A stretch of 64,000 nt of DNA. It comes from an uncultured bacterium (lineage in GTDB: Bacteria > Patescibacteriota > Minisyncoccia > UBA6257 > 2-01-FULL-56-20). The number at the start of each line of letters is the position of its first letter. Positions within the stretch are counted from its first letter, which is position 1. The stretch is from NCBI GenBank assembly GCA_963705915.1, contig OY970126.1:515552-579551 (forward strand), written 5' to 3'. A program made the position numbers and the translations under genes. Under the pieces are notes generated by a model. The model had not been told where the DNA came from and did no database searches. It saw only the letters and a program-made list of their open reading frames with translations. Of the stretch, positions 1 through 64,000 are shown in pieces.

Positions 1-862
1 TGAGGAAGTAGAAGTGGCCGTTTGTACTCCCATACCAAATGTACGTGTCGTGGCGATTCTGCTGATAACCGGATTGACAAAGTCCGGTCATTTCAAAACC
101 GTCGATTATATAATTTTCATCGGCTCCGAAATCAAGGAAGTCGTTGTCGTTATAGACGCCGCCTATCTGATTGGCACAGCCTGACACATAATAGGTGGTT
201 TGATTGAACAGTGTGGTTGAAAGACAAGTCGTTCCGTTTACATTACCTGCATTGCACAATGGATTATTCGCGGTAAAGATCGGCCGGGCCCACGAACTTC
301 CTGTGTACCAGGTTGCGTCGACCCCAAGGTAAATCGGGTGGGCGGATGTTCCGTTTGGACACAGTCCAGTCGGACAACTCAAGTTGGGTGGTGCCCACTG
401 CCACGTCCCTCCGGACGAGGGTACGCATGATGCCCCTGGACAGTTTGTATCGGTGCTAATCCCGAAATTCCACGTGTCGCCGCCCCGGAAGATTATTCCG
501 GTTCCTGCGGGAATTCCATCGCCGCCAGTTCCGTTCGAGCCGTTCTGTACCGCCAAACAATTCGACGAGCAGTTCGGCATCATCGGGGCATGAAGCCAAG
601 GAGTGCTCTCTGACATCCCGCTATTTGAGTCCGAACCATTATCTGCAACATAGTAGCAGTTTGTGATACCAAGACTTGCGAGCGTAACCAAAGAACCGGC
701 CGGGTTTGAAGGGTTTGTGTACGTCGCCGCCGTGGGACAAGCACCGCCGCCAGCGGCATGAGCAACGGAAGGTTTTAAGGATGGTTGGTGGGTCGCAAAG
801 AAAAAGGTACCCAGGACCACAGCAATAATCAGCGATACGTAAAAAAACTTATGCCTGTACAT
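1..862 (-). CDS. Secreted Cys-rich hypothetical protein, 3'-truncated by the window edge (N-terminus MYRHKFFYVSLIIAVVLGTFFF... signal peptide)
   Basis: Hand translation of the minus strand from the ATG at 862 stays open to position 1. Hydrophobic signal peptide, then a Gly/Asn/Cys-rich secreted domain. Not in the ORF track because no stop lies inside the window. Confidence 0.5.
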   Translation of the reverse strand, partial: MYRHKFFYVSLIIAVVLGTFFFATHQPSLKPSVAHAAGGGACPTAATYTNPSNPAGSLVTLASLGITNCYYVADNGSDSNSGMSESTPWLHAPMMPNCSSNCLAVQNGSNGTGGDGIPAGTGIIFRGGDTWNFGISTDTNCPGASCVPSSGGTWQWAPPNLSCPTGLCPNGTSAHPIYLGVDATWYTGSSWARPIFTANNPLCNAGNVNGTTCLSTTLFNQTTYYVSGCANQIGGVYNDNDFLDFGADENYIIDGFEMTGLCQSGYQQNRHDTYIWYGSTNGHFYFL

Positions 863-894
863 TCTCTTTATAATAGCATTCCTATCGCCTTCGA

Positions 895-2055
895 TTAATT
901 GAGGAGCCAGTGCAAACGGCGCCGCAGTTTTTGATTAATCTCCGAATTGCTTTTGTCGAAATATGCCTCGAGGAACGGCAGCACGTACCGCGAGATAGAC
1001 CGCATATCAAGTTCATCCCCTTTAAACTCGGCAGGGAAATCAAGCTCGGCGAGAATATCTACGATCGGCGTCGCCTCGAGCGTCACGCCGCCCACGCGGT
1101 GGGGAAATGTATATGGTAATCCATGGGGAGCGTCCACGTAGGTGAATCCCCGAAGTTTTTCTTTTTCGAGCGCAACCGAAAAACGTTCGAGGGCGGGGTC
1201 GAGAATTTTCTTGAAAGCGCGCGTCGCCGTTGCGGACATCTCCCCTCTTCTATATTGCTCATAGAGCCTTTCCGCAATCGCGACGTTCACGCCGAGCTCT
1301 GCGGCGATGGCCGTTATGAGTTCGTTGAAATCCCATCCGAGTTTTTCCCGATAGAGCACGGGGTAGCCTTCGCGCGCTTCGGTGAAAACATATACTGCAG
1401 CGCCCCCATTTTCCGAAACGATCAAATTGAGCGGCAGCTTGCGCGTTCGCGCAATCGCCCGGAGACGTGACTGCGGTCCTTCCACGAAAAAGAAATTGTC
1501 GGGCGCATTGAAAAATTGCTTCAAATCTTCAAAAAGTTCGCGCGTCGTAAATCGAAGCTCAAGGACAAGCGATATTTTCTTGCCGGTAAAACCCGTGGGG
1601 TTCACGACCGATTTGCCGTCGATTTTAAAATTGCGCGCTTCGGCGCCGACGAGCACGGTATCAAGCTCATGGATGCCGAGGCGTTTCGCCGCCTCGCTCC
1701 GGCATTGGTTAAAAATTTTTCCCATCGCCTGCGCTATCAGATTTTCAAGTTCGGCGAGCGTGATTTCGAACTTTGCCTCCGCGTGCTCGCGCGATAAATC
1801 GAGCGGAATCGGGATCGTCGTTGCAAGCGCCGGATGAGCGGTTGCGATAATTTTCCTGCGTGATTTCTTGAAAAGATAATTCCCCTCCCATGATTTTTGC
1901 GTCATGCGACGCATGGGAGATTTTAAGAATTTTTTAAGATCGATGTTCTCGAGATATTTCTCGAGCTCGATGTGCCGATATTCGTCCACGGCAAGAAACA
2001 ACGCGTTCACGCCGTTCGGAGCAATCTCCAGAATGAGGAATTTATCCTTCTTCAC
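895..2055 (-). CDS. Hypothetical protein, 386 aa (possibly an actin-like ATPase fold; not recognised with confidence)
   Basis: Long uninterrupted ORF with coding-like composition. No family signature I can name with certainty. Confidence 0.6.
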   Translation of the reverse strand: MKKDKFLILEIAPNGVNALFLAVDEYRHIELEKYLENIDLKKFLKSPMRRMTQKSWEGNYLFKKSRRKIIATAHPALATTIPIPLDLSREHAEAKFEITLAELENLIAQAMGKIFNQCRSEAAKRLGIHELDTVLVGAEARNFKIDGKSVVNPTGFTGKKISLVLELRFTTRELFEDLKQFFNAPDNFFFVEGPQSRLRAIARTRKLPLNLIVSENGGAAVYVFTEAREGYPVLYREKLGWDFNELITAIAAELGVNVAIAERLYEQYRRGEMSATATRAFKKILDPALERFSVALEKEKLRGFTYVDAPHGLPYTFPHRVGGVTLEATPIVDILAELDFPAEFKGDELDMRSISRYVLPFLEAYFDKSNSEINQKLRRRLHWLLN

Positions 2056-2075
2056 GCTTTCATTTTAACACAAGA

Positions 2076-2098
2076 AAAGCCCCTCGAAATGAGGGGCT
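2076..2098 (-). terminator. Rho-independent terminator hairpin (gcccctc-gaaat-gaggggc) followed by a T-rich run on the minus strand
   Basis: Perfect 7-bp GC stem. Reverse complement reads the hairpin plus TTTTCTTGTGTT. Lies just downstream of ORF 2118..2447. Confidence 0.5.
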
Positions 2099-2117
2099 GC
2101 GACCAATGGCGCTCTGG

Positions 2118-2447
2118 TCAGTTCACATACCGTGTCGGTGATTTCAGTAAGAATAGACTGTCGTGCCGTGGTTCAGGCAGTCGGCGTTGAGGTTCTTCTT
2201 TATGGGTCAGTTGGTAGAGACGTCTGCCAAGCTCGACATCATCCGGACCATCCAGAAAGACCAAATTATACTTGGCGCCTTCCAGGTCGACGATGAAGGC
2301 GACTGGTCTTGGAGGGATCACTTTCGACTCCTGAGGCCTCGCTATCGTCCACTCCTGCTTGTCTAAAGCACCAAGACATCTGCCGGTGAGGAAAGCTAAT
2401 GAGAGCAGAATCGCAAACCCAAAACACATCATCAACCAATGAGGCAT
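2118..2447 (-). CDS. Small hypothetical protein with N-terminal hydrophobic segment and possible lipobox (109 aa)
   Basis: ORF followed by an intrinsic terminator. N-terminus MPHWLMMCFGFAILLSLAFLTGRC. Confidence 0.45.
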   Translation of the reverse strand: MPHWLMMCFGFAILLSLAFLTGRCLGALDKQEWTIARPQESKVIPPRPVAFIVDLEGAKYNLVFLDGPDDVELGRRLYQLTHKEEPQRRLPEPRHDSLFLLKSPTRYVN

Positions 2448-2493
2448 ACATCCTCCTAGATGTTCCGCCTATATTATAAGGGCTGAATTCAAT

Positions 2494-4407
2494 TCAGTCA
2501 ATCACCCCTCGCACGCGCCGGATGCCGGCCGCAACGGCTTCTTCTTTCGCCAGTGTAAAGCGCCCAATCTCGCCGGTGTGCGAAACGTGCGGACCGCCGC
2601 AGAATTCTATGGAGAATGCATGCGTAAATTTTGGATTGTCCTGGGTTGCGTCCTTGGGGCCAATCGAATACACCGAAACGCGATCAGGATATTTCTGGCC
2701 AAACTCGTGTTCGGCGCCAAGACCCTCCGCTTCTTCGCGCGCCATCTCGGTCCGGATCACCGGCAGGTCTTCGCCAATCTTTTTATTCACAATATCCTCA
2801 ACTTCTTTCTTTTGCTCATCGGTCATCTTTACATCGTACGAAAAATCGAGGCGCAACCGCTCGCTCGTGATATTACTGCCGCGCTGTTTCACCTGCGGGC
2901 CGAGCACCATCTGAAGCGCTTTTAATAAAAGATGATGAGCCGTATGTAATCGCACCGTTTTTTCTGAAGTATCAGCCAAACCACCTTTGAATGTGCCTGC
3001 GGAGGATGTGCGGGAGAGTTCGCTGTGCTTCTCCATCTCACGACGAAATGCTTCCCTATCAATTTTTATACCCTTTCCCTCGGCAATCTCTTCAGTAAGT
3101 TCCCACGGGAATCCATAGGACTGGAGTAAATTGAACGCATCAAGGCCGGTAATCTTGCCGGATTTCATAATCTTCGCGAGCTCTTTGAGCCCCGTGCCAA
3201 TCACTTCATCAAATTTTGCGAGTTCGTCCTCCATCTCTCTGTATAGAGTTGCGGACTCTGAGCTCAAATTTTCATATACCCCAGCATACGAACCTGCCAC
3301 GACGGGAACCAAACTCAAAATTTGCTTCTGATAATCTGATTGCCCGAAAAGGTTCTGCCCGATGAGCGCCGCCCTGCGGAGCAATCGGCGCAAGACATAC
3401 CCGCGCCCCTTGTTGGACGGACGAACACCGTCCGCAATGAGAAATACCGATGCGCGTACGTGATCGAGGATAATCCTCGTCCTTTTTTCTTCTTTCAGCT
3501 GTAGCGTTTCTGCCATCTGCGCAAAAACATCAATATGGAAAACATCCGGATCCCCGTTCGCCGCTGCCGTGATGCGCTCGAGCCCTCCGCCGAAATCAAC
3601 GTTGCGCTGGGCAAGTTTTTCGAATGTGCCGTCGCTCTTCTTTTTATATTCCATAAAAACGGAATTGCCGATTTCAAGGAATCGACCGCAGTCGCAGTTC
3701 GGATGGCAATGCTCACCGAATTTTTTGTCGTGCCGCGGCGAACCCTTTGCATCCATCTCGCCAAAATCGAAGAATACTTCTGAGTCGGGTCCTCCCGGCT
3801 CGCCCGCCGGCATTTTTGAAGGCACGCCCGCGCGACTCCACCAATTCTTTTTTACGTCGTACGAAAAAATCCTGCCGCCTTGCATGCCTTTTTTGCTGCC
3901 GTTTTCTTCTGAATCAAGCTCAACATACTTTGGGTCTCCTCCGTCAACGTCTTGTCCTGCAAAAAGTTTTTTCCAGATTTCCACCGATTCGTGGTCGGCG
4001 GGGATGCCGGTTTCTTTGTCGCCGGCGAAAACCGTCACGTACAATCGCGCAGGATCGAGGCCTGCGCCGTTTTTCTTGTCGGTCAAAAATGCAAAAAACC
4101 ATGGAAGTTGTTCTTGCTTCCAATAATCATTGAGCGACCAATTGCCGAGCATCTCGAAGAATGTGGTGTGGCGATTGTCGCCCACCTCGTCGATATCCTC
4201 GGCGCGAAAGCTTTTTTGCGAGTTTACGAGACGCTTGCCTTCGGGATGACGCTCGCCCAAAAGATAGGTGATGAGCGGCTGCATGCCGCTGCCCGTGAAA
4301 AGGGTCGTCGGATCGTTCTCGGGAACAAGCGACGCCGATGGGACGATAACGTGCCCCCGTTCGACGAAAAATTTTAAGAATCGACTGCGGATTTCTTGGG
4401 AATCCAT
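2494..4407 (-). CDS. alaS: Alanine--tRNA ligase, short form (637 aa) lacking the C-terminal C-Ala/DHHA1 region
   Basis: N-terminus RFLKFFVERGHVIVPSASLVPENDPTTLFTGSGMQP, then HTTFFEMLGNWS. The editing-domain HxxxH motif (TAHHLLLKA) and a C-terminal CGGPHV motif are present. These are class II AlaRS hallmarks. Confidence 0.9.
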   Translation of the reverse strand: MDSQEIRSRFLKFFVERGHVIVPSASLVPENDPTTLFTGSGMQPLITYLLGERHPEGKRLVNSQKSFRAEDIDEVGDNRHTTFFEMLGNWSLNDYWKQEQLPWFFAFLTDKKNGAGLDPARLYVTVFAGDKETGIPADHESVEIWKKLFAGQDVDGGDPKYVELDSEENGSKKGMQGGRIFSYDVKKNWWSRAGVPSKMPAGEPGGPDSEVFFDFGEMDAKGSPRHDKKFGEHCHPNCDCGRFLEIGNSVFMEYKKKSDGTFEKLAQRNVDFGGGLERITAAANGDPDVFHIDVFAQMAETLQLKEEKRTRIILDHVRASVFLIADGVRPSNKGRGYVLRRLLRRAALIGQNLFGQSDYQKQILSLVPVVAGSYAGVYENLSSESATLYREMEDELAKFDEVIGTGLKELAKIMKSGKITGLDAFNLLQSYGFPWELTEEIAEGKGIKIDREAFRREMEKHSELSRTSSAGTFKGGLADTSEKTVRLHTAHHLLLKALQMVLGPQVKQRGSNITSERLRLDFSYDVKMTDEQKKEVEDIVNKKIGEDLPVIRTEMAREEAEGLGAEHEFGQKYPDRVSVYSIGPKDATQDNPKFTHAFSIEFCGGPHVSHTGEIGRFTLAKEEAVAAGIRRVRGVID

Positions 4408-4483
4408 ACCCGTACATACTACTGGACGGCGCTGGATTTTTCCAGCAGATTAAGGCATAATACAGGCAGAAGGAGGTGCCGCT

Positions 4484-4801
4484 ATGGGCATCAAAAAACC
4501 ACCCAGCTGCACAGCAATCCGCGAAAGATTTTGGAGTCGCGTCGTCGTGGAAGCGCCGGATCTCACGCTCAAAGAGATCACGGAGATCGGCGACCACATG
4601 GTGGAATGCCAATCTTGCCATTTAGCTATCGGCACCGCCGAAAGTATCCTGGACCAGCTATCGCACTCCCAGCGATTTGCAGGCGACGCCAAAGATCCGT
4701 GCAGGGATTACATCTTCGATCTTGGAATGAAAAAATTTCTGGAACTGGTTGACTACGGCTTTTGTGAAGACACACAAAACCAGACACGATATGACCAGTA
4801 A
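4484..4801 (+). CDS. Hypothetical small protein with HxxxCxxCH zinc-finger-like motif (105 aa)
   Basis: ORF in the alaS/miaA divergent intergenic region. Contains HMVECQSCH, reminiscent of zf-HC2 anti-sigma domains. Weak evidence. Confidence 0.35.
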   Translation: MGIKKPPSCTAIRERFWSRVVVEAPDLTLKEITEIGDHMVECQSCHLAIGTAESILDQLSHSQRFAGDAKDPCRDYIFDLGMKKFLELVDYGFCEDTQNQTRYDQ

Positions 4802-4873
4802 CCAGGCTCGCTCCTCCGCTGCCGGACAGGGAACCCGGCAGCTTTTTTTACCGAAATATTTTATGATGTCTCC

Positions 4874-5788
4874 ATGCGAAAGCCCGTCATTGTGATCGTC
4901 GGCCCAACGGCAAGCGGGAAAACCGCGCTCTCGATAAAAATTGCGCGCCGGTTTGACGCTGAAATTATTTCCGCCGATTCGCGGCAGGTCTATCGAGGGA
5001 TGGACATCGGCACGGGGAAAATCACGAAGCGAGAAATGCGCGGCGTGCCACACCACATGCTCGACGTCGCTTCGGCGCTCCGGACTTTTAGCGCCGCGGC
5101 ATATCAGAAAAAAGGTAAAAAAATCATTAAAAGTATTTTGGCGAAAGGAAAACTACCGATTGTAGTCGGCGGCACCGGTTTTTATATCGACGCTCTGGTA
5201 TATGACTACGCCTTGCCTTCGGTTAAACCCAATAAGGCGCTCCGGCGAAGACTGGAGAAACAATCGACTGAAAAACTTTTTGACGAACTTACGAAGCGTG
5301 ATCCGCGACGCGCGAAGACCATCGACCGGCGCAACCGTCGGCGCCTTGTGCGCGCGCTCGAGATCGTGCTCTCCACGAAAAAACCCGTGCCGAGCCGCGA
5401 GCAATCACTCACGCGAAAAAGCCCGTACGACGTTTTGAAAATTGGCCTCATGCCGAGTGCAGCGGTACTCAAAAAAAATATTGCCGCTCGGCTCAAAGCG
5501 AGGTTGCGCCAAGGCATGATAAAAGAAGTTGAGCGACTCCATAAAAATGGTGTGAGCTGGCACCGTCTCGACAACTTTGGCCTCGAATATCGCTACGTGA
5601 GCCGCTATCTCCGCGGTATGATCACCCGCACCGAAATGGTTGCAGCCATCGAAAAGGAAAGCTGGCAGTATGCGCGCAGGCAGATGACGTGGTTTAGGAG
5701 GGATCCTTGGGTGCATTGGGTCAAAACCCAACAATCAGCCCTTACCCTGCTCAAGGCGAATATAAAAAGAAAAGAGGCGGACGAATAG
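4874..5788 (+). CDS. miaA: tRNA dimethylallyltransferase
   Basis: P-loop VIVIVGPTASGKTALS, ADSRQVYRGMDIGTGK and HHMLD motifs typical of MiaA. Confidence 0.9.
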   Translation: MRKPVIVIVGPTASGKTALSIKIARRFDAEIISADSRQVYRGMDIGTGKITKREMRGVPHHMLDVASALRTFSAAAYQKKGKKIIKSILAKGKLPIVVGGTGFYIDALVYDYALPSVKPNKALRRRLEKQSTEKLFDELTKRDPRRAKTIDRRNRRRLVRALEIVLSTKKPVPSREQSLTRKSPYDVLKIGLMPSAAVLKKNIAARLKARLRQGMIKEVERLHKNGVSWHRLDNFGLEYRYVSRYLRGMITRTEMVAAIEKESWQYARRQMTWFRRDPWVHWVKTQQSALTLLKANIKRKEADE

Positions 5789-5807
5789 ACGTCCACCTCT
5801 AAAAAGG

Positions 5808-6104
5808 TTAAAGGAAAGATTGGGTGGCTGTCCGTTGCGCTACTCCTGGCTTGGCTTCGGAAAACGCTGGCTTACAGAAGCCGCATTTAATCACTCCTCC
5901 TTCAAGTTTTTTCCAGGTGCTGTATCCGCATTCCGGACAACGGATATCGCTTGACGCCTGGCCAGACAAAATCAAAGGGCACTCATTGCCAGAAGGGCAG
6001 TGGTAGTGATTGTCCTTCAGCACAATCAACTCCGCTTGGCAGCCCTTGCATTTTTCAGCATCGTGACGATCACTCCAGCCGTCGTTAACACCCCGCAACA
6101 CCAT
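5808..6104 (-). CDS. Cys-rich zinc-ribbon hypothetical protein (98 aa)
   Basis: Four CxxC-type pairs: CKGC, CPSGNEC, CPEC, CGFC. Sits in the intergenic slot between miaA and gatB. Confidence 0.5.
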   Translation of the reverse strand: MVLRGVNDGWSDRHDAEKCKGCQAELIVLKDNHYHCPSGNECPLILSGQASSDIRCPECGYSTWKKLEGGVIKCGFCKPAFSEAKPGVAQRTATQSFL

Positions 6105-6269
6105 CGCATTCCCCTTTCTCGGTTTAAGCTCTCGAACAATCGAGAGAGCCCCTTGAGAAACGAATGTTCGTTTGCTCCTTTCGCAAAAGGCTGTCTCGAT
6201 CCGAAAGCATGCAGTTGTAATAAATTTTTAATGAACGATTTTCTATGATAAGGCGTTTTCGCCCGCAGG

Positions 6270-7712
6270 TCAAGCTAAATTGCGCTCAAAAAGATCCTTG
6301 AGCATGTCGGGACGCGCTTTGCCTTTCAATGTGCTCATCGCTTTGCCGATCAAGAACTGCAAACTCGCTTTTTTCCCTGCTTTATAATCGGCGACGGCCG
6401 CATGATGTTCGGCAATCACCGCAAGGACAACCGCCTCGATCTCGCCTTCGTCGGAAACGATGCCGATGCTTTCTGATTTCATAATCTCTTCCGGATCGGC
6501 ACCGGTCTCAAACATTTTGACAAGCATATCTTTTGCCTGCCGGCTTGTTATTTTTTTCTGCTCGATGAACCCAGCAAGGTGGGCGAGGTGTTCGGGCAGA
6601 ACCTTAGTATACGACGACGGGGTACCATTTTGGTTCAGGAGGCCGCGCAGGTCGCTCGTGAGATAGTTATAGAGCGTATTGATGCCAGCCTTACTCGCTT
6701 CTCCTGTGCCATCCGCACCGTCTTGCCCGTCCGCCAAAAATTCCTGCAATTCAGAAGCGGCTTCTTCGAAATAGTCTGCCATGGCTGGATCGCCAACCAA
6801 AAGTTCGGTCTGCTTTTCATCGAGGCCATATTCGTTCATAAACCGAACACGCTTTTGCGCAGGCAATTCTTCGAGAGCGGCCTTGAGTTGATCCAGATCA
6901 AAAACCTTCGTCTCAAAGGGTGGAATATCTGGCTCCGGAAAGTAGCGATAGTCATGCGCCTCCTCTTTTGATCGCTGGATGATAGTTTTCTGTTTTATCT
7001 CATCCCAACCACGCGTCTGCTGGGTGATCGCCTCACCCGTCTTGAGCGCTTCTTCTTGACGCTTCAATTCATATTCAACGGCATCGTGCACCGCCTTGAA
7101 CGAGTTGATGTTTTTGAGCTCGACTTTTGTTCCCATGTTCAAGCTCACATTCGCTTCGATCCGCATCTCCCCTTTTTCCATGTTGGCATCCGAGACACCG
7201 AGGTAGCGCAGGATGAGCTGAAGTTCGCGGGCAAAATCGGCAACTTGGTCGGCGCTCGTGAAATCGGGCTCCGTCACGAGCTCCATGAGCGGCACGCCCG
7301 AGCGGTTATAATCGACGAGCGACGCGCCATCCGCATGTGCAAGATTCGCCGTATCTTCTTCGAGGTGAACGCGCCGTATGCGGACGTTCTTCAACGTGCC
7401 GCCGGTCACAAGCGGTTTGTCGTATTGCGAAATTTGGTACGCCTTCGGCAAGTCCGGGTAGAAATAATTTTTGCGGTCAAATTTTGTGGACTCGCTGATC
7501 TCTGAGCCAAGCGCGAGGCCTACCTTAATCACATGTTCAATCGCCTGTTTATTTGGCACCGGCAACGTCCCCGGATGGCCGAGACAAACAGGGCAAACGT
7601 TTATATTCGGATGCTGCTCTTCGGAATCATTCAAAGAATCGCAAAACATCTTCGTTCGCGTTTTGAGCTCCGCATGGATTTCGAGGCCGATGGTTGGGTT
7701 GTATTCGGACAT
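6270..7712 (-). CDS. gatB: Asp-tRNA(Asn)/Glu-tRNA(Gln) amidotransferase subunit B
   Basis: N-terminus YNPTIGLEIHAELKTRTKMFC...CPVCLGHPGTLP plus a C-terminal GatB/YqeY domain. Confidence 0.92.
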   Translation of the reverse strand: MSEYNPTIGLEIHAELKTRTKMFCDSLNDSEEQHPNINVCPVCLGHPGTLPVPNKQAIEHVIKVGLALGSEISESTKFDRKNYFYPDLPKAYQISQYDKPLVTGGTLKNVRIRRVHLEEDTANLAHADGASLVDYNRSGVPLMELVTEPDFTSADQVADFARELQLILRYLGVSDANMEKGEMRIEANVSLNMGTKVELKNINSFKAVHDAVEYELKRQEEALKTGEAITQQTRGWDEIKQKTIIQRSKEEAHDYRYFPEPDIPPFETKVFDLDQLKAALEELPAQKRVRFMNEYGLDEKQTELLVGDPAMADYFEEAASELQEFLADGQDGADGTGEASKAGINTLYNYLTSDLRGLLNQNGTPSSYTKVLPEHLAHLAGFIEQKKITSRQAKDMLVKMFETGADPEEIMKSESIGIVSDEGEIEAVVLAVIAEHHAAVADYKAGKKASLQFLIGKAMSTLKGKARPDMLKDLFERNLA

Positions 7713-7805
7713 CTGACGAATTATTCGTATTGCCTTCTATTATAGAGAAAAAACGATAATAATGAAGGGCTCAAAATTCCGCGGCGGCTATGCCATAATA
7801 GAGGC

Positions 7806-8366
7806 ATGGCAATCGTCACGATCGGCGGACAAATCGGAGCTGGAAAGACCACGCTTGCGGCTCGGATCGCAAATACTTTGGGATATGAAAACGTATCCGT
7901 CGGCCACACATTTCGTGAAATAGCGAGACAACAAGAAAAGCCAATCGAACAATTTTACGCAGAACTCAAGAGCGACCCGAAGCTTGAACAATCAGTTGAT
8001 GAACGGCAAGCAAAGTTGATGCGTGAAAAAGATAATCTCGTTGTGCAAGGACGCGTCGCATGGTTTTTTGCAAAAGGAAGTATGCTCACAGTGTTCAATG
8101 TTTTTCTCGCCGTTGACCCGAAGACGGGAGCGGAGCGGAGCGGGAAGCGGCCCGAGAACGCCGGGAAGTCGTTGCGGGAACTGCTCGCGGCGAATCGCGA
8201 GCGCATGCAGACCGAAATCGAACGCTATCGCCTGCTCTATGGCATCCAGAATTTTCTTGACCCGAGCCATTATGATTACGTGCTCGACACCACCAATCTG
8301 AGCGAAGAAGCGGTACTTGGAAAAATTATAGAAAAACTCCGCGAACGAATCGAAGCGGATCTATAA
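7806..8366 (+). CDS. Cytidylate kinase-like P-loop NMP kinase (186 aa)
   Basis: Walker A IVTIGGQIGAGKTTLA at the N-terminus. Size and layout match archaeal-type CMP kinase / AAA-like kinases. Confidence 0.7.
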   Translation: MAIVTIGGQIGAGKTTLAARIANTLGYENVSVGHTFREIARQQEKPIEQFYAELKSDPKLEQSVDERQAKLMREKDNLVVQGRVAWFFAKGSMLTVFNVFLAVDPKTGAERSGKRPENAGKSLRELLAANRERMQTEIERYRLLYGIQNFLDPSHYDYVLDTTNLSEEAVLGKIIEKLRERIEADL

Positions 8367-8394
8367 CCATGCTCGGTTTAGTACAATTAATATA

Positions 8395-9714
8395 ATGTTC
8401 AAAAAATCCCCCAAGGTTGTCGCCGATCCCCTCTACGGCATAATCGATATCCGCCCCGTACTCGCGATGGTCGAGACGCGCGAATTCCAGGCGCTCGGGG
8501 ATAAGCGTCAGCTTGGCATGGCCTATCTCACTTTTCCATCCGCAACGCATACGCGCAAAGCCCACTCACTCGGCGCTTATCACGCAACACGAGAACTCGC
8601 CGATCTTTGGATTAAGCACGGATTCATACACTCCCGCGAAGGCGACGCGCTTGCCGGTTACGCGCTCTATCACGACATCGGCCACCCGGCGTTTTCGCAC
8701 GTCACAGAATCGCTCTGCGAATTGCCTGCCGGAGCGCAACGGGAAGCCACGCAAAAAGGCATGAGCGTAAACGGGGCGATGAGCCTTGAAATCATTAAAA
8801 AATCCCGAAAAACAATCGAGTCGTGCGGCATCGACTATAAAATACTCGAAGCGATGGCTGCCCATCGTAATCCTCTCTATCTCGCCGTGAGCGACAAGAA
8901 TCTTGGTATGGAAAAATTCGACTATCTCGAGCGCGATGGCCTCTCAACCATTCTCAGCCGTCCCGTCGGCGTGGACTACCTGCGGCATCATATTTATTTC
9001 ATAAACGGCCGTCTTGCGATCGACGAAAAGGTAGTGGACAACGCGATCGAGCTCCAAAACTATTACTTAAAAATTTATAAAAACGTCTACCTCAGAAAAA
9101 CGTCTGCGATCGCGCAACGAATGATGCAAAAGATGGTATACCATCTGATCCTTGCGGGAGAAATCAAACGAAGCGACCTTGTCGACCTCACCGATTCAGA
9201 ACTCATCGGCATCATGCACTTATCGCACGACCCGATCGTTCAGGCGATGTACGGCTTACTCCGCGAGCGCGATTTGTTCCGTGAAGCTGTCGTTGTCCGT
9301 CCCGAAAAGTTTGCGCGCGCCGAAATGACGACCGGCAAACACATCACCGTCTTCGGCACGGGCGCACGAAACATCGAAAAGCTCGCCCGCAATAATGCCT
9401 ACAAACCGGAAAATCAGCGCGGCCTTGAAGAACTCGAATCAAACATCGCCGAGATCGCGGGAATCCCCGAGACGAACGTCCTCGCCGCCCCCATCCACAG
9501 CACCGAACGTTTTGAAGGCCATGACATCATGATCTACGAAGGCCGCGGCAAAAAACTGTCCTCGCTCCGCGCGCAATATCCGGCGCACTTCAAAAACATC
9601 GAAGAGGTGGCGCAGACCTATCTTGCATTCCGCATCTGCACCACGGAAAAATATCGCAAGCGTTTGAGCGAACCAAAAATTGCGAAAAGAATTTTTGCAT
9701 TGCTTGTTGCTTGA
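8395..9714 (+). CDS. HD-domain phosphohydrolase, dGTP triphosphohydrolase-like
   Basis: HTRKAHSLGAYH...LYHDIGHPAFSH is an HD-domain metal-binding signature as in dGTPase/SAMHD1-like proteins. Confidence 0.8.
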   Translation: MFKKSPKVVADPLYGIIDIRPVLAMVETREFQALGDKRQLGMAYLTFPSATHTRKAHSLGAYHATRELADLWIKHGFIHSREGDALAGYALYHDIGHPAFSHVTESLCELPAGAQREATQKGMSVNGAMSLEIIKKSRKTIESCGIDYKILEAMAAHRNPLYLAVSDKNLGMEKFDYLERDGLSTILSRPVGVDYLRHHIYFINGRLAIDEKVVDNAIELQNYYLKIYKNVYLRKTSAIAQRMMQKMVYHLILAGEIKRSDLVDLTDSELIGIMHLSHDPIVQAMYGLLRERDLFREAVVVRPEKFARAEMTTGKHITVFGTGARNIEKLARNNAYKPENQRGLEELESNIAEIAGIPETNVLAAPIHSTERFEGHDIMIYEGRGKKLSSLRAQYPAHFKNIEEVAQTYLAFRICTTEKYRKRLSEPKIAKRIFALLVA

Positions 9715-9741
9715 TACTCCGGAGAGAAGCTTGTAAAATTT

Positions 9742-10191
9742 TTGTTCTCGACATACAATGCCCGGCAGGAGGTTGTCATGGGAGAGATGTATATCTTTGC
9801 CAAGTTTTGCAAACACGCAGAAAGAGATCAGAACGATTCTCTCAAAAGCATCGTGGAGCGTATCGAGGGTAGACTAACCGAGTATTTCAGGACCAAAATC
9901 GACCCGATCGACGCGGTCATCATTGAACCTTTTGCAACGCGCATCAAACAAGGCGAAGAAAACGCCGATATCCTCGTTCAGACGCTCGGCATTCTCCCCA
10001 ACGATTATCGCTCGGAGTGCTTCGAAAAGGACCTCGAAAAAGCAGCCGCGATCATCGCTGACTACTGCGGCAGAATGTTTTCATGCGATCGCTGCAAAGA
10101 AGAACGAGCCGTGCGCTGCAGGGTTTATGCTCTCGACGGCATCGTGAGAAACGTGTTCAAGCCGGGAGGAGTGAGAATGACGGTCGCCTAA
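9742..10191 (+). CDS. Hypothetical protein (149 aa; true start possibly at 9778 MGEMYIF)
   Basis: ORF followed by a bidirectional terminator. No recognisable domain. Confidence 0.5.
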   Translation: MFSTYNARQEVVMGEMYIFAKFCKHAERDQNDSLKSIVERIEGRLTEYFRTKIDPIDAVIIEPFATRIKQGEENADILVQTLGILPNDYRSECFEKDLEKAAAIIADYCGRMFSCDRCKEERAVRCRVYALDGIVRNVFKPGGVRMTVA

Positions 10192-10205
10192 CGGCACCCA
10201 TCAAT

Positions 10206-10248
10206 AAAAATCCCCAGCATTCGTGCCGGGGACTTTTTTTATTTCAAT
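10206..10248. terminator. Bidirectional intrinsic terminator (ccccagcattcgtgccgggga hairpin flanked by A-run and T-run)
   Basis: GC hairpin flanked by aaaaat and ttttttt. Lies between the convergent ORF 9742..10191 (+) and rplK (-). Confidence 0.6.
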
Positions 10249-10253
10249 AATTT

Positions 10254-10679
10254 TTATTCCGTAACCTCGATTCCCATATTCTTCGCAGTGCCGCGGATGA
10301 TCCGCTCGGCTGCGTCGAGGTCGGTCGTGTTGAGATCGGGAAGTTTCCGCTCGGCAATCGCGCGCACGTCGGCCTTCGTCACTTTGCCGACTTTCGCGGT
10401 GAGCGGATTCGCTGCGCCTTTCTCGATGCCAGCGGCTTTCTTGAGAAGCGCTGAAGCGGGCGGCGTTTTTAACGTGAACGAAAAACTGCGGTCTTCGTAG
10501 ATCGTGATCTCAGCAGGGACGATATCGCCACGCATATCTTTGGTTGCATCGTTGAACTGCTTGCAAAAATCCTGGATGTTAATACCTTGCGGGCCAAGCA
10601 CGGTGCCGACCGGCGGTGCAGGATTCGCAGCCCCTGCGGGGAGTTGCAACTTTAATACGGTTTTAATCTTCTTCGCCAT
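10254..10679 (-). CDS. rplK: 50S ribosomal protein L11
   Basis: [43 protein letters not shown] is a near-canonical L11 N-terminus. Confidence 0.95.
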
Positions 10680-10735
10680 AGTAGGAATATGATAACCGAA
10701 GGAGTGGGTTAAATCAAGCGCCCAGGCCGAGGATC

Positions 10736-11233
10736 TTAAAACGGAATTTCTTCAGGCTTTATCTCGTTTTCGTCGTCAAGACTGATGATGGGCACCTCGT
10801 CTTCTTTTGCGTCATTGCTAACAGGCTTTATATCATCCCCTGACGGCACAGCGCCCGAAGCGCCACCCGACGCGGCACCGCGAAAACCTCCGCCTTGTCC
10901 GCCGCCTGGCCGCGGACCAAGCTGTAAGCGTTCCGCAACGACTTCTGTGGTTTTCCGTTGTCCCCCATTTTTATCCGTCCAACTGCGCGTCTGCAATCGT
11001 CCTTCGATTAAAACCATCGCGCCCTTCGTGAGATATTGCCCGGCGATCTCCGCCTGGCGGCCCCAGAGCACAACGTTATGAAATTCGGTTTCTTCTTGTT
11101 TCTGGTTGTTTTTATCCGTCCACACCCGATTGGTCGCGACGCCGATCGTCGTGACCGCCGAACCGCCCGGCGTTGTCCGCACCTGCGGATCTGCCGTCAC
11201 CCGTCCCACCAAAAGCACCTTGTTTAAATCCAT
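10736..11233 (-). CDS. ssb: Single-stranded DNA-binding protein
   Basis: OB-fold N-terminus [34 protein letters not shown], a Gly-rich linker, and an acidic C-terminal tail ending EEIPF. Confidence 0.9.
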
Positions 11234-11337
11234 GGATTTTTTAGGTTTTGTTTAGGTTTATTGTATGACTTTGCATCTATAGTAGCAAATAGCACATTAA
11301 AAGAATCTAAAAAAACAATTAAAAATAAATAAAAATG

Positions 11338-11434
11338 CTAGGGCTTCCTGAGGGGCTCTCGGAGCCGCGAAGGCGGCGAGAGGCGAGGCGCGCGTCCAGT
11401 AGGACGCGACGCCGTACCCGAAGGAGGTCCTAGC
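11338..11434. repeat. Hairpin-flanked structured element, copy A (closing IR ctagggcttcc/ggaggtcctag with AT-rich extended arms; internal two-hairpin core)
   Basis: Perfect terminal inverted repeat. Core has CGGAG, then a hairpin with GAAG loop (gccgc-gaag-gcggc), then GAG, then a second hairpin (ggcg-cgcgtcc-agta-ggacgcg-a-cgcc) with a bulged A. Same architecture as copies B-D. Confidence 0.6.
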
Positions 11435-11444
11435 GTTTTTATTT

Positions 11445-11891
11445 TTATTGCAGAATCTCTTCTATTTTCTTCTCCAAGGCTTCGTTCGAAAGCGGACGCG
11501 GAGCTTGCGGCTTTGCGGCGGGAGCTTCAGCTCCCGGCGTTGCAGAGCGCATTGGTCGACGCGGTCGGCGCATGGCACCCATGTTCGGCATAATCTTTTC
11601 CGCGGCCGGCGGCGAGGCGATGATCATAGAACGCAAAACGTCGGTGCGTGAATTCAAATCTTTTTCCAAATTCTTGGCATTTTCCGGATAGGCGCGGAAG
11701 TTGCAGTACGCAAAGACCGCCTCCTTGTGCTTCTTGATTTCGTAGGCGAGCGCCAGGTTTCGGGCTTTCGGTTCAGCCGATATCTCTCCCTCATGTTGAC
11801 CGATGAGCGTTAAAACATTCGGTAAATCCGCCTCGGTTTTGATGAGAACGGCGATTTCGTATTCCTTTTTGTCGATATCCTCGCGATTCAT
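11445..11891 (-). CDS. rpsF: 30S ribosomal protein S6 with extended Ala/Pro-rich C-terminal tail
   Basis: YEIAVLIKTEADL...EGEISAEPKARNLAYEIKKHKEAVFAYCNFRAYPE matches the S6 fold. Sits upstream of ssb as in the conserved rpsF-ssb cluster. Confidence 0.85.
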   Translation of the reverse strand: MNREDIDKKEYEIAVLIKTEADLPNVLTLIGQHEGEISAEPKARNLALAYEIKKHKEAVFAYCNFRAYPENAKNLEKDLNSRTDVLRSMIIASPPAAEKIMPNMGAMRRPRRPMRSATPGAEAPAAKPQAPRPLSNEALEKKIEEILQ

Positions 11892-12070
11892 GTTTAGCTA
11901 TGATAGCAAGGGTTTCGGTGATTGTCCAGGCCTATTTTTTAATAAGAATTTAACCCCGCATATGGATAATGGATGATGCGGTGGGGATGGCACAATGGTT
12001 GACCCTGTCTTGGGGGCCAGGGTTCACGGGGTCCGGATTCCCCGCACCTCCACCGCGCTTTAATACAAAA

Positions 12071-12103
12071 CAAAAAGACCCGTTGATGGGTCTTTTTGTT
12101 TTG
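12071..12103 (-). terminator. Intrinsic terminator downstream of rpoBC (aagaccc-gttgatg-gggtctt plus T-run)
   Basis: Perfect hairpin followed by tttttgtttt, immediately 3' of the 12118 stop. Confidence 0.55.
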
Positions 12104-12117
12104 GCGAAGTCTATCGC

Positions 12118-15100
12118 CTATTTCTCAGATGCCCCACCGCTCGGTGCCGCCGCAGCAGCCACTTCCTCCTCTTCTATATCTTCTTCGTGAAGGATGTGAA
12201 CGCCTTCAATATCCTGTTTACCGGCCGGGATCAGGCGGCCGATGATGACGTTTTCCTTCAAGCCGCGGAGTTTGTCCACCTTGGCTTCGATGGCTGCTTT
12301 CACGAGGACACGAGATGTGTCTTGGAATGAAGCCGCGGAAAGGAATGATTCAGCAGAAAGTGCAATGCGGGTGATGCCAAGCAATACCTCTTCTGATTTG
12401 GCGAGTTTCGCGCCCTGTTTCTTGAGCTCCTTATTCACTTCGAGGAACTTGGACTTCTCAACAATCTCGCCCATCACGAAGTCAGGTGCATCGCCGCCTT
12501 CCGTAATCTTCACGCGCGAGAACATCTGCTTCACGATCATTTCGATATGCTTGTTGTTGATCGAAGCGCCTTCGGAGAGATAGATTTTCTGGACTTCATT
12601 CACAATGTAGCGAGCGACTTCACGCATGCCCTTGTGTTCATACAACTCGTGGATGTCGAGGTTGCCTTCGGTGAGGAGGTCGCCCTTCTGAACCTTGTCG
12701 CCCTGATGGGCAAAGAACACCGTGCCGCGCGGGACGCTCACTTCCTGAGCTTTGGCCTTCTTGTTTTCCGCGATAAAGCGGATCGTCTTCAAATTGCCCT
12801 TTTCTTCGATCTTATCCACCGTCCCGTCGAATGGTGCGAGGATAGCGCGGCCCTTCGGTGAACGGGTTTCGAAAATTTCTTCGACCCGCGGAAGGCCGTG
12901 CGTGATGTCGGCACCGGCGACACCGCCCGAGTGGAAGGTGCGCATGGTGAGTTGAGTGCCCGGTTCGCCGATGGACTGTGCGGCGAGAACGCCGACGGCC
13001 GTGCCAAAGGCAACCGGTTTGCTCACGCCGAGATCAAAGCCATAACAACGTGCGCAAATGCCATAAAGCGTTTTGCACGTGATGGGTGACCGCACGATGA
13101 CTTCATCAATCTTGGTTGCTTCGATCGCTTCGGCCATCTCCTTGGTGATGGTTTCATTCGCACGGACAAGAATCTTGTTGCCGACTTTGATGTCGTGAAG
13201 CGCGGTGCGGGAATAGAGTTTCGATGAAAAACTCTGATTGAATTCTTTGCCGTCGCTGCGGAGGATGTCGATGCCTTCCTTGGTGCGGCAATCTTCCTCG
13301 CGGATCGTGAGATCCTGCGACACGTCAACCAAACGGCGCGTGAGATAACCAGCCTGCGCGGTCTTCAAAGCGGTGTCGGTCGTGCCTTTGCGGGCGCCGT
13401 GCGTCGAGATGAAGTATTCGAGAACCGACAAACCCTCCTTTAGGGACGACTTCACGGGAAGTTCGATCGTCTCGCCTTTCGGGTTTTGCACGAGTCCTTT
13501 CATACCCATCATCTGGATCGGCTGCGACCATGAACCGCGGGAACCGGAATCAACGATCTGGTAAATAGAATTGTCGATCGGCAAAATGCCGGAGACAATC
13601 TTCGCGAGCTCATTCTTGGTGCGCTCCCAAACGCTGATGACGCGGCTGCGGCGTTCGGCTGCGGTGAGTAAGCCTTCCGCAAATTGTTCGTGGATGAGAT
13701 TCACTTCGGCGTCGGCCTTCTTCATCACTTCCACTTTTTCCGGCGGGATCACGAGATCTGCCATCGCCCAGGTGATACCGGAGGTCGTCGCCATGTCGAA
13801 ACCGAGGAACTTCACGCGGTCGATCACGTCGCGCGTGGCATCCATGCCGTGGTCATGGAAAATCTTACTGAGCAACTGGTTCAATTTCTTCTTTGTTATC
13901 ACGTCGTTCACGAACGGGATCGTATCGCCGAGGGCGCGATTGAAAACCAAGCGGCCGGCGGTCGTCTCTATACCCTTCACGATGATCGGTGTATGAAGCG
14001 TGATGGCGCCGAAATGATGCGCGAGGAGCGCCTCATCTAAGCCGGTCATATGCTTTACCGGACCCTGTCCTTCAATTCTGCGGGTGAGATAGTAGCAACC
14101 AAGGACAACGTCATTCCACGGACCCGGGATGAGATCACCGGTCGCAGGCTTGAGCAAGTTTTTGCCGGCGGACATGATTTCTTCCGCTTCTTTCTGTGCT
14201 GGTTCGGAGAGCGGCAAGTGAACGGCCATTTGGTCGCCGTCGAAGTCTGCGTTAAACGCTGCGCACACGAGCGGCGGCAATTTGATCGCCAAGCCTTCAA
14301 CGAGCTGCGGACGGAACGCCTGCACCGACAAGCGGTGCAACGTTGGAGCGCGGTTCAAAAGCACGCGCTTCCCCTGCATCACTTCTTCGAGAACGGCGAG
14401 CACTTCGGGCGTGTGTTCTTCCATGTAACGCGAGGCGCTGCGAATGTTATGGGCCAAGCCGCGCTTGATGATCTCGGAAACGACGAATGGGCGGAAAAGT
14501 TCCAAGGCCATGCGCTTCGGAATACCCATCTCGTCGAGCTTCAATTTTGGACCGACGACGATAACCGAACGGCCAGAGTAGTCCACACGCTTACCGAGCA
14601 AGTTCTGACGGAAGCGACCCTGTTTGCCTTTCAACATGTCGGCGAGCGAGCGAAGCGGACGGCGCTGAGCGCTAAGCTGCTGGGTGCCGAAACGGGCCGA
14701 GTTATCAATCAAGGCATCAACAGCTTCCTGCAGCATGCGCTTTTCGTTACGGACGATCACGTCCGGCGCTTTGATCTCGAGCAATTTCTTGAGGCGATTG
14801 TTGCGGTTGATCACGCGGCGATACAAATCGTTCAAGTCGGACGTGGCATAACGGCCGCCGTCGAGGGCCACCATCGGACGGAGATCCGGAGGCAGCACGG
14901 GGAGCGAGGTCATGATCATCCATTCCGGCCGAGAGCCATTGCGGATCATCGCTTTGAACATCTTGAGGCGACGAAGCAGCTTGCTCTGGGCGAGCGGATC
15001 TTTGGCGCCTTCGAGTTCGGTCTCAATCTTCTGGATTTCTTTCTTGAGATCCATCTTTTCGAGAATCGAACGGACGGCCTCTGCACCGGATGAAGCCTTG

Positions 15101-18100
15101 AAAATGTTGCCGAATTTGCGCGAGAGCGTGAAGTATTCGTTCTCTGAAAGAATCTGGCCGACATGCAAGTCTTCCAAATAATCCTTGGTGGTGTCGGCGG
15201 CTTCGAGAATCTCGCCTTTCACGGCTTTGTCTTTATTGCCGACGGTCTTTAATTTGCCCTTGAGTTCGCGATCCAACTCGGCGAGGGCTTCCTTGCGGTT
15301 GTCTTCTTTTATTTCCGTGATGATGTATGCCGAATAATAAATGACGCGCTCCAATTTCTGTGCCGACACATCGAGCGAGAGCGAAAGGCGCGACGGGATG
15401 CTCTTCAAAAACCAGATGTGGCTCGCGGGTGTCGCGAGGGCGATGTGGCCGATGCGTTCGCGGCGGACCGCTGCACGCGTCACTTCAACACCGCACTTGT
15501 CGCAGACAACGCCCTTATAGCGGATCCTGCGATATTTGCCGCAGTAGCATTCATAATCTTTCGTTGGGCCGAAAATGCGCTCGGAGAATAAGCCATCTTT
15601 TTCAGGCCGCTGCGTGCGGTAGTTGATCGTCTCGGGCTTCGTGACCTCGCCATGCGACCAGCGCGCAATGTCTTCCGGCGAGGCAACGGTGATACGCAAC
15701 GCCGAGAAGCTGTCTTTGCGATCGGTTTCTGATTCATAAAGCGGTTGGATGTTGAATCCGAGCGACTTCAATTCGTTCACCAACACATTGAACGAGGCCG
15801 GAACGTTCGGCTCTTTGATCTGTTCGCCGCGGATGATCGATTCGTATGCCGCAGCACGACCAATCACGTCATCGGATTTGATCGTGAGCATTTCCTGAAG
15901 CGTGTGTCGTGCGCCGTAGCCTTCGAGCGCCCAGACTTCCATCTCACCGAAGCGTTGGCCGCCGAACTGCGCTTTACCGCCAAGCGGCTGCTGAGTGATG
16001 AGCGAGTATGGACCGATCGAACGCATGTGCGCCTTGTCTTCCACAAGGTGGTTCAGCTTGAGCATATAGATCTGACCAACGGTCACGCGATTATCGAACG
16101 CAACGCCGGTGCGGCCGTCGAAGAGCTTCACTTTGCCGTCTTTCGGAAGGCCAGCTTTTTCGAGTTCCGTTTCGATTTCGGCTTGCGTGGCAGAATCGAG
16201 TCCCGGCGTGATGGCACGATAGCCGAGCTTCGAAGCAGCCCAACCAAGATGGGTTTCCAAAATTTGTCCGAGGTTCATACGGGAGATGACGCCGAGCGGA
16301 TTCAAAACGATGTCAACCGGCGTGCCGTCTTCGAGATACGGCATATCTTCCACGGCGCGCACTTGCGAGATGACCCCTTTGTTGCCGTGCCGTCCGGCGA
16401 GTTTGTCGCCCGCCTGCACTTTGCGGAGTTCTGCGATTTCAACCTGAATACGCCGGATGATGCCGGGTTCGAGTTTGTCGCCGCGTTCGCGATCGAACAC
16501 TTTTACGTTCACCACACGACCGATTTTACCGTGCGGAAGCGTGAGCGACGTATCTTTCACGTCGCGCGCTTTTTCACCGAAGATTGCGCGCAAAAGCCGC
16601 TCTTCTGAGGTGAGTTCCGATTCACCTTTCGGAGAAATTTTACCGACAAGAATGTCCCCCGCTTTCACTTCGGCGCCGATGCGGACGATGCCTTCTTCAT
16701 CAAGGTTCTTCAATTTATCTTCTGAAACGTTAGGGATGTCGTAGGTCGTCACTTCCGGACCAAGCTTCGTATCACGCACGTCGCAGGAATATTCATCAAT
16801 ATGGATAGAGGTGAAACGATCGTCGCGGACGACGCGCTCGGAAATGATGATGGCGTCCTCAAAGTTTGCACCTTCCCATGAGACGAAGCTCACCAGAAGA
16901 TTTTGGCCTAATGCGAGCACGCCGTTTTCAATGGAAGGTCCATCGGCGAGGATTTGCCCTTTCTTCACTTTGTCGCCGGACGTGACGAGCGGACGCTGGG
17001 AAATACAGGTGAACTGGTTTGAACGCTTGAATTTCTCAAGCGTGTAATTCTTGGTTGCTTTTGGATATCTCACTTTGAGATGGGCTCCATCAGCTTCGAG
17101 AATTTCGCCATTTTCTTCGGCGACGATCACGTAGCCGGAGTCGAGCGCCACTTTTTCCTCTTGACCCGTTGAAACATAAGGCGCATCAGGCTTTACGGAC
17201 ACGACTGCCTGGCGTTGCATGTTGGAACCCATGAGCGCCCGGTTCGCATCGTCGTGCTGCAAGAACGGAATGAGCGACGTGGCAACGGAAACGAATTCAT
17301 GCGGCGCGACGTCGATATAATCGACTTCGTCCGGCGTCACCGTTCCCGGCTCACCTTTAATACGCGCTTCGAGCAACGGGCCAACGAGTTTGTCGTTTTC
17401 ATCCCGCTTGCTGCCGGCATGGGTAATCTTGTATTTTTCTTCTTCCGAAGCATCCATCCAAACAACGTCTTTCGTAATGACACTGTTCGTCACCTTCATG
17501 TACGGCGCCTCAAGGAAACCGAAATCGTTGATGCGGGTGTAGCTTGCGAGGTAGTTGATGAGACCGATATTCGAACCTTCCGGCGTCTGAATTGGACAGA
17601 TGCGACCATAGTGCGAGCGGTGCACGTCGCGCACTTCGAAACTCGCGCGCTCACGGGTGAGACCGCCCGGACCGAGCGCGGAAATGCGGCGCTTATGCTC
17701 AAGCTCCGCGAGCGGGTTCACCTGGTCCATAAATTGCGAGAGCTGTGAGCTTGCGAAAAATTCTTTGATGACGGCTGCGATCGGGCGGAAATTCACGAGC
17801 TGTGCAGGTTGAAGATTGTCTTTGTCTTCGGTCGACATGCGGTCTTGAATGATACGACGCAAGCGAGCGAGACCGATACGCAAACGGCCCTGGAGTAATT
17901 CGCCGACCGCCTTTAAGCGGCGATTGCCCAGGTGGTCGATGTCGTCCGGTTCAGCATCCGGGTCGTTATTTAAAGCGATGATTTCACGGACAATCCCAAC
18001 GATATCATCGGCATCAAGGAGCTTATAGGTCTTTTTTTGATTGAAGTCCAAACGCTGATTCATCTTGTAGCGGCCCACCTCCGAAAGGTCGTAGCGGTCG

Positions 18101-18876
18101 GGGCGCTCAAACATCGCACTGATGAGATTCTTCGCTGTTTCTGCGTTCGCCGGATCGCCCGGGCGCAAACGGCGATAGATTTCAACATATGATTCCGCAG
18201 CGTCCTTTGCGACGTCTTTCTTGAGCGTTGCATCGATGTATTTAATGAGTCCCCCGTCAACATCCTTGAATGCCGCGTGGATTTTTTCGGTCGTGAGGCC
18301 AAAGATACGGAGCAAATCGGTGACGGGCACCTTGCGGTGACGGTCGATCTTCACGCCGATTTCACCGTTGATGTCAGTTTCAAATTCGAGCCATGCGCCG
18401 CGGTTTGGAATAATTTTTGCGCCGAAAAGCTGACGGCCGCGATACGGGGTCGCCGTAAAATACACGCCCGCCGAACGTACAAGCTGGGAAACGACAACGC
18501 GCTCAACGCCGTTCACGATGAATGTGCCGCGTCCCGTCATGATCGGGAAATCACCGAAATAGACTTCTTGCTTTTGCTCCTTCCCCGTCCGCTTATTCAC
18601 CAAGCGGAGCGTGCAGCGCAACGGCGCTTCGTACGTCGCTTCTTTGTAGCGTGCCGTCGCTTCGTCATATTTCGGCTCATCAAATCGATAGTCCGAAAAA
18701 TATAATTCAAACTCCTTCCCGGTATGATCCCGGATCGGCGAGATTTCTTCGAGGAGCTCGTTTAATCCTTTTTTAAGAAACCATTCGTAGGATTTGAGTT
18801 GAGCTTCGTTCAAATTGAACGGAGCGATGAGCGACTTTGATTTACCGAACTGCTTCGTTGAGGTAAATTTTGCCAT
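12118..18876 (-). CDS. rpoBC: DNA-directed RNA polymerase beta-beta' fusion protein (rpoB-rpoC in one 2252-aa reading frame)
   Basis: The N-terminal ~1049 aa carries beta signatures, for example [18 protein letters not shown] and ...[12 protein letters not shown] at its C-terminus. A short linker TDRKDS joins it in frame to the beta' N-terminus [77 protein letters not shown]. Beta' motifs NADFDGD and the trigger-loop region follow. The junction is at about 15730. Confidence 0.9.
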
Positions 18877-19200
18877 GCGTAGTGATGAAAAATATATAAA
18901 ATATTTATTTTCTGGCGCAGTCCGTTTGATCGCAGTGACCAGCCGCGATCCGGGACGTTTGCCCTATAATGTGCCGGAACCCACGTTTTAACCCACGATG
19001 TATGCCCATTTCCAACGCGCGTTTTCGTCCTCACACGATAACGCGCAAAAAACGGCAAACCCCTCATTTCCTGTGAGGGATTCCGTTTATGAAGTTACGT
19101 TACTAAACATTATAGCCGTGCCAGAATCGTTGTCAAGGGCCCCCTGCATGGCTCACAACGTTACTACAATCGAGCCGTTGAAATACTTTCCAAGGATTCC

Positions 19201-20226
19201 CTATTGAGAGAGATACTTTCTCTGGTTCGCTTCCTGCTGGGCCAAGGTCGTTGCATAGATCGTCTGTCCGGTCGCAGGATCGGAAAGATAATAAAGATAG
19301 GGCGAACTTTGAGGATTGAGCGCTGCCTGAATTGCTGAAACGCCAGGATTACCGATCGGGCCGGGCGGCAAGCCTTTATAACGATAGGTGTTGTAGGGCG
19401 AATCGATTTTGAAATCGCTCGGGGCGAGCGTGCTGCACGTTCCGTTTATGGTATCCGGTGAAGTCGTCGCCAAAACAGCACCTGGCATCGTGAGCAATTT
19501 GGCATAGCAGACCGTTGCGTCAACGTCGAGTGGAATTCCCTCCTTCAGGCGTTTGAGCAAAATGCCCGCAACAATCTCCTGGTCGGTTTGGTCCGGCACT
19601 TCTTTTTCAACAATCGAAGCAAGAATCAAATCCTGTGCTTCGTCCTTTGTGTCGCTCGCAAAAAGCGGAGTTGCCTTGCCGTTAAAATTTGTTAAGAATT
19701 CTTCAACAACGCTTGAGGCATTGGCGTCGGTGAAGAAATTGTACGTGTCAGGGAAAAGTCGTCCCTCAAGCGTACTGCTACCCTTGGTGATTAAATCTTC
19801 ATTAAAAGAAACAAGTGTGCCAGGATGAATCACAAGCGCATTGCTCAATATCGAATCAATTTGATAGATATTCGAACCTTCAGGGATCGTGACGGTTGTT
19901 TCGTTTGCAGTACTCCCTGCGAGTGCCGTGGCAAGCTGCGGCGCCCATTCCGATCCACTCAATTTATAAAGCCCCGGCTTCAAATCGAGCGCCCGACCAC
20001 TCAGGAGTAAATAAAATTCGGTGGCGATGGGCGAACGGATGAGCCCCGCACTATAAAGGTTGTCGACCGTGCCGCGGAATCCGTCGCCCGACTTAATTTC
20101 GAAAACCTGTGGCCCCGCGCTCGCGTTGGCCGGCGAAAGATCGTAGACAAAAATTGCAGCAACGATGAAAACGAGGATTACCGTGAGGCCGCCGACAAGA
20201 CTTTTTTTATTAAAAAATATTTCCAT
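19201..20226 (-). CDS. mltG: Endolytic murein transglycosylase MltG/YceG family
   Basis: N-terminal TM anchor, then LFPDTY, SPYNTYRYKGLPPGPIGNPG motifs characteristic of YceG/MltG. Confidence 0.85.
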   Translation of the reverse strand: MEIFFNKKSLVGGLTVILVFIVAAIFVYDLSPANASAGPQVFEIKSGDGFRGTVDNLYSAGLIRSPIATEFYLLLSGRALDLKPGLYKLSGSEWAPQLATALAGSTANETTVTIPEGSNIYQIDSILSNALVIHPGTLVSFNEDLITKGSSTLEGRLFPDTYNFFTDANASSVVEEFLTNFNGKATPLFASDTKDEAQDLILASIVEKEVPDQTDQEIVAGILLKRLKEGIPLDVDATVCYAKLLTMPGAVLATTSPDTINGTCSTLAPSDFKIDSPYNTYRYKGLPPGPIGNPGVSAIQAALNPQSSPYLYYLSDPATGQTIYATTLAQQEANQRKYLSQ

Positions 20227-20230
20227 TGCG

Positions 20231-21277
20231 CTATGACTTTTTCCGTATCGAGTTAATCACGGCGAGCAAGAAAAAGTTTGCGAACATGCTCGATCCGCCA
20301 TAGCTCAAAAATGGAAACGTGACGCCGACGACCGGCAAGACGCCCGTTGTCGAGCCGGTATTCAAAAAGAATTGCATACCGAACATCACCGCAGCGCCAA
20401 GGCAAATAAATTTTTCAAAATTTTCATCGGCGAGCGCTCCGATGCGGAGGATCTGGAAAATGAGCGCGAGGAACGCAACGACGACCACGACGCCACCGAC
20501 AATCCCCCATTCTTCAATGAGCGCGGCGAAGATAAAATCTTCCGACGGCTCCGAAAGAAACCCGAGCTGGGTTTCCGAGCCCTGGCCATAACCCTTGCCC
20601 CAAAAGCCTGCCGAGCCGATCGCAATCTTCGATTGGGTGACGCTATAGTTGATGCCGAGCGCATTCGCCTGAGGGTCAAGAAAACCGATGATGCGGGCTC
20701 GGTGATAATCCTTTAAAACGTAGACCCATATGAACGCCCCGGCGAGCGCAAAGATGACAAGGGTGACGACGATGCGGCGCCACGGCAGTCCCGAGAGCAA
20801 GAGAAAACCGAACCAAATTGCAAAAAAGATGACCGCCGAGCCGAGGTCGGGCAGCTTCACCGCGATCGCAGCGGGGATGATAAAAAAGAAAAATGACGTA
20901 AAAATATTTTGCCACCGCGCAACGGCGAGGTGCCGCCGCGCAAAATAATTCGCGTACACGAAGATGAGCGCAACTTTCAAAAGTTCAACCGGCTGGATGC
21001 TGATCGGGCCGAATACGAGCCAGCTCTTCGTGTTGCGGATGACGGGGCCAAAAAGATATGCGGCAACGAGGAGCAAAAGCGATCCTCCGTAAAAAACCCA
21101 GACCACCCAGCGTGAATTGAAGATAGCGCGCGCGTCGACGAACATGAAGATGGCGACAAGCGCCATACCGACGACGATCCATATGATTTGGAGAACAAAA
21201 AAATGGAATGAAATCGCCGAAAGCATCACGAGACTTGCAGCGATGAGAATAGCAACGGGTATAAAAAGCGCGATCAT
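20231..21277 (-). CDS. ftsW: SEDS-family peptidoglycan glycosyltransferase (FtsW/RodA)
   Basis: Polytopic membrane protein with PSEDFIFAAL and FPFLSYGGSS motifs conserved in FtsW/RodA. Confidence 0.85.
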   Translation of the reverse strand: MIALFIPVAILIAASLVMLSAISFHFFVLQIIWIVVGMALVAIFMFVDARAIFNSRWVVWVFYGGSLLLLVAAYLFGPVIRNTKSWLVFGPISIQPVELLKVALIFVYANYFARRHLAVARWQNIFTSFFFFIIPAAIAVKLPDLGSAVIFFAIWFGFLLLSGLPWRRIVVTLVIFALAGAFIWVYVLKDYHRARIIGFLDPQANALGINYSVTQSKIAIGSAGFWGKGYGQGSETQLGFLSEPSEDFIFAALIEEWGIVGGVVVVVAFLALIFQILRIGALADENFEKFICLGAAVMFGMQFFLNTGSTTGVLPVVGVTFPFLSYGGSSMFANFFLLAVINSIRKKS

Positions 21278-21300
21278 GTGAATTGGAAAAATTATATCAC

Positions 21301-21423
21301 AAGGCGAAGAAGAGCGTCTGTCTTCAAGGGCTATCGGAGGCCGCGAAGGCGGCCGAGACTTCGAGCGGTCGCGCGAGCACGCGCGAACCGCGCACCTTGA
21401 AGATAGAGGCTCTTCTTCGCCTT
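21301..21423. repeat. Hairpin-flanked structured element, copy B (15-bp perfect closing IR aaggcgaagaagagc/gctcttcttcgcctt, inner 8-bp IR cttcaagg/ccttgaag, conserved core)
   Basis: Core cggag-[ggccgc gaag gcggcc]-gag-acttcg-[gcggt cgcgcg agca cgcgcg a accgc]. Lies in the intergenic gap between the 21424 stop and the ftsW start. Confidence 0.65.
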
Positions 21424-22155
21424 CTACATATTCGTTCTCAACGCATACGCTTCAAGTTCGTTGTTCGCCGGATTAATGCCGGGAATAGCTGGGTACATCA
21501 CCGAAAAACTTTCCGTTGTATTAGGAGCAAAATTATCAATCTCAGTTTGCGAAGAACCAATGGGATTGCCGTCTGCGTCTTTAAAAACCGCGACGATCAA
21601 AACGGTATCGAACGATGCGATGTCGTTGTTCGTAACCTGCCCGTTCACCGAAACGGTACTCGATCCATCTTGTGTTTGGATGTCGCTGAACGCAAATTGT
21701 GGCACGCCGCCCATCGACGAACTCACAACCCATTGTACGTTTGAGAGATCAAGCGAAAGATACGGGGCATTGACCGGGGCCTTATTCGGCGCAACAAGGT
21801 ATTTGATCTCATTCGGATAGATGTATGACGAGCCCGGGATCGTTTCAACGACCGTGCCCGATGCATTAAAAAAATCGAAATTATAATCGAACGCGACTGC
21901 GCCGAAATTGGAGTTTACGTTGGTAACTTTCGCGAGATAGGTGGCGCTTCCCGGCCCCGCCGAAAAAATCCAGACGGTCGACGTCGTGAGCCCCTGCGCC
22001 GCAGATGTTCCGCACGTGGGCCCGGTACACGGCGTTGGCGTAATCGCCGGTTTAATGAAGATATAATACATGCCCGCAAAGAATGCGAGCCAAAGAAGAC
22101 CGTAGAATGTGCCGTAAATGAGCTGTTTGGCCCGACGGGAAGACATATCATTCAT
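21424..22155 (-). CDS. Hypothetical membrane-anchored protein (start moved to MNDMSS... to clear the 5S rRNA 3' end)
   Basis: The ORF track extends to 22191, which would overlap the 5S rRNA. The internal start at 22155 is followed by a TM helix LIYGTFYGLLWLAFFAGMYYIF. Confidence 0.55.
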   Translation of the reverse strand: MNDMSSRRAKQLIYGTFYGLLWLAFFAGMYYIFIKPAITPTPCTGPTCGTSAAQGLTTSTVWIFSAGPGSATYLAKVTNVNSNFGAVAFDYNFDFFNASGTVVETIPGSSYIYPNEIKYLVAPNKAPVNAPYLSLDLSNVQWVVSSSMGGVPQFAFSDIQTQDGSSTVSVNGQVTNNDIASFDTVLIVAVFKDADGNPIGSSQTEIDNFAPNTTESFSVMYPAIPGINPANNELEAYALRTNM

Positions 22156-22183
22156 TATAGCAACAAAAAAACGGCCCTTTGAT

Positions 22184-22298
22184 GTCGGCACATCCTACGT
22201 TCCCCATCGTCGAAACAATGAGTATCATCGGATTGGAGCGCTTTCACTTCTCTGTTCGGAATGGGAAGAGGTGGGACACGCCCGAATAAAGCACCGAC
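22184..22298 (-). rRNA. rrf: 5S ribosomal RNA
   Basis: Reverse complement reads ...GTGTCCCACCTCTTCCCATTCCGAACAGAGAAGTGAAAGCGC...GATGGGGAACGTAGG..., matching the 5S loop B/C consensus. Terminal helix is gtcggtgc/gtgccgac. Confidence 0.8.
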
Positions 22299-22333
22299 AT
22301 CAAAAGGTCGTTTTTTGTTGTAGAGAAAACAGC

Positions 22334-22440
22334 ATTTGTGTTTGTGGTTTGGAGGGTGTCACGGAGGCACGAAGGTGCCGAGTGTCAGCGGTCGCGCCAG
22401 CAGGCGCGAACCGCGACCCTACAAATCACAAACACAAATG
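22334..22440. repeat. Hairpin-flanked structured element, copy C, in the 23S-5S internal transcribed spacer (14-bp closing IR catttgtgtttgtg/cacaaacacaaatg)
   Basis: Core cggag-[ggcac gaag gtgcc]-gag-tgtc-[gcggt cgcgcc agca ggcgcg a accgc]. Base pairs covary relative to copy B: cgcgcg/cgcgcg in B versus cgcgcc/ggcgcg here, and ggccgc/gcggcc versus ggcac/gtgcc. Confidence 0.65.
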
Positions 22441-22569
22441 CGTAAGTCAGCATTGGGATGGTTGGCGGGATTATTAGTATCACTTGGCTTAACGCATTGC
22501 TGCGCTTACACCTATGACCTATCAACGTCGTAGTCTTCGACGAAATCACGCACACCTAATCTTGGGGTG

Positions 22570-22602
<33 letters not shown>

Positions 22603-22691
22603 CTTCCATACATAGCTACTCGGCAATTCACCTGGTGGCAAAGCCGATAGACCAGAGGTATGTTCAGTCCAGTCCTCTCGTCGATTACTCA

Positions 22692-23463
22692 CATATTACT
22701 ATGTGCTCAGACTATATCTTCATCCTTCCGCAAAGCGGTGTCGGACGTCGGCATATTATAGCGATTCAAAAACCGCTATCCGGTCATTCGGTATAGAACC
22801 GAAGACACAAGTCGTTACGGGGTCAAACCAAAAATCGTTTTTAATTCTTCTTTGGATCTTTTCTTTCTTGTAGCATAATTTTCGGATTGAACAATCAATA
22901 TATTATCTATTAATTGTTCTTTGACTGGCGACAAGTCGCAGCCAGCAGACAAAAGTAGTCGAGCTGAACTTATAATAGCTTGTGCCTGTTTCTTTTTAAA
23001 TTTAAGAAATGGCAACAAACTTTCTAAAATGTTCATCACCCGTTTGTGTCCGTTGATTCGCAGCTCCGTCATCCCATCATTTCTCCGATAAATGTATCCT
23101 ATGCCCAAGACTGTCCTGATCCAATGGAGCGGTTGGTCATGCCGGGAATCCTGATAAAAACAGATGGTCAGCATGACCCTTCGTGTTTTTAATCGAGATT
23201 CTGAACGCCGCTTGAGTTGTATCATCAAGCTACCATCTCCGTCCAAGAATCCAGCGATATACGCTAGATCGATTTGAGATTGACTTCCCACGGTATTGCC
23301 CTGTTCTTGTACCATATCTCAATGGTAAGGAATGAGGACCGTAATTCAAGCTGCCTTTAATAAATTTTTAATAAAAATATTAAGGACGCCGAAGTAAGAA
23401 TAGGGTTTCACCGTTATTAGCCGAGTTGGCAATCTGGATTACTCCAGAAAGTAGCAATTTCTT
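22692..23463 (-). mobile_element. Intron (presumed group I) in 23S rRNA at the sarcin-ricin loop region, carrying a LAGLIDADG homing endonuclease ORF
   Basis: Exon sequences GGTCTTAGT | ACGAGAGGACTGG rejoin to the universally conserved AGUACGAGAGGACC. The 772-nt insert ends in G and begins after U. About 270 nt of non-ORF sequence remains for a ribozyme core. Confidence 0.6.
22815..23315 (-). CDS. LAGLIDADG-family homing endonuclease (intron-encoded)
   Basis: LAYIAGFLDGDGSLMIQLK motif. 166 aa, single-motif type. Lies entirely within the 23S insertion. Confidence 0.85.
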   Translation of the reverse strand: MVQEQGNTVGSQSQIDLAYIAGFLDGDGSLMIQLKRRSESRLKTRRVMLTICFYQDSRHDQPLHWIRTVLGIGYIYRRNDGMTELRINGHKRVMNILESLLPFLKFKKKQAQAIISSARLLLSAGCDLSPVKEQLIDNILIVQSENYATRKKRSKEELKTIFGLTP

Positions 23464-23503
23464 ACTAAGACCAACTCCCCTCAAGTGTTAAACGCCTGCA
23501 GCA

Positions 23504-23544
<41 letters not shown>

Positions 23545-24428
23545 ACGTGCCACTTTAATTGGCGAACAGCCAAACGCTTGGGAGCTTCTCCACCCCCGCG
23601 CTGTGGCGAGCCGACATCGAGGTGCCGAGCATTGTCGTCGCTAGGGACGCTCGGACAATACTAGCCTGTTATCCCCGGAGTAGCTTTTATCCGGTGTCTC
23701 CGGCCTTTCTATCAAGAATTTAATGAATCGTAAGAAACAATAAATATAGCCGTCGGGTCACTAACTTCTGCTTTCGCACCTGCTCGACTTGTAGGTCTCG
23801 CAGTCAAGCCAGCTTTTGCGTTTGCACGTCCTGCCCGATTTCCATCCGGGCTAAGCTGACCTTAATAAACTCCTCCGTTACTCTTTTGGAGGAAAACGCC
23901 CCATTTAAACTGCCTACCAAGCACTGTCTCAGTTGGGTTTCCTCTAGGGTCCCCAACCGGTTAGACGTTAAAGTTCTAAAAATGGCTGTTTCATTGTCGG
24001 ATCCACACAACCCGAGAGCTGTGCTTCAAATCCTCACCACTACGCTACGTAGTAGAACTCTAAAATCAATACCAAGCTGCAGTAAAGCTTCCGGGGTCTT
24101 TTCGTCCCGCTGCAGGTATCCCGCGTCTTCACGGGAATCGCATTTTCACCGAGCTTGCCTCTGAGACAGTTCTCCGGTCGTTACGCCTTTCGTGCGCTTC
24201 GGAACTTACCCGAAAAGGAATTGCGCTACCTTAGAACGATTATAGTTATCGCTGACATTGACGAGGGCTTGAGTCAGTGAGCCTCCGTATTGCTACGGCA
24301 CCCCCAACCTTGACCTTCTCGCATCGGTCAGGCGTCACCCCCTATACATCCTCTTGCGAGTTAGCAGGGAGCTGTGTTTTTGGTAAACAGTCGCCAGAGA
24401 GACTTTTGTTGCAGCCCAACACCACTTT

Positions 24429-24737
24429 GATTTCAAGATTAAAGAAAGCTGTTTTTGATCCTTTTATAAAGCTCTTGCTTAGCTCTACCATGACTTTTTA
24501 ATCGTTGTTCTCTGCGAAGAGCGTCCTCAAAACTTCGATACGCTTCAATGTAAACAAATTTCCATTCGCCTACACTTCGTTTAGTAGCAGTTTGAAGACC
24601 ACGATTATGCTCAGATAATCTACGTCGAAGATTTTTTGTATGTCCGATGTAGAACTCTTTTGTCACAGTATTTTGGATGAAGTAAACAGCAAACATTTGC
24701 TCATTTTAATCCTATGCGGATTAAAAATATCTTAAAA
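24429..24737 (-). mobile_element. Compact 309-nt insertion in a 23S variable helix carrying a GIY-YIG ORF (IVS-like or degenerate intron)
   Basis: Flanked by an about 15-bp complementary pair, gcccagcaccactttg and caaagtggtgttgggc. The non-ORF part is only about 50 nt, which is too short for a group I core. Confidence 0.5.
24439..24696 (-). CDS. GIY-YIG nuclease-domain protein (85 aa)
   Basis: VYFIQNTVTKEFYIGHTKNLRRRLSEHN matches the GIY-YIG core (GIY...YIG, R, E, N). Confidence 0.7.
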   Translation of the reverse strand: MFAVYFIQNTVTKEFYIGHTKNLRRRLSEHNRGLQTATKRSVGEWKFVYIEAYRSFEDALRREQRLKSHGRAKQELYKRIKNSFL

Positions 24738-25987
24738 GCAAAGTGGTGCTGGGCAGGCCTTATCGCTAACTTACGGCCGCTTTTTTGCCTAGTTCCTTAG
24801 AGGCAAATCACTCGTTCCCCTTGGGCTACTCGCCCTATCCACCAGTGTCGGTTTACGGTACGGTTCCCATGTTTCATAACAAACACGCTTTTCTCGAAGG
24901 GCTCTTCACGATCATTAGCCAGGTAAATTCCTGACCTTCCGCCTCCGGCCGCTTGAACTTGCCGGTAGCGATATCAAACCAATAAGACACGATCGCTTAT
25001 TTCCCTTGCACGTGCAGGATAAAAACATAGGAGGGCTGGAATATTAACCAGCATTCCATCGACTGCCCCTTTCGGGATTGCCTTAGGACCGCCTAACCCG
25101 TGGTTGATTGCCAGTGCCACGGAAACCTTAGATTTTCGGGGTTCCAATTTCTCATTGGGATTGTGGTTACTCGTTCCGACATTTTCTCTTCCGGACGCTC
25201 CAGTCGCCCTCGCGGGTCGACCTTCACTGCAACCGGAATGCTCTCCTACCAGACGTGTCTCCCGAAGGAAACACGAATTCGTATCTTCGGTGCCGTGCTT
25301 GAGCCCCGATACATTTTCGGCGCCACCACCCGTCGAATAGTGAGTTGTTACACACTCTTTAAAGGATGGCTACCTCTAAGCCAACCTCCTATCTGTCTAT
25401 GGGTGATAACTACCTTTAACACTGAGCACGGACTTGGGGACCTTAGATGACGATCTGGGCTCTTCCCCTCGCGACCATGGAGCTTAGCCCCCACAGTCTG
25501 ACTAGTGAGTTTTTGACTCTCGGTATTCGGAGTTTGATTGATCTGTCGGCCTTTCGGCCTTTACAGATCATCCAGTGCTCTACCCCCAAGAGGAACACTC
25601 ACCGCTAGTCCTAAAACTATTTCGGAGAGAACCAGCTATTACGTAATTCGATTAGCTTTTCACTCCTTACCTCAGCTCATCCGAAGATTTTGAACAATCA
25701 ACCGGTTCGGGCCTCCCTCTCGATTTCTCGAGAGTTCACCCTGGCCAAGGTAAGCTCATCACGCTTCGGGTCTAGACTGTGCCGCCTATAGTTCGCCCTA
25801 TTAAGACTCGCTTTCGCTGCGCCTTCGCGCTATTCGCGCTTAGACAAGCGACACAATATAAGTCGTCGGATCATTCTTCAATAGGCACATTGTCGTTCTC
25901 GTCCGCGGATTGCTCCGCAGCCGTTCGAACTTCAATTCCTTGTAGACAAATGGTTTCAGGTTCTATTTCAACGGCCTCACCGGCCTG

Positions 25988-26024
<37 letters not shown>

Positions 26025-26998
26025 ATCTAGAAAAGTATTTAGCCTTACCAGATAGTACTGGCAAATTCCTTCGAAACTGTTTTACTTCGAAGTACTCAAG
26101 TAGGTAAACTAAGGAGACCAAAAGTTTTCGTCTACGGGGCTATCACCCGCTATGGCACTGGCTTTCCAGCCAGCTTCGACTAACTCATGATTTTTTGACT
26201 CCTCCACCAACCTCATAAATAACACAAGGTACATTGCTATACCCTATGTTATTTAGGAGGAGAGCGTTCATCACTTATAACTCCAAGGTTTGACCTTGCG
26301 ATCAGAACCTTAGTCTGGGCTCTTCCCTTTTCTCTCGCCGATACTCAGGGAATAAACTGTTTGTTCTTTGTTCCTCCGGCTACTGAAATGTTTTACTTCG
26401 CCGGGTACGCTCTTGGATTGCTCCAAGCCATTGAGGTTTACTCAACGAGGTTCCCCCATTCGGAAATTCCCGGATCACAGGTTGCTACGCACCTCCCCGA
26501 GACATATCGCTGCTACGCCGCGTCCTTCATCGCCTTTTCTAGTCTAGGCATCCACCATTCGCCCTTAATGCCAACCATCCCAATGCTGACTTAAATTTAT
26601 TTGCTCTGCCTGCCAAGAGAAATTGCGCGCGTGAAAAGTGCAAAACATCAAGCGCGTGCCTGGTCTCTCTATAATATAGAGCGGCTCCAGACATAAGATG
26701 GCGCAGAGCTACATATAATGACTCCGACTCTACAATTCGGAGTTCGTTCATGGACTATCGAACGAATTATGGAAAATTGCGTTCGACAGGATACCTAAGA
26801 AAAAAATCAGCCGCACATCGCGGCCGCTCTGCCATCATAAAATGGCGGGTTCAGCCGCTTGCTTTGAGAAGATTTTTATTCGTAAGCATCTGTCTTAGGG
26901 ATAAGTATACTCAGCTTGAAAAGGGTGTCAAGCATGATGGAAACAGATCAAAAGTTTCAAAAATAAAACCGCCTGGCGACATTGCTTGTAAAGCTTCG

Positions 26999-27358
26999 CT
27001 AGGCGGTTGGCTCCTGATCAAACAGGAGGAATCGGGGACCGGTTTTGGGCTTTTTGAGGTTGAGCGCTCCTGGGACTTCGTCTGATGGCTCGAGGAGCGC
27101 GTCGATCTCTGCGTCGGTCACGTATGCATCGACGCCAAATGAATGTGGCTGTAGGCGGACGAGCTTCTGAAAGCACGTACAGCACCTGAACAATCCACAA
27201 ACTAGGATCTTATCTTCGTTCGCGCTCATCGTCCGATTGCAAGCGGTGCAAACAAGTTCGAACTCGACTTTCGTCTTCGCTCCGTTATCATCAGGAATAA
27301 CGACTCTCGCGAGATCAAGATACGATCGCAAGACAATTTTCTTGTCGGCCACGGGCAT
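26999..27358 (-). CDS. Cys-rich zinc-ribbon hypothetical protein (119 aa)
   Basis: Strong SD: GGAGG lies 7 nt upstream of the ATG on the minus strand. CTAC...CGLFRCCTC cysteine clusters. Confidence 0.55.
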   Translation of the reverse strand: MPVADKKIVLRSYLDLARVVIPDDNGAKTKVEFELVCTACNRTMSANEDKILVCGLFRCCTCFQKLVRLQPHSFGVDAYVTDAEIDALLEPSDEVPGALNLKKPKTGPRFLLFDQEPTA

Positions 27359-27453
27359 GTGATTGTCCTCCTTTCTTTTGTGAAGTTACTAACGAGCCTC
27401 GTGGCTCATCGCTATTATTACAGAAAAAATAAAAAAGTCAATCATGGCAATGT

Positions 27454-27482
27454 TTGAAATTTTTCTTAAAACAAGGTTAAAT
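27454..27482 (+). promoter_or_regulatory. Sigma70-like promoter for tRNA-Pro (TTGAAA, 17 nt spacer, TTAAAT)
   Basis: The -35 and -10 hexamers have ideal spacing. The -10 ends about 13 nt before the tRNA 5' end. Confidence 0.5.
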
Positions 27483-27495
27483 ACCTTGGTATCTA

Positions 27496-27566
27496 CGGGC
27501 CGTAGTATACCGGTAGTACGTGCGCTTCGGGTGCGTAAAGACTGGGTTCGATTCCCAGCGGCCCGA
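27496..27566 (+). tRNA. tRNA-Pro (anticodon CGG), CCA not encoded
   Basis: Manual fold: acceptor CGGGCCG/CGGCCCG, D-stem GTAT/GTAC, anticodon stem TGCGC/GCGTA with loop TTCGGGT (CGG, G37), T-arm CTGGG-TTCGATT-CCCAG, discriminator A. Confidence 0.65.
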
Positions 27567-27568
27567 CT

Positions 27569-27688
27569 CACAAAAACAAAGCATGGCATTATGAGGTACG
27601 CAGTCTCGCGCTACTGCGCGAGCTGCTCCGCTCTCGATCGCCTACGCGATCTCCGAGAGCCCTCATAATGCCATGCTTTGTTTTTGTG
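27569..27688. repeat. Hairpin-flanked structured element, copy D, immediately 3' of tRNA-Pro (28-bp perfect closing IR), in the reverse-complement orientation of the core
   Basis: cacaaaaacaaagcatggcattatgagg ... cctcataatgccatgctttgtttttgtg. Inside: gcag-t-ctcgcgc-tact-gcgcgag-ctgc (bulged T, TACT loop), then ctc-[gatcgc ctac gcgatc]-tccgag. This is the mirror of the A/B/C core. Confidence 0.6.
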
Positions 27689-27699
27689 CCTATTCCTTT

Positions 27700-29163
27700 C
27701 TACACGTGGAATTTTTTCTTAATCTCGTTTTCGGCTTCTTCTTTAAATTCGTCTTTGGTTTCTCGCGCCCGGTCGGCGAGCTTTTTGAGGTCGTTATCGT
27801 TCATCTTGTGCAACGCCTTCATACGTTTCAAGAGGTATGCGCGATCGTTTTTTTCTGGATCCTCCAAAACTTCTTCAAGCAGCGCAACGATGATCCATCC
27901 AACGCGCATGCCTTCCGGAAGACCGAGCTCTTTCATCACGTCGTCGCCGTTCACCTTGAGCATCTTAGGCGAAATCGGATCGTCCTTTACCTTCTCAATC
28001 ATAAAGAGCAAATGACGCAACTTGTAAGGCACGGCTTTCTTGACGCCCGAACCGATCCGGTCGGCTTCACGAACTTTTAATAAATCGGGAACGGTTTCCG
28101 GGCCAACGCGCGCAAGAAATCGCCGCACGCCATGTGCCGTCACGTCGCCAACGTTGTAATAGAACATGTGCTGGCGCACGAGGTGCGTTACGTCTTCAAC
28201 AAACTCTCGTGAGAAGCGCAATCGATCGAGCGCTTTCGCCGCCATCTTTGCTCCGATGTATTCATGGTTGTAAAACGTTGACTTCGGACCCTCACCGGCT
28301 TTCGCGCGAGGCTTGCCGGCGTCGTGAAGCAATGCGGCCATCCGGACTTCGAGTGAATACCCTTCGCGGGCGGTGTAATCGAGTGCACGGATGTTGTGTT
28401 CGAAGACGGTATAAATATGATGGAGATTTTGTTCAACGCCGATCCCTTCGCGAAGTTCAGGCAAAACATACTGGAGAAGGCCCAGCTCTTCAAGAAGCAC
28501 GATCCCCTTTGCGGCGCGGGGGGTCATCACAATTTTCACGAGCTCTTCGCGGATGCGCTCTTTCGCGATCACTTCGAGTTCGCGCGAATACTTTTCAATC
28601 GCGCGACGGGTATTCAGTTCAATTTCAAAATCAAGTTCAACAGCAAATCGTACCGCGCGCATAAGCCTTAGAGCGTCTTCATGGAAACGGACTTCTGGAT
28701 CGCCGACAGTTCTGATGATTGCTTTCTTGAGATCTTTTTGCCCGCCGTGCGGATCGATGATTTCACCGCCCAAAGACATCGCCATCCCATTCACGGTAAA
28801 GTCCCGGCGGCTCAAGTCGTCTTCGATCGTGCGAGCAAACGTGACCTCGTCGGGATGGCGTTTGTCGGTGTATTTCCCCTCAATGCGATATGTCGTGACT
28901 TCGATCACTTTGAGCTTTGAATTTTCTGAGTCGGTTTTCACGCCGACCGTGCCGAAGGTATTTTCGTAAACGCTGTCAGGAAAAAGTTTGAGAATCTCCG
29001 GCGGCTTTGCGTTCGTCGCAATATCCCAGTCTTTTGGCTCGCGCCCCAACAAAAGATCGCGGACGCAGCCGCCAACAAGATAGGCTTCAAAACCGGCTTT
29101 TGCAAGCTTCGCTGCGATTTCTGAAACTTCAGCCGGAACCGTTTTGAGGTCCGATTTCATCAT
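27700..29163 (-). CDS. cca: CCA-adding tRNA nucleotidyltransferase with C-terminal HD domain
   Basis: YLVGGCVRDLLLGREPKDWDIATNAKP (pol-beta NTase head) and a downstream HD domain (LLHDAGK). Confidence 0.85.
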   Translation of the reverse strand: MMKSDLKTVPAEVSEIAAKLAKAGFEAYLVGGCVRDLLLGREPKDWDIATNAKPPEILKLFPDSVYENTFGTVGVKTDSENSKLKVIEVTTYRIEGKYTDKRHPDEVTFARTIEDDLSRRDFTVNGMAMSLGGEIIDPHGGQKDLKKAIIRTVGDPEVRFHEDALRLMRAVRFAVELDFEIELNTRRAIEKYSRELEVIAKERIREELVKIVMTPRAAKGIVLLEELGLLQYVLPELREGIGVEQNLHHIYTVFEHNIRALDYTAREGYSLEVRMAALLHDAGKPRAKAGEGPKSTFYNHEYIGAKMAAKALDRLRFSREFVEDVTHLVRQHMFYYNVGDVTAHGVRRFLARVGPETVPDLLKVREADRIGSGVKKAVPYKLRHLLFMIEKVKDDPISPKMLKVNGDDVMKELGLPEGMRVGWIIVALLEEVLEDPEKNDRAYLLKRMKALHKMNDNDLKKLADRARETKDEFKEEAENEIKKKFHV

Positions 29164-29186
29164 TACGTAATAACTATAACCTAAAA

Positions 29187-30357
29187 CTACCGCACGGTCG
29201 CACCGAATTCTTTGGCGGTCTCCTGTTCAATACTCTTGTGCAAGACGTCCACCTCGTCGTTCGTAAGCGTGCGATCACTTGAGCGATAGGTTATGCGATA
29301 GGCATAGCTTTTGTTCCCTGCACCAAACTTAGCATCGTTCTCATAGGAATCGATAAGCTCCACTTGTTCAACAAGATCTCCCGCGATATCGCGGACAAGA
29401 TCAAAATAATCGTTCGGGCTGAAGGTTTTCGGGACAATGAATGAGATGTCGCGCACCACGGGCGGATATTTGCTGACTTCCACAAACTTTTGCCCCATAT
29501 GAAGCTGGCGCTTCACGCGTTCATCGTCTGACCATAAGAGGCGAATGTCTGGCAACTCCATACTGATGATGGCAAGCCGTTCGAGGCCGAAACCAAACGC
29601 CCATGCGTTATATCCTTCGACGCCGAATTTTTTGAAAACGCTTTGCTTCGTCATGCCGCCGCCCAAAATTTCAACCCATTGGCCGTTCACTTTCACTTCC
29701 ACCTGAAGCGACGGATCGGTGTATGGGAACGTGTCATCCAAAAACCGATACTCGACATCGGCGCCGAACAATCCTTGTACAATCTCAATCAACGCATTCC
29801 GCAAATCATCGATCGTGAGCGGCATTGTGTCGGCTGGCGTCATGTACCATCCACCAAACTGATGAAAGATGTTCATGTGCTTGCGGTCAATCTCATCTTT
29901 ACGGTAGACCTTGCCGTAGCAGACAACGCCGAGCGGTTCTCGTCGCGCAAGACGTTCTTTTACCTCGGGGAGTTGCGTGTAGTAATACCACATGACCGTG
30001 TCATGCGTGCGAAGAATATTGTTATCATCTATATAATAGGTGTCCGACTTGCTCCGCGCGGGATGGTCGACCGGGAAATCGAAAAGATCAAAACTGATGT
30101 CTGCCGGGACAATTTCGGGAATAATGATGTCGTCGAAATTTTTGAGTGCCGAAACGCTTTTTGCCTTTTCGACGATTTCATGGAGCGGGCTCCCCGGCGT
30201 GCGCGAAAGGTCGGGCATCGCAAGATAGCGTTTGATCCGCTGCGCTTCAGCATCGGTGCGCGTATTAAGCAACGTCAAAATCTTTTTTTGCTCGTCCAAC
30301 GAGACGCGATATTCATGCGATTCCATAGAGAGTATTGTAGCGGTATCGATTGTCATT
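29187..30357 (-). CDS. pheS: Phenylalanine--tRNA ligase, monomeric mitochondrial-like type (alpha catalytic core fused to a C-terminal FDX anticodon-binding domain). The ORF track extends to 30512 but the likely start is MTIDTA at 30357.
   Basis: Class II core with FPYTDPS (PheS motif 2 region) and GFGLERLAI (motif 3). The C-terminal VVRDISFIVP...ELIDSYEND...KSYAYRITYRSSDRTLTNDEV resembles the FDX-ACB domain. An upstream extension would overlap the convergent pyrE. Confidence 0.8.
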
Positions 30358-30422
30358 TTCAAATTTTTGTGATATCCTCTGTGCGCAATGAACTTTGACA
30401 TCATGCAATAGAAGGAGGAACG

Positions 30423-31025
30423 ATGGACATGGATACTAAGCGAGTGCTTGAAATCCTTGAGTACATTGGTGCGCTCAAAGATGTTCACACCGAAACCCAT
30501 TCCAAAAGGCACGTACGACGCTATTTCGACAAGCGAGTGCTTTTCGCGGATACTTTCAACACCGGACGCATATCGACGGCGCTGGCGGATCTTTTTTTAA
30601 ACGATCCGGTCGATGTTGTATGCGGGCCACCGCAAGGCGGGATGATCCTCGCAGGACCTGTATCGGAACGCCTCAGGGAAAAATTTCGCAAGGAGATACC
30701 GGTCATCTCAATAGAAAAGAATGAAGACGGAACGCTCGTCGTATCGCAAGCTTCCCGCGAAGCCTTGACGGGCAAGACCGTTTTGATTGTCGAGGATACC
30801 GTGACGACCGGCGGAAGCGTACGAGAGGTCGTGCGCATTGCAAGAGCTTCCGGCGCAAAGAAAATCCTCGTCGGCGCCATACTCAATCGCGGCGACGTCC
30901 GAGCAAAGCAGCTCGACGCCGATCGCTTCAGATACCTTGCTTCCATGGTTCCAGAAGATTGGCTTCCTGAAAATTGTCCGCTTTGTAAAGCCGGCATTCC
31001 TCTTGAGCCGACACCCGGAAAATAG
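30423..31025 (+). CDS. pyrE: Phosphoribosyltransferase, orotate PRTase-like
   Basis: PRPP-binding motif VLIVEDTVTTGGS. About 200 aa, adjacent to an OMP decarboxylase gene. Confidence 0.65.
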   Translation: MDMDTKRVLEILEYIGALKDVHTETHSKRHVRRYFDKRVLFADTFNTGRISTALADLFLNDPVDVVCGPPQGGMILAGPVSERLREKFRKEIPVISIEKNEDGTLVVSQASREALTGKTVLIVEDTVTTGGSVREVVRIARASGAKKILVGAILNRGDVRAKQLDADRFRYLASMVPEDWLPENCPLCKAGIPLEPTPGK

Positions 31026-31027
31026 AA

Positions 31028-31057
31028 AGGCCGTCCTTATGGGACGGCCGTTTTTTG
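31028..31057. terminator. Bidirectional intrinsic terminator (ggccgtcc-ttat-gggacggcc, then TTTTTT)
   Basis: Perfect 8-bp hairpin between the convergent pyrE (+) and pyrF (-). Confidence 0.6.
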
Positions 31058-31771
31058 TGAACGGGCTTGGAGGCCTTCGGCGATATCTTCGAGAAACGCT
31101 CGTATGGCGCCGGGCCGGTTGTTGTTCTGGACTATCTGCCTTCCAACGATCACCCGATCGGCTCCGACTTCGATCGCTTCGCTCGCGGTCATCGACCACT
31201 CTGGGTTTTGGTCGTCGCTCTCAATATGATGCCAACGTGAGCGAATGTTTGGCGTGCAGATTTTGAAATCGAATCCACTTTTCCGCAAGAGAGGGACTGC
31301 TCGAGGCGGAGCGATGATCCCGTCTAGGCCCGCTTTTTTCGCAACGCCCGCAAGCCTGACGACCACTTCTTCGAATGGATCACGGTACACATCCTCGACA
31401 TCTTCCTTTGAGCTGCTCGTGAGTACCGTCACACCCAACACCATCGTGTCCGGGAGCTCACGCTTCAAGGCACGAAGAGCTGTCGGACCGGCAGAGCATG
31501 CAGCGGTGACAACGGCAGGGTTAACACCTCGGAGGTGGGCGCCGTCGCTCTTCAGCGTTTGAAGCGTGCCGAATAATTTTACGTCGGCAAAAACCCTTAG
31601 GCTGAATGTTCTTTGCAGATGTTCAATCAGGCCATAACCAGGGTCCCTCGCAAATCCTTCGATCTTCAGAAGGACCTTCCTGTTCTTCAAAAACTCTGCG
31701 ACGGCGAAAAGGTCATCCAACGATGTATCAACAGCGACGATCAAACGTTCTTCAATGCTTGCCTCTTCCAT
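31037..31771 (-). CDS. pyrF: Orotidine 5'-phosphate decarboxylase
   Basis: LIVAVD near the N-terminus, FADVKLFGTLQT (the DxKxxD-like region) and a C-terminal VGRQIV. Paired with the PRTase gene. Confidence 0.7.
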   Translation of the reverse strand: MEEASIEERLIVAVDTSLDDLFAVAEFLKNRKVLLKIEGFARDPGYGLIEHLQRTFSLRVFADVKLFGTLQTLKSDGAHLRGVNPAVVTAACSAGPTALRALKRELPDTMVLGVTVLTSSSKEDVEDVYRDPFEEVVVRLAGVAKKAGLDGIIAPPRAVPLLRKSGFDFKICTPNIRSRWHHIESDDQNPEWSMTASEAIEVGADRVIVGRQIVQNNNRPGAIRAFLEDIAEGLQARSQKTAVP

Positions 31772-31863
31772 GTGACCTCCAAATCAAGTATCAAAAAGTA
31801 ATAGAACTTCTCACTTTATATATCATTTTCTCTTATGAGTAAAGAAGCTCTTTTATTATGGTG

Positions 31864-31936
31864 TGCCGACGGGAGGAGTCGAACCTCCGACCTAGCGCTT
31901 ATGAAACGCCCGCTCTAACCGCTGAGCTACGTCGGC
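31864..31936 (-). tRNA. tRNA-Met/Ile2-type (anticodon CAT), CCA not encoded
   Basis: Reverse complement folds as acceptor GCCGACG/CGTCGGC, D-arm GCTC-AGCGGTTA-GAGC, anticodon stem GGCGT/GCGCT with loop TTCATAA, T-arm GGAGG-TTCGACT-CCTCC, discriminator A. Confidence 0.7.
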
Positions 31937-31987
31937 AAATGCAAAATTACTATAGAGCAGATATCGCTTATTTTCAAACAAAAACAA

Positions 31988-32013
31988 TGATGTTGCGGGG
32001 GCAGGACTCGAAC
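31988..32013 (-). repeat. 26-bp tRNA-3'-end-like direct repeat, copy 1 (tgatgttgcgggggcaggactcgaac). Lacks a pairing T-stem partner, so it looks like a fragment.
   Basis: Identical to a 26-mer at 32247..32272. The reverse complement reads GTTCGAGTCCTGCCCCCGCAACATCA, a T-loop plus acceptor-3'-like sequence. Confidence 0.6.
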
Positions 32014-32034
32014 GTCGCTCGAGGACTCGCTCCC

Positions 32035-32106
32035 TCGGAACCCTCGGTTCCGAGCGGTTCGCATCGGAATGCGAACCCTCCAACACGGGGAACCTTGCGG
32101 TTCCCC
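32035..32106. repeat. Three consecutive perfect hairpins built on the GGTTC/GAACC motif (cggaacc-ctc-ggttccg; ggttcgcat-cgg-atgcgaacc; ggggaacc-ttgc-ggttcccc)
   Basis: Read directly from the sequence. Stems of 7 to 9 bp with 3 to 4 nt loops. Located between the two tRNA-like direct repeats. Confidence 0.55.
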
Positions 32107-32142
32107 GACCCCCTCCCTCGTTCTCGTCCTTGCCCAAGAAGT

Positions 32143-32245
32143 TTTTCTTTTTACCCTGAAAGGGTATGCCGGACGCGCGCAGGCGCGGAGGCGTAGGCCG
32201 CTTTCAGTAGAAAGCGAGCCGACCCTTTCAGGGTAAAAAGAAAAA
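32143..32245. repeat. Hairpin-flanked element E (23-bp perfect closing IR ttttctttttaccctgaaagggt/accctttcagggtaaaaagaaaa). Divergent relative of copies A-D.
   Basis: Internal cgcggaggcg... and a hairpin gctttc-agta-gaaagc with the AGTA loop. The hairpin-1 equivalent is degenerate. Confidence 0.45.
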
Positions 32246-32246
32246 C

Positions 32247-32272
32247 TGATGTTGCGGGGGCAGGACTCGAAC
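32247..32272 (-). repeat. 26-bp tRNA-3'-end-like direct repeat, copy 2. Here it is followed upstream by a T-stem partner and a CAT-containing anticodon-like hairpin, so it may be the 3' end of a noncanonical tRNA or tRNA-like RNA spanning roughly 32249..32325.
   Basis: The reverse complement of 32249..32325 has GCAGG-TTCGAGT-CCTGC and GGAGC-CCCATAA-GCTCC. I could not pair a canonical 7-bp acceptor stem. A TATAAT box lies upstream at 32362..32367 on the minus strand. Confidence 0.4.
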
Positions 32273-32418
32273 CTGCTTCGGGAGCTTATGGGGCTCCCCG
32301 GAAAACCTTTCCCAACCCTCCCGCGATGAGTGCTCGATTTCGCGCTTTGCACGTCCTGAGATTATACCGATTTCTATGAGCGATTGTCAAAACAATTCGT
32401 TAGTGACATTATCTAGAA

Positions 32419-33777
32419 ATGACTCCGGAAGATATTAAAAAACGCTATGGCGGTAAGAAAATAACGCTGATGGGACTCGGCCTTCTCGGGCGCGGCGTTC
32501 ACGATGCTGAATTCTTTGCTGAAGCCGGTGCCGAGCTCATCGTGACCGATCTTAAAAGCGCGACCGAACTCGCACCTTCGCTCGAGCGCCTTAAAAAATA
32601 TTCGCATATCACCTATCGGCTCGGTGAGCATAAGCTTGAAGATTTTGAACATTGCGATCTCGTGATTCGCGCGCCAAATGCGCCGCTTGACTCACCATTC
32701 CTCGCCCGTGCCCGCGAACACAACATTCCTGTTGAGATGGACGCATCGCTTTTTGCCAAACTCACCGATGCGACGATCGTCGGCGTGACGGGCACCCGGG
32801 GCAAATCGACGGTCACACAGATGATCTATGAAATCCTCCGTGCGGCCGGGAAAACCGCTTATCTCGGCGGCAACGTCCGCGATGTGGCCACGCTCCCCCT
32901 CGTATATAAGACGAAGCCGGGGGACATTGTCATTTTAGAACTCGATTCGTGGCAACTCCAAGGATTTGAGGAAGATCGCATAAGCCCCCACGTTTCTGTT
33001 TGGACAAACTTCATGCCCGACCATATGAATTATTATCACGGCGATATGGCTCGGTATTTCCAAGACAAAGCCGCTATCGCACGCTTCCAAAAGCCGGAGG
33101 ATTATTTCATCACAACGCCAGACATTAAAAAAACATTAGAAGAACGGTTCGGCATGCTCCATGGAACCTGCATTACGGACGTTGTCCTGCCGGAAGATTG
33201 GGAGATTGGCGTCCCCGGCGATCACAATCGTACGAACGCTGCTTTTGCACGGACGGCAGCGCTCTCCCTCGGCATTGTCGATGAGATTATCAAAAACTCA
33301 TTACAAGTTTTTCACGGCCTGCCTGGACGCCTTGAACTCCTCGGCGAAAAGCATGGCATAGCATTCTACAACGATTCGAACGCCACAACGCCCGAAGCCA
33401 CGATAGCCGCGCTTGAAGCGCTCATGTCTACGCATCGTCCGATCATCCTTATCGCTGGCGGCAGTGATAAAGAATTGGACTACACAAAGCTTATTCCAGC
33501 CATCGAACACACCGTTAAGAAATTGATCGTATTCAAGGGTACCGGAACAGAAAAAATGGCGAACCTTTTTTCGGCATCATTCGCTCAAAAAAACTTTCCG
33601 GGCGGTGACCCGCTCAAAGCAGCAGCACAAACCATGGACGAGGCCGTGAAAAAAGCGCTTGCCGTTGCAGAGCCGAACGACATCATTCTCTTATCCCCCG
33701 CCGCCACAAGCTTTGGCATCTTCAAAAACGAGTATGACCGAAGCGATCAGTTCCGGGCTTGTTTTGCAAAGCTGTAA
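32419..33777 (+). CDS. murD: UDP-N-acetylmuramoyl-L-alanine--D-glutamate ligase
   Basis: N-terminal Rossmann GLGLLGRG, ATP-binding VTGTRGKST, and the Mur ligase central and C-terminal domains. Confidence 0.85.
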   Translation: MTPEDIKKRYGGKKITLMGLGLLGRGVHDAEFFAEAGAELIVTDLKSATELAPSLERLKKYSHITYRLGEHKLEDFEHCDLVIRAPNAPLDSPFLARAREHNIPVEMDASLFAKLTDATIVGVTGTRGKSTVTQMIYEILRAAGKTAYLGGNVRDVATLPLVYKTKPGDIVILELDSWQLQGFEEDRISPHVSVWTNFMPDHMNYYHGDMARYFQDKAAIARFQKPEDYFITTPDIKKTLEERFGMLHGTCITDVVLPEDWEIGVPGDHNRTNAAFARTAALSLGIVDEIIKNSLQVFHGLPGRLELLGEKHGIAFYNDSNATTPEATIAALEALMSTHRPIILIAGGSDKELDYTKLIPAIEHTVKKLIVFKGTGTEKMANLFSASFAQKNFPGGDPLKAAAQTMDEAVKKALAVAEPNDIILLSPAATSFGIFKNEYDRSDQFRACFAKL

Positions 33778-33850
33778 TAAAAAGCCGGAGAGCGATTTCT
33801 GCCACGGCGCGAAATTGAAAAAACAGCCGAAAAACGCTACTATTCGGTAT

Positions 33851-34144
33851 ATGTCTTCTGTTATCAACAAGCACGAGCTCGAACATCTCGCAAAGCTCGC
33901 CCGGATTGAACTTGACCCGAACGAAGAAGAAAAGCTCCTTAAAGATTTGGGAAATATTTTGGAGCACTTCAAAGAACTCCAAGCGATTGATACCACAAAC
34001 ATCGAACCGATGGCTGGCGGCACCGATCTAAAAAATAGTTTTCGCGACGATACTGAACGCGAAAATACCAATCGCGGCGCAGGCGTCGACGTCTTCCCCG
34101 AAAAACAAAATGGTTTTTTGAAAGTGCCACCGGTTTTTGAATAG
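33851..34144 (+). CDS. gatC: Asp/Glu-tRNA amidotransferase subunit C (start moved to MSSVINK within the track ORF 33659..34144)
   Basis: KHELEHLAKLARIELDPNEEEKLLKDLGNILEHFKELQAIDT is a typical GatC. It lies immediately upstream of gatA. Confidence 0.8.
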   Translation: MSSVINKHELEHLAKLARIELDPNEEEKLLKDLGNILEHFKELQAIDTTNIEPMAGGTDLKNSFRDDTERENTNRGAGVDVFPEKQNGFLKVPPVFE

Positions 34145-34158
34145 CGCCGAAATCACTC

Positions 34159-35649
34159 ATGGAACTCCTCCGCGATCTCACCATAAAAAAATTCAGCGAC
34201 GGTTTGCGCGACAAAAAATTTTCCGCACTCGAGATCACCCAAGCGTCGCTTGAACACATCAAAAAAGAAAATCCTGAGATTAATGCGTTCTTGAGCACGG
34301 CAGAAGAGCAGGCGGTCCAACAAGCCGAAGATGTGGACATCTCCATTGCAAAAGACGACGAACTCCCAACGCTCGCGGGCGTTCCCCTCGCCATCAAAGA
34401 TTGCATCCTCATTAAAGATTTGCCCGCTACCGCGGCATCGAAAATCCTCGAAACCTATGCGGCGAGCTACGATGCGGGCGTCATCCAAAGATTAAAAAAA
34501 GATAAAGCGGTGTTTCTCGGCAAAACCAACCTGGATGAATTTGCCATGGGATCGTCAACCGAAAACTCAGCGTTCGGCGTCGTCAAAAATCCTCATGACA
34601 CAACGCGCGTTGCCGGCGGCTCATCTGGCGGATCGGCGGCGGCCGTTGCGGCACATATGGCGCTCGGCGGCCTCGGCACGGACACCGGCGGCTCAATCCG
34701 CTTGCCATCGAGCTTTTGCGGCGTGGTCGGCATGAGCCCGACGTATGGGGCGGTTTCCCGTTCGGGCGTCATCGCCATGGCATCAAGCCTTGACCAAGTT
34801 GGGCCAATCGCAAAAACCGTTGAAGACGCGGCGATTATCTTTAATACTATCCGCGGTAGCGACCCGCTCGATGCAACAAGCGCAGAAGACAACCGTCCGG
34901 AATATAAAGAAAAAGAATTGCTCGAGCCGGAACTCGCAACGGTAAAATCGCTCACCGTCGGTTTGCCGGAAGAATATTTTATCGACGGCCTCGAACCGGA
35001 AGTGAAAAAAGAGATCGATGCGACGATCGAGAAACTGACATCGCTCGGCATGACATTCAAAAAAATATCATTGCCGCATACAAAGTATGCGCTCTCGGTC
35101 TACTACATTATTGTCCCAGCGGAAGTGAGCTCGAATCTCGCGCGCTATGACGGGGTACGCTATTCGCGGCCAGTAGTATTTTCAAGCGGCGAGACAACAG
35201 GCGACGCACAAGGGCAAAACCTCACCGATCTCTACGTTAAAACCCGGGGCGCCGGCTTTGGCGCAGAATCAAAACGTAGGATCATCCTCGGAACATTCGT
35301 ATTGTCATCGGGCTACTATGATGCCTATTACGAAAAAGCCCAGCGCGTGCGCACCATCATCAAGCAAGAATTCGACTCGGCATTTAAAGAGGTGGATGTG
35401 ATGCTTGCCCCGGTCGCGCCAATGCGAGCATTCAAAATCGGCGAACGCGCGGACGACCCCCTTGCCATGTACCTCGCCGATGTTTTTTCCATCCCCCCGA
35501 AACTCGGCGGGTTCCCGGCTATTTCCATCCCTACAAAACCGGCGTCATCGCTCGCGCCGAAAGAATTGCCGGTTGGGTTCCAGCTCATCGGCCGCAAATG
35601 GCGCGAAGCCGACATCTTGGGCATTGGCCAATGGTATGAGAAGATATAA
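34159..35649 (+). CDS. gatA: Glutamyl-tRNA(Gln) amidotransferase subunit A
   Basis: Amidase signature GGSSGGSAAAVAA and the Ser-cisSer-Lys region KDCILIKDLPATAASKIL. Confidence 0.92.
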   Translation: MELLRDLTIKKFSDGLRDKKFSALEITQASLEHIKKENPEINAFLSTAEEQAVQQAEDVDISIAKDDELPTLAGVPLAIKDCILIKDLPATAASKILETYAASYDAGVIQRLKKDKAVFLGKTNLDEFAMGSSTENSAFGVVKNPHDTTRVAGGSSGGSAAAVAAHMALGGLGTDTGGSIRLPSSFCGVVGMSPTYGAVSRSGVIAMASSLDQVGPIAKTVEDAAIIFNTIRGSDPLDATSAEDNRPEYKEKELLEPELATVKSLTVGLPEEYFIDGLEPEVKKEIDATIEKLTSLGMTFKKISLPHTKYALSVYYIIVPAEVSSNLARYDGVRYSRPVVFSSGETTGDAQGQNLTDLYVKTRGAGFGAESKRRIILGTFVLSSGYYDAYYEKAQRVRTIIKQEFDSAFKEVDVMLAPVAPMRAFKIGERADDPLAMYLADVFSIPPKLGGFPAISIPTKPASSLAPKELPVGFQLIGRKWREADILGIGQWYEKI

Positions 35650-35657
35650 CTAAGGAA

Positions 35658-36227
35658 ATGCCGACGTCATCCACCGCCACGAGTTCGCTGCAAGCCATTG
35701 CTTCGGCAACCGTTGCCTCGGCAAAAGCGGCGGGCCAGACATTTTTGAGCGTCTATTTTGCCAATGTCACGTGGCTCCAAATTTTAAGCGTGCTCATTTC
35801 GTCGCTGCTTTTTGCGCTCATCATTTATATCGGCGTAAAAACCAATTATTTCGGCATCCGTATCGACCGCGTGCGGGATATCATTTTGAAAAGCGACTTA
35901 TCGCGGGAGCTTGCACAACGCACCTGGGAGCGCATCGAAATGCATTTTTATAAAGGAAGCGAAAACGATATGAAAGTGGCAATTCTCGAAGCCGACAAGA
36001 TTTTGAACGAAGCCCTGCGCGCTGCAGGCATGCCCGGCATCCAACTGGGCGATCGCCTCAAGCGGGCAAAGACAAGCCAGATACCGAATCTCGACGAACT
36101 CTGGCAAGCCCATAAGCTCCGCAACCAGATCGCTCACGAACCTGACTTTACATTAAAACGGGACCTCGCCGAGCGGGCCCTCGATATTTATCACACGGCG
36201 CTCAAAAACTTAGGCGTCCTCGATTAA
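35658..36227 (+). CDS. Hypothetical membrane protein (189 aa)
   Basis: ORF with one TM helix (ILSVLISSLLFALIIYIGV). No known domain. Confidence 0.5.
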   Translation: MPTSSTATSSLQAIASATVASAKAAGQTFLSVYFANVTWLQILSVLISSLLFALIIYIGVKTNYFGIRIDRVRDIILKSDLSRELAQRTWERIEMHFYKGSENDMKVAILEADKILNEALRAAGMPGIQLGDRLKRAKTSQIPNLDELWQAHKLRNQIAHEPDFTLKRDLAERALDIYHTALKNLGVLD

Positions 36228-36236
36228 AAACAATGA

Positions 36237-37208
36237 CTAGAGCGACGTTCCGTTCACGCTCGTGAGCGTCATCGAATCAGATCCCGGAACAAACGTTCCA
36301 CCAAGTTGTGTTGAACTGCCAACATACGGTTGAAGCGCAGTGCCCACCCCTGCAGCTTTTGAATTCCCAATGAAAATCTTTCCGCCATAGGTGCCCACGA
36401 CAAAATAATTCTTTGCGGTGTTCACGTTCACAACGCCCGTTATGGAGATCGGCGTTGCCGTGGCCGTTGTGCCGGCCGGCACCGCATAGAACGAAAGCTC
36501 AGTCATAAGTTCCTGGTTGGATGCCATGAGCGCCGTGGTACTCGCGGCGAGCGCGGTGCTTGAGGCCGTGAGCGCATTCACTTGGCTTGTGAGCGAAGCA
36601 ACTTGCGAGGTGACGCTTGAACTCTGTCCCGAGAGCGAACTGATCTGGCCGCTCAGCGAATTGTTTTGCATATACAGATATCCGGAAAGACCGAGAAGGA
36701 CGAGGATGACAACTCCCCCAATGATGCTCATTGTCATGCCTTTCTTCGAACTGGATCCGGTCGGCATTGAGGTCATAGTTGTGGCCATTTTGGCCGGAGC
36801 CGCGGCGTCTTTCTTTTGAGCAACGCCCATCGTGGACATTGGGCCATCGGAAGCAGAGACAAGATCGCTCATCCTGATCACTTGCGGACCAGGACCGGAG
36901 TTCATCGGCGAGCTTTGCACTGCGGGCCTTGCCGCTGCAGGCGATGCCATGGCGTTTGTGGACGCCGGAAACGCCGACGCGGCTTTCGTGGTTGGTCCTG
37001 CAACGGTCACCGTGGGCTGCGCAGTAACAGCAGCCGGTTTAAAACCGGTAGCAGCAACTGCAGGCGCAGATCCTTCAAATTTTTTGAAGCTGTCCTCCAC
37101 ATCGGCCGCTTGCCATCCAACGCCGAGCAGTGCCGATTTTATCGTTTCCTTGGAGGCACCTGCTTTGACTTGTGCTGATATGTAGTCAACGAGTTGATCT
37201 TGTACCAT
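36237..37208 (-). CDS. Hypothetical membrane-anchored protein with coiled/low-complexity Ser/Thr-rich region (323 aa)
   Basis: ORF with a central TM helix (MSIIGGVVILVLLGLSGYLY) and an SLSGQ repeat region. Confidence 0.5.
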   Translation of the reverse strand: MVQDQLVDYISAQVKAGASKETIKSALLGVGWQAADVEDSFKKFEGSAPAVAATGFKPAAVTAQPTVTVAGPTTKAASAFPASTNAMASPAAARPAVQSSPMNSGPGPQVIRMSDLVSASDGPMSTMGVAQKKDAAAPAKMATTMTSMPTGSSSKKGMTMSIIGGVVILVLLGLSGYLYMQNNSLSGQISSLSGQSSSVTSQVASLTSQVNALTASSTALAASTTALMASNQELMTELSFYAVPAGTTATATPISITGVVNVNTAKNYFVVGTYGGKIFIGNSKAAGVGTALQPYVGSSTQLGGTFVPGSDSMTLTSVNGTSL

Positions 37209-37247
37209 GTTCCCTAATGGTTGATATTATTTTTATTATACACTATC

Positions 37248-38090
37248 TCAAATTCGCTGGTAAGGATATGGACTGTACGGGCTGTAATCGCGGGCCCGAC
37301 GGACCCAGGTTCCTGAAATTGATCCGACCAAGAGGCCGAGTGAAACCAAAATAACGAATATCACGGCAACAATTTGAGCAATCACGATGAACGTTTTGCC
37401 GTTTGTTGCGTGTCCACCATGCACATGCGGCTTGAGCTCAATCATGTTGCGATACATGGAATAATAATACGCCACGGAAAACGGCGTTATAAAGAGAATA
37501 CTGAGCGCCGAGACAATTCCCCTGCCAATCATGCCACCAACGAGCACAAAGGGAATACTCACAATCGCATAGACAATGAGGATGCTCACAACCAGAAGCA
37601 CTACGCGCCCAAAAATTGCCCACCAATAACCGCGCGAATACTCACGACTCTGCGTGAGCGCTCCGAGTCCACGCTTTCCTTCGAGGATCACGGCAAAATT
37701 TGCAAAGATGAGCGCTATCGCAAGCCAAATGCCGGGGATGATAAGCATGACAGACGCACCAAGCACGGCGAAGATGAGCAAGATCGTGAGCCAGAGGAGC
37801 GATGAAAAGAGCCGCCCTCCCGCCTGATACGATTCGTTGAAGTCAGTTTTATGATGAAAAGAATAGACGAGAGCGGCACTGCTCACGATTGAAAAAAGCA
37901 CGCCGATGATCGAAATGATTACCCCCGCAATCGCAACCGGATAGCCGAAGGCTTGAAATATAGTCCCCAAGCCGAGCAAGAGCATCGGCGGCACCATGAT
38001 TTGCGTCGCCGTCTCAAAATGATCGGCATACGCCTTCCAGGCGTCTTGCCAAAGTTTTCCAACCGGATGCATCCGCAAAGTTCCTTCCAT
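37248..38090 (-). CDS. Polytopic membrane protein, hypothetical (280 aa)
   Basis: Multiple predicted TM helices. No motif recognised. Confidence 0.5.
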   Translation of the reverse strand: MEGTLRMHPVGKLWQDAWKAYADHFETATQIMVPPMLLLGLGTIFQAFGYPVAIAGVIISIIGVLFSIVSSAALVYSFHHKTDFNESYQAGGRLFSSLLWLTILLIFAVLGASVMLIIPGIWLAIALIFANFAVILEGKRGLGALTQSREYSRGYWWAIFGRVVLLVVSILIVYAIVSIPFVLVGGMIGRGIVSALSILFITPFSVAYYYSMYRNMIELKPHVHGGHATNGKTFIVIAQIVAVIFVILVSLGLLVGSISGTWVRRARDYSPYSPYPYQRI

Positions 38091-38106
38091 AGTTTAAGTA
38101 TAACAA

Positions 38107-38183
38107 ATGGCGGGCCGGACGGGATTTGAACCCGCGATCTTTCCCGTGACAGGGGAACGTGTTGCCAGGCTACACCACCGGCC
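38107..38183 (-). tRNA. tRNA-Asp (anticodon GTC), CCA encoded
   Basis: Reverse complement: acceptor GGGCCGG/CCGGCCC, D-arm GTGT-AGCCTGGCA-ACAC, anticodon stem TTCCC/GGGAA with loop CTGTCAC, T-arm GCGGG-TTCAAAT-CCCGT, discriminator G, CCA. Confidence 0.8.
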
Positions 38184-38219
38184 CATGCTGAAAAATTGTA
38201 TACTTCCGGTTGGTATAAA

Positions 38220-40367
<2,148 letters not shown>

Positions 40368-40415
40368 TTACTACAATATAGTCGAATACGGTTTTGCAGG
40401 CGAGCCGCGATGTGC

Positions 40416-40847
40416 CTAGGGGAATATGGTGCTCGTCGAAAGAATCTGTTCATAAAACGCGCGCGAACTGCTTTCTGATGTCCCCCGCGAGACGATGTAG
40501 GTCACGCTCGAGTTGTTGTAACACGCCGTCGTGCTGTTATTCGCGTCGTAGCACGTCACCGTCACCGTGGCACCGCTCCCCGAAAAAGGCCCCATCACCG
40601 GTGCGCTCGTGCAGCGCGGAATGGGATTCTGGGTGGATGTTGTTGCGCAGTAATAATTAAAAAGGCCGAAATCGGCGCCGGCGTCGGCGGCAAAAATCGC
40701 TTTCGCCGAATTCAGCGAATCCGTGCTCGATCGGATTTGGTAGAGGATGAGAAAACCCGCAATCGCCGTCGCGGCGATCATGGCGCCGCCAAGGGCGAGG
40801 ATTGCGATGAGCATGGCCTGTCCGGAACGTTCCCCTTCGATTGGCAT
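40416..40847 (-). CDS. Hypothetical membrane-anchored protein, weakly pilin-like N-terminus (143 aa)
   Basis: N-terminus ...SGQAMLIAILALGGAMIAATAIAGF is hydrophobic but lacks the canonical Glu at +5, so a pilin call is uncertain. Confidence 0.4.
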   Translation of the reverse strand: MPIEGERSGQAMLIAILALGGAMIAATAIAGFLILYQIRSSTDSLNSAKAIFAADAGADFGLFNYYCATTSTQNPIPRCTSAPVMGPFSGSGATVTVTCYDANNSTTACYNNSSVTYIVSRGTSESSSRAFYEQILSTSTIFP

Positions 40848-40909
40848 AGGTTCATTATATCATCCGCCGGAAAACGGACCGCCGGGAGGTAACCCCTCTC
40901 AGATAAAAG

Positions 40910-40942
40910 AACGCCCTATCGAGATTACCTCGACAGGGCGTT
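40910..40942 (-). terminator. Hairpin (aacgccct ... agggcgtt, 8-bp stem with 17-nt loop) just downstream of ORF 40945..42807
   Basis: Inverted repeat read from the sequence. Weak T-run. Confidence 0.35.
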
Positions 40943-40944
40943 GA

Positions 40945-42807
40945 TTATTGATTTGGAACGGTTACGAATTGGTCACGGTTGGCGCAGTAGACCGAAAGGC
41001 CGTCTGCGGAAACCGCGAGTCCACCGCCACGCATGGCAGATGGGCACGTATTCGTGAGTGGCGTGACGACGCCGGCAGAAGACACGCTTTCGAATCGCAT
41101 AAGTTGGTTTGCGTAGTCATCGTAGGCTACGATCACCGCACCATGCGTTTCGTCGGCCGCGATGCGAAAAGCATTCGCGGGCAATATGACCGGCGTGCCC
41201 CAGGTGAGGGCATTCCCGTCAAAAAACGTGAGGCGTTGCGAAACGCTGTTATCGGCGTTCAGCACGGTGTCGAACACCGCTCCACCGCAGGAAGACTGGA
41301 ACGCGGCCGCGTACCAATTGCCTGCAAACGGATCCACCGAGTGTAATGTGGATGCCGGCGTGAAGCCTGGCAAAGGAGTGCTTGTGCCAACGAGAGACAC
41401 GTGCGCGTTCCCGCTGCCATCAAGACTCACACTGCCGTCGTAGAGTATCCCACTCGCCCGATCGTAGGGAAGGACATTCGTCCCACCACAGGCGGGAGTC
41501 ATTGCCAAAGGCCATGGATCGGTGCCAGCCGGAAGCGAAGCGACCGTCGGGCTTACCTGTTGCATGTTCACACACTGGAGACCAACGGTTGACGTAATAC
41601 AGAGGAGTCGATTGGCCGCAGCAACATCCTTTGTGCCTATCCCCTGGCTGTTGTCGGAAAAGCCACCCAGTTGACTGCCGTTCTCATCGGTCCAGAGTAC
41701 GTTCCCGTAATAGAAAAGCATACCAAGGTCCTCTGAAGCGGGATCAACGGTCAAAACCGGCGATCCACCAAACTGGAGCGGGGCCTCTTGTGAACCATTC
41801 GACAGATCGAAGGAGTCAACAGCGCCGATCGCATCGATGAACATGTTAGTTGCCGACGCGGCCGCCGGGTTGAAGTTTCCAAAAAAGACAAGCTGACTGT
41901 TGGCCGAAGGCGTTGAGCATTCGCTCTTGCCGTCGGCAGAACAAACCTGAATGGAAAACGTCCCAGGCGACCAATGCCCCGGATCGATGCTGAGTGAAAA
42001 TGAGATCAGATTTGGATTATTCGACCCATTGGTAGTGCAGCCGAATATCGGAGTGATACAAACCTGATCGCCAGCAGCAAATCCGTTGCCCTGGATATCC
42101 AACCCACCAACGATACCTGGCGAGTCGAGCGAAAAGTGATTCGGCGAAATGCCGGTCACGGTGATCGGATTCGGCGTGACCGTGACGGAAGCGGAAGCTT
42201 GCTTCGAACCGTCGAGCGTCGACACCGTAATCGTCATCGCAGTCTGTTTCGAAACGAGCGGTGCCGTGAAAAGACCACTCTCGTCGAATGACCCCCCGAT
42301 GTTCGAGGGCATGAGCGCCCATGTGAATCCGGTGGTCCCGGTGACGCTCACGGTGAATTGTTTTGTTCCCCCGCCGACAACGGTTGCTGTCGTGGGCGTT
42401 ATCGAGATGCCAATCGGCGGTTGCTGAGCCGTGATCACGATCGTAGTCGATGCCGACTTTGTCGTGTCGTCGGTTGACGTAGCGGTTACCGTTGCCGTTC
42501 CGGCTGCGGTGCCCGTTACGAGGCCGTTTGCAGTTACCGTGCCGAGGTTCGCCGGTGAAAGCGACCACGTCACGGTACCTTTGCATCCCGACCCACTGAC
42601 GTTCGGCTTGGCGCTGCACTGCGACGTGCCACCGACGAGAATGCTCGCCGGGTCGCACGTTGGCGTGGAAACGCTCGACACTTGGCACGAAGGCGGAGGA
42701 GGATTTTGTCCTCCTGTTCCACTCGTAGGTGAACTCACACTACCGCCACCGCAGCCAACCATGACCGCGACAGCAAAAATAGTCGCGAACAACCATGTAT
42801 GCTTCAC
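40945..42807 (-). CDS. Surface lipoprotein with repeated Ig-like (Big_2-type) domains
   Basis: Lipobox VMVGC after the signal peptide. Thr/Gly-rich Ig-like repeats (GTATVTATSTDDTTKSASTTIVI, TITVSTLDGSKQASASVTV). Confidence 0.6.
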   Translation of the reverse strand: MKHTWLFATIFAVAVMVGCGGGSVSSPTSGTGGQNPPPPSCQVSSVSTPTCDPASILVGGTSQCSAKPNVSGSGCKGTVTWSLSPANLGTVTANGLVTGTAAGTATVTATSTDDTTKSASTTIVITAQQPPIGISITPTTATVVGGGTKQFTVSVTGTTGFTWALMPSNIGGSFDESGLFTAPLVSKQTAMTITVSTLDGSKQASASVTVTPNPITVTGISPNHFSLDSPGIVGGLDIQGNGFAAGDQVCITPIFGCTTNGSNNPNLISFSLSIDPGHWSPGTFSIQVCSADGKSECSTPSANSQLVFFGNFNPAAASATNMFIDAIGAVDSFDLSNGSQEAPLQFGGSPVLTVDPASEDLGMLFYYGNVLWTDENGSQLGGFSDNSQGIGTKDVAAANRLLCITSTVGLQCVNMQQVSPTVASLPAGTDPWPLAMTPACGGTNVLPYDRASGILYDGSVSLDGSGNAHVSLVGTSTPLPGFTPASTLHSVDPFAGNWYAAAFQSSCGGAVFDTVLNADNSVSQRLTFFDGNALTWGTPVILPANAFRIAADETHGAVIVAYDDYANQLMRFESVSSAGVVTPLTNTCPSAMRGGGLAVSADGLSVYCANRDQFVTVPNQ

Positions 42808-42933
42808 GTTGAATCTCCTTTTATTTCAATGTTTGCAGGTAATTCTTAGGTTAGCCTGCGGCTTACTGCTCAGGACATTATATGTAATTTTCGGGGAAAT
42901 GTAAATCCCGGGCGCACTGCCCGGGATTATTGC

Positions 42934-45174
42934 CTATTGCGTGCAACCGGATGGCGGACATTCTTGCCTGCCAGGATTCGAAACGCTGATGTTCACCGTC
43001 TGACTCGCCACATAATTCTGCCAGTTCGGAGGATTACCGTTGCAAGAGATGGAATACGCAACATTACTTGTCGGCGTAACGGACCATGTCCCTTTTACCT
43101 CGTTCGGCCCAACGGCATTGATGTTCTGATCGCTGCTTCCATCGGTTCCCTTCAGTGTGCAACTCGGCGTATTAATATAGTCACATTCATAGGAGAGCGT
43201 CGATGAATTCGGCACGACTACGTTCGTTGGATTTGCCGTGAGCGTACAGCTCGGCGTATTGCCGCACAATCCGGTGCCGTCCCCTGGGCAATTCAAAGAA
43301 GTTTTTGAGAATGTCACCTGGACAGAAGCCGGCGTCGGAATATTGGGACAGCTATTGCCAGTGCATGGCGATGAGGTGCCAGTGAACGAGAGAGTCGCAG
43401 TGGATGTGCCGAGAGGCAAACCGGTTGACGACGCAATCACATTGATCTGGTCGCCCGGACCTCCAACCGAAAGGCCGTTCTGATCACTGAGTGGCGAAGC
43501 GGTAAACGGACAGCTGGTCGTCGCAACGCCGTTGACCGCACAATTTGTGAACGTTGCGTTCCAAGCGAGCGTCGATCCTTGCGTGCCAGCGTTCGTGACC
43601 GTCACACTGCCGGACGGCGATGCTGAATTGAGAGAGAGGGTCGGCGGAGTTAATCCAAAGGCCGCGAGCGGATCCCATTGAATAATGAACGTGGTCTGCT
43701 TGCCAGCGGAAACTTGATTCGATCTCGGATAGCCGGATGGGAAGGAAAACGCTTTTGCAACCGATCCTATGATATTTTCACCGAACGCGACAAGGTTGCT
43801 CCAAAGCGTATTGTTGCTTGCTATCGGAGCGAGCATTTCATTCCCAAATGCATAGCCAGCAGCGGAGCCTGGCGTGGGTATTATTTCATAAGTCGCAGGA
43901 GCTTGGTTCTGATAAATTACGGACGTTACATTGGTGCACGGACCTGCAGTGCAAGGGTTATCACCTCCAGAGCCTGGCTGGAATGACCATGAGGCAGTCA
44001 CAGGGCCATTCGGTGGTATCGACTCTATAGAAGAGACCGAGATACTGCCGGTCGACGGCCCAGTAATTGAGAAATTATCGGAATCAGACTTTGTCTTATC
44101 GGCATTACTCACAACCTTCACGGTAATGTTATTCGGACTGGGAATTTGAGAAGGTGCCGTATAGACCGCCAAGTCAGAGTTGTTCACGTTCGGGACAATT
44201 TTGCCATCAGGATAACTGCCGTTACTATCGCCGTTTACGTACCCATTTACATACCACGTGACTGCAGTGGTTGATGTGCCATTGACCGTGGCGGTATAGT
44301 TGTGTGTTGCACTCGTTTGGATTGAAGGCGGCTGGCTGTTTTGGATTTTAGGACTCAAGGTGACGCTTATCGGCAATGCATGCTGAACAGTGAATGGTGC
44401 GTAGAAACAAACTCTTCCTTGACCCGGGAACGTTTCACCGGTTTCGCAGACCCAAAGAATGTGGACGCCGTCAGAAAGGTTCTTGATATGCGTCGAATCA
44501 GAAAAATTATATTCGTAAATATTATTATTCGGCCCAGGGGAAGGATTCAAGCACGTCGGCCACGTCGATGTTGCAGCCTGATCAAGTTTTAAAGCATATG
44601 GATACGAGGCCCCCCCATCGAAACTATAGGTGGGATTCGTAACGGTTACCCAGGGTGCGAGTGGAACATCTGGCTTGTTAAAAGGATGACACGTTAACGT
44701 ACCGATTGTATCCCCCGACCAAAGACCCTCGTATCCATCGGCGATGTTTATCGAAGTGTCGGCATTCACGTCCGGCGTTATACTATTAGTATTCAAAGCG
44801 TCCCGCGTTGGCGTGTCGCACGTGCCCGGTCCGCATGCCCCGCCAAAGTAAAAACTTGCCCATGCCGAATCCGAAGGATTCGACTTGTCAGTCGCAACAA
44901 CATACATCGTGGGTATATACTTTACACCGCCCGGCGGGACTGTGTAATACCCCGATGCCGAAATGGTCCCGAGGGCCGAGTTGCCGCCGACCACGCCATT
45001 CACACTCCAAGTGACGCCGGTGGTTCCACAATTCGAAGCCGTAAATTGCTGCTCTCCACCTTTTACGCCTTGACCAGAAGGCGAAATACTGCAGGCAAAA
45101 GCAGAAGTCTTGAGGCCTCCCACCGCGAGAGCTGCGACCGCTATGATTGCCGCAAAAAATATCTTTTTATACAT
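42934..45174 (-). CDS. Large secreted Cys-containing surface protein (746 aa), possible pilus-associated adhesin
   Basis: Signal peptide MYKKIFFAAIIAVAALAVGG. Ser/Thr/Asn-rich beta-type composition. Lies adjacent to the pseudopilin genes. Confidence 0.6.
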   Translation of the reverse strand: MYKKIFFAAIIAVAALAVGGLKTSAFACSISPSGQGVKGGEQQFTASNCGTTGVTWSVNGVVGGNSALGTISASGYYTVPPGGVKYIPTMYVVATDKSNPSDSAWASFYFGGACGPGTCDTPTRDALNTNSITPDVNADTSINIADGYEGLWSGDTIGTLTCHPFNKPDVPLAPWVTVTNPTYSFDGGASYPYALKLDQAATSTWPTCLNPSPGPNNNIYEYNFSDSTHIKNLSDGVHILWVCETGETFPGQGRVCFYAPFTVQHALPISVTLSPKIQNSQPPSIQTSATHNYTATVNGTSTTAVTWYVNGYVNGDSNGSYPDGKIVPNVNNSDLAVYTAPSQIPSPNNITVKVVSNADKTKSDSDNFSITGPSTGSISVSSIESIPPNGPVTASWSFQPGSGGDNPCTAGPCTNVTSVIYQNQAPATYEIIPTPGSAAGYAFGNEMLAPIASNNTLWSNLVAFGENIIGSVAKAFSFPSGYPRSNQVSAGKQTTFIIQWDPLAAFGLTPPTLSLNSASPSGSVTVTNAGTQGSTLAWNATFTNCAVNGVATTSCPFTASPLSDQNGLSVGGPGDQINVIASSTGLPLGTSTATLSFTGTSSPCTGNSCPNIPTPASVQVTFSKTSLNCPGDGTGLCGNTPSCTLTANPTNVVVPNSSTLSYECDYINTPSCTLKGTDGSSDQNINAVGPNEVKGTWSVTPTSNVAYSISCNGNPPNWQNYVASQTVNISVSNPGRQECPPSGCTQ

Positions 45175-45175
45175 A

Positions 45176-45667
45176 TTATTGAGATGATTCGGTATAGCTC
45201 ACCGTTATGGTCGACCCGCTTCCTTGAGGTTCGACAACAATATCCACGTCGTGGCCATTGCCGTCACCTGCTGCCATCCCGAGAAAATTCGCTTGCGATT
45301 GCTGATTGCTGATCGTCCATTGATTTGCCTGGAAATATGAAAAATATTCGTCGAAGATCGTATTCGCCGAACTTGATGAGTTCCAAGTCGCAGTGTACTG
45401 GGTTGTACCCGAAGCGTTTATAGTGTAACTCGTAGCAACAGTCGCCGAGGGATCCATGATGAGGCTCTGCGGAAATCCCGAGACAACCTGACCTTGTGAT
45501 GCATACGAAATTCCATTTGAATTCGCGGATCCCGTCTGCGTTGATCCTGGCTGTGTCGTCGGAGAACCTGGTCTCCAACCAACAAGAAGGACAACGGCGA
45601 TAATAATCACCACCACAACACCTATCCAGACCCAGACGTTTCCCTTCCGGTTGTCCTGCATATGCAA
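45176..45667 (-). CDS. Hypothetical membrane-anchored protein (163 aa)
   Basis: N-terminal TM helix VWVWIGVVVVIIIAVVLLVGW followed by a Thr/Ser-rich domain. Confidence 0.5.
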   Translation of the reverse strand: MHMQDNRKGNVWVWIGVVVVIIIAVVLLVGWRPGSPTTQPGSTQTGSANSNGISYASQGQVVSGFPQSLIMDPSATVATSYTINASGTTQYTATWNSSSSANTIFDEYFSYFQANQWTISNQQSQANFLGMAAGDGNGHDVDIVVEPQGSGSTITVSYTESSQ

Positions 45668-45722
45668 TTATCATACCAAACGCGTTTCCCAACTGTGTGG
45701 ATATCTTGCGGGCAATCCGCGC

Positions 45723-46370
45723 TTAACACGCCCCGCCGGAGGTGCAATCGATTTGGCGGGCGCTTACCGTTGTTTCAAAATGGAGCGTCGTACTCTGAAC
45801 GGCAGGATCGGTGCTGCTTGGGCTCACGCCGAGCATGATCGTGATGCGCGGTGGCCACTGGTCGCCTTCTATCTGTCCCATCATTTGGAATGTGAGATAA
45901 TCCACCTTCACGTCATCGCCGGTGAGCGGCCCCGGCACGTCACCGTTTTCGAGACTCGCCGAACGCATGAGCGTGCTGCTATCAAGCGTGTACTCAACAA
46001 GCTCATCCTGCGCGTTGTAGAATTCGATCGTAGGACATGTCCAAATCGGATCGCCGTTGTTCGGCTGAACGTTGCACCCGAGCGGCTGATTGTTTTCAAG
46101 GCCACAATCAGCATCAAGTTGCGTACTATTCGGCGTGTGGCAGAAAAGATAACCGGTACGAATTTCGCGGGCCATCTGCTCGATCGAAAGGCTCACGTTA
46201 TCTTCCGAAGAAAGGAGCAATGCGGTTTCGCGCTGGGTATGGATCGCACTCACGAATCCGCCAATCGCGATCGCCGTGAGAACGGAAAAGAGCAAGATCG
46301 AGACGAGCACCTCGACAAGCGTAAATCCGCTTTCGGAAGAATGATTATTGTGGTTAGGGGTGCCAGTCAT
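45723..46370 (-). CDS. Type IV pilin-like (minor/pseudopilin) protein. The track ORF extends to 46451; likely start MTGTP at 46370.
   Basis: Class III signal: ...SSESG|FTLVEVLVSILLFSVL (G, then F+1, E+5). Confidence 0.65.
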   Translation of the reverse strand: MTGTPNHNNHSSESGFTLVEVLVSILLFSVLTAIAIGGFVSAIHTQRETALLLSSEDNVSLSIEQMAREIRTGYLFCHTPNSTQLDADCGLENNQPLGCNVQPNNGDPIWTCPTIEFYNAQDELVEYTLDSSTLMRSASLENGDVPGPLTGDDVKVDYLTFQMMGQIEGDQWPPRITIMLGVSPSSTDPAVQSTTLHFETTVSARQIDCTSGGAC

Positions 46371-46857
46371 AGAAATGGTCTTCGAGGATGAGTTGGCTGC
46401 TAAACGGAGTTCCCGCGTTCCAGGTGACGACCGACTCCACGTCGATTTCACTCGGTGACGGCGAAGAAAGGATTATCTGGCGGCTAAAGATCGTCGATGT
46501 GCCGTTCGTATAGCCATAGGTGTTATTAACCGAATTAAAAACAAGAGGCCTGTTCCTCGCATTAATCAACGATGTCGAATCGTACGAAACGAGCGCTTGC
46601 ACGCCATTGCAATTAAAGTTGCAGAGCGCGCCCCATCCAAGCGATGGATCATAGACGTCATGGTCAATGATATTTTTGGTGACTTCGATGCCCTCGGCAG
46701 CAAGGTACACGGCGATGTCTTGGTTGGTGGTTGTCCGCGTGATGAAAAATGATTGCGTGAGAAGCGCGGCGATACCGAGAAACGCCGTCGTGAGCATGGT
46801 GAGCGCAACGATGGTTTCGATGAGCGTCTGCCCCGAGCGGTTGCGGTTGCTCGCCAT
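46354..46857 (-). CDS. Type IV pilin-like (pseudopilin) protein
   Basis: RNRSG|QTLIETIVALTMLT prepilin leader with Glu at +5. Confidence 0.65.
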   Translation of the reverse strand: MASNRNRSGQTLIETIVALTMLTTAFLGIAALLTQSFFITRTTTNQDIAVYLAAEGIEVTKNIIDHDVYDPSLGWGALCNFNCNGVQALVSYDSTSLINARNRPLVFNSVNNTYGYTNGTSTIFSRQIILSSPSPSEIDVESVVTWNAGTPFSSQLILEDHFYDWHP

Positions 46858-46860
46858 GGG

Positions 46861-47487
46861 CTAAAAACTTACCTGGCCCGTTGGGCCTATTTCGATATTT
46901 TCCGTTGCCGTGCCGTCAACGGTCTCAAGGTTCACATACGACGTCGACGTCGTTTCAAAAGCATTGCGACGCAAAGGGCTTAGCATATCCACAGTCTGCA
47001 CCATAAGCGTTGCGGGCTGGGGAGGATAGAACATGATGACCGATGCGCTCAAACAGTTCGTCGTGTCGTTGATCATCGTGACGCCTTGCGCCACGGGTAT
47101 TTGCCACGTGCCGTTGCTATACGGCACGATATCGTTTAACAAAAACGTCGACGAATTTTCAACAGTCGCGAGCGTGGGGCACACCCCGGTTTTTTGCGCA
47201 CTCTGCGGGCTATACACAAAGAGGGAATATTTGTTGGCTGCAATATCAAAATACACGCCATAGCCGCAAGCAGGGGTTGAACTCGGGGCGCTATACGTTG
47301 CAACGGCGAGTTGTTTTGCCTGAAGGATAACACCCGCAATCTTTGCCGATTGCACCGAAAGGGTAATTTGGTTGCGGCTTGTCCCGCTATAGACGATGAC
47401 AATCGTCACAATGAACGTGATGATTGCAATCACGACGAGAAGTTCGACAATCGTAAAGCCGCGCCTGCCGTTCACGTTATTCACCAT
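46861..47487 (-). CDS. Type IV pilin-like (pseudopilin, GspH/FimT-like) protein
   Basis: GRRG|FTIVELLVVIAIITFIV is a canonical prepilin N-terminus. Confidence 0.7.
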   Translation of the reverse strand: MVNNVNGRRGFTIVELLVVIAIITFIVTIVIVYSGTSRNQITLSVQSAKIAGVILQAKQLAVATYSAPSSTPACGYGVYFDIAANKYSLFVYSPQSAQKTGVCPTLATVENSSTFLLNDIVPYSNGTWQIPVAQGVTMINDTTNCLSASVIMFYPPQPATLMVQTVDMLSPLRRNAFETTSTSYVNLETVDGTATENIEIGPTGQVSF

Positions 47488-47513
47488 TTTATTTTACCAT
47501 AGGAGTTCCGGGG

Positions 47514-48371
47514 CTAGAGGCCGCCGATGTGAAGATATCCGCTCGTCACGGCATAGCTTCCAAAGAAAACGATTGCCGCCCCGATCGCAAGAAACGGGGC
47601 GAACGGCAGCGTGCCTTTCATATTCTTTTTGCCCCGAACGATGAGCGCGATCCCCACGACCGCACCAATAATAAAGGCACCGGCAACGAGAACCATGATG
47701 TCCGGCCAGCCGAATATGAGGCCGAGCGGAAACGCGAGCTTCACGTCGCCCATCCCCATCCCCTTTCCGCGCGTTGCAACGACGAGGATAAAGAAGAATA
47801 GGCACGCGATCACCGCAGCCGCAAGATGATTAAGGAGAATATTTTCCTGCAATCCAAAAAATCCCGCATACGAACCAAAGAGCGAATGGTTCGCAGGGCC
47901 GAAATAGCCGCCGAGCGTTGTGATGAAAAATATGCCGAGCACGCCGAGGGCAAAACTCAATTCATCCGGAATGATGCCGAGACGCAAATCGATACACGCA
48001 ATGAGGAGCAGTATTTCGAACACGACCACCCACAATGTTGAAACAACAATGAGCGGTTCGCCCGGGCCGGTGAGCATGTAGGTGACGATCGGAACGAATG
48101 TAAAAATGCACGCCGAGAGCAACTCGACGATTGGATATTGCCAACCGATGCGCGCGCCGCAGTGCCGGCACTTTCGGTTTTGGATGATAAAACTCACGAC
48201 CGGAATGAGCTCGTACCAGTGGAGCGTTTCGCCGCAGTGCGGACAGTGCGAACGGCCACCGATCACATTCGGGTCCGCCACCACACGCTCGCCGTCGTAT
48301 CGAAGCGATACCACGTTCAAAAAACTGCCGATCATGAGGCCGAAGATGAAGAGGATTATCTCTGCGGGCAT
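47514..48371 (-). CDS. pilD: Prepilin peptidase (A24 family)
   Basis: N-terminal Zn-binding CPHCGETL...CRHCGARI, catalytic Asp regions including GMGDVKLAFPLG. Polytopic. Confidence 0.9.
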   Translation of the reverse strand: MPAEIILFIFGLMIGSFLNVVSLRYDGERVVADPNVIGGRSHCPHCGETLHWYELIPVVSFIIQNRKCRHCGARIGWQYPIVELLSACIFTFVPIVTYMLTGPGEPLIVVSTLWVVVFEILLLIACIDLRLGIIPDELSFALGVLGIFFITTLGGYFGPANHSLFGSYAGFFGLQENILLNHLAAAVIACLFFFILVVATRGKGMGMGDVKLAFPLGLIFGWPDIMVLVAGAFIIGAVVGIALIVRGKKNMKGTLPFAPFLAIGAAIVFFGSYAVTSGYLHIGGL

Positions 48372-48520
48372 GAGGTCATTCTAGCACGGAGATTATTGCG
48401 TCGAGGTCAGCCCGTCCCGAGCTTTCGTTCAACAGCGTCCATGCCAAGAACTCTACGCCGCCGCCAAACGCTGTCAAAACTTTTTTAATGAATTTTTAAT
48501 GTTAACCATATCGTGAATTC

Positions 48521-48546
48521 AAAAACCCCGCTTTGCGGGGGTTTTT
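48521..48546. terminator. Intrinsic terminator (aaaaaccccgc-tttg-gcgggggttttt), symmetric
   Basis: Perfect 6-bp GC hairpin flanked by A5 and T5, downstream of pilA (minus strand). Confidence 0.6.
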
Positions 48547-48576
48547 GAATATCTTTAGCTAGGAATCCTTACTCTT

Positions 48577-49089
48577 CTAAAGAGTTACGCAATACTCAGG
48601 AGCAGCACAGGTCGAGATAGTATCTCCAGAAGGATTGCTCGGAAGCGTTGGCGGATTATAGCCGTCAAAAACAGTACCGCTTCCATTTTCCATGGTTGCC
48701 TGTATGACGTACGTTGTTGCTGGAGCAGTCGTGTTCTCTGCAAACAAATAAACATATTTGTTGGTGTTTATTGGATCGCTTGGAATGGAACTCACACCAA
48801 TACCAGCCGTCCCAACAAGGTCGGCTCCCATTGTATTATAGTACGTCCCCCCCGTTTCCGTCTGGCCGCCAATAATGGTAGCCGCTCCGCAATTCGCCGT
48901 ACCCGGATAGAAACCGCATTTGTTGTAGTAAAGTTCGAGACCATTCTGGATTTCATGGATGTCCGAGACACGTCGAGCGTCTCTTCCAGCCTGTTGCGTC
49001 GGGCCAAGACCCACCAAGACAACAGACGCCAAGATGGCGATGATAGCAACGACGATCAGGATTTCGATAAGGGTGAAACCTTTTTTCAT
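48577..49089 (-). CDS. pilA: Type IV major pilin
   Basis: MKKG|FTLIEILIVVAIIAILASVV is a canonical short-leader type IVa pilin. 170 aa with C-terminal Cys residues. Confidence 0.8.
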   Translation of the reverse strand: MKKGFTLIEILIVVAIIAILASVVLVGLGPTQQAGRDARRVSDIHEIQNGLELYYNKCGFYPGTANCGAATIIGGQTETGGTYYNTMGADLVGTAGIGVSSIPSDPINTNKYVYLFAENTTAPATTYVIQATMENGSGTVFDGYNPPTLPSNPSGDTISTCAAPEYCVTL

Positions 49090-49191
49090 GAAAGTTTAAT
49101 GAATTTTCCCTTCATCATTCGACCTTTCTTATGTATCCAGTATAACAGATGATTTTTCTCGGCCTGTGGAAAGAGGCTGGATAATGGCTCT

Positions 49192-50322
49192 CTATTTTTC
49201 GAACAATCCCACATATTCGTGGAGTTCAAATGAACGATTCCGTGAAAGCCCCGTCTTTTCCTTGAGAATGCCTTTATTTTCAAACTCCTTTACGAGTCGG
49301 GTTGCGGTAACAAAAGCAACATCAAGCTTGTCGGCGATCTGATTGATACTGAGGATTGGCTGGGAGAAAAGCATGATCAGGAGTTGTTGGCCCAATTCCG
49401 CACGTCTGCCCATTTCTATAATCTTTTTCTCGTAACGGCGGCGCAGGGTGATGATTTTTTCAAAAGTCGCCTTCCCTTTTGTGGCAGTTTCGACCACTCC
49501 GGTCAGAAAAAATTTGATCCATTGCTCGATATCGCTCGATGCTCGAACAACCGTAAGGGCGTCGTAGTAAGCTCCTTTGTGCCGTTCAAAAAAATCTGAA
49601 AGGTATAACGTCGGCTTTGCAAGAATGCCGGCTTCAACGAGTTGAAGGGTTATAAGCAGACGGCCGGTTCTGCCGTTGCCGTCGAGAAAGGGATGTATAG
49701 TCTCAAATTGGTAGTGGCTCATGGCAGACTTCACGAGTAGCGGGATCTCGAGATCTTTGTTGTGCCAGAATTTTTCGAGATCGGAAAGTAGTTCCGGTAA
49801 TTCAGTTGGATGTGGAGGCACAAAGACTGCGTTTTGGAGGTTTGAACCTCCTATCCAATTCTGGCTTGTCCGAATTTCGCCAGGCGTTTTGTGTTCTCCG
49901 CGTACACTCGTAAGGAGAATCTTATGGGCATTCCTCAGCAACCTCATCGAAAGTGGAACAGCTTCAAGCTCGTTAATGGCATAATTCATGGCTGAGATAT
50001 AATTCTGCACTTCTTTCCAATCATCGCGTCGCTCGGGATTGATATCTTCTTTCGGTTGGAGGGCCTCTTCTATGCGAGTTTTCGTTCCCTCAATGCGGCT
50101 GGAGGTTATCGCTTCTTTGGCGATGTGCATCCTTATGAAATAATTCACGTCGGGAACAAGCGTGGAATAGGCATTCAATTCGCCAAGAAGACGCATTGCC
50201 TCTGCAAGTAATACGTTGACCTTCTGGTCTTCCCACATAAAAGGCTTATTGATAAATGAGGGACTAAAACTTTTATATTGATCCTGCCGCACGTAGGTGC
50301 CGGATGTAAATGTTGTTTTCAT
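49192..50322 (-). CDS. fic: Fic-family protein (class II, with N-terminal inhibitory motif), putative AMP-transferase
   Basis: Canonical Fic motif [13 protein letters not shown]-terminal TSSRIEG fits the [S/T]xxxE[G/N] alpha-inh motif. C-terminal wHTH-like region. Confidence 0.85.
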
Positions 50323-50398
50323 AAGTGGAAATAAGGATTTCTTTATTTACACTTTAGCATATAAAGTGGAAATAAGCAAAATCTTGTTTACACTTCCT

Positions 50399-51610
50399 CT
50401 ACGAGAAGCTCGCCGTGAGCCGATAAATTGGAATGAGCACCGAGGCAAAGAGCAGTCCAACCATAATGCCCATGCCGATGATGAGAATCGGCTGGATGAG
50501 CTCAACGAGGTTGCCGGTCACCTGGTCGGCTTCGCGGGTGTAGATGCCGGCAAGCCGGCTGAACATATCTTCTATCTTGCCGGTTGTCTCGCCCACGGCA
50601 ACCATCTGCGAAACGAGCGCCGGGAAAAAATCGGGATATTTTGCGATGCTCGCGGAGAGCAGTTCGCCTTGCCGCACGTCTTGGGCGATCTGGTGGATCA
50701 CATCGCGGTACAGTGAATTATCAACCATGTGGCCGATGATCTCGAGCGCTTGCGCGATCGGGATGCCGCCGTGCACGAGGAGGGCCGCGGCGTTGCCAAA
50801 GCGGGCGATCACAACCGGCATGTAGACTTGCTTTGCAACCGGCAAGCGCATTTTGAGTTCGTCCGCAATCGTCTGCCCTTCCGCGGTCTGGAAATAATCA
50901 AAACCCACGATGCCGAGGACGACAACCGCGATGATGATTGCCGGCCACCATTTTCCGAGGAATGATCCTACTTTGAGGAGAATGTTGGTGTACCACGGGA
51001 GCGCCACGTTGTTCTGCGCGAATACCTGACCGAGCTGGGGATAGACGAACGTGACAATAATGAAGGCAACGACAACAAAGACCACGAGCACGATTGAAGG
51101 GTAGATGAGCGCGGACGCTGCCTTTGATGCGAGGTCGCCTTCTTTTTCCGTGTAATCGGCAAGGAACACGGCGATTTCGTTGAGATTGCCGGTCACTTCT
51201 GAGGCCCGGATCATCTCAACATAATAGTCGGGAAATACTTTCCCCTGCCGCTCCATCGCCTGCGAAAACGAAAGGCCGGCGTCGATGTCTTGCGTGATAT
51301 CGAGGATCGCCCCTTTGAGCTTGGTGTTCGTGGTCTGCTGGGCGAGAATTTTGAGGGCGCTATTCAAGGGAAGACGGGCTTCGAGGAGCGTTGCAAGCTG
51401 GCGGGCAAAAACGATCATATCTTTGCGGCCCACCCGATTGAAGAAATCGGCAACGGAGTCGAGTATACTCGGCGCCTCGGTTGCCGAGAGGCTCATCACA
51501 AACAGGTTGTGGCTGTTCAAAACAACGACGGCGCTGTCGCGGTCGCTTGCTTCCACAAAGCCCACCTGCAATTCCCCGTCGCGTGTTTTGGCTTGATATT
51601 TGAACTTCAT
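50399..51610 (-). CDS. pilC: Type IV pilus assembly platform protein (GspF/PilC family)
   Basis: Two GspF repeats with three TM segments. Sits between pilT and pilA. Confidence 0.9.
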   Translation of the reverse strand: MKFKYQAKTRDGELQVGFVEASDRDSAVVVLNSHNLFVMSLSATEAPSILDSVADFFNRVGRKDMIVFARQLATLLEARLPLNSALKILAQQTTNTKLKGAILDITQDIDAGLSFSQAMERQGKVFPDYYVEMIRASEVTGNLNEIAVFLADYTEKEGDLASKAASALIYPSIVLVVFVVVAFIIVTFVYPQLGQVFAQNNVALPWYTNILLKVGSFLGKWWPAIIIAVVVLGIVGFDYFQTAEGQTIADELKMRLPVAKQVYMPVVIARFGNAAALLVHGGIPIAQALEIIGHMVDNSLYRDVIHQIAQDVRQGELLSASIAKYPDFFPALVSQMVAVGETTGKIEDMFSRLAGIYTREADQVTGNLVELIQPILIIGMGIMVGLLFASVLIPIYRLTASFS

Positions 51611-52680
51611 GTGCGCTCAAGCAAGATGCGTAACTCGGCGGGATTCAAAGAATAGAGTTCGCCGTTGTCGAGGGAGATTTCTTTGTTCTTGATGAGGTTC
51701 ACGAGCGAGCGGTTGAGCGTCACCATCCCCTCCTGCAAACTGGTTTCGATGACGAGGTCGATCTGATAGGTCTTGCGTTCGCGGATGAGATTGCGGATGG
51801 CGGGATTCACGATCATGATTTCCATGGATGGTATGCGGCCGCCGGAAATTCTCGGAAGCAAGCGCTCGGAGACGATTGCAACAAGCGTGGCGGCGAGCTG
51901 TGACGTGACCTGCCCCTGCTGCTCGGCCGGGAATGAGTCGATGATGCGGTCGATCGTCTGCGCCGCTGAGTTTGTGTGGAGTGTGGAGAGCACCAAGTGA
52001 CCGGTTTCCGCTGCAGTCATGGCGGTCGAAATGGAAACCGCGTCGCGCATTTCGCCGATCATGATCACGTCGGGGTCTTGGCGAAGCACGGTTCTCAAAG
52101 CGGAATGGAAGCTTGTGGCGTCGCTCCCGATTTCGCGTTGCGAGACAATGCAGCGGTCTTGGTTAAAAAGATATTCAACGGGATCTTCGATCGTAATAAT
52201 ATGGTCCGAGCGCGTGTGGTTCACTTCGTCGAGGAGCGCGGCGAGCGTGGAAGACTTGCCGTGCCCCGCCGGACCCACAACAAGGATGAATCCTTGTGAC
52301 AATTTTGAAAAATCATGGAGCAATGGCGGCAGGTTGAGTTCTTCTATTGTCTTGATGCGGTTTGGCACCAAACGAAGCGCTGCGGCGAGATAGCCACGCT
52401 GAAAATATACGTTCACGCGGAAGCGCGCTTTGTCTTCAAAGCTGTAGGCAAAGTCCACCTGGCGCTGGGTAATCAGTTTTGCTTTCTGTTCCGGGCTGAT
52501 GAGTTCCCCTACAATGCCTTCCGCCTCTTCCGGCGTCATGATCGGCTCTTTTTGGAGCGGCACGAGCACGCCGTCGATGCGGAGCGTTGGCCGCCGGCCG
52601 ACCGCAAGATGCAAGTCGGAAGCATTTTGCTTTGCGCACGCCGTGAGAAGATCGTTCAGCTTTTGTTTATAGTCGTCCAT
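51607..52680 (-). CDS. pilT: Twitching-motility/retraction ATPase PilT
   Basis: Walker A GPAGHGKSST, Asp box, Walker B, and the His box TLHTNSAAQTIDRI. About 357 aa, typical PilT size. Confidence 0.9.
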   Translation of the reverse strand: MDDYKQKLNDLLTACAKQNASDLHLAVGRRPTLRIDGVLVPLQKEPIMTPEEAEGIVGELISPEQKAKLITQRQVDFAYSFEDKARFRVNVYFQRGYLAAALRLVPNRIKTIEELNLPPLLHDFSKLSQGFILVVGPAGHGKSSTLAALLDEVNHTRSDHIITIEDPVEYLFNQDRCIVSQREIGSDATSFHSALRTVLRQDPDVIMIGEMRDAVSISTAMTAAETGHLVLSTLHTNSAAQTIDRIIDSFPAEQQGQVTSQLAATLVAIVSERLLPRISGGRIPSMEIMIVNPAIRNLIRERKTYQIDLVIETSLQEGMVTLNRSLVNLIKNKEISLDNGELYSLNPAELRILLERT

Positions 52681-52759
52681 AATGATGGCTTTTCTTCATT
52701 GTATCATATGCGAACCGAGGCGAGGCGGCCTCTAAAAACACCTATTACAAGAAAAACCC

Positions 52760-54481
52760 TTAGATTTCTTCCGTCTCTCTCACCACTTCTTCAATGGAAA
52801 CCAAACCGCGGAGCGCTTTCACGACGCCGTCCTGCCGGAGCGAAATCATGCCTTGGTTTTTGGCTTCTTTGATAATCTTTTGCGTCGTGGGGCCGTCAGC
52901 CACAATCAATTCGAGCGCCGGCGTCATGCGCAGCACTTCATAGATACCCATGCGACCGAGGATGCCTTTGCCTTTGCACGTGTCGCAGCCCTGCGCATGG
53001 TAAATCTGATACGGCTCAGAGAATTTCGACGCGACGTCAACCGGCAGGCCGACGAGTGCATTTTTTATGACCTTCTGCAGTTCAAGCGTTGCGGTTTCCG
53101 CAACTTTGCAATCGGGGCAAAGCACGCCGACAAGGCGCTGGGCGATCATGAGATTCACCGACACCGGAATGAGGAACGGTTCAACTTTCATGTCGATGAG
53201 GCGCGGGATCACGCCGGCACTGTTGTTGGTGTGGAGCGTCGAAAGCACGATGTGGCCGGTGAGCGCCGCCTGCACGGCGAGGCCGGCAGTTTCGTTGTCG
53301 CGAATTTCGCCGACCATAATGATGTCCGGGTCTTGGCGAAGAATCTGCCGCAAGCCGGATGCAAAATCGTAGCCGATTTCCGGACGAACCTGGGACTGGT
53401 TGATGCCGCTCACAAAATATTCCACCGGGTCTTCGAGCGAAACGATGTTCACGTCTTCCTGGTTCAACGTCTGCAAAAACGCATAGAGCGTGGTGGTTTT
53501 ACCGGATCCCGTTGGGCCCGTGATGAGCACCATGCCAAACGGTTTATCAAGGCCTTGCTTGATGATCGCGCGGGTTTGGTCGAGGAGATCGAGTTTTTCA
53601 AAACTCTTGAGGCCGGCTTCCGGATCGAGCACGCGGATGGCTACTTTTTCGCCGAGCGGCGTGGGGAAGGTGGCAACGCGGAAGTCGATGTCGCGATCAA
53701 AAATCCTCGCACGAAAACGGCCGTCCTGAGGGATTCGGGTTTCATCAATCTTTAAATTTGAAATGACTTTCACGCGCGAGGTGATCGGCTGGGCAAGTTC
53801 AAGCGGCAACGATGCCACTTGCCGGAGATCGCCGTCGACGCGGAACCGAATGCGTAATCCTTTGACCTGGGGCTCGATGTGTACGTCGGACGCTTTGTTT
53901 TGCACTGCCTCGCGGAAGGTGTCGGCGACAATCTTAATGATCGGCGCGTCGTCGGCCGAGCCGCTACCCTCGAGTTCGATCATTTTTTGGCCGTCGCCGC
54001 TTGCTTTGAGGTTGAGCGACTGGATCGCGCTTGCGATTTCGCTTCGGTACGGCGAATAGCGGCGCAGAACGCCATCCCAATCGCCGTAGGAAACAAGGTA
54101 CACGCCGAGATTCAAATGGTTGCGACGCGCGATGAACTTCATCGCCTCTTGCGCCTTCGGGTCGTCGGGGTGGAGCATGCCGACGATGAATAAATTATCG
54201 GCGAGGCTCATCGGAATCGATTCGTACGTCCGCGCCGTCTCTTCGGGCAAAAGTTCAAAAAGTTTTGCGTCAACCGAGGCAGGATCGATTTTTTTATAGG
54301 GAACGTTGAGCAGCTCGCTCTTGAGCTGAGCCACTTGCTCATCAGGCACAAGACGATCGCGCCCTATGATAGTTTCAATGGAATCGCCGCTCACCAGCGA
54401 ATCACGCCGCAATCGATTTGCGACGGGGACAGCCACCATGCCACGGGTCTGCAGCTCCTTGAGAAGATCTTCTCCGGTCAT
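52760..54481 (-). CDS. pilB: Type IV pilus assembly ATPase PilB (GspE family)
   Basis: N-terminal GspII-like domain, Walker A GPTGSGKTTT, the tetracysteine motif CPDCK...CDTCKGKG, and the His box STLHTN. Confidence 0.9.
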   Translation of the reverse strand: MTGEDLLKELQTRGMVAVPVANRLRRDSLVSGDSIETIIGRDRLVPDEQVAQLKSELLNVPYKKIDPASVDAKLFELLPEETARTYESIPMSLADNLFIVGMLHPDDPKAQEAMKFIARRNHLNLGVYLVSYGDWDGVLRRYSPYRSEIASAIQSLNLKASGDGQKMIELEGSGSADDAPIIKIVADTFREAVQNKASDVHIEPQVKGLRIRFRVDGDLRQVASLPLELAQPITSRVKVISNLKIDETRIPQDGRFRARIFDRDIDFRVATFPTPLGEKVAIRVLDPEAGLKSFEKLDLLDQTRAIIKQGLDKPFGMVLITGPTGSGKTTTLYAFLQTLNQEDVNIVSLEDPVEYFVSGINQSQVRPEIGYDFASGLRQILRQDPDIIMVGEIRDNETAGLAVQAALTGHIVLSTLHTNNSAGVIPRLIDMKVEPFLIPVSVNLMIAQRLVGVLCPDCKVAETATLELQKVIKNALVGLPVDVASKFSEPYQIYHAQGCDTCKGKGILGRMGIYEVLRMTPALELIVADGPTTQKIIKEAKNQGMISLRQDGVVKALRGLVSIEEVVRETEEI

Positions 54482-54509
54482 AGTGCTATTTTAGCACGGA
54501 GCACCGCCG

Positions 54510-54812
54510 TTATGGTGCGATGAAGGGATTAGAGCGGCTTCCGGTGCCGCCGGTCGAAGTCGGAACCATAGGAACCGTGGGCTGCTGGAGCGCTTGGAAT
54601 GCCGCGCTCTTTAAAACGCTGTCAGGATTCACTGGGTTTTCAACGATAGGTTCGATCGTACTCAAGCTTCCGCTCGGCTCGATGATGACGAGTTGCGGCG
54701 TCACGAAGAATATATAATAGATGGCCACAATAAATACGATGAAAACCACGACCCAGCCGATGATGCGCACGAGACCTGACTTGCTCTTTTCTTCTTCGAT
54801 GATGATGGCCAT
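54510..54812 (-). CDS. Small membrane protein in the pilus operon (100 aa), possibly PilP-like
   Basis: Single TM helix IIGWVVVFIVFIVAIYYIFF. Lies between pilO-like and pilB. Confidence 0.45.
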   Translation of the reverse strand: MAIIIEEEKSKSGLVRIIGWVVVFIVFIVAIYYIFFVTPQLVIIEPSGSLSTIEPIVENPVNPDSVLKSAAFQALQQPTVPMVPTSTGGTGSRSNPFIAP

Positions 54813-54813
54813 G

Positions 54814-55425
54814 TTATTGCGATTGATAATAGGTCATGACACTTATGCTAAAAGTGAAGGCATCGGGGGTGCTTGTCTTTCCGGTGCCGCCCGAGAGCGG
54901 AGCGACGGAAACCTCTTGGACATCAAAGAGGCGCATATTGGTTGCAAGATCGTTCAAGAATGACTGAAAGTTTTCATAACTGCCGACAAGCGAGAGCGCG
55001 AAGGTGATCGTGCCGAGCGGCTTCACGATTTGCCCGGTCGCCGCAGCGCCCGCGATATCCCCTTCCGGCACGGATGCCGCAGCAAGCTGCGAACTAATAC
55101 CGATATTTTGGATCGTGAGACTGTTCGCACCAGCGATACCGTAGAGTTGAGCAATACCATCTGCCAAATCGGGGCCAACCGGCAATGCGGTATTCACCGC
55201 TTCCGCATCGGACGATTGACTGTTATACGTGGTGAGAAGGCCCTGGATCTGATTCACCACTTGCTTTTCGTTCGTAAGGAGCGCCTGGTCGGAAAGTTCG
55301 CTCGCTTTTGCTGATTGGAGACTGGTATATGCCGGCGTGAGCATGTCGAAATACACCACAAGCGCAAGCACAATAAAGAGCAGTGCGAAGATCATACTGT
55401 AAAGCCGTTTGGTGTTCTGCTTCAT
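54814..55425 (-). CDS. pilO: PilO-like pilus assembly protein
   Basis: N-terminal TM helix, then a coiled-coil segment. Position directly after the pilM and pilN-like genes. Confidence 0.6.
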   Translation of the reverse strand: MKQNTKRLYSMIFALLFIVLALVVYFDMLTPAYTSLQSAKASELSDQALLTNEKQVVNQIQGLLTTYNSQSSDAEAVNTALPVGPDLADGIAQLYGIAGANSLTIQNIGISSQLAAASVPEGDIAGAAATGQIVKPLGTITFALSLVGSYENFQSFLNDLATNMRLFDVQEVSVAPLSGGTGKTSTPDAFTFSISVMTYYQSQ

Positions 55426-55958
55426 AGTTTGGTTGGGTCAATCGTGATGTTCGCCGTGAATTGCCAGACATTGTCCGTGAACGCGATACCGGAGATGGTA
55501 AGCGTTGTTATCTCGGGTGCCGATTCGAGTACGGCGATCTGCTGGTTGGCATCGGCTTCGCTCTTTGCGTTTGCCGTGAGCGTCATCGTGCCGCTATTCG
55601 AATAGCTGAAGGCGCTCCAATACACGTTTGACTCCGTATGATTCTCAAGCCACGTGAAAATGGCCGTGCCGTTCGTGTGCCCCTGCAGCAATGTTTGTAA
55701 ATTACTAATTTGAGAATAAAAATTGATGAGCTCTGTTTGATCCGTGGGAGAAATTGATTGTTCGGTCTGGCTGATCTCGTCTTGCACTTTTGCCGTCTGG
55801 TTTGCGAGGTACGGCTGATAGCCGTAGGTGAGGCCAGCGTACGTAATGAGGACGATCGCGAGAATGCCTCCGGAAAAGGAAATAAGCCCGAATGACCATC
55901 CTGGGCTTTGCGAAGTATCCCTCCCGATTTGTTCAACAACTTTTTCTGGAAGAGGCAT
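55422..55958 (-). CDS. pilN: PilN-like pilus assembly protein
   Basis: Single N-terminal TM helix (GLISFSGGILAIVLITYAGL) immediately downstream of pilM. 4-nt overlap, operon-like. Confidence 0.6.
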   Translation of the reverse strand: MPLPEKVVEQIGRDTSQSPGWSFGLISFSGGILAIVLITYAGLTYGYQPYLANQTAKVQDEISQTEQSISPTDQTELINFYSQISNLQTLLQGHTNGTAIFTWLENHTESNVYWSAFSYSNSGTMTLTANAKSEADANQQIAVLESAPEITTLTISGIAFTDNVWQFTANITIDPTKL

Positions 55959-55963
55959 GGTTC

Positions 55964-57052
55964 TTATGCGAGAGCCTTCATACCGAGGCCGAGCGCGACG
56001 CTCATAATGGGGCCGAGCTCGGGGACGAAGGGCTGGATGGCGTCCGGATATCCGAACTTCGCGAAGGGCGTTGCCTTTACGACGGGGATGCCAAACTCTC
56101 GCTCAAAATATTTTTCGATGCCGATAAGGTCGGCGCCACCGCCTGCAAGCACCACGCGTTCGGCCATTTTCGCCGAAGGAAGCTGTTCGTGGTACACAAA
56201 GACGGACTTCTTCACTTCATTTATTATAACATCCAAAAATGGCAGCATAATTGTGGATAGCTCATAATTTGGCCCCGTTCCCAAAATGCCTTTCTCTTTT
56301 TTGAGCTCTTCGGCGCGCAACGGATTCACGTGAAGGCTCGACGAAAGCGCTTGCGTGAGTGAATACGAAGCGTAATCAGTTTGCGCGCTCCACGTGACAC
56401 TCCCCTTTTCCATAAAAATAATGTTCGTCGAGCGGCTGCCGATGTCGATGAGGATCGTAGGCGTTGGATCTCCCGAAAAAAGCCGCGCGAGACTGAGGCT
56501 CTCAATCTCAAGCGCGCGGAGCGACAGGCCAACCGACTCAAACATCCGCTGATAGCGGCTGATCTGCTCGCGCGGCACGGAGATGAGCATGATCTTCGTG
56601 TGGTCGAAGCCTTTATCATCTTGATATTCACCAACCTGCAACCAGTCGAGCGCCACCTCTTCAATCGGCAACGGCACGTACTGCCGCGCTTGATAGACGA
56701 GCGCCTTTTCGATTTCCTTCGGATCCATTTTGGGAAAATCGATCATCGTGGTGAAGACCGAAAAGAGCGGCAACGACGCATACGCGTCTTTCGTGGAAGG
56801 CTTCATTTCGCGCAAAAGCGTTCTCAAAAGCTGGACGATGTCGGCTTCAAAAATCTTGAGGCTGCTCGTTTGAAGTGCCTGATTCGCGCGCGCGAGATAA
56901 CCGCTCGATTCGAGGAGCCCATAATTGATAACTTCCGGGCCATGGTTACCGTGCGCCACTTCGGCCATCTTGATTGAGGTTGTCCCGATGTCGACCGTGA
57001 GCGACGATCCGGAAAATCCCCTTTTAAACATAGTGAGCGGATTGTCCATCAA
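55964..57052 (-). CDS. pilM: Type IV pilus assembly ATPase-fold protein PilM
   Basis: Actin-like ATPase fold: SLTVDIGTTSIKMAEV and ILIDIGSRSTNIIF phosphate motifs. 362 aa. Confidence 0.85.
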   Translation of the reverse strand: MMDNPLTMFKRGFSGSSLTVDIGTTSIKMAEVAHGNHGPEVINYGLLESSGYLARANQALQTSSLKIFEADIVQLLRTLLREMKPSTKDAYASLPLFSVFTTMIDFPKMDPKEIEKALVYQARQYVPLPIEEVALDWLQVGEYQDDKGFDHTKIMLISVPREQISRYQRMFESVGLSLRALEIESLSLARLFSGDPTPTILIDIGSRSTNIIFMEKGSVTWSAQTDYASYSLTQALSSSLHVNPLRAEELKKEKGILGTGPNYELSTIMLPFLDVIINEVKKSVFVYHEQLPSAKMAERVVLAGGGADLIGIEKYFEREFGIPVVKATPFAKFGYPDAIQPFVPELGPIMSVALGLGMKALA

Positions 57053-57069
57053 AATTTAATATATTCTTA

Positions 57070-57768
57070 ATGCCGTCTTGCTACTATCATAGCATGAATT
57101 TCGCCCCTTTTATTGAGATTTTATTCCCGCGGCGATGCCTCGCCTGCGGGCAAACTATCGCATCAGCATCCACGGCGTGTTGTGAGACGTGCCGTCGGAA
57201 TATTTTGTTAAACCCGCCGCCTGTGCTGTCTCTTGGCAATGAAAAATCTTTTCCCGTCGCCGCAACGAGATATGAAAATCCCATCATCCAAAAACTCATT
57301 CACCACCTAAAATTCAACGGGATAAAAAGCGCTGCCACGCCGCTCGGCGAAATACTCGCCGAATACGTCCTCGAATCGGACGCATCGTACTTGGATTTCA
57401 TTGCGAGCGCAACGATAATCCCGATCCCCCTCGCAAAGAAACGCGAGCGCCACCGGGGATTCAATCAATCGACGCTTATCGCACAGGCATGGAACCGTTC
57501 CATGCAACGCGGCAACGCGAAGGGCATTGTAATCAAAGATCATATCCTCGCACGCATCCGCAACGTGCCCCCTCAAAGCAAAACTGCAAGCGCCGAAGAG
57601 CGGCGGGAAAATATTCGGGGATGCTTCGGCGTGCGTGAAGCGCCGCCGCAGAACATCGTGCTCCTCGACGATGTGGTCACCACCGGATCAACGTTGCATG
57701 AAGCAGCGGCCACGCTCAACGCTGCGGGCGCAAAAAAGATCCTCGCGCTCGCCGTTGCAAACGCTTAA
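57070..57768 (+). CDS. comF: ComF-family competence protein (phosphoribosyltransferase domain with N-terminal zinc finger)
   Basis: N-terminal CLACGQ...CCETCRRN zinc finger and the C-terminal PRTase motif VLLDDVVTTGSTL. Confidence 0.8.
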   Translation: MPSCYYHSMNFAPFIEILFPRRCLACGQTIASASTACCETCRRNILLNPPPVLSLGNEKSFPVAATRYENPIIQKLIHHLKFNGIKSAATPLGEILAEYVLESDASYLDFIASATIIPIPLAKKRERHRGFNQSTLIAQAWNRSMQRGNAKGIVIKDHILARIRNVPPQSKTASAEERRENIRGCFGVREAPPQNIVLLDDVVTTGSTLHEAAATLNAAGAKKILALAVANA

Positions 57769-57787
57769 TCGGTACGATCCAAAAAAA

Positions 57788-58627
57788 CTATTGCGGAAGC
57801 AATGCTTGAATTTCAGTGCTCACGTTGAAAAATTGCTGATAGGTATCAGAAAGCGATGCGAGCGATTGCTGGATGAGATTGAGTGACTGGTCGGGCGGCA
57901 AAAATTGCGCGAGTGCGTTGTATGCCGACTGGTTCAAGGCCTGCGCCGACTGGAAAGATGCGAGCGCGGCATTAAATGAATCTTGCAGCGCCGAATCAGG
58001 CGTTGCGCCCTCAAGGAATGAGACCGCCCGACTCGTCTGATCCATGCGATCGGCTGCGGTCGTAAACAGGCTTTGATTCGCATTCCAGATGATAAAATTA
58101 TTCACGTCGCCCGCGATAGGATCGTAGGAACCCGTGCGATACGCGAGCACTTCCTTTGCGATCGCTTCACTGCCCGAAATGCCCGCACCGTTCAATTTGG
58201 TGAGTTCGATATTATAAAAATTGATCGCGTCGTCCAGCCTGCTCGAAAGTTGTCCGGCAAGATTGGCCGAATCACCGCTCACAGAAAGAGCGTTCAATGA
58301 CGTTTGGAGCGTGGTCGCTTCCTCTTCTGCACAGGTGATCGTCTGCGAAAGAAGCTGCTTGCGGAGTGCGAGTTCTTCAACAAGGTTATTCTCTACCGCC
58401 GCAACCTGCGCGAGGTCGGCTGCGCTTGGCGCGCAGATGTCCGTGACGCCCGGGGCAACCATCGGCGTGCTTGTGGCGAGCGTCCCCGTGGCGTTGGTTC
58501 CGGCAGACGCCGTGGTGCTCGCGGTGCTTGTGCCGGTGTCAGCGTAAACTCTCGCAGCACCGACAAGCCAAACCGCTGCGAGCGCGGCCAAGCATAGCGA
58601 ACCTGCAATGCGTGCATAGGATTTCAT
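57788..58627 (-). CDS. Secreted coiled-coil hypothetical protein (279 aa)
   Basis: Signal peptide MKSYARIAGSLCLAALAAVWLVGAARVYA. Ala/Gln/Leu-rich helical composition. Confidence 0.5.
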   Translation of the reverse strand: MKSYARIAGSLCLAALAAVWLVGAARVYADTGTSTASTTASAGTNATGTLATSTPMVAPGVTDICAPSAADLAQVAAVENNLVEELALRKQLLSQTITCAEEEATTLQTSLNALSVSGDSANLAGQLSSRLDDAINFYNIELTKLNGAGISGSEAIAKEVLAYRTGSYDPIAGDVNNFIIWNANQSLFTTAADRMDQTSRAVSFLEGATPDSALQDSFNAALASFQSAQALNQSAYNALAQFLPPDQSLNLIQQSLASLSDTYQQFFNVSTEIQALLPQ

Positions 58628-58657
58628 AGAGATACGTATGGTGAAAATGCCGACGGC

Positions 58658-59167
58658 TTACTGCGACAACGCGCGGAGAGCATTATCAACCGAAGCCGTT
58701 GATGTGCTTGCGGTGCTCGTCGTGGAACTCCCTGCTCCAGCCGGTGTGGAAACAGAAGATGTCGCAACGGTTATTGCTGCGGAGAATGAACGCGGGCTTG
58801 CCGCCGATCCGCTCGCCTCTTGCGTGGAGCCATTATTGAGAGAGGCGACGTTCGGGTAGCTCACGTTTGCAAGCTGGATCTGCATGTCGATCGCCTGCGC
58901 TTCTGCGTGAAGCCCCGCCGAATCAATCACCGAATATTGCACCGGCGTGATGTAGCCCGAGTTTGAAAAAGCCCCCGTGATGAGCAGTATGAAAAATCCT
59001 GCGAGCGCGACTGCCGCGCCGGTTTCGATAAATTGCAAAATACCCCGGAACGGGCTCATCGCCGGCATCTCTTGCCGTGACGCCAAAATAACCCGTTTGG
59101 ATTTCTCCGTGTATGACGGGTCTGGTTTTATGGTTTTAAATTTTCGAAGGGTTTCGAAAAGGTTCAT
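58658..59167 (-). CDS. Putative anti-sigma factor (membrane protein downstream of, and overlapping, the ECF sigma gene)
   Basis: ATGA start/stop overlap with the sigma gene. Single TM helix AAVALAGFFILLITGAF and a Ser/Thr-rich extracytoplasmic tail. Confidence 0.5.
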   Translation of the reverse strand: MNLFETLRKFKTIKPDPSYTEKSKRVILASRQEMPAMSPFRGILQFIETGAAVALAGFFILLITGAFSNSGYITPVQYSVIDSAGLHAEAQAIDMQIQLANVSYPNVASLNNGSTQEASGSAASPRSFSAAITVATSSVSTPAGAGSSTTSTASTSTASVDNALRALSQ

Positions 59168-59733
59168 GATTGTAATGATTCGAATGGCAACGGTTCTTTT
59201 GTCCCAAGCAATTTTTGCAATTCTTTAATTGCGCGATGTTGGATCAACTTTACCGCACCTTCTGTTTTGCCCATGATAGTCGCGGTCTCCTTGAGAGAAA
59301 TATCTTCGATGAAACGCATGATGATCACGTCCTGATAATCTGGTTTCAACGTTTCGACCGCGTGTCGGACTTTCTCCACTTCGAGCTTCATCATAAGGTC
59401 TGAGGTTATCGACGACGTCGCCACGAAATATTCCGGGTCGATGACGTCCAAGCTCACATCACTTTTCTTTGCACGATAGTGATCGATCACTTGGTTGCGG
59501 GCGATCTGATAGAGCCAGCTCGAGAACGGATGTCCGCGATGCTTGTAGGTCCGGACATTCTGCCAGGCCGATAAAAAAACCTGGTGGGTGATATCTTCCG
59601 CCTCTTCACGGCTTCCGACCTTTACCAATATGAACCGATAAATCATCGGTTGGTAATGGTCATAAAGCGTGCCAAAGGCCGAGGATGCACCCCGGATGGC
59701 GTCTTTTATTAACTTTTCTTCGCCATCTATCAT
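59164..59733 (-). CDS. RNA polymerase sigma-70 factor, ECF subfamily (track ORF runs to 59790; likely start MIDGEEK)
   Basis: Region 2 (YRFILVKVGSREEAEDITHQVFLSAWQ, HPFSSWLYQIARN) and region 4 HTH (SLKETATIMGKTEGAVKLIQHRAIKELQ). Confidence 0.8.
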   Translation of the reverse strand: MIDGEEKLIKDAIRGASSAFGTLYDHYQPMIYRFILVKVGSREEAEDITHQVFLSAWQNVRTYKHRGHPFSSWLYQIARNQVIDHYRAKKSDVSLDVIDPEYFVATSSITSDLMMKLEVEKVRHAVETLKPDYQDVIIMRFIEDISLKETATIMGKTEGAVKLIQHRAIKELQKLLGTKEPLPFESLQS

Positions 59734-59859
59734 GTAAAACGTGAGGAATGATGAATACGTTACTCTATATAATACGACTCCAGCCAACAAAAAAGCCCTA
59801 CGAATCAGGGCATATCTCTTCTCTATCCATAATACCCCTTTAGAAAGGGCGGGTCAAAG

Positions 59860-60861
59860 CTACGTTTCGGTCTGTGCTTTTTCTTTTCTCTTCTTATCGG
59901 CGAACTCCTTCCACTCGTCGGTGACAATCCCGCCGACAACGGCAAGCTCGGCTTTGATCGCGGGGTGTGGGTCGTAGCCAATAAGCGTTGCATGCTCGGG
60001 ACGAAAATCATCGATCGTTTTCACCGAAGGGTCGAGTGTGAGCGTTGGCAACGGTTTTGGCTCGCGGGAGAGTTGTTCCTTCACAGCTTCCATGTGATTC
60101 TCGTAAATATGTACATCGCCATAGGTATGGATGAATTCTCCGGGCTGATTCCCCGTCACCTGCGCGAGGATAATGGTGAGCAAAGCATAGCTCGCAATGT
60201 TAAACGGGACGCCGAGAAAAATATCCGCTGAACGCTGATAGAGATGAAGCGACAGCTTTCCGTTTTTTACATTTGCCTGATACATGTTATGGCAAATTGG
60301 GAATCGTGCCGCTTCGTTCGGCAATGCCATCTCGTAGAGGTATTCCGGGTTCCAGGAATTCACAAGGGCGTTGTGCGCGTCCGGATCTTTTTTGAGATCA
60401 TCAACAATCCACTGCACCTGGTCAATCGTCCGCCCGTTCTTTGCCGGCCAATGTCGCCAGAGCTGCCCATAGATATACGGAAGCTCGCCGTATTGTTTTG
60501 CAAACTCGGTGTCGGATGCAATTTTTGCGATGAATGCATCTTTTGTCATCTCGGGCAACTGCCCCTTCACCATCTTTTCGTGATAGATGCGGTAGGGATA
60601 ATCGTCCCAAATGTGAACGTTGTTATCGACGAGATATTTTATATTCGATTGTCCCGACAAAAACCAATAAAGCTCGTGCAAGACGCCCTTCCAATATACA
60701 CGCTTGGTGGTGAGCATGGGAAAACCGTCGGCGAGGTTGAAGCGCAGCTGCCGCCCGAAGACGCTGTAGGTCACGTCGCCGGTGCCTTTATCGGTCTGCT
60801 TCTCGCCATGATCCAAAATGTCCTGAAGCAAATCGAGATATTGTTTTTCGGGATGGGCCAT
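59860..60861 (-). CDS. thyA: Thymidylate synthase (long form)
   Basis: Active-site region FPICHNMYQANV, plus LPFNIASYALLT and the dUMP-binding HxYxN-like HTYGDVHIYENH. Confidence 0.85.
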   Translation of the reverse strand: MAHPEKQYLDLLQDILDHGEKQTDKGTGDVTYSVFGRQLRFNLADGFPMLTTKRVYWKGVLHELYWFLSGQSNIKYLVDNNVHIWDDYPYRIYHEKMVKGQLPEMTKDAFIAKIASDTEFAKQYGELPYIYGQLWRHWPAKNGRTIDQVQWIVDDLKKDPDAHNALVNSWNPEYLYEMALPNEAARFPICHNMYQANVKNGKLSLHLYQRSADIFLGVPFNIASYALLTIILAQVTGNQPGEFIHTYGDVHIYENHMEAVKEQLSREPKPLPTLTLDPSVKTIDDFRPEHATLIGYDPHPAIKAELAVVGGIVTDEWKEFADKKRKEKAQTET

Positions 60862-60882
60862 TGGTCTTTTATTCTTATCCGA

Positions 60883-61557
60883 CTATGCTATCGTAAAAAA
60901 TTTTTCTGTGCCGTAGTAGTCCCGCCAGTGCTCATTATAATAGGCGAACATCCGGCCGAGGCGGGCTTGGTCAAGTTCATCCGCGCCCACTTGTTTCATT
61001 AGGTTCCTGAGCGTCGTTTTCGCTGCGTCGGCTCGGGTTGGGTCGTTTTCGATCATTTCAAACTCCGCAAGATAACCGTACCCGGCGTTTTTATCAATCG
61101 TCACATTGGCACCTGAAAAGCTATACTCTTCCCGCTCGCGCGACCACTTGGCTTGGTAGGTAAAACCGGCTTTGAGCACGATCGCATCGAGCTCATCGAG
61201 CGTCATTGAAACTTGTTTATCAAATTCACGGCGCGCGGTGCCGTTCGCGCTCGTTGTGTCATCGATCGAGGCTTTGAGCACGAGGAGGACCGTGCCGTTC
61301 GCATCGCGGGTGCGCAACGAAAAATCCTTCGCCCTGGACGCAAGCTCGAGAAATTCTTTTCGATCGCTTTCATTTTTGAGCGCCGTGGCAACGAGAGACC
61401 AGTCCCCTTTCCCTTCAAAGTAATGGTTGAGTTGCTTGCTCTCGCCCGTCTTCTTGAAACTTGCATCGCTACGCTGCATCGCGGCGAGTAACCGGTCGGC
61501 GCTTTCGCGGCTCCCGAGGAGTGATTTAATTTCAATTTCGTAACTTGCTCCAGCCAT
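60883..61557 (-). CDS. CYTH-domain protein (triphosphate tunnel metalloenzyme)
   Basis: N-terminal YEIEIK matches the CYTH EXEXK motif. About 220 aa. Confidence 0.7.
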   Translation of the reverse strand: MAGASYEIEIKSLLGSRESADRLLAAMQRSDASFKKTGESKQLNHYFEGKGDWSLVATALKNESDRKEFLELASRAKDFSLRTRDANGTVLLVLKASIDDTTSANGTARREFDKQVSMTLDELDAIVLKAGFTYQAKWSREREEYSFSGANVTIDKNAGYGYLAEFEMIENDPTRADAAKTTLRNLMKQVGADELDQARLGRMFAYYNEHWRDYYGTEKFFTIA

Positions 61558-61569
61558 AGGAATAAAAAA

Positions 61570-62157
61570 TTATGACGCGTGTTTGTTTTCCGACTCTTCC
61601 GCAAAGCGAGACGCGAGCGGCTCTGCCTGACGGACATACTTCCCGTCTTTTTTGCTGGTATAGGGAACTTCTGCCGGGCTCGAAAGTTCCTCGAAGGTGA
61701 ATGCGCAGACGCGCATGCCCGGCCAAAGGAGCACCGGCACAACGCCCAAATTGCCGAGTTCCATCACGGGCTTTCCTTTCCATCCGGCATCGAATATCGA
61801 TGCGGTGCCGTGCACAATGATGCCGAGGCGACCGAGCGAGCTGCGGCCTTCAATGCGGCCGATGAGATCGTCCGAGATTTCGAGCCACTCAAGCGTTGTT
61901 GCAAGCACAAGGTCGCCGGGATGGAGCACAAGCGGCTCGCCATCCGGAATCACAAACTCTTCCATGATCTTTTCCGCTTCCTGCATGTGACGCACGTCAA
62001 CGTGCGTCATTTTTGATGGACGAAATGCACGGGCTGTGCTCCCAAGCCGGAGGTCGAGTGAGCACGAGCCAAGCTGTGTTGTGTAATCGGGAGCCGGATT
62101 AACTTTGATGCGGCCGGAGGCGATGGCTTTTTTTATGTCGCGATCGGAGAGAATCAT
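61570..62157 (-). CDS. dcd: dCTP deaminase
   Basis: MILSDRDIKKAI N-terminus, GxxxxS/T and the trimeric dUTPase-fold motif GRSSLGRLGI. Confidence 0.88.
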   Translation of the reverse strand: MILSDRDIKKAIASGRIKVNPAPDYTTQLGSCSLDLRLGSTARAFRPSKMTHVDVRHMQEAEKIMEEFVIPDGEPLVLHPGDLVLATTLEWLEISDDLIGRIEGRSSLGRLGIIVHGTASIFDAGWKGKPVMELGNLGVVPVLLWPGMRVCAFTFEELSSPAEVPYTSKKDGKYVRQAEPLASRFAEESENKHAS

Positions 62158-62678
62158 GTCCCTCCATTGTAACGCGCTGTTTTGTCATAGGTCAAAAAGT
62201 CAAAATCAAAAGGATTTTTCTCGTCTTTTTGATGTCGTTCGGACGAACTCACCGTCCACATTTCGGGATCGATCTCCGGGAAAAACGCGTCTCCAGCAAA
62301 AGTGCCGTGCACATTCGTGATAAAAAGCTTGTCGGCGGCCGGAAGCGCCATGGCGTAAATTTGTGCGCCGCCGAGAATAAAAACTTTGTTACCTTCACCG
62401 GAAATGGAATCTTCGGCAAACCGCATCGCTTCTTGCAGCGAATGCGCCACCGAAATGCCTTCCGCCTTATACCCCAGATCGTGCGTGATAACAATGTTCA
62501 TCCTGCCGGGCAATGGCTTCCCAATCGACTCAAATGTTTTTCGCCCCATGATGACCGGATGGCCCATCGTGAGATCTTTGAAATGTTTGAAGTCCGCGGG
62601 CAAGTGCCACGGGATTTTTCCAGCCGAACCAATCACGCGATTTTCTCCCATCGCTGCGATGATGCAAATTTCTGCCAT
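62154..62678 (-). CDS. folA: Dihydrofolate reductase
   Basis: ICIIAAMGENRVIGSAGKIPWHLPADFKHFKDLTMGHPVIMGRKTFESIG and LGGAQIY are canonical DHFR motifs. Confidence 0.88.
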   Translation of the reverse strand: MAEICIIAAMGENRVIGSAGKIPWHLPADFKHFKDLTMGHPVIMGRKTFESIGKPLPGRMNIVITHDLGYKAEGISVAHSLQEAMRFAEDSISGEGNKVFILGGAQIYAMALPAADKLFITNVHGTFAGDAFFPEIDPEMWTVSSSERHQKDEKNPFDFDFLTYDKTARYNGGT

Positions 62679-62688
62679 GGGAGACGCC

Positions 62689-63384
62689 TTATTGCGTAAA
62701 GCTTATCGAATCTAAGACGCGCTGAAATGCCGTAAGGAATGTTGTGCCTTTCGGGTCGTTCTCGTGATATGAGAGATATATTTTATAGAGCAGGCCGTTC
62801 GATGCGTCCGGACAATACACCCCGATATTATTCGAAGGGTATCCTTGCCCATAGTTGCTCGTGTACGAAACCTGCGTGCATGCAACGTGGTCAACTGTGA
62901 CGCTCGACGTGCTATTTACCGTATCGTCCATCGTCTCAGTTTGGATGATTGGCCCGTCCGGACCGGCGTTCTTCACGCTCACAACGTCGATCTCCGCGCC
63001 CCCGGCAGGGATCATTTCATTGTTTTGATAATTATTGCCGAAGTTATCAAATGAGAGCGGCAAATCTGTTCCAAGAATCCAACCCGGCGGATAATCTAAT
63101 GAAATGTTCACGCTGTCGCTCGAGTACGGTTCCCATACGCTTGAAACGCCGCCATTCGTGCTTGTGCTGAGTGTCACCGTGAGGCCGCCCGTTGAACTAA
63201 CACTCATCTGAGTGCCGCTCGCGACGACGGTTGAAGAAGCGGGAATAGAAACGGTGCTCGTCGATGAGCCCGAAGGCTGGGTTTCCGGCGCACGCGCACG
63301 TAAAGTCCATGCCAAAAAGCCAATCACTACGACGACAACTACGACAACCACAATAATCCAGATTTGTTTCCTACGGGAATCCAT
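62689..63384 (-). CDS. Secreted/membrane-anchored hypothetical protein (231 aa)
   Basis: N-terminal TM or signal helix IWIIVVVVVVVVIGFLAW, then a Ser/Thr-rich domain. Confidence 0.5.
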   Translation of the reverse strand: MDSRRKQIWIIVVVVVVVVVIGFLAWTLRARAPETQPSGSSTSTVSIPASSTVVASGTQMSVSSTGGLTVTLSTSTNGGVSSVWEPYSSDSVNISLDYPPGWILGTDLPLSFDNFGNNYQNNEMIPAGGAEIDVVSVKNAGPDGPIIQTETMDDTVNSTSSVTVDHVACTQVSYTSNYGQGYPSNNIGVYCPDASNGLLYKIYLSYHENDPKGTTFLTAFQRVLDSISFTQ

Positions 63385-63386
63385 CG

Positions 63387-63833
63387 TTAAGGCGTCTGCA
63401 ACAACTCGCCGCTAAGCGCTGCCTGGATGTCCTGCTGATACGTGGAGTCGCCACCTTGCGGCATCGTACCCGTGCAAGGATGGAGGGACGATTTCGCTCC
63501 GTAAGCAAAGTCTAATGTGCATTCGTGAAGTTCGAGGGAATTCACATAATGCGCCTGGGCAAAAGGAATCACAGCAGGGAGATATTCCGCGGCCCAAACG
63601 TTGATCTGATCACTACCGCCGCCATAGGTTCCGTTACCAACCGACGTCGTGAAGGTGAACTGACCGTTTGCGCCTACATCCTGGCATGAGTTGATCGAGG
63701 TTTGGATAATCGTCGCGTTGTTAAAAGGATCGGTGTTTGCCGCGGTGAGATATACGGACGCTTGGCAAAGCGGCGTGCAATCGCCGTTGCACGTTGCCGT
63801 TGCAAGTCCATTATTCACTTTGATTGAAGTCAC
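63387..63833 (-). CDS. Cys-containing secreted hypothetical protein. The track ORF begins at a GTG codon and the gene may extend further upstream toward the window end.
   Basis: ORF only. Codon at 63831..63833 is GTG, not ATG. Confidence 0.35.
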   Translation of the reverse strand: MTSIKVNNGLATATCNGDCTPLCQASVYLTAANTDPFNNATIIQTSINSCQDVGANGQFTFTTSVGNGTYGGGSDQINVWAAEYLPAVIPFAQAHYVNSLELHECTLDFAYGAKSSLHPCTGTMPQGGDSTYQQDIQAALSGELLQTP

Positions 63834-64000
63834 CGGGAACGTCTCCGTCTGGGATCCTGTGAAAGGTCCTGGCCAAATCGTCTGGGCGTAGTGAATGACA
63901 GGAACCGTGGAGTACGTACTAAAGTTAAGAGCCCAGTCATGGAGCGACGAAGGGATGATGCCGTGGCTGTATGCATACGGATCGTTAATAGTAGCGCCTT

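Follow-up and report, generated by a model that had tools for sequence, protein, structure and literature searches.

A probable single-chain phenylalanyl-tRNA synthetase of mitochondrial-type architecture in a Paceibacteria genome

Single-chain and two-subunit phenylalanyl-tRNA synthetases

To our knowledge, textbooks assign a heterotetrameric, proofreading phenylalanyl-tRNA synthetase (PheRS) to all bacteria and reserve the single-chain, editing-free form for organelles. The organellar enzymes, represented by human FARS2 and yeast MSF1, combine a PheS-type catalytic core with a C-terminal FDX-ACB domain in one chain, and this layout is shared by the protein described here, which is encoded in the window (the whole 64-kb stretch of DNA that was analysed). 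Both the FARS2-type enzyme, which works without a beta subunit, and the window PheRS, for which no beta-subunit gene was found within the 64 kb, are without a coiled-coil N-terminus and an editing domain, but the former serves mitochondria whereas the latter belongs to a bacterium. The window PheRS is also shorter than the human enzyme, as it lacks an insertion of ~40 residues between motifs 2 and 3. We know of no alphaproteobacterial relative of mitochondrial PheRS, and for this reason its origin is usually left open.

The canonical (alpha-beta)2 enzyme is related to the window PheRS through both of its subunits, since the PheS core is homologous to the core of the window protein (31% identity to E. 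coli PheS over 232 residues) and the last domain of PheT to its C-terminal domain. In contrast to the canonical enzyme, the window PheRS is one chain rather than two, lacks the PheS N-terminal domain and has no adjacent pheT; domains B1-B7 are missing and with them, therefore, the B3/B4 editing site. Further single-chain enzymes of 340-360 aa with the same two Pfam domains are found in giant viruses and as short eukaryotic forms (Tupanvirus soda lake, P0340), although these are only 35-40% identical to the window PheRS, keep the HTS, FHQxEG and FPF motifs and pass the pheS_mito model. A second single-chain subfamily from the same bacterial clade, of ~381 aa and of the same architecture and class, was retrieved from Wolfe-, Staskawicz-, Nealson- and Portnoybacteria (P0466, P0477, P0485, P0489) by a search with the 50%-identity representative P0124, against which its identity was measured as ~41-43%; unlike the window PheRS, it has kept the motif 2 Asp and mostly FPF.

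The architecture is thus already known from organelles and giant viruses, and a related bacterial 'mystery ligase' (SrmL) has been flagged by NCBI curators. Many PheRS-beta proteins of the Candidate Phyla Radiation (CPR) lack the B2 domain (Mukai 2017), and the alpha and beta PheRS subunits have been found to cluster together (Meheust 2019). Searches of the full-text literature, including those for PheRS or pheT in CPR, Patescibacteria and Parcubacteria, returned no publication on a bacterial single-chain PheRS and none on SrmL. The spirochaete enzyme is an archaeal-type heterotetramer, and no monomeric spirochaete PheRS of the kind that the sequence-only reading had named for comparison was found.

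The gene occupies 29187..30326 on the minus strand (379 aa plus stop codon), as assigned from the list of open reading frames, the N-termini of orthologues, the Pfam search and a 100% match to P0001. The open reading frame is intact, ends with a stop codon at 29187-29189 and offers in-frame starts at 30404 (405 aa), 30356 (389 aa) and 30326 (379 aa), the first of which gives the 405-aa product called in the public record for P0001 on a contig of 827,485 bp. Most orthologues begin with 'MEYK...' (376 aa) and P0002 (379 aa) with 'MDSHEYRV', and translation of the window from 30326 begins with 'MESHEYRV'; the ATG at 30326 is therefore the best start. Of the span 29187-30357 originally given for the gene, the lower end stands, but the upper end lies one base beyond the in-frame ATG at 30356, and orthologues favour 30326.

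Domain content, curated models and fold

The Pfam search, which was run on the 389-aa version of the protein, placed a class IIc (PheS-type) catalytic core at residues 56-284 (tRNA-synt_2d; E 3.2e-49, 168 bits; 29505..30191, minus strand), which holds Arg142 of motif 2 and Arg250 of motif 3, and a ferredoxin-fold anticodon-binding domain homologous to bacterial PheT domain B8 at residues 295-389 (FDX-ACB; E 7.9e-25, 87.6 bits where the cut-off is 31.1, spanning the full profile of 94 positions; 29190..29474, minus strand). Both scores are far above chance. The fusion of a PheS core to a C-terminal FDX-ACB domain in one chain, which the sequence-only reading had proposed along with a search by these two profiles, is confirmed by the match to both domains in the 389-aa version. 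No match to Phe_tRNA-synt_N (PF02912), B3_4 or B5 was obtained in the window PheRS even at E 0.1, and the earlier statement that the protein lacks an editing domain agrees with the lack of a B3_4 match at that threshold.

Curated models place the protein less sharply. With pheS_mito (TIGR00469) the window PheRS scores 237.8 bits, under the curated equivalog cut-off of 258.35, so that strict membership is not established; its 63% identical relative P0121 passes at 264.3 bits and is, as the closest, one of the 7 that pass among 10 diverse relatives tested. The canonical models are further away, with 152.4 bits against a cut-off of 237.45 for PheS (TIGR00468) and 73 bits against 403 for PheT (TIGR00472). 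Membership of canonical PheS was rejected on this score, on the lack of PF02912 and because pheT was found neither in the window nor within ±10 kb of 80 orthologues.

The score nearest to that of pheS_mito comes from the NCBIfam model 'PheS-related mystery ligase SrmL' (NF051887), which aligns with the window PheRS end to end (profile positions 38-345 of 349), implying the same core-plus-FDX-ACB layout, at 225.5 bits against a cut-off of 300. Since neither cut-off is passed, and since the SrmL model puts a non-housekeeping role for related bacterial proteins on record, the protein could be an accessory PheS-like ligase of SrmL type that acts beside a pheS-pheT pair encoded elsewhere and has another tRNA-linked or non-translational role. 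This is regarded as unlikely, in part because the SrmL cut-off was reached by none of the same 10 relatives, most of which pass pheS_mito; membership of SrmL itself was rejected at 225.5 versus 300 bits.

Comparison with solved proteins points in the mitochondrial direction. By sequence, human mitochondrial PheRS (3CMQ and mutants of it) comes first among the solved relatives and matches both modules at E ~1e-59 and ~32% identity, the match being split into two stretches by HMMER because the window PheRS is without the ~40-residue insertion. Bacterial PheS chains match at only 1e-32 to 1e-21, and PheT C-termini match the FDX-ACB domain at ~6e-9, whereas the same region of the human mitochondrial enzyme matches it far better. 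An AlphaFold model of the window PheRS, built on a 75-sequence alignment, has a pLDDT of 96.1 and a pTM of 0.91, and its best Foldseek matches are 3cmq, 8p8x and entries beginning with 5mg, which align over the whole chain (~385-405 columns, rmsd 3.1-3.7 Å). Against this closed form of human mitochondrial PheRS the TM score is 0.78-0.80, falling to 0.58 against the tRNA-bound open form 3tup, as would be expected if the two modules moved as rigid bodies about a hinge. With human mitochondrial PheRS the nearest solved protein by both sequence and fold, the initial description of the architecture as mitochondrial-type rather than bacterial alpha2beta2 holds. In architecture and fold the window PheRS is of the mitochondrial type, but as a divergent branch of bacterial enzymes it lies outside the current curated equivalog models.

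Gene neighbourhood, distribution and the case for a sole enzyme

The named relatives of P0001 are Patescibacteria (Candidatus Paceibacterota, Minisyncoccia and Parcubacteria), and the content of the window is typical for this group, comprising an unlinked 23S/5S pair, tRNA-Pro, tRNA-Met and tRNA-Asp, genes for AlaRS, MiaA, GatB, GatA, LigA, a MurD-like ligase and FtsW, and a type IV pilus cluster. The PheRS gene sits between the gene for a CCA-adding enzyme and pyrimidine and cell-wall genes. Upstream is a divergent phosphoribosyltransferase gene, and the CCA-adding enzyme gene, a neighbour rather than a part of the enzyme (27700..29163, minus strand; Pfam PolyA_pol, PolyA_pol_RNAbd and HD), follows 23 bp downstream on the same strand, so the two genes are probably co-transcribed. 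In 26 of 80 loci a same-strand CCA gene is found downstream, at distances from 16 bp to 6 kb. Of the 73 loci that leave room for such a neighbour, 9 have it immediately next to the PheRS gene (<300 bp), and all 9 are close relatives; a PheRS-CCA operon as a defining feature was accordingly rejected, the link being confined to close relatives.

A scan of GTDB genomes yielded 187 candidate stretches with the single-chain gene. In the best 80 of them it is full-length and intact, and those among the best 80 that carry a lineage name come from the Paceibacteria candidate phyla Kaiser-, Adler-, Zambryski-, Nomura-, Taylor- and Liptonbacteria. A search of 1.84 billion representatives gave 220 clusters at E <= 1e-30, and R142, H150, F154, Q156 and R250 are invariant across 75 diverse relatives. 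The gene is widespread and highly conserved in Paceibacteria.

When 100 near-full-length sequences are placed in a neighbor-joining tree with E. coli PheS as the sole outgroup, the window PheRS pairs with P0121 (100% bootstrap) within a six-member clade (81%) that further comprises P0124, P0125, P0126 and P0127. Human FARS2 belongs to a large group of poor resolution, outside which this clade falls, the deep branches of the tree being weakly supported, and the short forms of the large group, as retrieved with P0137, include the Tupanvirus PheRS and a plant protein. As the wider family takes in eukaryotic mitochondrial enzymes and a Tupanvirus protein, the gene might be a contaminant of the assembly or a recent horizontal gain with a eukaryotic or giant-virus donor, in either case with no settled role. 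However, the surroundings are those of an ordinary Paceibacteria genome with an even GC content along the window, the synteny around the gene recurs in the 881-kb chromosome of a relative, intact orthologues are present in at least 80 genomes and the six-member clade (81% bootstrap) does not lie inside the eukaryote and virus group. A contaminant or a relic of horizontal transfer was therefore rejected on context and phylogeny, and such an origin is highly improbable, indeed close to refuted.

The position of the enzyme as the only PheRS of the cell depends on pheT. A tblastn search of the 64-kb window with E. coli PheT and PheS found no other PheS-like or PheT-like gene, and a Pfam search of the larger open reading frames of the window (nearly all that reach 150 aa and do not lie within a longer gene) found no PheT-type domain; the claim that no pheT lies nearby is upheld by both searches, the former having matched only the PheRS gene. 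With the same queries, no pheT or second pheS was found within ±10 kb of the orthologue in 80 loci, and the sole PheT matches, in the window and in the 80 loci alike, were to the C-terminal domain of the single-chain gene itself. It is considered quite likely that the source genome as a whole is without pheST, the search for these genes having covered 64 kb of the 827,485-bp contig.

Domain profiles of CPR genomes suggest that such a state occurs. The anvi'o CPR training matrix (supplement of PMC8672522) lists anonymised genomes of CPR at large that are not tied to the lineage of the window, and among its first 178 genomes, which were those analysed, 114 are well covered. FDX-ACB is recorded without B5 in 17 of these 114, and Phe_tRNA-synt_N is missing in 16 of the 17 B5-less genomes versus 29 of the 89 B5-positive ones (Fisher p = 2e-6). 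Chance loss cannot explain the occurrence of FDX-ACB without B5, because PheT holds both domains and B5 was detected in 60 of the 62 genomes that show the PheS N-terminal domain. The 17 genomes form a coherent group that is poor in enolase and rich in PNPase and RbfA. Some CPR genomes therefore carry an FDX-ACB protein and no PheT. Conversely, the cultured Paceibacterium Minisyncoccus archaeiphilus has adjacent canonical pheT and pheS genes, and no second PF03147 or PF01409 protein appears in its gene table through at least gene 700, a pattern that fits mutual exclusivity of the single-chain gene and pheST. The conditional part of the sequence-only reading, by which the organism would depend on a single-chain PheRS if no pheT lies elsewhere, thus draws indirect support from populations of genomes. 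Nealsonbacteria contain both the single-chain subfamily and canonical PheT, possibly in different genomes, so that single-chain PheRS and canonical PheT possibly co-occur in some genomes.

These observations also bear on the accessory ligase. In its favour are the reach of the pheST search, which was limited to 64 kb of the 827,485-bp contig, and a representative in the six-member clade that derives from an Oligoflexia metagenome-assembled genome (MAG), the relatives of which include several Paceibacteria lineages; in this 'Oligoflexia' MAG of normal size the related single-chain gene is surrounded by metabolic genes and probably represents an additional copy. However, two PheRS systems are unlikely to be maintained side by side in a genome of ~0.83 Mb that has minimal redundancy, and the PheRS gene is more conserved than its housekeeping neighbours, with 85% identity to the closest relatives listed, where the CCA enzyme reaches ~70% and GatA 66%. 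The CPR genomes that have FDX-ACB but neither B5 nor the PheS N-terminal domain argue in the same direction, as does M. archaeiphilus, in which canonical pheST is present and a single-chain copy is missing from the gene table through at least gene 700.

Taken together, the evidence suggests that the single-chain enzyme replaces the two-subunit, proofreading bacterial PheRS, and the gene is best read, with a probability of about three in four, as encoding the housekeeping PheRS of the cell, a compact single-chain form that has replaced (alpha-beta)2 PheST in this branch of Paceibacteria. If so, these bacteria represent a natural experiment in translation without Phe/Tyr proofreading in a whole bacterial lineage, and the replacement would explain a possible drop-out of pheS and pheT as phylogenomic and completeness markers in their genomes.

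Proposed mechanism and the rewired amino-acid pocket

The architecture of the window PheRS and its homology with the mitochondrial enzyme suggest a mechanism in which the N-terminal class IIc core would bind Phe and ATP to form Phe-AMP, and the C-terminal ferredoxin-fold domain would recognise tRNA-Phe by its GAA anticodon. Before binding, this domain would swing from a closed to an open form, in the manner of human mitochondrial PheRS, and Phe would then be passed to A76 of tRNA-Phe. Mitochondrial PheRS, like other PheRS, charges the 2'-OH (PMC3716924). The enzyme is presumed from its architecture to act as a monomer, and its specificity for Phe and tRNA-Phe, like the hinge motion, is predicted on the same grounds. 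The ATP and catalytic motifs (R142, R250, H150, Q156) are intact. With neither a beta subunit nor a B3/B4 site for editing in this scheme, rejection of Tyr would rest on the synthetic site alone.

It is in the amino-acid pocket that the window PheRS departs from its relatives. The residue after 'FHQx' is acidic (Asp or Glu) in >90% of the full-length representatives that were aligned, in 238 of 238 members listed for two other groups, the second Paceibacteria subfamily and the giant-virus and eukaryote group, and in human FARS2 (FHQLE) and E. coli PheS. We take this motif 2 position to be that of Glu-alpha220 of Thermus thermophilus, which contacts the alpha-amino group of the substrate. In the window PheRS the motif 2 segment VYRKDEIDRKHMNIFHQFGGW (29847..29909, minus strand) reads 'FHQFGG', with Gly158 for the acidic residue; 'LRTHDTV' has Asp109 where Thr is found elsewhere, and 'FPY' has Tyr202 for one of the two Phe of 'FPF'. 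The three changes, which correspond in the mitochondrial enzyme to the motif 2 Glu, the Thr of 'HTS' and a Phe of 'FPF', are likewise present in most of ~200 orthologues. The loss of the motif 2 acidic residue in the subclade of the window enzyme is a feature that counts against a housekeeping PheRS.

Among the ~200 orthologues Gly158 occurs almost only alongside Asp109, and both intermediates (Asp109 with Asp158) and the ancestral combination (Thr109 with Asp158) are found, a coupling that suggests an ordered relocation of the carboxylate. Asp109 lies at the N-terminus of helix 109-118 in the AlphaFold model, and the pocket residues His108, Gln156, Phe200 and Ala243 (AFG motif) are retained. 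The change may represent neutral compensation or altered discrimination. In the latter case the protein could be the sole PheRS-like enzyme of the cell, but with a pocket (Asp109, Gly158, Tyr202) that changes activation or discrimination, for example through a Phe/Tyr/m-Tyr selectivity that makes up for the missing editing, or through a less strict requirement for the alpha-amino group. Gly158 at a position that is acidic in >90% of representatives and in all 238 listed members, its coupling to Asp109 with intermediate and ancestral states still present, and Tyr202 in place of a Phe of the FPF motif would all fit such a shift; on the other side, ordered and coupled substitutions resemble a relocation of the carboxylate that preserves function, and His108, Gln156, Phe200 and Ala243 are kept. 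A changed activity of this kind is accordingly thought improbable, more so than an accessory ligase. As a housekeeping PheRS, the reading preferred here, the enzyme would offer in the coupled Asp109, Gly158 and Tyr202 changes a defined example, amenable to testing, of how the active site of an essential enzyme is rewired.

A wider scenario can be put forward tentatively, at less than even odds. A large branch of Paceibacteria may have dropped (alpha-beta)2 PheRS, together with the editing of Tyr-tRNA-Phe, and may live on a single-chain lineage that lies outside the mitochondrial and giant-virus enzymes. The 'mitochondrial' architecture would then be bacterial in origin, and eukaryotes may have it from a CPR-like donor; in the subclade of the window enzyme the pocket would have been rewired stepwise (Thr109Asp, then Asp158Gly, plus Phe202Tyr), possibly holding accuracy without editing. 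If this is true, these bacteria supply a concrete sister group with which the origin of mitochondrial PheRS can be tested. The proteins are labelled 'hypothetical protein' by NCBI and 'PheRS alpha chain' by JGI, and the NCBI annotation could be corrected.

Active-site substitutions in the single-chain PheRS

Comparison with ∼200 orthologues revealed a triple change in the active site of the window PheRS, located at 29847-29909 (the motif 2 segment) and 29994-30014 on the minus strand. This combination, which is specific to the subclade, consists of 'THDT' with Asp109, 'FHQFGG' with Gly158 and 'FPY' with Tyr202. Across the same orthologues, the residues at positions 109 and 158 co-occur in the order Thr and Asp, Asp and Asp, then Asp and Gly.

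Single-chain PheRS genes in bacterial MAGs and giant viruses

Among the GTDB genome stretches matching the window PheRS, the MAG binchicken_co3_598 carries a full-length orthologue on each of two contigs, CAYUBE010000018.1 (L012) and CAYUBE010000033.1 (L013), both with 78% identity to the window protein; this pairing suggests that either the bin is mixed or the gene has been duplicated. A further single-chain gene encoding PheS and FDX-ACB domains (414 aa; positions 10001-11245 of locus L082) is found on JAIBBV010000034.1, from a MAG labelled Oligoflexia and carrying no CPR label, where its neighbours are metabolic genes (M20 peptidase, GCS2, MR_MLE, beta-lactamase and FrhB-like). This gene may represent an accessory copy in the Oligoflexia MAG, or the contig may have been mis-binned. 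The Tupanvirus soda lake PheRS (P0340) falls within a group that includes many short (340-360 aa) pheS_mito-type proteins encoded on metagenomic contigs of 0.26-0.53 Mb, and giant viruses appear to constitute a large reservoir of PheRS enzymes of this type.

Other features of the window

The minus-strand ORF at 12118-18876 (2252 aa) encodes in one frame a full RpoB domain set (aa 22-1044) followed directly by a full RpoC set (aa 1056-2146) and is an rpoB-rpoC gene fusion with a single beta-beta' polypeptide as its product. Bacterial alanyl-tRNA synthetases are usually ∼875 aa in length; the window enzyme (2494-4407, minus strand; tRNA-synt_2c and tRNA_SAD domains) is far shorter at 637 aa, so its C-terminal region appears to be missing.

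In the 23S/5S rRNA region (22182-26578, minus strand), the 23S match spans 3259 nt versus 2925 nt for the model, a surplus of ∼330 nt. The interval from the annotated 23S 3′ end (23320, minus strand) to the 5S gene (22182-22299, minus strand) contains an ORF for a LAGLIDADG homing endonuclease at 22815-23315. It also includes a match to a group I intron that falls below threshold (22689-22921; E = 1.3e-7, 39.4 bits). One relative also has a LAGLIDADG ORF within its rRNA region.

A type IV pilus gene cluster (45723-57052, minus strand) comprises two prepilin-like genes and genes for a prepilin peptidase, a PilC-like T2SSF protein, two T2SSE ATPases and PilM, with a Fic/DOC-family gene (49192-50322) inserted within it.

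Follow-up and report, generated by a model that had tools for sequence, protein, structure and literature searches.

The window, by which we mean the whole 64,000-nucleotide stretch of DNA analysed, carries a 259-bp non-coding cassette directly 3' of an initiator-type tRNA gene. The cassette belongs to a large, apparently undescribed and uncatalogued family in Patescibacteria (CPR), in which each unit has the same order: a tRNA ending in a first repeat copy (A1), a branched hairpin (X), an arm antisense to the tRNA (A'), a multi-hairpin core and a second copy of the tRNA 3' end (A2). We tentatively read these units, with a little less than even confidence and on comparative sequence patterns, as non-autonomous insertion cassettes that carry their own targeting arm and are co-transcribed with the tRNA.

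The locus is flanked by murD and pyrF, and its features are listed in Table 1. The 26-mer TGATGTTGCGGGGGCAGGACTCGAAC is present in exactly two plus-strand copies (31988-32013 and 32247-32272), as the initial annotation had noted; none of 100 shuffles gave a match, and the repeat lengthens to 38 nt at 89% identity. The TTGACA-18-TATAAT promoter is the sole promoter-like site upstream of the tRNA-X-module stretch. It is common to the tRNA, hairpin X and module, with no internal promoter and no canonical terminator between them. A TATAAT box had been reported at 32362-32367; the box is real and its coordinates were one base off (32366->32361). The 233-bp block between the repeats had been described as non-coding and hairpin-dense, and indeed no ORF was found in it, while the minus strand of 31975-32335 folds with -181.8 kcal/mol compared with -137.2 ± 5.8 kcal/mol for shuffled sequences (z = -7.6). 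The three hairpins and 'element E' described in this block were recovered as three perfect 9-bp hairpins (P2, P3 and the optional extra hairpin) and a 26-bp perfect stem, the latter formed by pairing of 32140-32165 with 32222-32247. The canonical elongator-type tRNA-Met(CAU) is a neighbour that lies outside the unit, and the same tRNA follows the array of units at locus L011.

Table 1 Features of the cassette locus (coordinates within the window).
Feature	Position	Strand	Remarks
Sigma-70-type promoter TTGACA-18-TATAAT	32361..32390	-	12/12 consensus; upstream of initiator-type tRNA
Initiator-type tRNA, anticodon CAU, non-canonical	32252..32325 (32325->32252)	-	Conservation and compensatory changes
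Repeat copy A1	32247..32272	-	T-loop to tRNA 3' end plus 5 trailing nt; exact 26-mer
Hairpin X ('element E')	32140..32247	-	26-bp perfect outer stem round two inner hairpins; three-way junction
Antisense arm A' (GGGCAAGGACGAGAAC)	32120..32135	-	Complementary to GTTCGAGTCCTGCCC in tRNA 3' part
Conserved core	32029..32119	-	Junction GGGAGGGGGUC, P2, optional extra hairpin, P3
P2	32086-32107	-	GCAA loop
Optional extra core hairpin	32056-32077	-	UCCG loop
P3	32034-32054	-	GAG loop
Core 3' part GGAGCGAG...GAGCGAC	32014..32033	-	Abuts tRNA 3' copy
Repeat copy A2	31988..32013	-	Second T-loop-to-3'-end copy; exact 26-mer
Promoter-like TTGAAA-17-TATAGT of next gene	31949..31977	-	10/12 consensus; downstream limit of unit
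Elongator-type tRNA-Met(CAU), canonical	31863..31936	-	ARAGORN; Rfam tRNA 70.1 bits

The distal repeat copy forms the 3' end of a real initiator-type tRNA, which is conserved and non-canonical. The T-stem partner and CAU-loop hairpin that had been noted ahead of this copy are seen in the minus-strand sequence, and the failure to fold a canonical acceptor stem fits the results of standard finders: ARAGORN called no tRNA on the distal copy, and the best Rfam match (tRNA-Sec, 32.4 bits) lies below the gathering score of 47. That the copy belongs to a tRNA-like gene is borne out by its retention upstream of murD in 15 related genomes and by compensatory changes. All 21 pairs are paired in 100% of sequences, three of them show compensatory double changes and none shows one-sided changes; the covariation score was reached by 0 of 500 shuffles. 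The acceptor strands (5' CGCGGGA, 3' CCCCGCAA) are invariant, with C1 opposite A72 and A7 opposite a C. A 4-nt loop on a 5-bp stem makes up the D arm; the T arm is normal, and a 6-bp anticodon stem bears the 7-nt loop CCCAUAA (invariant in 15 sequences), with C in place of U at position 33. The mismatch atop the acceptor stem and the 3' end CCCCGCA-A are initiator hallmarks, and the 3' acceptor strand is presumably identical to that of E. coli tRNA-fMet. Three consecutive G:C pairs beside the anticodon loop are absent, the loop-adjacent pairs being C-G, G-C and A-U; a GGG/CCC run occurs at the far end of the 6-bp stem. The initiator-type tRNA used by one Paceibacterota clade escapes standard finders, and such genomes would therefore wrongly seem to lack tRNA-fMet.

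Within the module, arm A' is antisense to the T-loop, the 3' strand of the T-stem and part of the acceptor 3' strand of the tRNA. The window arm is imperfect: one A is bulged, and there is a G.A/A.G tandem mismatch. Its duplex with the tRNA tail has a computed energy of -24.1 kcal/mol. The 5' part of A2 (31999-32013) also pairs with A', closing the module as helix P1. The proximal copy had been recognised as only a fragment: it has no tRNA body, and upstream of it stand the motif GAGCGAC and the conserved core. This motif, as GAGCGAC(G), directly precedes the copy in the window, in L018 and L011 and in most metagenome units. The covariance model R1 scores the window core at 63 bits (E = 7.8e-15), the sole copy in the window. 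A resemblance of the D-arm region of the initiator-type tRNA to the core junction and P2 was not detected by R1 at E <= 10, and we treat it as unproven. The architecture of X, built on unrelated stem sequences, is seen again in L018 and at three places in L011.

At least 120 metagenome stretches contain the core pattern, as do, among 80 murD loci, L006, L011 (twice) and L018, all from related Paceibacterota genomes. Most instances have a same-strand tRNA approximately 30-120 nt upstream of the core, a distance that reaches approximately 260 nt where other units or repeats intervene. Fifteen tRNA classes were verified ahead of units, and tmRNA genes take this place in L102, L154 and L186. Units measure approximately 145-260 bp and form tandem arrays in L011, L107, L134 and L160. 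In 44 of 64 units, 14 nt or more of the 3' end of the unit's own tRNA is copied exactly; family-wide, the copy is identical to approximately nt 59-73 (the discriminator) of the tRNA with sharp edges on both sides, the identity of its upstream flank to tRNA nt 49-58 being 0.25-0.67. Four pairs of P3 carry 7-15 compensatory changes among 33 units, and the core junction sequences are near-invariant across hosts. Read on the tRNA strand, most loops of P2 and P3 are GNRA-like; UNCG loops and tandem G.A pairs are also present, the latter recurrently in P1 (GUGAGAU variants). Family-wide, X hairpins contain 37 G.T versus 9 A.C mismatches when read on the tRNA strand. The same layout is also found with unrelated cores, some of which consist of just two small hairpins. 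Two further ideas were set aside. X does not behave as a plain intrinsic terminator, with a T-run after only 10 of 34 X hairpins and no terminator called in the window. A retro-origin of the copy from mature tRNA was likewise rejected, the CCA status of tRNA and copy agreeing in 47 of 48 units (38 without CCA).

The arm is specific for the tRNA beside which it lies. Pairing of arms with their own tRNA tails averages -20.1 kcal/mol compared with -13.4 kcal/mol for the tails of other units (permutation p < 1e-4), and 620 of 662 arm positions, at a mean arm length of 14 nt, are Watson-Crick paired. In 41 of 44 units, the arm fits the real tRNA better than it fits the downstream copy. The cores of L107 and L162 are 96% identical and their arms are retuned to tRNA-Gly and tRNA-Leu, which makes this pair, as far as sequence comparison goes, a usable case of retargeting. 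A second pair with 99% core identity was considered as recent spread with retargeting and is weak, as both tRNAs are tRNA-Gly isoacceptors whose ends are alike. Under symmetric scoring, the arm/copy helix has 22 G.T and 20 A.C mismatches; this lack of bias gives no sign of selection for the hairpin in its single-stranded state. An apparent G.U bias in P1 (57 G.U versus 9 A.C) was discarded as RNA evidence, being an artefact of G.U-favouring scoring.

A comparison of the initiator-type tRNA locus across relatives reveals both occupied and empty sites. No second copy is present in 9-10 relatives, R1-type units are found in the window, L018, L011 and L092, and a truncated unit is found in L006. 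Cargo-bearing units occur in L011, L014 and L016, where 0.7-1.5 kb of ORF-bearing DNA lies between the tRNA and the arm. In L018, the copy adjoining the ancestral flank (AGCCAAGG...) is the downstream copy. The view that a duplicated tRNA 3' end surrounds an inserted segment was therefore the right general frame, because relatives carry the same tRNA without the insert. Logan contigs, retrieved by exact-protein look-ups for strains, break inside the tRNA region.

These patterns are the basis on which we infer mobility. The cassette would target the 3' end of tRNA and tmRNA genes site-specifically: the nucleic acid would be single-stranded at this stage, and the arm would confer specificity by pairing with the tRNA sequence. 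The element would land directly behind the last ~15 nt of the gene, or be exchanged within them, so that the tRNA stays intact, and the tRNA promoter would then drive transcription of the inserted cassette. An enzyme encoded elsewhere would supply catalysis. Strand exchange might use a folded hairpin as att site, on the model of integron attC or CTX phage, or might alternatively proceed by guide-directed single-strand insertion as in IS200/IS605. Presence and absence among relatives, tandem arrays, unrelated cores in one layout and the sharp edges of the copy all count for insertion. Non-autonomy is favoured by two negative results: no protein family is enriched near approximately 118 units, and an XerD probe found no Xer-like gene in the 64-kb window. 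Several points stand against the cassette. No excised or circular form was seen, nor any empty/filled polymorphism inside one population, nor a transposase or recombinase. The ~14-nt arm would have to be retuned whenever a new target is taken, a step without a demonstrated mechanism and one that a pre-formed hairpin att site would not explain. The mismatches of the arm/copy helix lack a G.T bias. The window unit, moreover, carries no promoter and is simply part of the tRNA transcript, and its arm is imperfect.

Searches for an enzyme or a vehicle yielded neither. Clustering of 1000 neighbouring ORFs gave no family present in more than 6 loci, the top clusters being an HTH protein, GIY-YIG, GNAT and housekeeping genes, and the cargo ORFs have no significant Pfam match. 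No integrase was found in or beside the element, and in loci of up to ~15 kb neither a Y1 transposase nor TnpB turned up close to a unit. Searches of 2.9 million viral contigs, 50,697 phage records and 72,556 plasmids found no copy of the element; hence no vehicle is known, which counts against the cassette. Rfam 15 gave no match at E <= 10 for 31988-32246 and none at E <= 1 for eight loci with typical units, and no paper describing the cassette family was found in the literature.

The main rival, which we consider less likely, is a functional structured RNA acting on its own tRNA, with no selfish insertion. The arm could pair with A1, bracketing X, or with A2 as a decoy, bracketing the core. 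Such an RNA could switch folding or processing, sense free tRNA 3' fragments, or be a trans-splicing 'repair' ribozyme whose layout (antisense, core, replacement 3' end) would swap the tRNA 3' segment. Of the readings given by the initial annotation, the ~340-nt structured RNA with tRNA-like ends comes closest in spirit to what is seen, with one promoter common to the tRNA, X and module; its 5' part, however, is a bona fide tRNA, as the compensatory changes in it indicate. A functional RNA is consistent with the single promoter and missing terminator, the strong tRNA-strand bias of X, the covariation of P3, the copy that matches the tRNA exactly up to its mature 3' end, and an arm that stays complementary to the real tRNA and not to its in-cis partner. 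The GNRA-like and UNCG loops, tandem G.A pairs and nearly invariant core junctions fit it as well as they fit an insertion cassette. However, several unrelated cores share one layout, some with only two small hairpins, which makes a single catalytic or sensing core hard to reconcile. The ORF-bearing DNA between tRNA and arm, the stacking of units in arrays, the majority of relatives, which have the same tRNA and no unit at all, and the absence of any match of the core to known ribozyme or riboswitch models (Rfam 15) also argue against it.

A bolder proposal, which we regard as somewhat improbable, is that the family is a programmable system. A target-rewritten ~14-nt arm would direct a conserved ~100-nt nucleic-acid core to any tRNA or tmRNA 3' end. 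The units would then be either single-strand DNA insertion elements of a new class, guide-directed and bringing no enzyme themselves, or RNAs by which nt 59-73 of the cognate tRNA are exchanged or repaired through strand swap and transesterification.

An attL/attR scar, left by a phage or island that was integrated at the tRNA 3' end by a tyrosine integrase and decayed to 233 bp, is very unlikely and largely refuted. tRNA and tmRNA genes are classic targets of tyrosine integrases and islands are known to form tandem arrays at one tRNA; the direct repeat, which begins in the T-loop and stops shortly beyond the tRNA 3' end, the tmRNA cases and the arrays would all suit such an origin. However, the content is not decayed: the block suggested to be a decayed miniature integrative element is a conserved module with covariation that stands behind many different tRNAs, in at least 120 places, with no integrase or remnant in or near units, a small size (typically 145-230 bp), nothing similar among phages, plasmids and viral contigs, and an antisense arm foreign to integrase att sites. 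A tRNA gene with a tandem partial pseudogene from local duplication, its hairpins being incidental terminators, is refuted and retains almost no probability: the second copy does lack the 5' tRNA body, and these organisms do have tRNA 3' halves duplicated purely in tandem (L127), but the inter-copy segment is not tRNA-derived and matches the conserved core (E = 7.8e-15), the same core stands behind unrelated tRNAs, and an antisense arm is not a product of duplication. The proximal copy sits in a structured module and is no degraded tRNA; a normal tRNA call with repeat-free relatives had been expected of a pseudogene, and while repeat-free relatives do exist, the tRNA is not a normal one.

Known systems resemble the proposed insertion cassette in part. 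Tyrosine-integrase elements at tRNA and tmRNA genes share with it the 3'-end site, the T-loop-to-3'-end repeat, the intact gene and tandem accumulation; unlike them, the units are only 145-260 bp long, integrase-free and absent from phage, plasmid and viral collections, and they have a structured core and an internal target-antisense arm. Integron attC and CTX-phage attP(+) sites likewise have two inverted arms round a variable, sometimes branched loop (here P1 round the core), strand-specific folding and an enzyme in trans, and integrons share the cassette-like arrays beside a fixed site with an occasional small ORF per cassette. By analogy, the A-X-A'-core-A order is what would be expected from one strand exchange between an attC/attP(+)-type hairpin and the tRNA gene. 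In contrast to attC, no IntI or Xer gene is associated with the units, and their arms are copies of the target, retuned per tRNA, as opposed to R and L boxes. GAAC/GTTC (GTTCGA-like) boxes, with a 6/7 match to RYYYAAC / GTTRRRY, are present in units in a loop-proximal and not an outermost position; integron R''/R' core sites at the outer ends and an adjacent intI/attI were not found, nor was any adjacent recombinase gene.

IS200/IS605 elements insert 3' of a fixed tetra- or pentanucleotide target, recognised by pairing to an internal guide of ~4 nt beside a hairpin foot, and their right end resembles the target. Their ORF-less derivatives (PATEs) would be comparable to the units in being non-autonomous, hairpin-rich and strand-specific. 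Having A' placed between X and the core hairpins would be in keeping with this layout, with X at the left, the core hairpins at the right and the arm pairing with the target, and the 15-nt repeat may be either the unit's own end or a duplication; the unit arm is far longer (~14 nt versus ~4 nt) and its target is a tRNA end. Group II introns (EBS/IBS) also carry an internal sequence antisense to the one that immediately precedes the insertion, and engineered trans-splicing group I ribozymes have the order of antisense, structured core and replacement 3' segment. Unlike these introns, the units match no Intron_gpI, group II or ribozyme model (Rfam 15), their core is only ~100 nt, and the tRNA here is complete without splicing. 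The group I introns reported in Patescibacteria tRNAs occupy anticodon-loop position 35/36, a different site from that of the units (PMC13011429). HDV-like theta ribozymes are reported as small ribozymes directly downstream of viral tRNAs, and so resemble the units as small structured RNAs immediately 3' of tRNA genes; the units differ in having no HDV-like match or viral occurrence and in their extra antisense arm and tRNA 3' copy (PMC10879173).

If the insertion cassette reading is right, CPR bacteria, with their tiny genomes and few known mobile elements, harbour a common class of cassettes that lack proteins and recognise tRNA and tmRNA genes via a built-in antisense arm, retuned per target. 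This would be a new coupling of target recognition to insertion, or else a new type of RNA that works on the 3' ends of tRNAs, and in either case a compact natural scaffold whose specificity is held in a ~14-nt arm. The units account for duplicated tRNA 3' ends with hairpin-dense spacers in CPR genomes, and R1 can be used to annotate them there. As a separate observation, the duplication of tRNA 3' halves in L127 is a plain tandem one, with a 65-nt period.

The 26-mer TGATGTTGCGGGGGCAGGACTCGAAC occurs as exactly two copies in the window, a result matched in 0 of 100 shuffles, and when its flanks are included the repeat extends to 38 nt with 89% identity. The block enclosed by the copies contains three perfect hairpins of 9 bp each, together with a perfect inverted repeat of 26 bp whose arms are 56 nt apart. 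On the minus strand the folding energy of this region is -181.8 kcal/mol, below that of shuffled sequences (z = -7.6), and the hairpin loops are GCAA, UCCG and GAG. The repeat and hairpin-dense block proposed in the initial annotation are thus confirmed, and the TATAAT box it had reported is present, one base from where it had been placed.

Judged from its sequence, the distal copy belongs to a real, odd initiator-type tRNA (tRNA-i). The source is a CPR bacterium in which murD and pyrF flank the region; the closest murD loci (~66% identity) are found in Paceibacterota/Parcubacteria-group MAGs, and the 74-nt tRNA-i sequence was found upstream of murD in 15 related genomes. The acceptor strands (5' CGCGGGA, 3' CCCCGCA-A) place C1 opposite A, as in bacterial initiators, and the anticodon CAU lies within the loop CCCAUAA. 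The T arm is normal, while the D arm has a 5-bp stem and a 4-nt loop; A7 faces C. Each of the 21 proposed pairs is formed in all sequences, and the only three stem substitutions are compensatory double changes, giving a covariation score reached by 0 of 500 shuffles. A perfect TTGACA-18-TATAAT promoter lies upstream. ARAGORN made no call for tRNA-i, and the best Rfam match was tRNA-Sec at 32.4 bits, under the threshold of 47. In distant relatives (Nomurabacteria and others), sequences upstream of murD end in ...TCTCCCCCGCAACCA; the part before this ending does not resemble a standard T arm, none of them is called by ARAGORN, and they may represent another aberrant initiator tRNA type.

Coordinates of features in the window and in comparison loci (L-numbers)
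Feature	Location	Strand
26-mer copies	window 31988 and 32247	
Folded region	window 31975-32335	minus
tRNA-i	window 32325->32252	minus
TATAAT box	window 32366->32361	
Core match	window 32029-32120	
tRNA-i 5' part, GGGAGGGUUGGGAAAGGUUUUCC	window 32300-32325	
Core junction and P2, GGGAGGGGGUCGGGGAACC..GGUUCCCC	window 32086-32119	
PheRS	window 29187-30512	minus
Ends of contigs L001 and L002	window ~32300 and ~31890	
...TCTCCCCCGCAACCA-ending sequences	L030 ~3640; L041 ~3648; L046 ~3683; L051 ~3103; L055 ~3635	minus
Native tRNA-i trailer with arm-like sequence	L014 ~3690-3640; L092 oriented ~750-790; flanks of L005/L009/L012/L015	
Core subclass lacking tRNA 3' end	L089; L114; L164/L180/L194; L172; L198; L200	
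Core 5' half with foreign hairpin repeats	L087 449-1000; L147 115-600; L127; L193 downstream of unit	
tRNA-Lys(CUU) with 3'-half copies	L127 1100-1375	minus
Group I intron	L083 476-739	plus

A homologous arrangement follows the same tRNA-i in L018, L011 (twice) and, truncated, L006. In L018 and L011 it comprises a long stem around two hairpins (X), a module that starts with GGGAGGGGGTCGGGGAACCGNNAGGTTCCCCG and finishes with GAGCGAC, and then the tRNA 3' end once more. Scanning metagenome contigs for the core pattern yielded at least 120 stretches, and all sequences examined contain at least 132 instances. Among the matches listed, a canonical tRNA precedes the core by roughly 30-120 nt on the same strand in most instances, and 44 of the 64 tRNA-preceded cases carry an exact copy (at least 14 nt) of their own tRNA 3' end after the module; the spacing between repeats is mostly 145-230 nt. 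At least 15 tRNA classes were verified (initiator Met, elongator Met, Arg, Asn, Pro, Leu, Asp, Glu, Gly, Ile, Val, Tyr, Ser, Lys and Ala), and at three or more loci the unit lies behind a tmRNA gene, with the tmRNA 3' end duplicated. The common layout reads tRNA, hairpin X, 5' arm, junction GGGAAAGGGGUC, core hairpin P2 (GGGGAAAC-GNNA-GUUUCCCC), GUGGCGGAAG, an optional hairpin, core hairpin P3, GGAG, a variable hairpin, GAGCGACG and the tRNA 3' copy. Four pairs of P3 show 7-15 compensatory changes across 33 units. The covariance model of the core (R1) finds a single copy in the window (63 bits, E = 7.8e-15); the window's other three tRNAs are not followed by one. The 5' part of tRNA-i resembles the core junction and P2, a likeness that R1 does not detect at E <= 10 and that may be chance. 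One core subclass has no tRNA 3' end after the core; it carries instead AAAATAAA and a long hairpin containing CCCCGTCAGCTTGCTGCGGGG, with a GGGGAATGAATGCGG-like sequence upstream. In metagenome Ga0078972 the core 5' half (through P2) is joined to tandem repeats of another hairpin, GAAGTCTCTCTTCGTC..GAAGTGAGACTTC, with AT-rich spacers, and in L087 this whole arrangement recurs with a 292-nt period.

The 5' arm reads antisense to the T-loop, the 3' strand of the T-stem and part of the acceptor 3' strand. Pairing of each arm with its own tail averages -20.1 kcal/mol, against -13.4 with the tails of other units (permutation p < 1e-4). Differences between tRNA and copy fall mostly in the T-loop, and in 41 of 44 units the arm follows the real tRNA at those positions; Watson-Crick pairs occupy 620 of 662 positions against the real tRNA (mean 14 nt) and 454 of 516 against the downstream copy (mean 11 nt). 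The window is among the exceptions to this preference: here the copies match throughout their 26 nt, and the arm (GGGCAAGGACGAGAAC) contains both a bulge and a G.A/A.G pair. Two records sharing a contig name in one metagenome, L107 (tRNA-Gly UCC) and L162 (tRNA-Leu GAG), have 96% identical cores and arms retuned to their respective tRNAs. At the level of sequence, the unit is built from modules: a specificity arm that follows the real target, a core that is either conserved or exchangeable, and a repeat of the final ~15 nt of the target. It sits directly behind the target gene.

The copy has sharp edges: identity to the tRNA is 0.25-0.67 over nt 49-58, 0.90-1.00 over nt 59-73, 0.62 at +1 and ~0.4 beyond, where selection of copies by an exact match of at least 10 nt in a 13-nt probe (nt 61-73) inflates the identity block and does not create its edges. 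CCA status agrees between tRNA and copy in 47 of 48 units, which argues against derivation of the copy from mature tRNA. At the tRNA-i locus, R1-type units occur in the window, L018, L011 and metagenome locus L092, and no second copy was found within the sequence available for 9-10 relatives. In L018, the flank directly 3' of the tRNA in unit-free relatives follows the downstream copy. Units of 0.9-1.5 kb with ORFs between tRNA and arm occupy the locus in L011, L014 and L016; these ORFs gave no significant Pfam match. Elsewhere, units form tandem arrays (L107, with a 184-nt period, L134 and L160). A core-independent scan found the last 16 nt copied downstream for 48 of 192 tRNAs in the loci examined, 11 of them without the R1 pattern. 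Several of these keep the same order of parts (tRNA 3' end, X, arm, core, copy of the 3' end) around other cores, namely two small hairpins (L137, L196), a different conserved core (L160, L172, L190) or a divergent relative (L185). The native tRNA-i trailer in many relatives reads A[CG]NCAAGG...AAGACC...GGCC..., then arm-like GACAGGACTCGGAC, followed in L014 by a degenerate ...CCGCAAC; judged from its sequence, this may be an older unit, with a core of another type, that became fixed in the clade. In L127 the 3' half of a tRNA-Lys(CUU), starting at the anticodon stem, is repeated four times in tandem downstream of the gene (65-nt period); lacking arm and core, these copies represent a different kind of tRNA 3' duplication.

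Mismatches in hairpin X, counted on the tRNA strand, comprise 37 G.T and 9 A.C (p = 4e-5), an excess indicating that folding of that strand, as RNA or single-stranded DNA, is selected. The arm/copy helix has no such bias (22 vs 20); a value of 57 vs 9 was rejected as a scoring artefact. In the window, neither a promoter nor a canonical terminator lies between tRNA and module, and a second promoter, for tRNA-Met, follows the copy, so that tRNA-i, X and module look like one transcript.

We tentatively favour a non-autonomous insertion cassette, whose arm would recognise the tRNA 3' end through base-pairing and which would insert directly behind the target gene. This would account for most observations: the unit's presence in some relatives and absence from others, the arrays, the versions with cargo, the use of several cores within one layout, the occurrence behind both tRNA and tmRNA genes, the sharp identity edges and the lack of an enzyme in cis. 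The observed order would arise if a folded single-strand att site (as in integron attC or CTX phage) swapped one strand with the gene, or through an IS200/IS605-type single-strand insertion 3' of a target read by an internal guide. The defining features of neither known system were recognised in these loci, and neither explains the retuning of the arm. The main rival, which we consider less likely, holds that the unit works within the tRNA transcript, acting as a switch between arm:tRNA and arm:copy pairing, a sensor or a ribozyme exchanging 3' segments. Cargo-bearing units, varied cores and arrays fit it poorly, whereas the RNA-like loops, the strand bias of X, the apparent co-transcription and the fidelity of the arm to the real tRNA speak for it. 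By analogy with self-splicing introns, the cassette and functional-RNA readings are not mutually exclusive. The interpretation in the initial annotation is partly supported, its decayed-island and pseudogene readings being effectively excluded.

No Rfam 15 family matches the module and our literature searches found no description of the unit. The feature is real and widespread and, to the extent that these searches reach, undescribed. Viral contigs, phage genomes and plasmids gave no match to the unit, and within 4 kb of the units no protein family stands out as enriched. A XerD sequence used as a probe only had zero matches in the window and matched one gene across all loci examined. An unclassified HTH protein, with Pfam hits to HTH_23/Sigma70_r4 only, recurs near units in six loci. 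The tRNA introns reported from Patescibacteria (PMC13011429) are group I introns at position 35/36. In L083, a group I intron (Rfam 82.7 bits) interrupting an opposite-strand tRNA adjoins a unit. Short-read Logan contigs of the same organism (L001 and L002, with identical murD and pyrF) end inside two tRNA genes, so the region is fragmented in that assembly. The window also encodes a single 441-aa PheRS in which a class II core (tRNA-synt_2d) is joined to a ferredoxin-fold anticodon-binding domain (FDX-ACB), the monomeric, mitochondrial-type architecture as opposed to the bacterial alpha2-beta2 enzyme.

Follow-up and report, generated by a model that had tools for sequence, protein, structure and literature searches.

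Results

Gene order at the locus

The window, by which we mean the whole stretch of 64,000 nucleotides analysed here, contains a type IV pilus (T4P) operon whose genes lie on one strand in the order pilM, pilN, pilO, orf100 (a 100-aa ORF), pilB, pilT, pilC, the Fic gene, a pilin gene, pilD and three minor pilin genes. The Fic gene (49192..50322, minus strand) is flanked upstream by pilC (50399..51610, minus strand), which encodes the T2SSF platform protein (E 6e-55), and downstream by a gene for a prepilin of 170 aa (48577..49089, minus strand) with the N_methyl motif MKKG/FTLIE, after which a strong intrinsic terminator is found (48526-48540). The gene order read in the window bears out the preliminary description of the locus, which had placed a Fic gene between the pilin and platform genes and on the same strand as these. 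The prepilin gene is presumably pilA, that of the major pilin, judging from its position, its own promoter and the strong terminator.

As a ComFC-like gene adjoins pilM in divergent orientation, the pilus probably serves a CPR-type bacterium for adhesion or for the uptake of DNA; the names attached to the relatives of PilC and of Fic suggest an ultra-small, Patescibacteria/Paceibacterota-like (CPR) host. No terminator was found on either side of the Fic gene, which is therefore probably co-transcribed with pilC and the pilin gene, and such co-transcription would be a consequence of the site at which the gene was inserted.

The Fic protein

The start codon of the gene, an ATG giving a product of 376 aa, is fixed by 32 aligned homologues (73-100% identity), all of which are ~376 aa in length. 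Two Pfam domains match far above their cut-offs, Fic_N at residues 38-116 (E 4e-24) and Fic (PF02661) at residues 123-228 (E 1e-19), and a winged-helix (wHTH) DNA-binding domain forms the C terminus (approximately residues 305-370; 49213..49410, minus strand), with a predicted recognition helix at about residues 337-349 (AFVTATRLV). The inhibitory-helix motif SSRIEG (residues 74-79, with S74, E78 and G79; 50086..50103, minus strand) lies inside Fic_N, on the N-terminal side of the Fic core, and fits the pattern [S/T]xxxE[G/N] exactly; the catalytic motif, of the HxFx[D/E]GNGRxxR type, runs intact from H210 to residue 221 (49660..49695, minus strand). Both motifs are invariant among the 32 homologues, so that careful alignment showed the catalytic motif to be intact rather than degenerate, and the initial assignment of the protein to class II, with its own N-terminal inhibitory motif, stands.

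In a phmmer search, the protein aligned with the SoFic crystal structures in the PDB co-linearly and over the full length (residues 41-357 against SoFic 38-346, E 2e-33). SSRIEG lies over SSEIEN, placing E78 against SoFic E73, and H210 aligns with the catalytic His of SoFic, such that the catalytic motifs of the two proteins superimpose. The gene stands alone and matches the PADLOC SoFic profile PDLC03963 (E 2e-117, profile positions 5-358 of 361), HMM-based SoFic calls being very common and maybe over-inclusive. Strict orthology to SoFic was rejected: the protein scores 166.7 bits against NCBIfam NF046030 ("protein adenylyltransferase SoFic"), below the equivalog cut-off of 550 bits, and its identity to the Shewanella oneidensis protein is only ~28-33%. 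By its sequence, then, the protein is a SoFic-type (Fic_N-Fic-wHTH) class II Fic, a relative within the family and not SoFic itself, and owing to the low identity and the score below the NCBIfam cut-off, its target and its defence phenotype are extrapolated.

The alignment given to AF2 consisted of the 32 sequences at >=73% identity, close homologues only, and the resulting model is poor (mean pLDDT 62) and good for a global fold match only: pLDDT falls below 50 over residues 70-106, where the inhibitory helix lies, and over residues 212-216, and reaches 72-92 over residues 305-367, which form three helices and a beta-wing. The top Foldseek matches of the model were SoFic (TM 0.66-0.69 over 354-359 columns), followed by other Fic-wHTH proteins. 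That the inhibitory Glu78 obstructs the ATP site at the gamma-phosphate, through a salt bridge with the second Arg of the catalytic motif, is what homology would predict, through the alignment of E78 with SoFic E73 and the structures 3ZCN and 3ZEC.

The insertion site

For comparison, we used 80 metagenomic loci with PilC relatives (50-83% identical) and the contigs of four PilC homologues from among the closest. The order of the operon was kept throughout the related loci, and in none of the 68 that hold both genes was there a gene between pilC and the pilin gene (gap 29-378 nt, median 101 nt) or a match to Fic anywhere in the pilus locus. The junction was likewise free of a gene in three further close relatives, and in the closest complete relative (PilC 77% identical, on a contig of 914 kb) the gap measures 98 nt. 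With the pilin gene directly following pilC in ~70 operons, the two closest by PilC (81%) among them, the junction is normally empty, as the preliminary description had supposed; the housekeeping-like conservation at this position that would have argued for a core regulator was not seen, the gene being absent from all orthologous operons examined.

The two closest relatives show the empty site. In these, TTCTCGTAG with a TAG stop is followed after 1 or 17 nt by the box TTTCCACA, then by an extended -10, GAAAAAGGTCGA and the pilin gene. Lineage-specific elements that are also present in the relatives persist in the window between the Fic and pilin genes, all on the minus strand: the box TTTCCACAGG (49163-49172), the extended -10 of the pilin promoter TGTTATACT (49139-49147) and the box GAAAGGTCGA (49119-49128). 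The native pilC-pilin intergenic region, orthologous to the spacer of the relatives, is thus kept downstream of the insert (49090..49172, minus strand), and the persistence of these three boxes sets the bounds of the inserted segment at ~49173-50398. This segment of ~1,226 bp (49173..50398, minus strand), with a tolerance of up to ~20 nt at its right junction, begins 1 nt past the stop codon of pilC, comprises the predicted operator O1, a promoter, the predicted operator O2, the Fic ORF and a 3' tail of <=19 nt, and leaves the pilin promoter intact downstream. The site tolerates an insertion because the pilin gene retains a promoter of its own.

In composition, the gene has a GC content of 0.46 and a GC3 of 0.50 (0.496) vs. 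a GC of 0.55 and a GC3 of 0.67-0.71 in pilB, pilT and pilC, and falls at the 1.6th percentile of windows of the same size, which accords with a foreign origin. The insert holds the operators and Fic only, with no recombinase gene, and a search of its ends for terminal inverted repeats and for a duplicated target site gave neither; the sole repeat present at both junctions, TAGAG, is with its 5 nt too short to count as a target duplication. The comparison confirms that the Fic gene is a lineage-specific foreign insertion, not a core gene of the pilus operon, and its position within this operon is probably incidental. The other stretch of low GC in the window, at 22-27.5 kb, is the 23S/5S rRNA block rather than a second island.

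Other genes have sporadically entered the operon at other junctions in the lineage. MazF/PemK-like toxin genes are found in two relatives, in L090 between orf100 and pilB, in L110 downstream of pilD and ahead of the first minor pilin gene, and two further operons carry a NUDIX and HTH gene (L083) and a gene for an MBL-fold hydrolase (L084); in the last of these, a long hairpin element occupies the same pilC-pilin gap. The entry of small toxin-type genes into intergenic gaps of the pilus operon is a recurring pattern in the lineage, and among the ~70 loci, Fic is the only gene inserted at the pilC-pilin junction.

An adjacent small ORF of antitoxin type, for which a search had been proposed, was not found: on both sides of Fic, the sequence is free of AS1-like and of other conserved small ORFs. 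The 102 nt downstream of the gene, which are orthologous to the native pilC-pilin spacer and hold the native pilin promoter, contain two ORFs only, a uORF of 10 codons and one of 65 aa that is out of frame, starts with TTG and runs across the promoter, and no conserved downstream sequence common to the relatives of Fic was found.

Promoter and predicted operators

The 76-nt spacer between pilC and Fic consists, on the coding strand, of AGG, a first block of AAGTGTAAAC, AAGATTTTGCTT and ATTTCCACTT, the linker TATATGCTA, a second block of AAGTGTAAAT, AAAGAAATCCTT and ATTTCCACTT, and the ATG. The first block is an imperfect palindrome of ~32 nt, AAGTGTAAAC-N12-ATTTCCACTT, which we predict to be an operator (O1; 50364..50395, minus strand) and which encloses a -35 box, TTGCTT (50374-50379). 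An extended -10, TGcTAAAGT (50351..50359, minus strand), follows 17 nt downstream of the -35 and forms a conserved block of alignment columns, and a second copy of the palindrome, again ~32 nt in length (predicted operator O2; 50323..50354, minus strand), spans the region from the -10 to the ATG. The half-sites of both are ~10 bp long and separated by 8-12 bp, and a search of the 64-kb window with the palindrome pattern returned O1 and O2 only, where 0.01 matches were expected.

About 75 nt upstream of Fic are conserved even where the loci have nothing else in common in their flanks, the conservation beginning at the left arm of O1 and ending at the stop codon. Since the spacer is conserved where the surrounding sequence is not, it travels with the gene, and this alignment evidence shows it to be part of the mobile cassette. 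Across 20 loci, the arms of the inverted repeats pair in 79.7% of cells, vs. 28-50% with the partner slid; changes have occurred in the arms on both sides in 11 pairs, and the covariation in the real alignment was matched in none of 500 shuffles. Changes in the half-sites run parallel in O1 and O2, and more distant branches have other half-sites in the same layout, often around a perfect TTGACA-N17-TATAAT. The family of the half-site tracks the variant of the predicted wHTH recognition helix: GTGAAAA goes with AFVTAT/NR, CTTTAAA with TFPTAAK, AACTTTACAT with THQSASS and TTGAGATAT with TFNTANS. An RNA hairpin as the explanation of O1 is ruled out by the location of O1 upstream of the -10, and for this reason the natural reading of these sequence patterns is that O1 and O2 are DNA operators for a dimeric wHTH protein.

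The TTTCCACAGG box of the pilin promoter (TTTCCAC) was considered as a further Fic site and rejected: it is conserved in relatives that have no Fic and is without a partner half-site, and its 7-mer match to the half-site is unremarkable because the fourth base of the half-site is variable.

Relatives of the Fic gene

When one genome per species was scanned, at least 496 Fic loci were recovered, and the best 80 of these are 58-81% identical to the gene in the window. These 80 come from Patescibacteria, Nitrospirota, Firestonebacteria, Acidobacteriota, Planctomycetota, Bdellovibrionales and Omnitrophota, as well as from Pseudomonas/Stutzerimonas, cyanobacteria, Bacillota and Actinomycetota; taken together, the relatives are 58-85% identical and spread over many phyla, and across many CPR lineages the identity is 73-85%. 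More distant full-length homologues were found on 540 plasmids, in 14 phage genomes, where they are annotated as MloA, and 11 further times on viral contigs.

The neighbours among the best 80 loci are mixed and include aminoacyl-tRNA synthetases, rpoB, GroEL and LepA. The sole recurrent context is a type I restriction-modification (R-M) operon, hsdM-hsdS-Fic-hsdR, seen in ~12 of the 80; methyltransferases, RadC, AbiEii and RhuM are occasional neighbours. Of the closest relatives of all, one, 84% identical, adjoins two tyrosine recombinases and a ResIII helicase, and another, 82% identical, adjoins ychF. The Fic copies in R-M operons abut the preceding gene and are without the O1/O2 module. An association of Fic with T4P genes elsewhere was rejected: among the best 80 loci, pilus genes lie within 10 kb in two (L007 and L035, at 3-7 kb), Fic is never inside a pilus operon, and ~78 of 81 Fic loci have unrelated, non-pilus contexts. 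On these sequence comparisons, the distribution of the gene is that of a promiscuous, horizontally acquired accessory gene.

Discussion

We consider it probable that the locus carries a horizontally acquired, self-contained toxin cassette of the SoFic/CccR type, ~1.23 kb in size, whose product serves in an AMPylating, abortive-infection-type defence and whose position in the pilus operon is incidental. The cassette, an operator-promoter-operator module and one ORF, would have been inserted 1 nt after the stop codon of pilC and upstream of the pilin promoter. Going by its homologues, the N-terminal helix would mediate dimerisation of the Fic protein, and the two wHTH domains of the dimer would bind O1 and O2 and repress the cassette's own strong promoter, keeping the protein at a low level. 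The Fic core would be restrained by the intramolecular helix with Glu78, a residue that, by comparison with E73 of SoFic, may also support deAMPylation. On activation, for example by phage infection, Fic would AMPylate an essential host protein, most likely EF-Tu in its switch I, and the translation arrest following from the modified EF-Tu would act as a toxin-like, abortive-infection-type defence. The product is thus, by analogy, most plausibly an autorepressed and intramolecularly inhibited toxin, able to stop translation. Among the functions first suggested for the gene, a toxin-like or abortive-infection module fits best with the PADLOC SoFic match, the structural and sequence homology to SoFic and the published phenotypes of the family.

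Much of this reading draws on three characterized proteins. SoFic of S. oneidensis (SO_4266/MloA; PDB 3EQX, 3ZCN and 3ZEC) has the same three-part architecture over its full length, with N-terminal dimerisation/inhibitory helices, a Fic core and a C-terminal wHTH, and its SxxxE[G/N] and HPFxDGNGRxxR motifs both align with those of the window Fic. It is likewise a single gene without a partner, which PADLOC and DefenseFinder treat as a one-gene anti-phage system. Dimeric SoFic binds to its own gene in the 100 bp that precede the start codon; its substrate is EF-Tu, and AMPylation requires dimerisation (bioRxiv 10.64898/2026.07.09.737422). The window Fic, too, has an AT-rich region directly before its start codon, the position at which SoFic has been shown to bind its own gene. 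The two differ in that their identity is ~28-33%, in the CPR-type host of the window gene and in that the operators in the window are predicted by comparative sequence analysis. CccR of Yersinia pseudotuberculosis, which also belongs to class II (inhibitory motif S59ARIEG) and ends in an HTH, is both a toxin and an autorepressor. Only as a dimer does it repress the promoter of its own gene, by way of inverted repeats that lie over the -35 and the -10 (PMC9755527). The same arrangement at the promoter boxes is predicted for the window Fic, and autorepression through O1 and O2 would thus follow a design demonstrated experimentally for CccR and suggested for SoFic. The operator of CccR, however, is one pair of 10-bp half-sites 26 bp apart, whereas the window has two separate palindromes, and CccR is a T6SS-secreted effector, whereas the window Fic bears no sign of secretion. 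The third, EcSofic of E. coli H397, is a homologous Fic-wHTH toxin that protects E. coli against phage T5 and depends on dimerisation for its toxicity (PMC12249575), and members of the family are toxic once repression is lifted; downstream of EcSofic lies the gene of a 47-aa antitoxin, AS1, where the window Fic has the native pilin promoter.

Two further groups were compared. The copies in hsdM-hsdS-fic-hsdR operons belong to the same subfamily (58-65% identical, full length) but have no O1/O2, whereas the window Fic is solitary and has its own promoter-operator module. The class I FicT/FicA pair VbhT-VbhA and Doc/Phd are likewise Fido-fold toxins acting on essential host proteins, and Doc, like SoFic, targets EF-Tu; in both, inhibition comes from a second protein, an antitoxin or one bearing the inhibitory helix, whereas the helix of the window Fic is intramolecular and there is no partner gene.

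The main functional rival is a brake on translation with no part in defence: a selfish, addiction-type or growth-control module in which reversible AMPylation of EF-Tu throttles translation under stress, and which persists because it is autoregulated and cheap. SoFic is indeed a bifunctional AMPylase/deAMPylase and constitutively a deAMPylase (bioRxiv 10.64898/2026.07.09.737422), most of the close CPR relatives sit alone between housekeeping genes and outside defence islands, and the 73-85% identity across many CPR lineages is of the kind that such a role would give. In groundwater MAGs, SoFic is reported to be the second most prevalent defence family and not to be concentrated in islands or on mobile elements (PMC12259885). 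That the gene recurs within type I R-M operons and has methyltransferase neighbours, on the other hand, points to defence, as do the published anti-phage phenotypes, and the patchy distribution and the absence from ~70 sister operons speak against a physiological regulator that the cell needs; we regard a growth-control role as rather unlikely. A different scenario concerns the origin of the insert and would leave the functional reading unchanged: Fic and the pilin allele may have arrived together, on a segment of ~1.9 kb brought in by homologous recombination (pilin switching) from a Fic-bearing relative. The GC3 of the pilin gene is low (0.485) and near that of Fic, the difference from pilC (0.225) belongs to the largest 6% when set beside 63 relatives, no other gene of the operon is as divergent as that of the pilin (42-65% identity vs. 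50-83% for PilC), and the ComFC-like gene beside the operon makes DNA uptake plausible. The pilins of the relatives, however, also lie below pilC in GC3 (mean difference 0.09), and no donor-like locus with Fic at the junction exists among the ~70, which makes joint arrival improbable in our judgement.

That the site itself matters is harder still to sustain. The preliminary description had offered a regulator that modifies pilus or competence proteins, and in its full form this would be a dedicated T4P or competence factor that AMPylates PilB, PilT or the pilin, or represses pilus promoters through its wHTH. The likely co-transcription of pilC, Fic and the pilin gene, which share a strand and are not separated by a terminator, the two other CPR loci with T4P genes within 3-7 kb and the resemblance of the native TTTCCAC box to an operator half-site are what such a factor would lead one to expect. 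Against it stand the absence of Fic from every orthologous operon examined, the varied contexts of the gene elsewhere, its own promoter and operators, with the full palindrome present in the window upstream of Fic only, the conservation of the unpaired TTTCCAC box where relatives have no Fic, and EF-Tu as the substrate known for the family; we give hardly any credence to a dedicated pilus regulator, and this part of the original suggestion falls away. Only slightly less doubtful is a functional role of the position without such a dedicated factor, be it that expression of the toxin is coupled to transcription of the pilus, that the dimer bound to O1 and O2 acts as a roadblock insulating expression of the pilin gene from the operon upstream, or that cassettes of this kind are spread by pilus-mediated transformation. 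If it were true, expression of a defence would be tied to transcription of the pilus, which is both a phage receptor and the organelle of DNA uptake, and promoter-plus-ORF cassettes would spread among CPR bacteria by natural transformation without a recombinase of their own.

Overall, the locus itself is a minor one, another copy of a very abundant single-gene defence/toxin family in a permissive intergenic site. The pair of filled and empty sites, nevertheless, delimits what moves with a solitary SoFic gene: a recombinase-less unit of operator-promoter-operator-ORF, ~1.2 kb in length. The preprint on SoFic placed the binding only to a 100-bp fragment (bioRxiv 10.64898/2026.07.09.737422), and the predicted operators, together with the co-varying pairs of recognition helix and half-site, provide testable binding sites for the Fic-wHTH subfamily. 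In the streamlined genomes of CPR bacteria, even conserved operons accept small toxin-type inserts, Fic in the operon studied here and MazF-like genes in its relatives.

Results

In the 80-100 nt directly preceding them, solitary Fic-wHTH genes across phyla (loci L002-L081 of Fic relatives) carry two palindromic operators around a near-consensus promoter, and in these genes the operator half-sites vary by branch, in step with the sequence of the recognition helix. Fic copies residing within hsdM-hsdS-Fic-hsdR operons (L070, L071, L077, L078 and L080) have lost the operator module.

The pilin promoter/leader of the window (49087-49172, minus strand) carries three lineage-conserved boxes, TTTCCACAG, an extended -10 TGnTATAMT and GAAAGGTCGA, which are also present in L157, L162, L177, L178 and other pilC-pilin spacers. 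In the window, the leader holds a uORF of 10 codons, MMKGKFIKLS*, whose Shine-Dalgarno sequence is good and which ends in an ATGA that overlaps the start of pilin; the pilin ATG there lacks a Shine-Dalgarno sequence of its own. A ComFC-like gene encoding a double zinc ribbon and a phosphoribosyltransferase domain (57070-57768, plus strand) is divergent from pilM, and this arrangement suggests a DNA-uptake role for the pilus operon.

Elsewhere in the window, the RNA polymerase gene is a fused beta-beta' single ORF of 2,252 aa (12118-18876, minus strand), in which all the RpoB domains are followed by all those of RpoC; in two related CPR loci (L003 and L006), rpoB and rpoC are distinct ORFs. In the rRNA block (22182-26578, minus strand), a LAGLIDADG homing-endonuclease ORF of 166 aa (22815-23315) separates the 3' end of the 23S rRNA from the 5S rRNA (22182-22299), with no 16S rRNA adjoining. 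The 23S match (23320-26578) spans 3,259 nt against a model of 2,925 nt, which suggests insertions.

Discussion

Sporadic inserts of other kinds separate conserved genes in related T4P operons, at L090 1485-1886 (minus strand), L110 5178-5576 (plus), L083 3897-4826 (plus; a NUDIX hydrolase with an HTH_3 regulator) and L084 1277-1933 (plus; an MBL-fold hydrolase); PemK/MazF-like toxins are the inserts in L090 and L110, at differing junctions. In L084, the pilC-pilin gap, the same one that received Fic in the window, is enlarged to 378 nt (about 4393-4776) and contains a terminator-like hairpin and a long inverted repeat of ~115 nt (TTTTCTTTTATTTTCAAGAGG...CCTCTTGAAAATAAAAGAAAA), which may be a MITE-like element occupying that insertion-prone position.

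Among Fic relatives whose flanks are long, the closest (L164, 4127-5913 and 7274-10300), 84% identical, directly follows two tandem tyrosine-recombinase genes and precedes a ResIII helicase (1,008 aa), and its contig also encodes AAA_25 and DnaD-like proteins. These surroundings may represent an integrative element that could serve as a vehicle for the Fic cassette.
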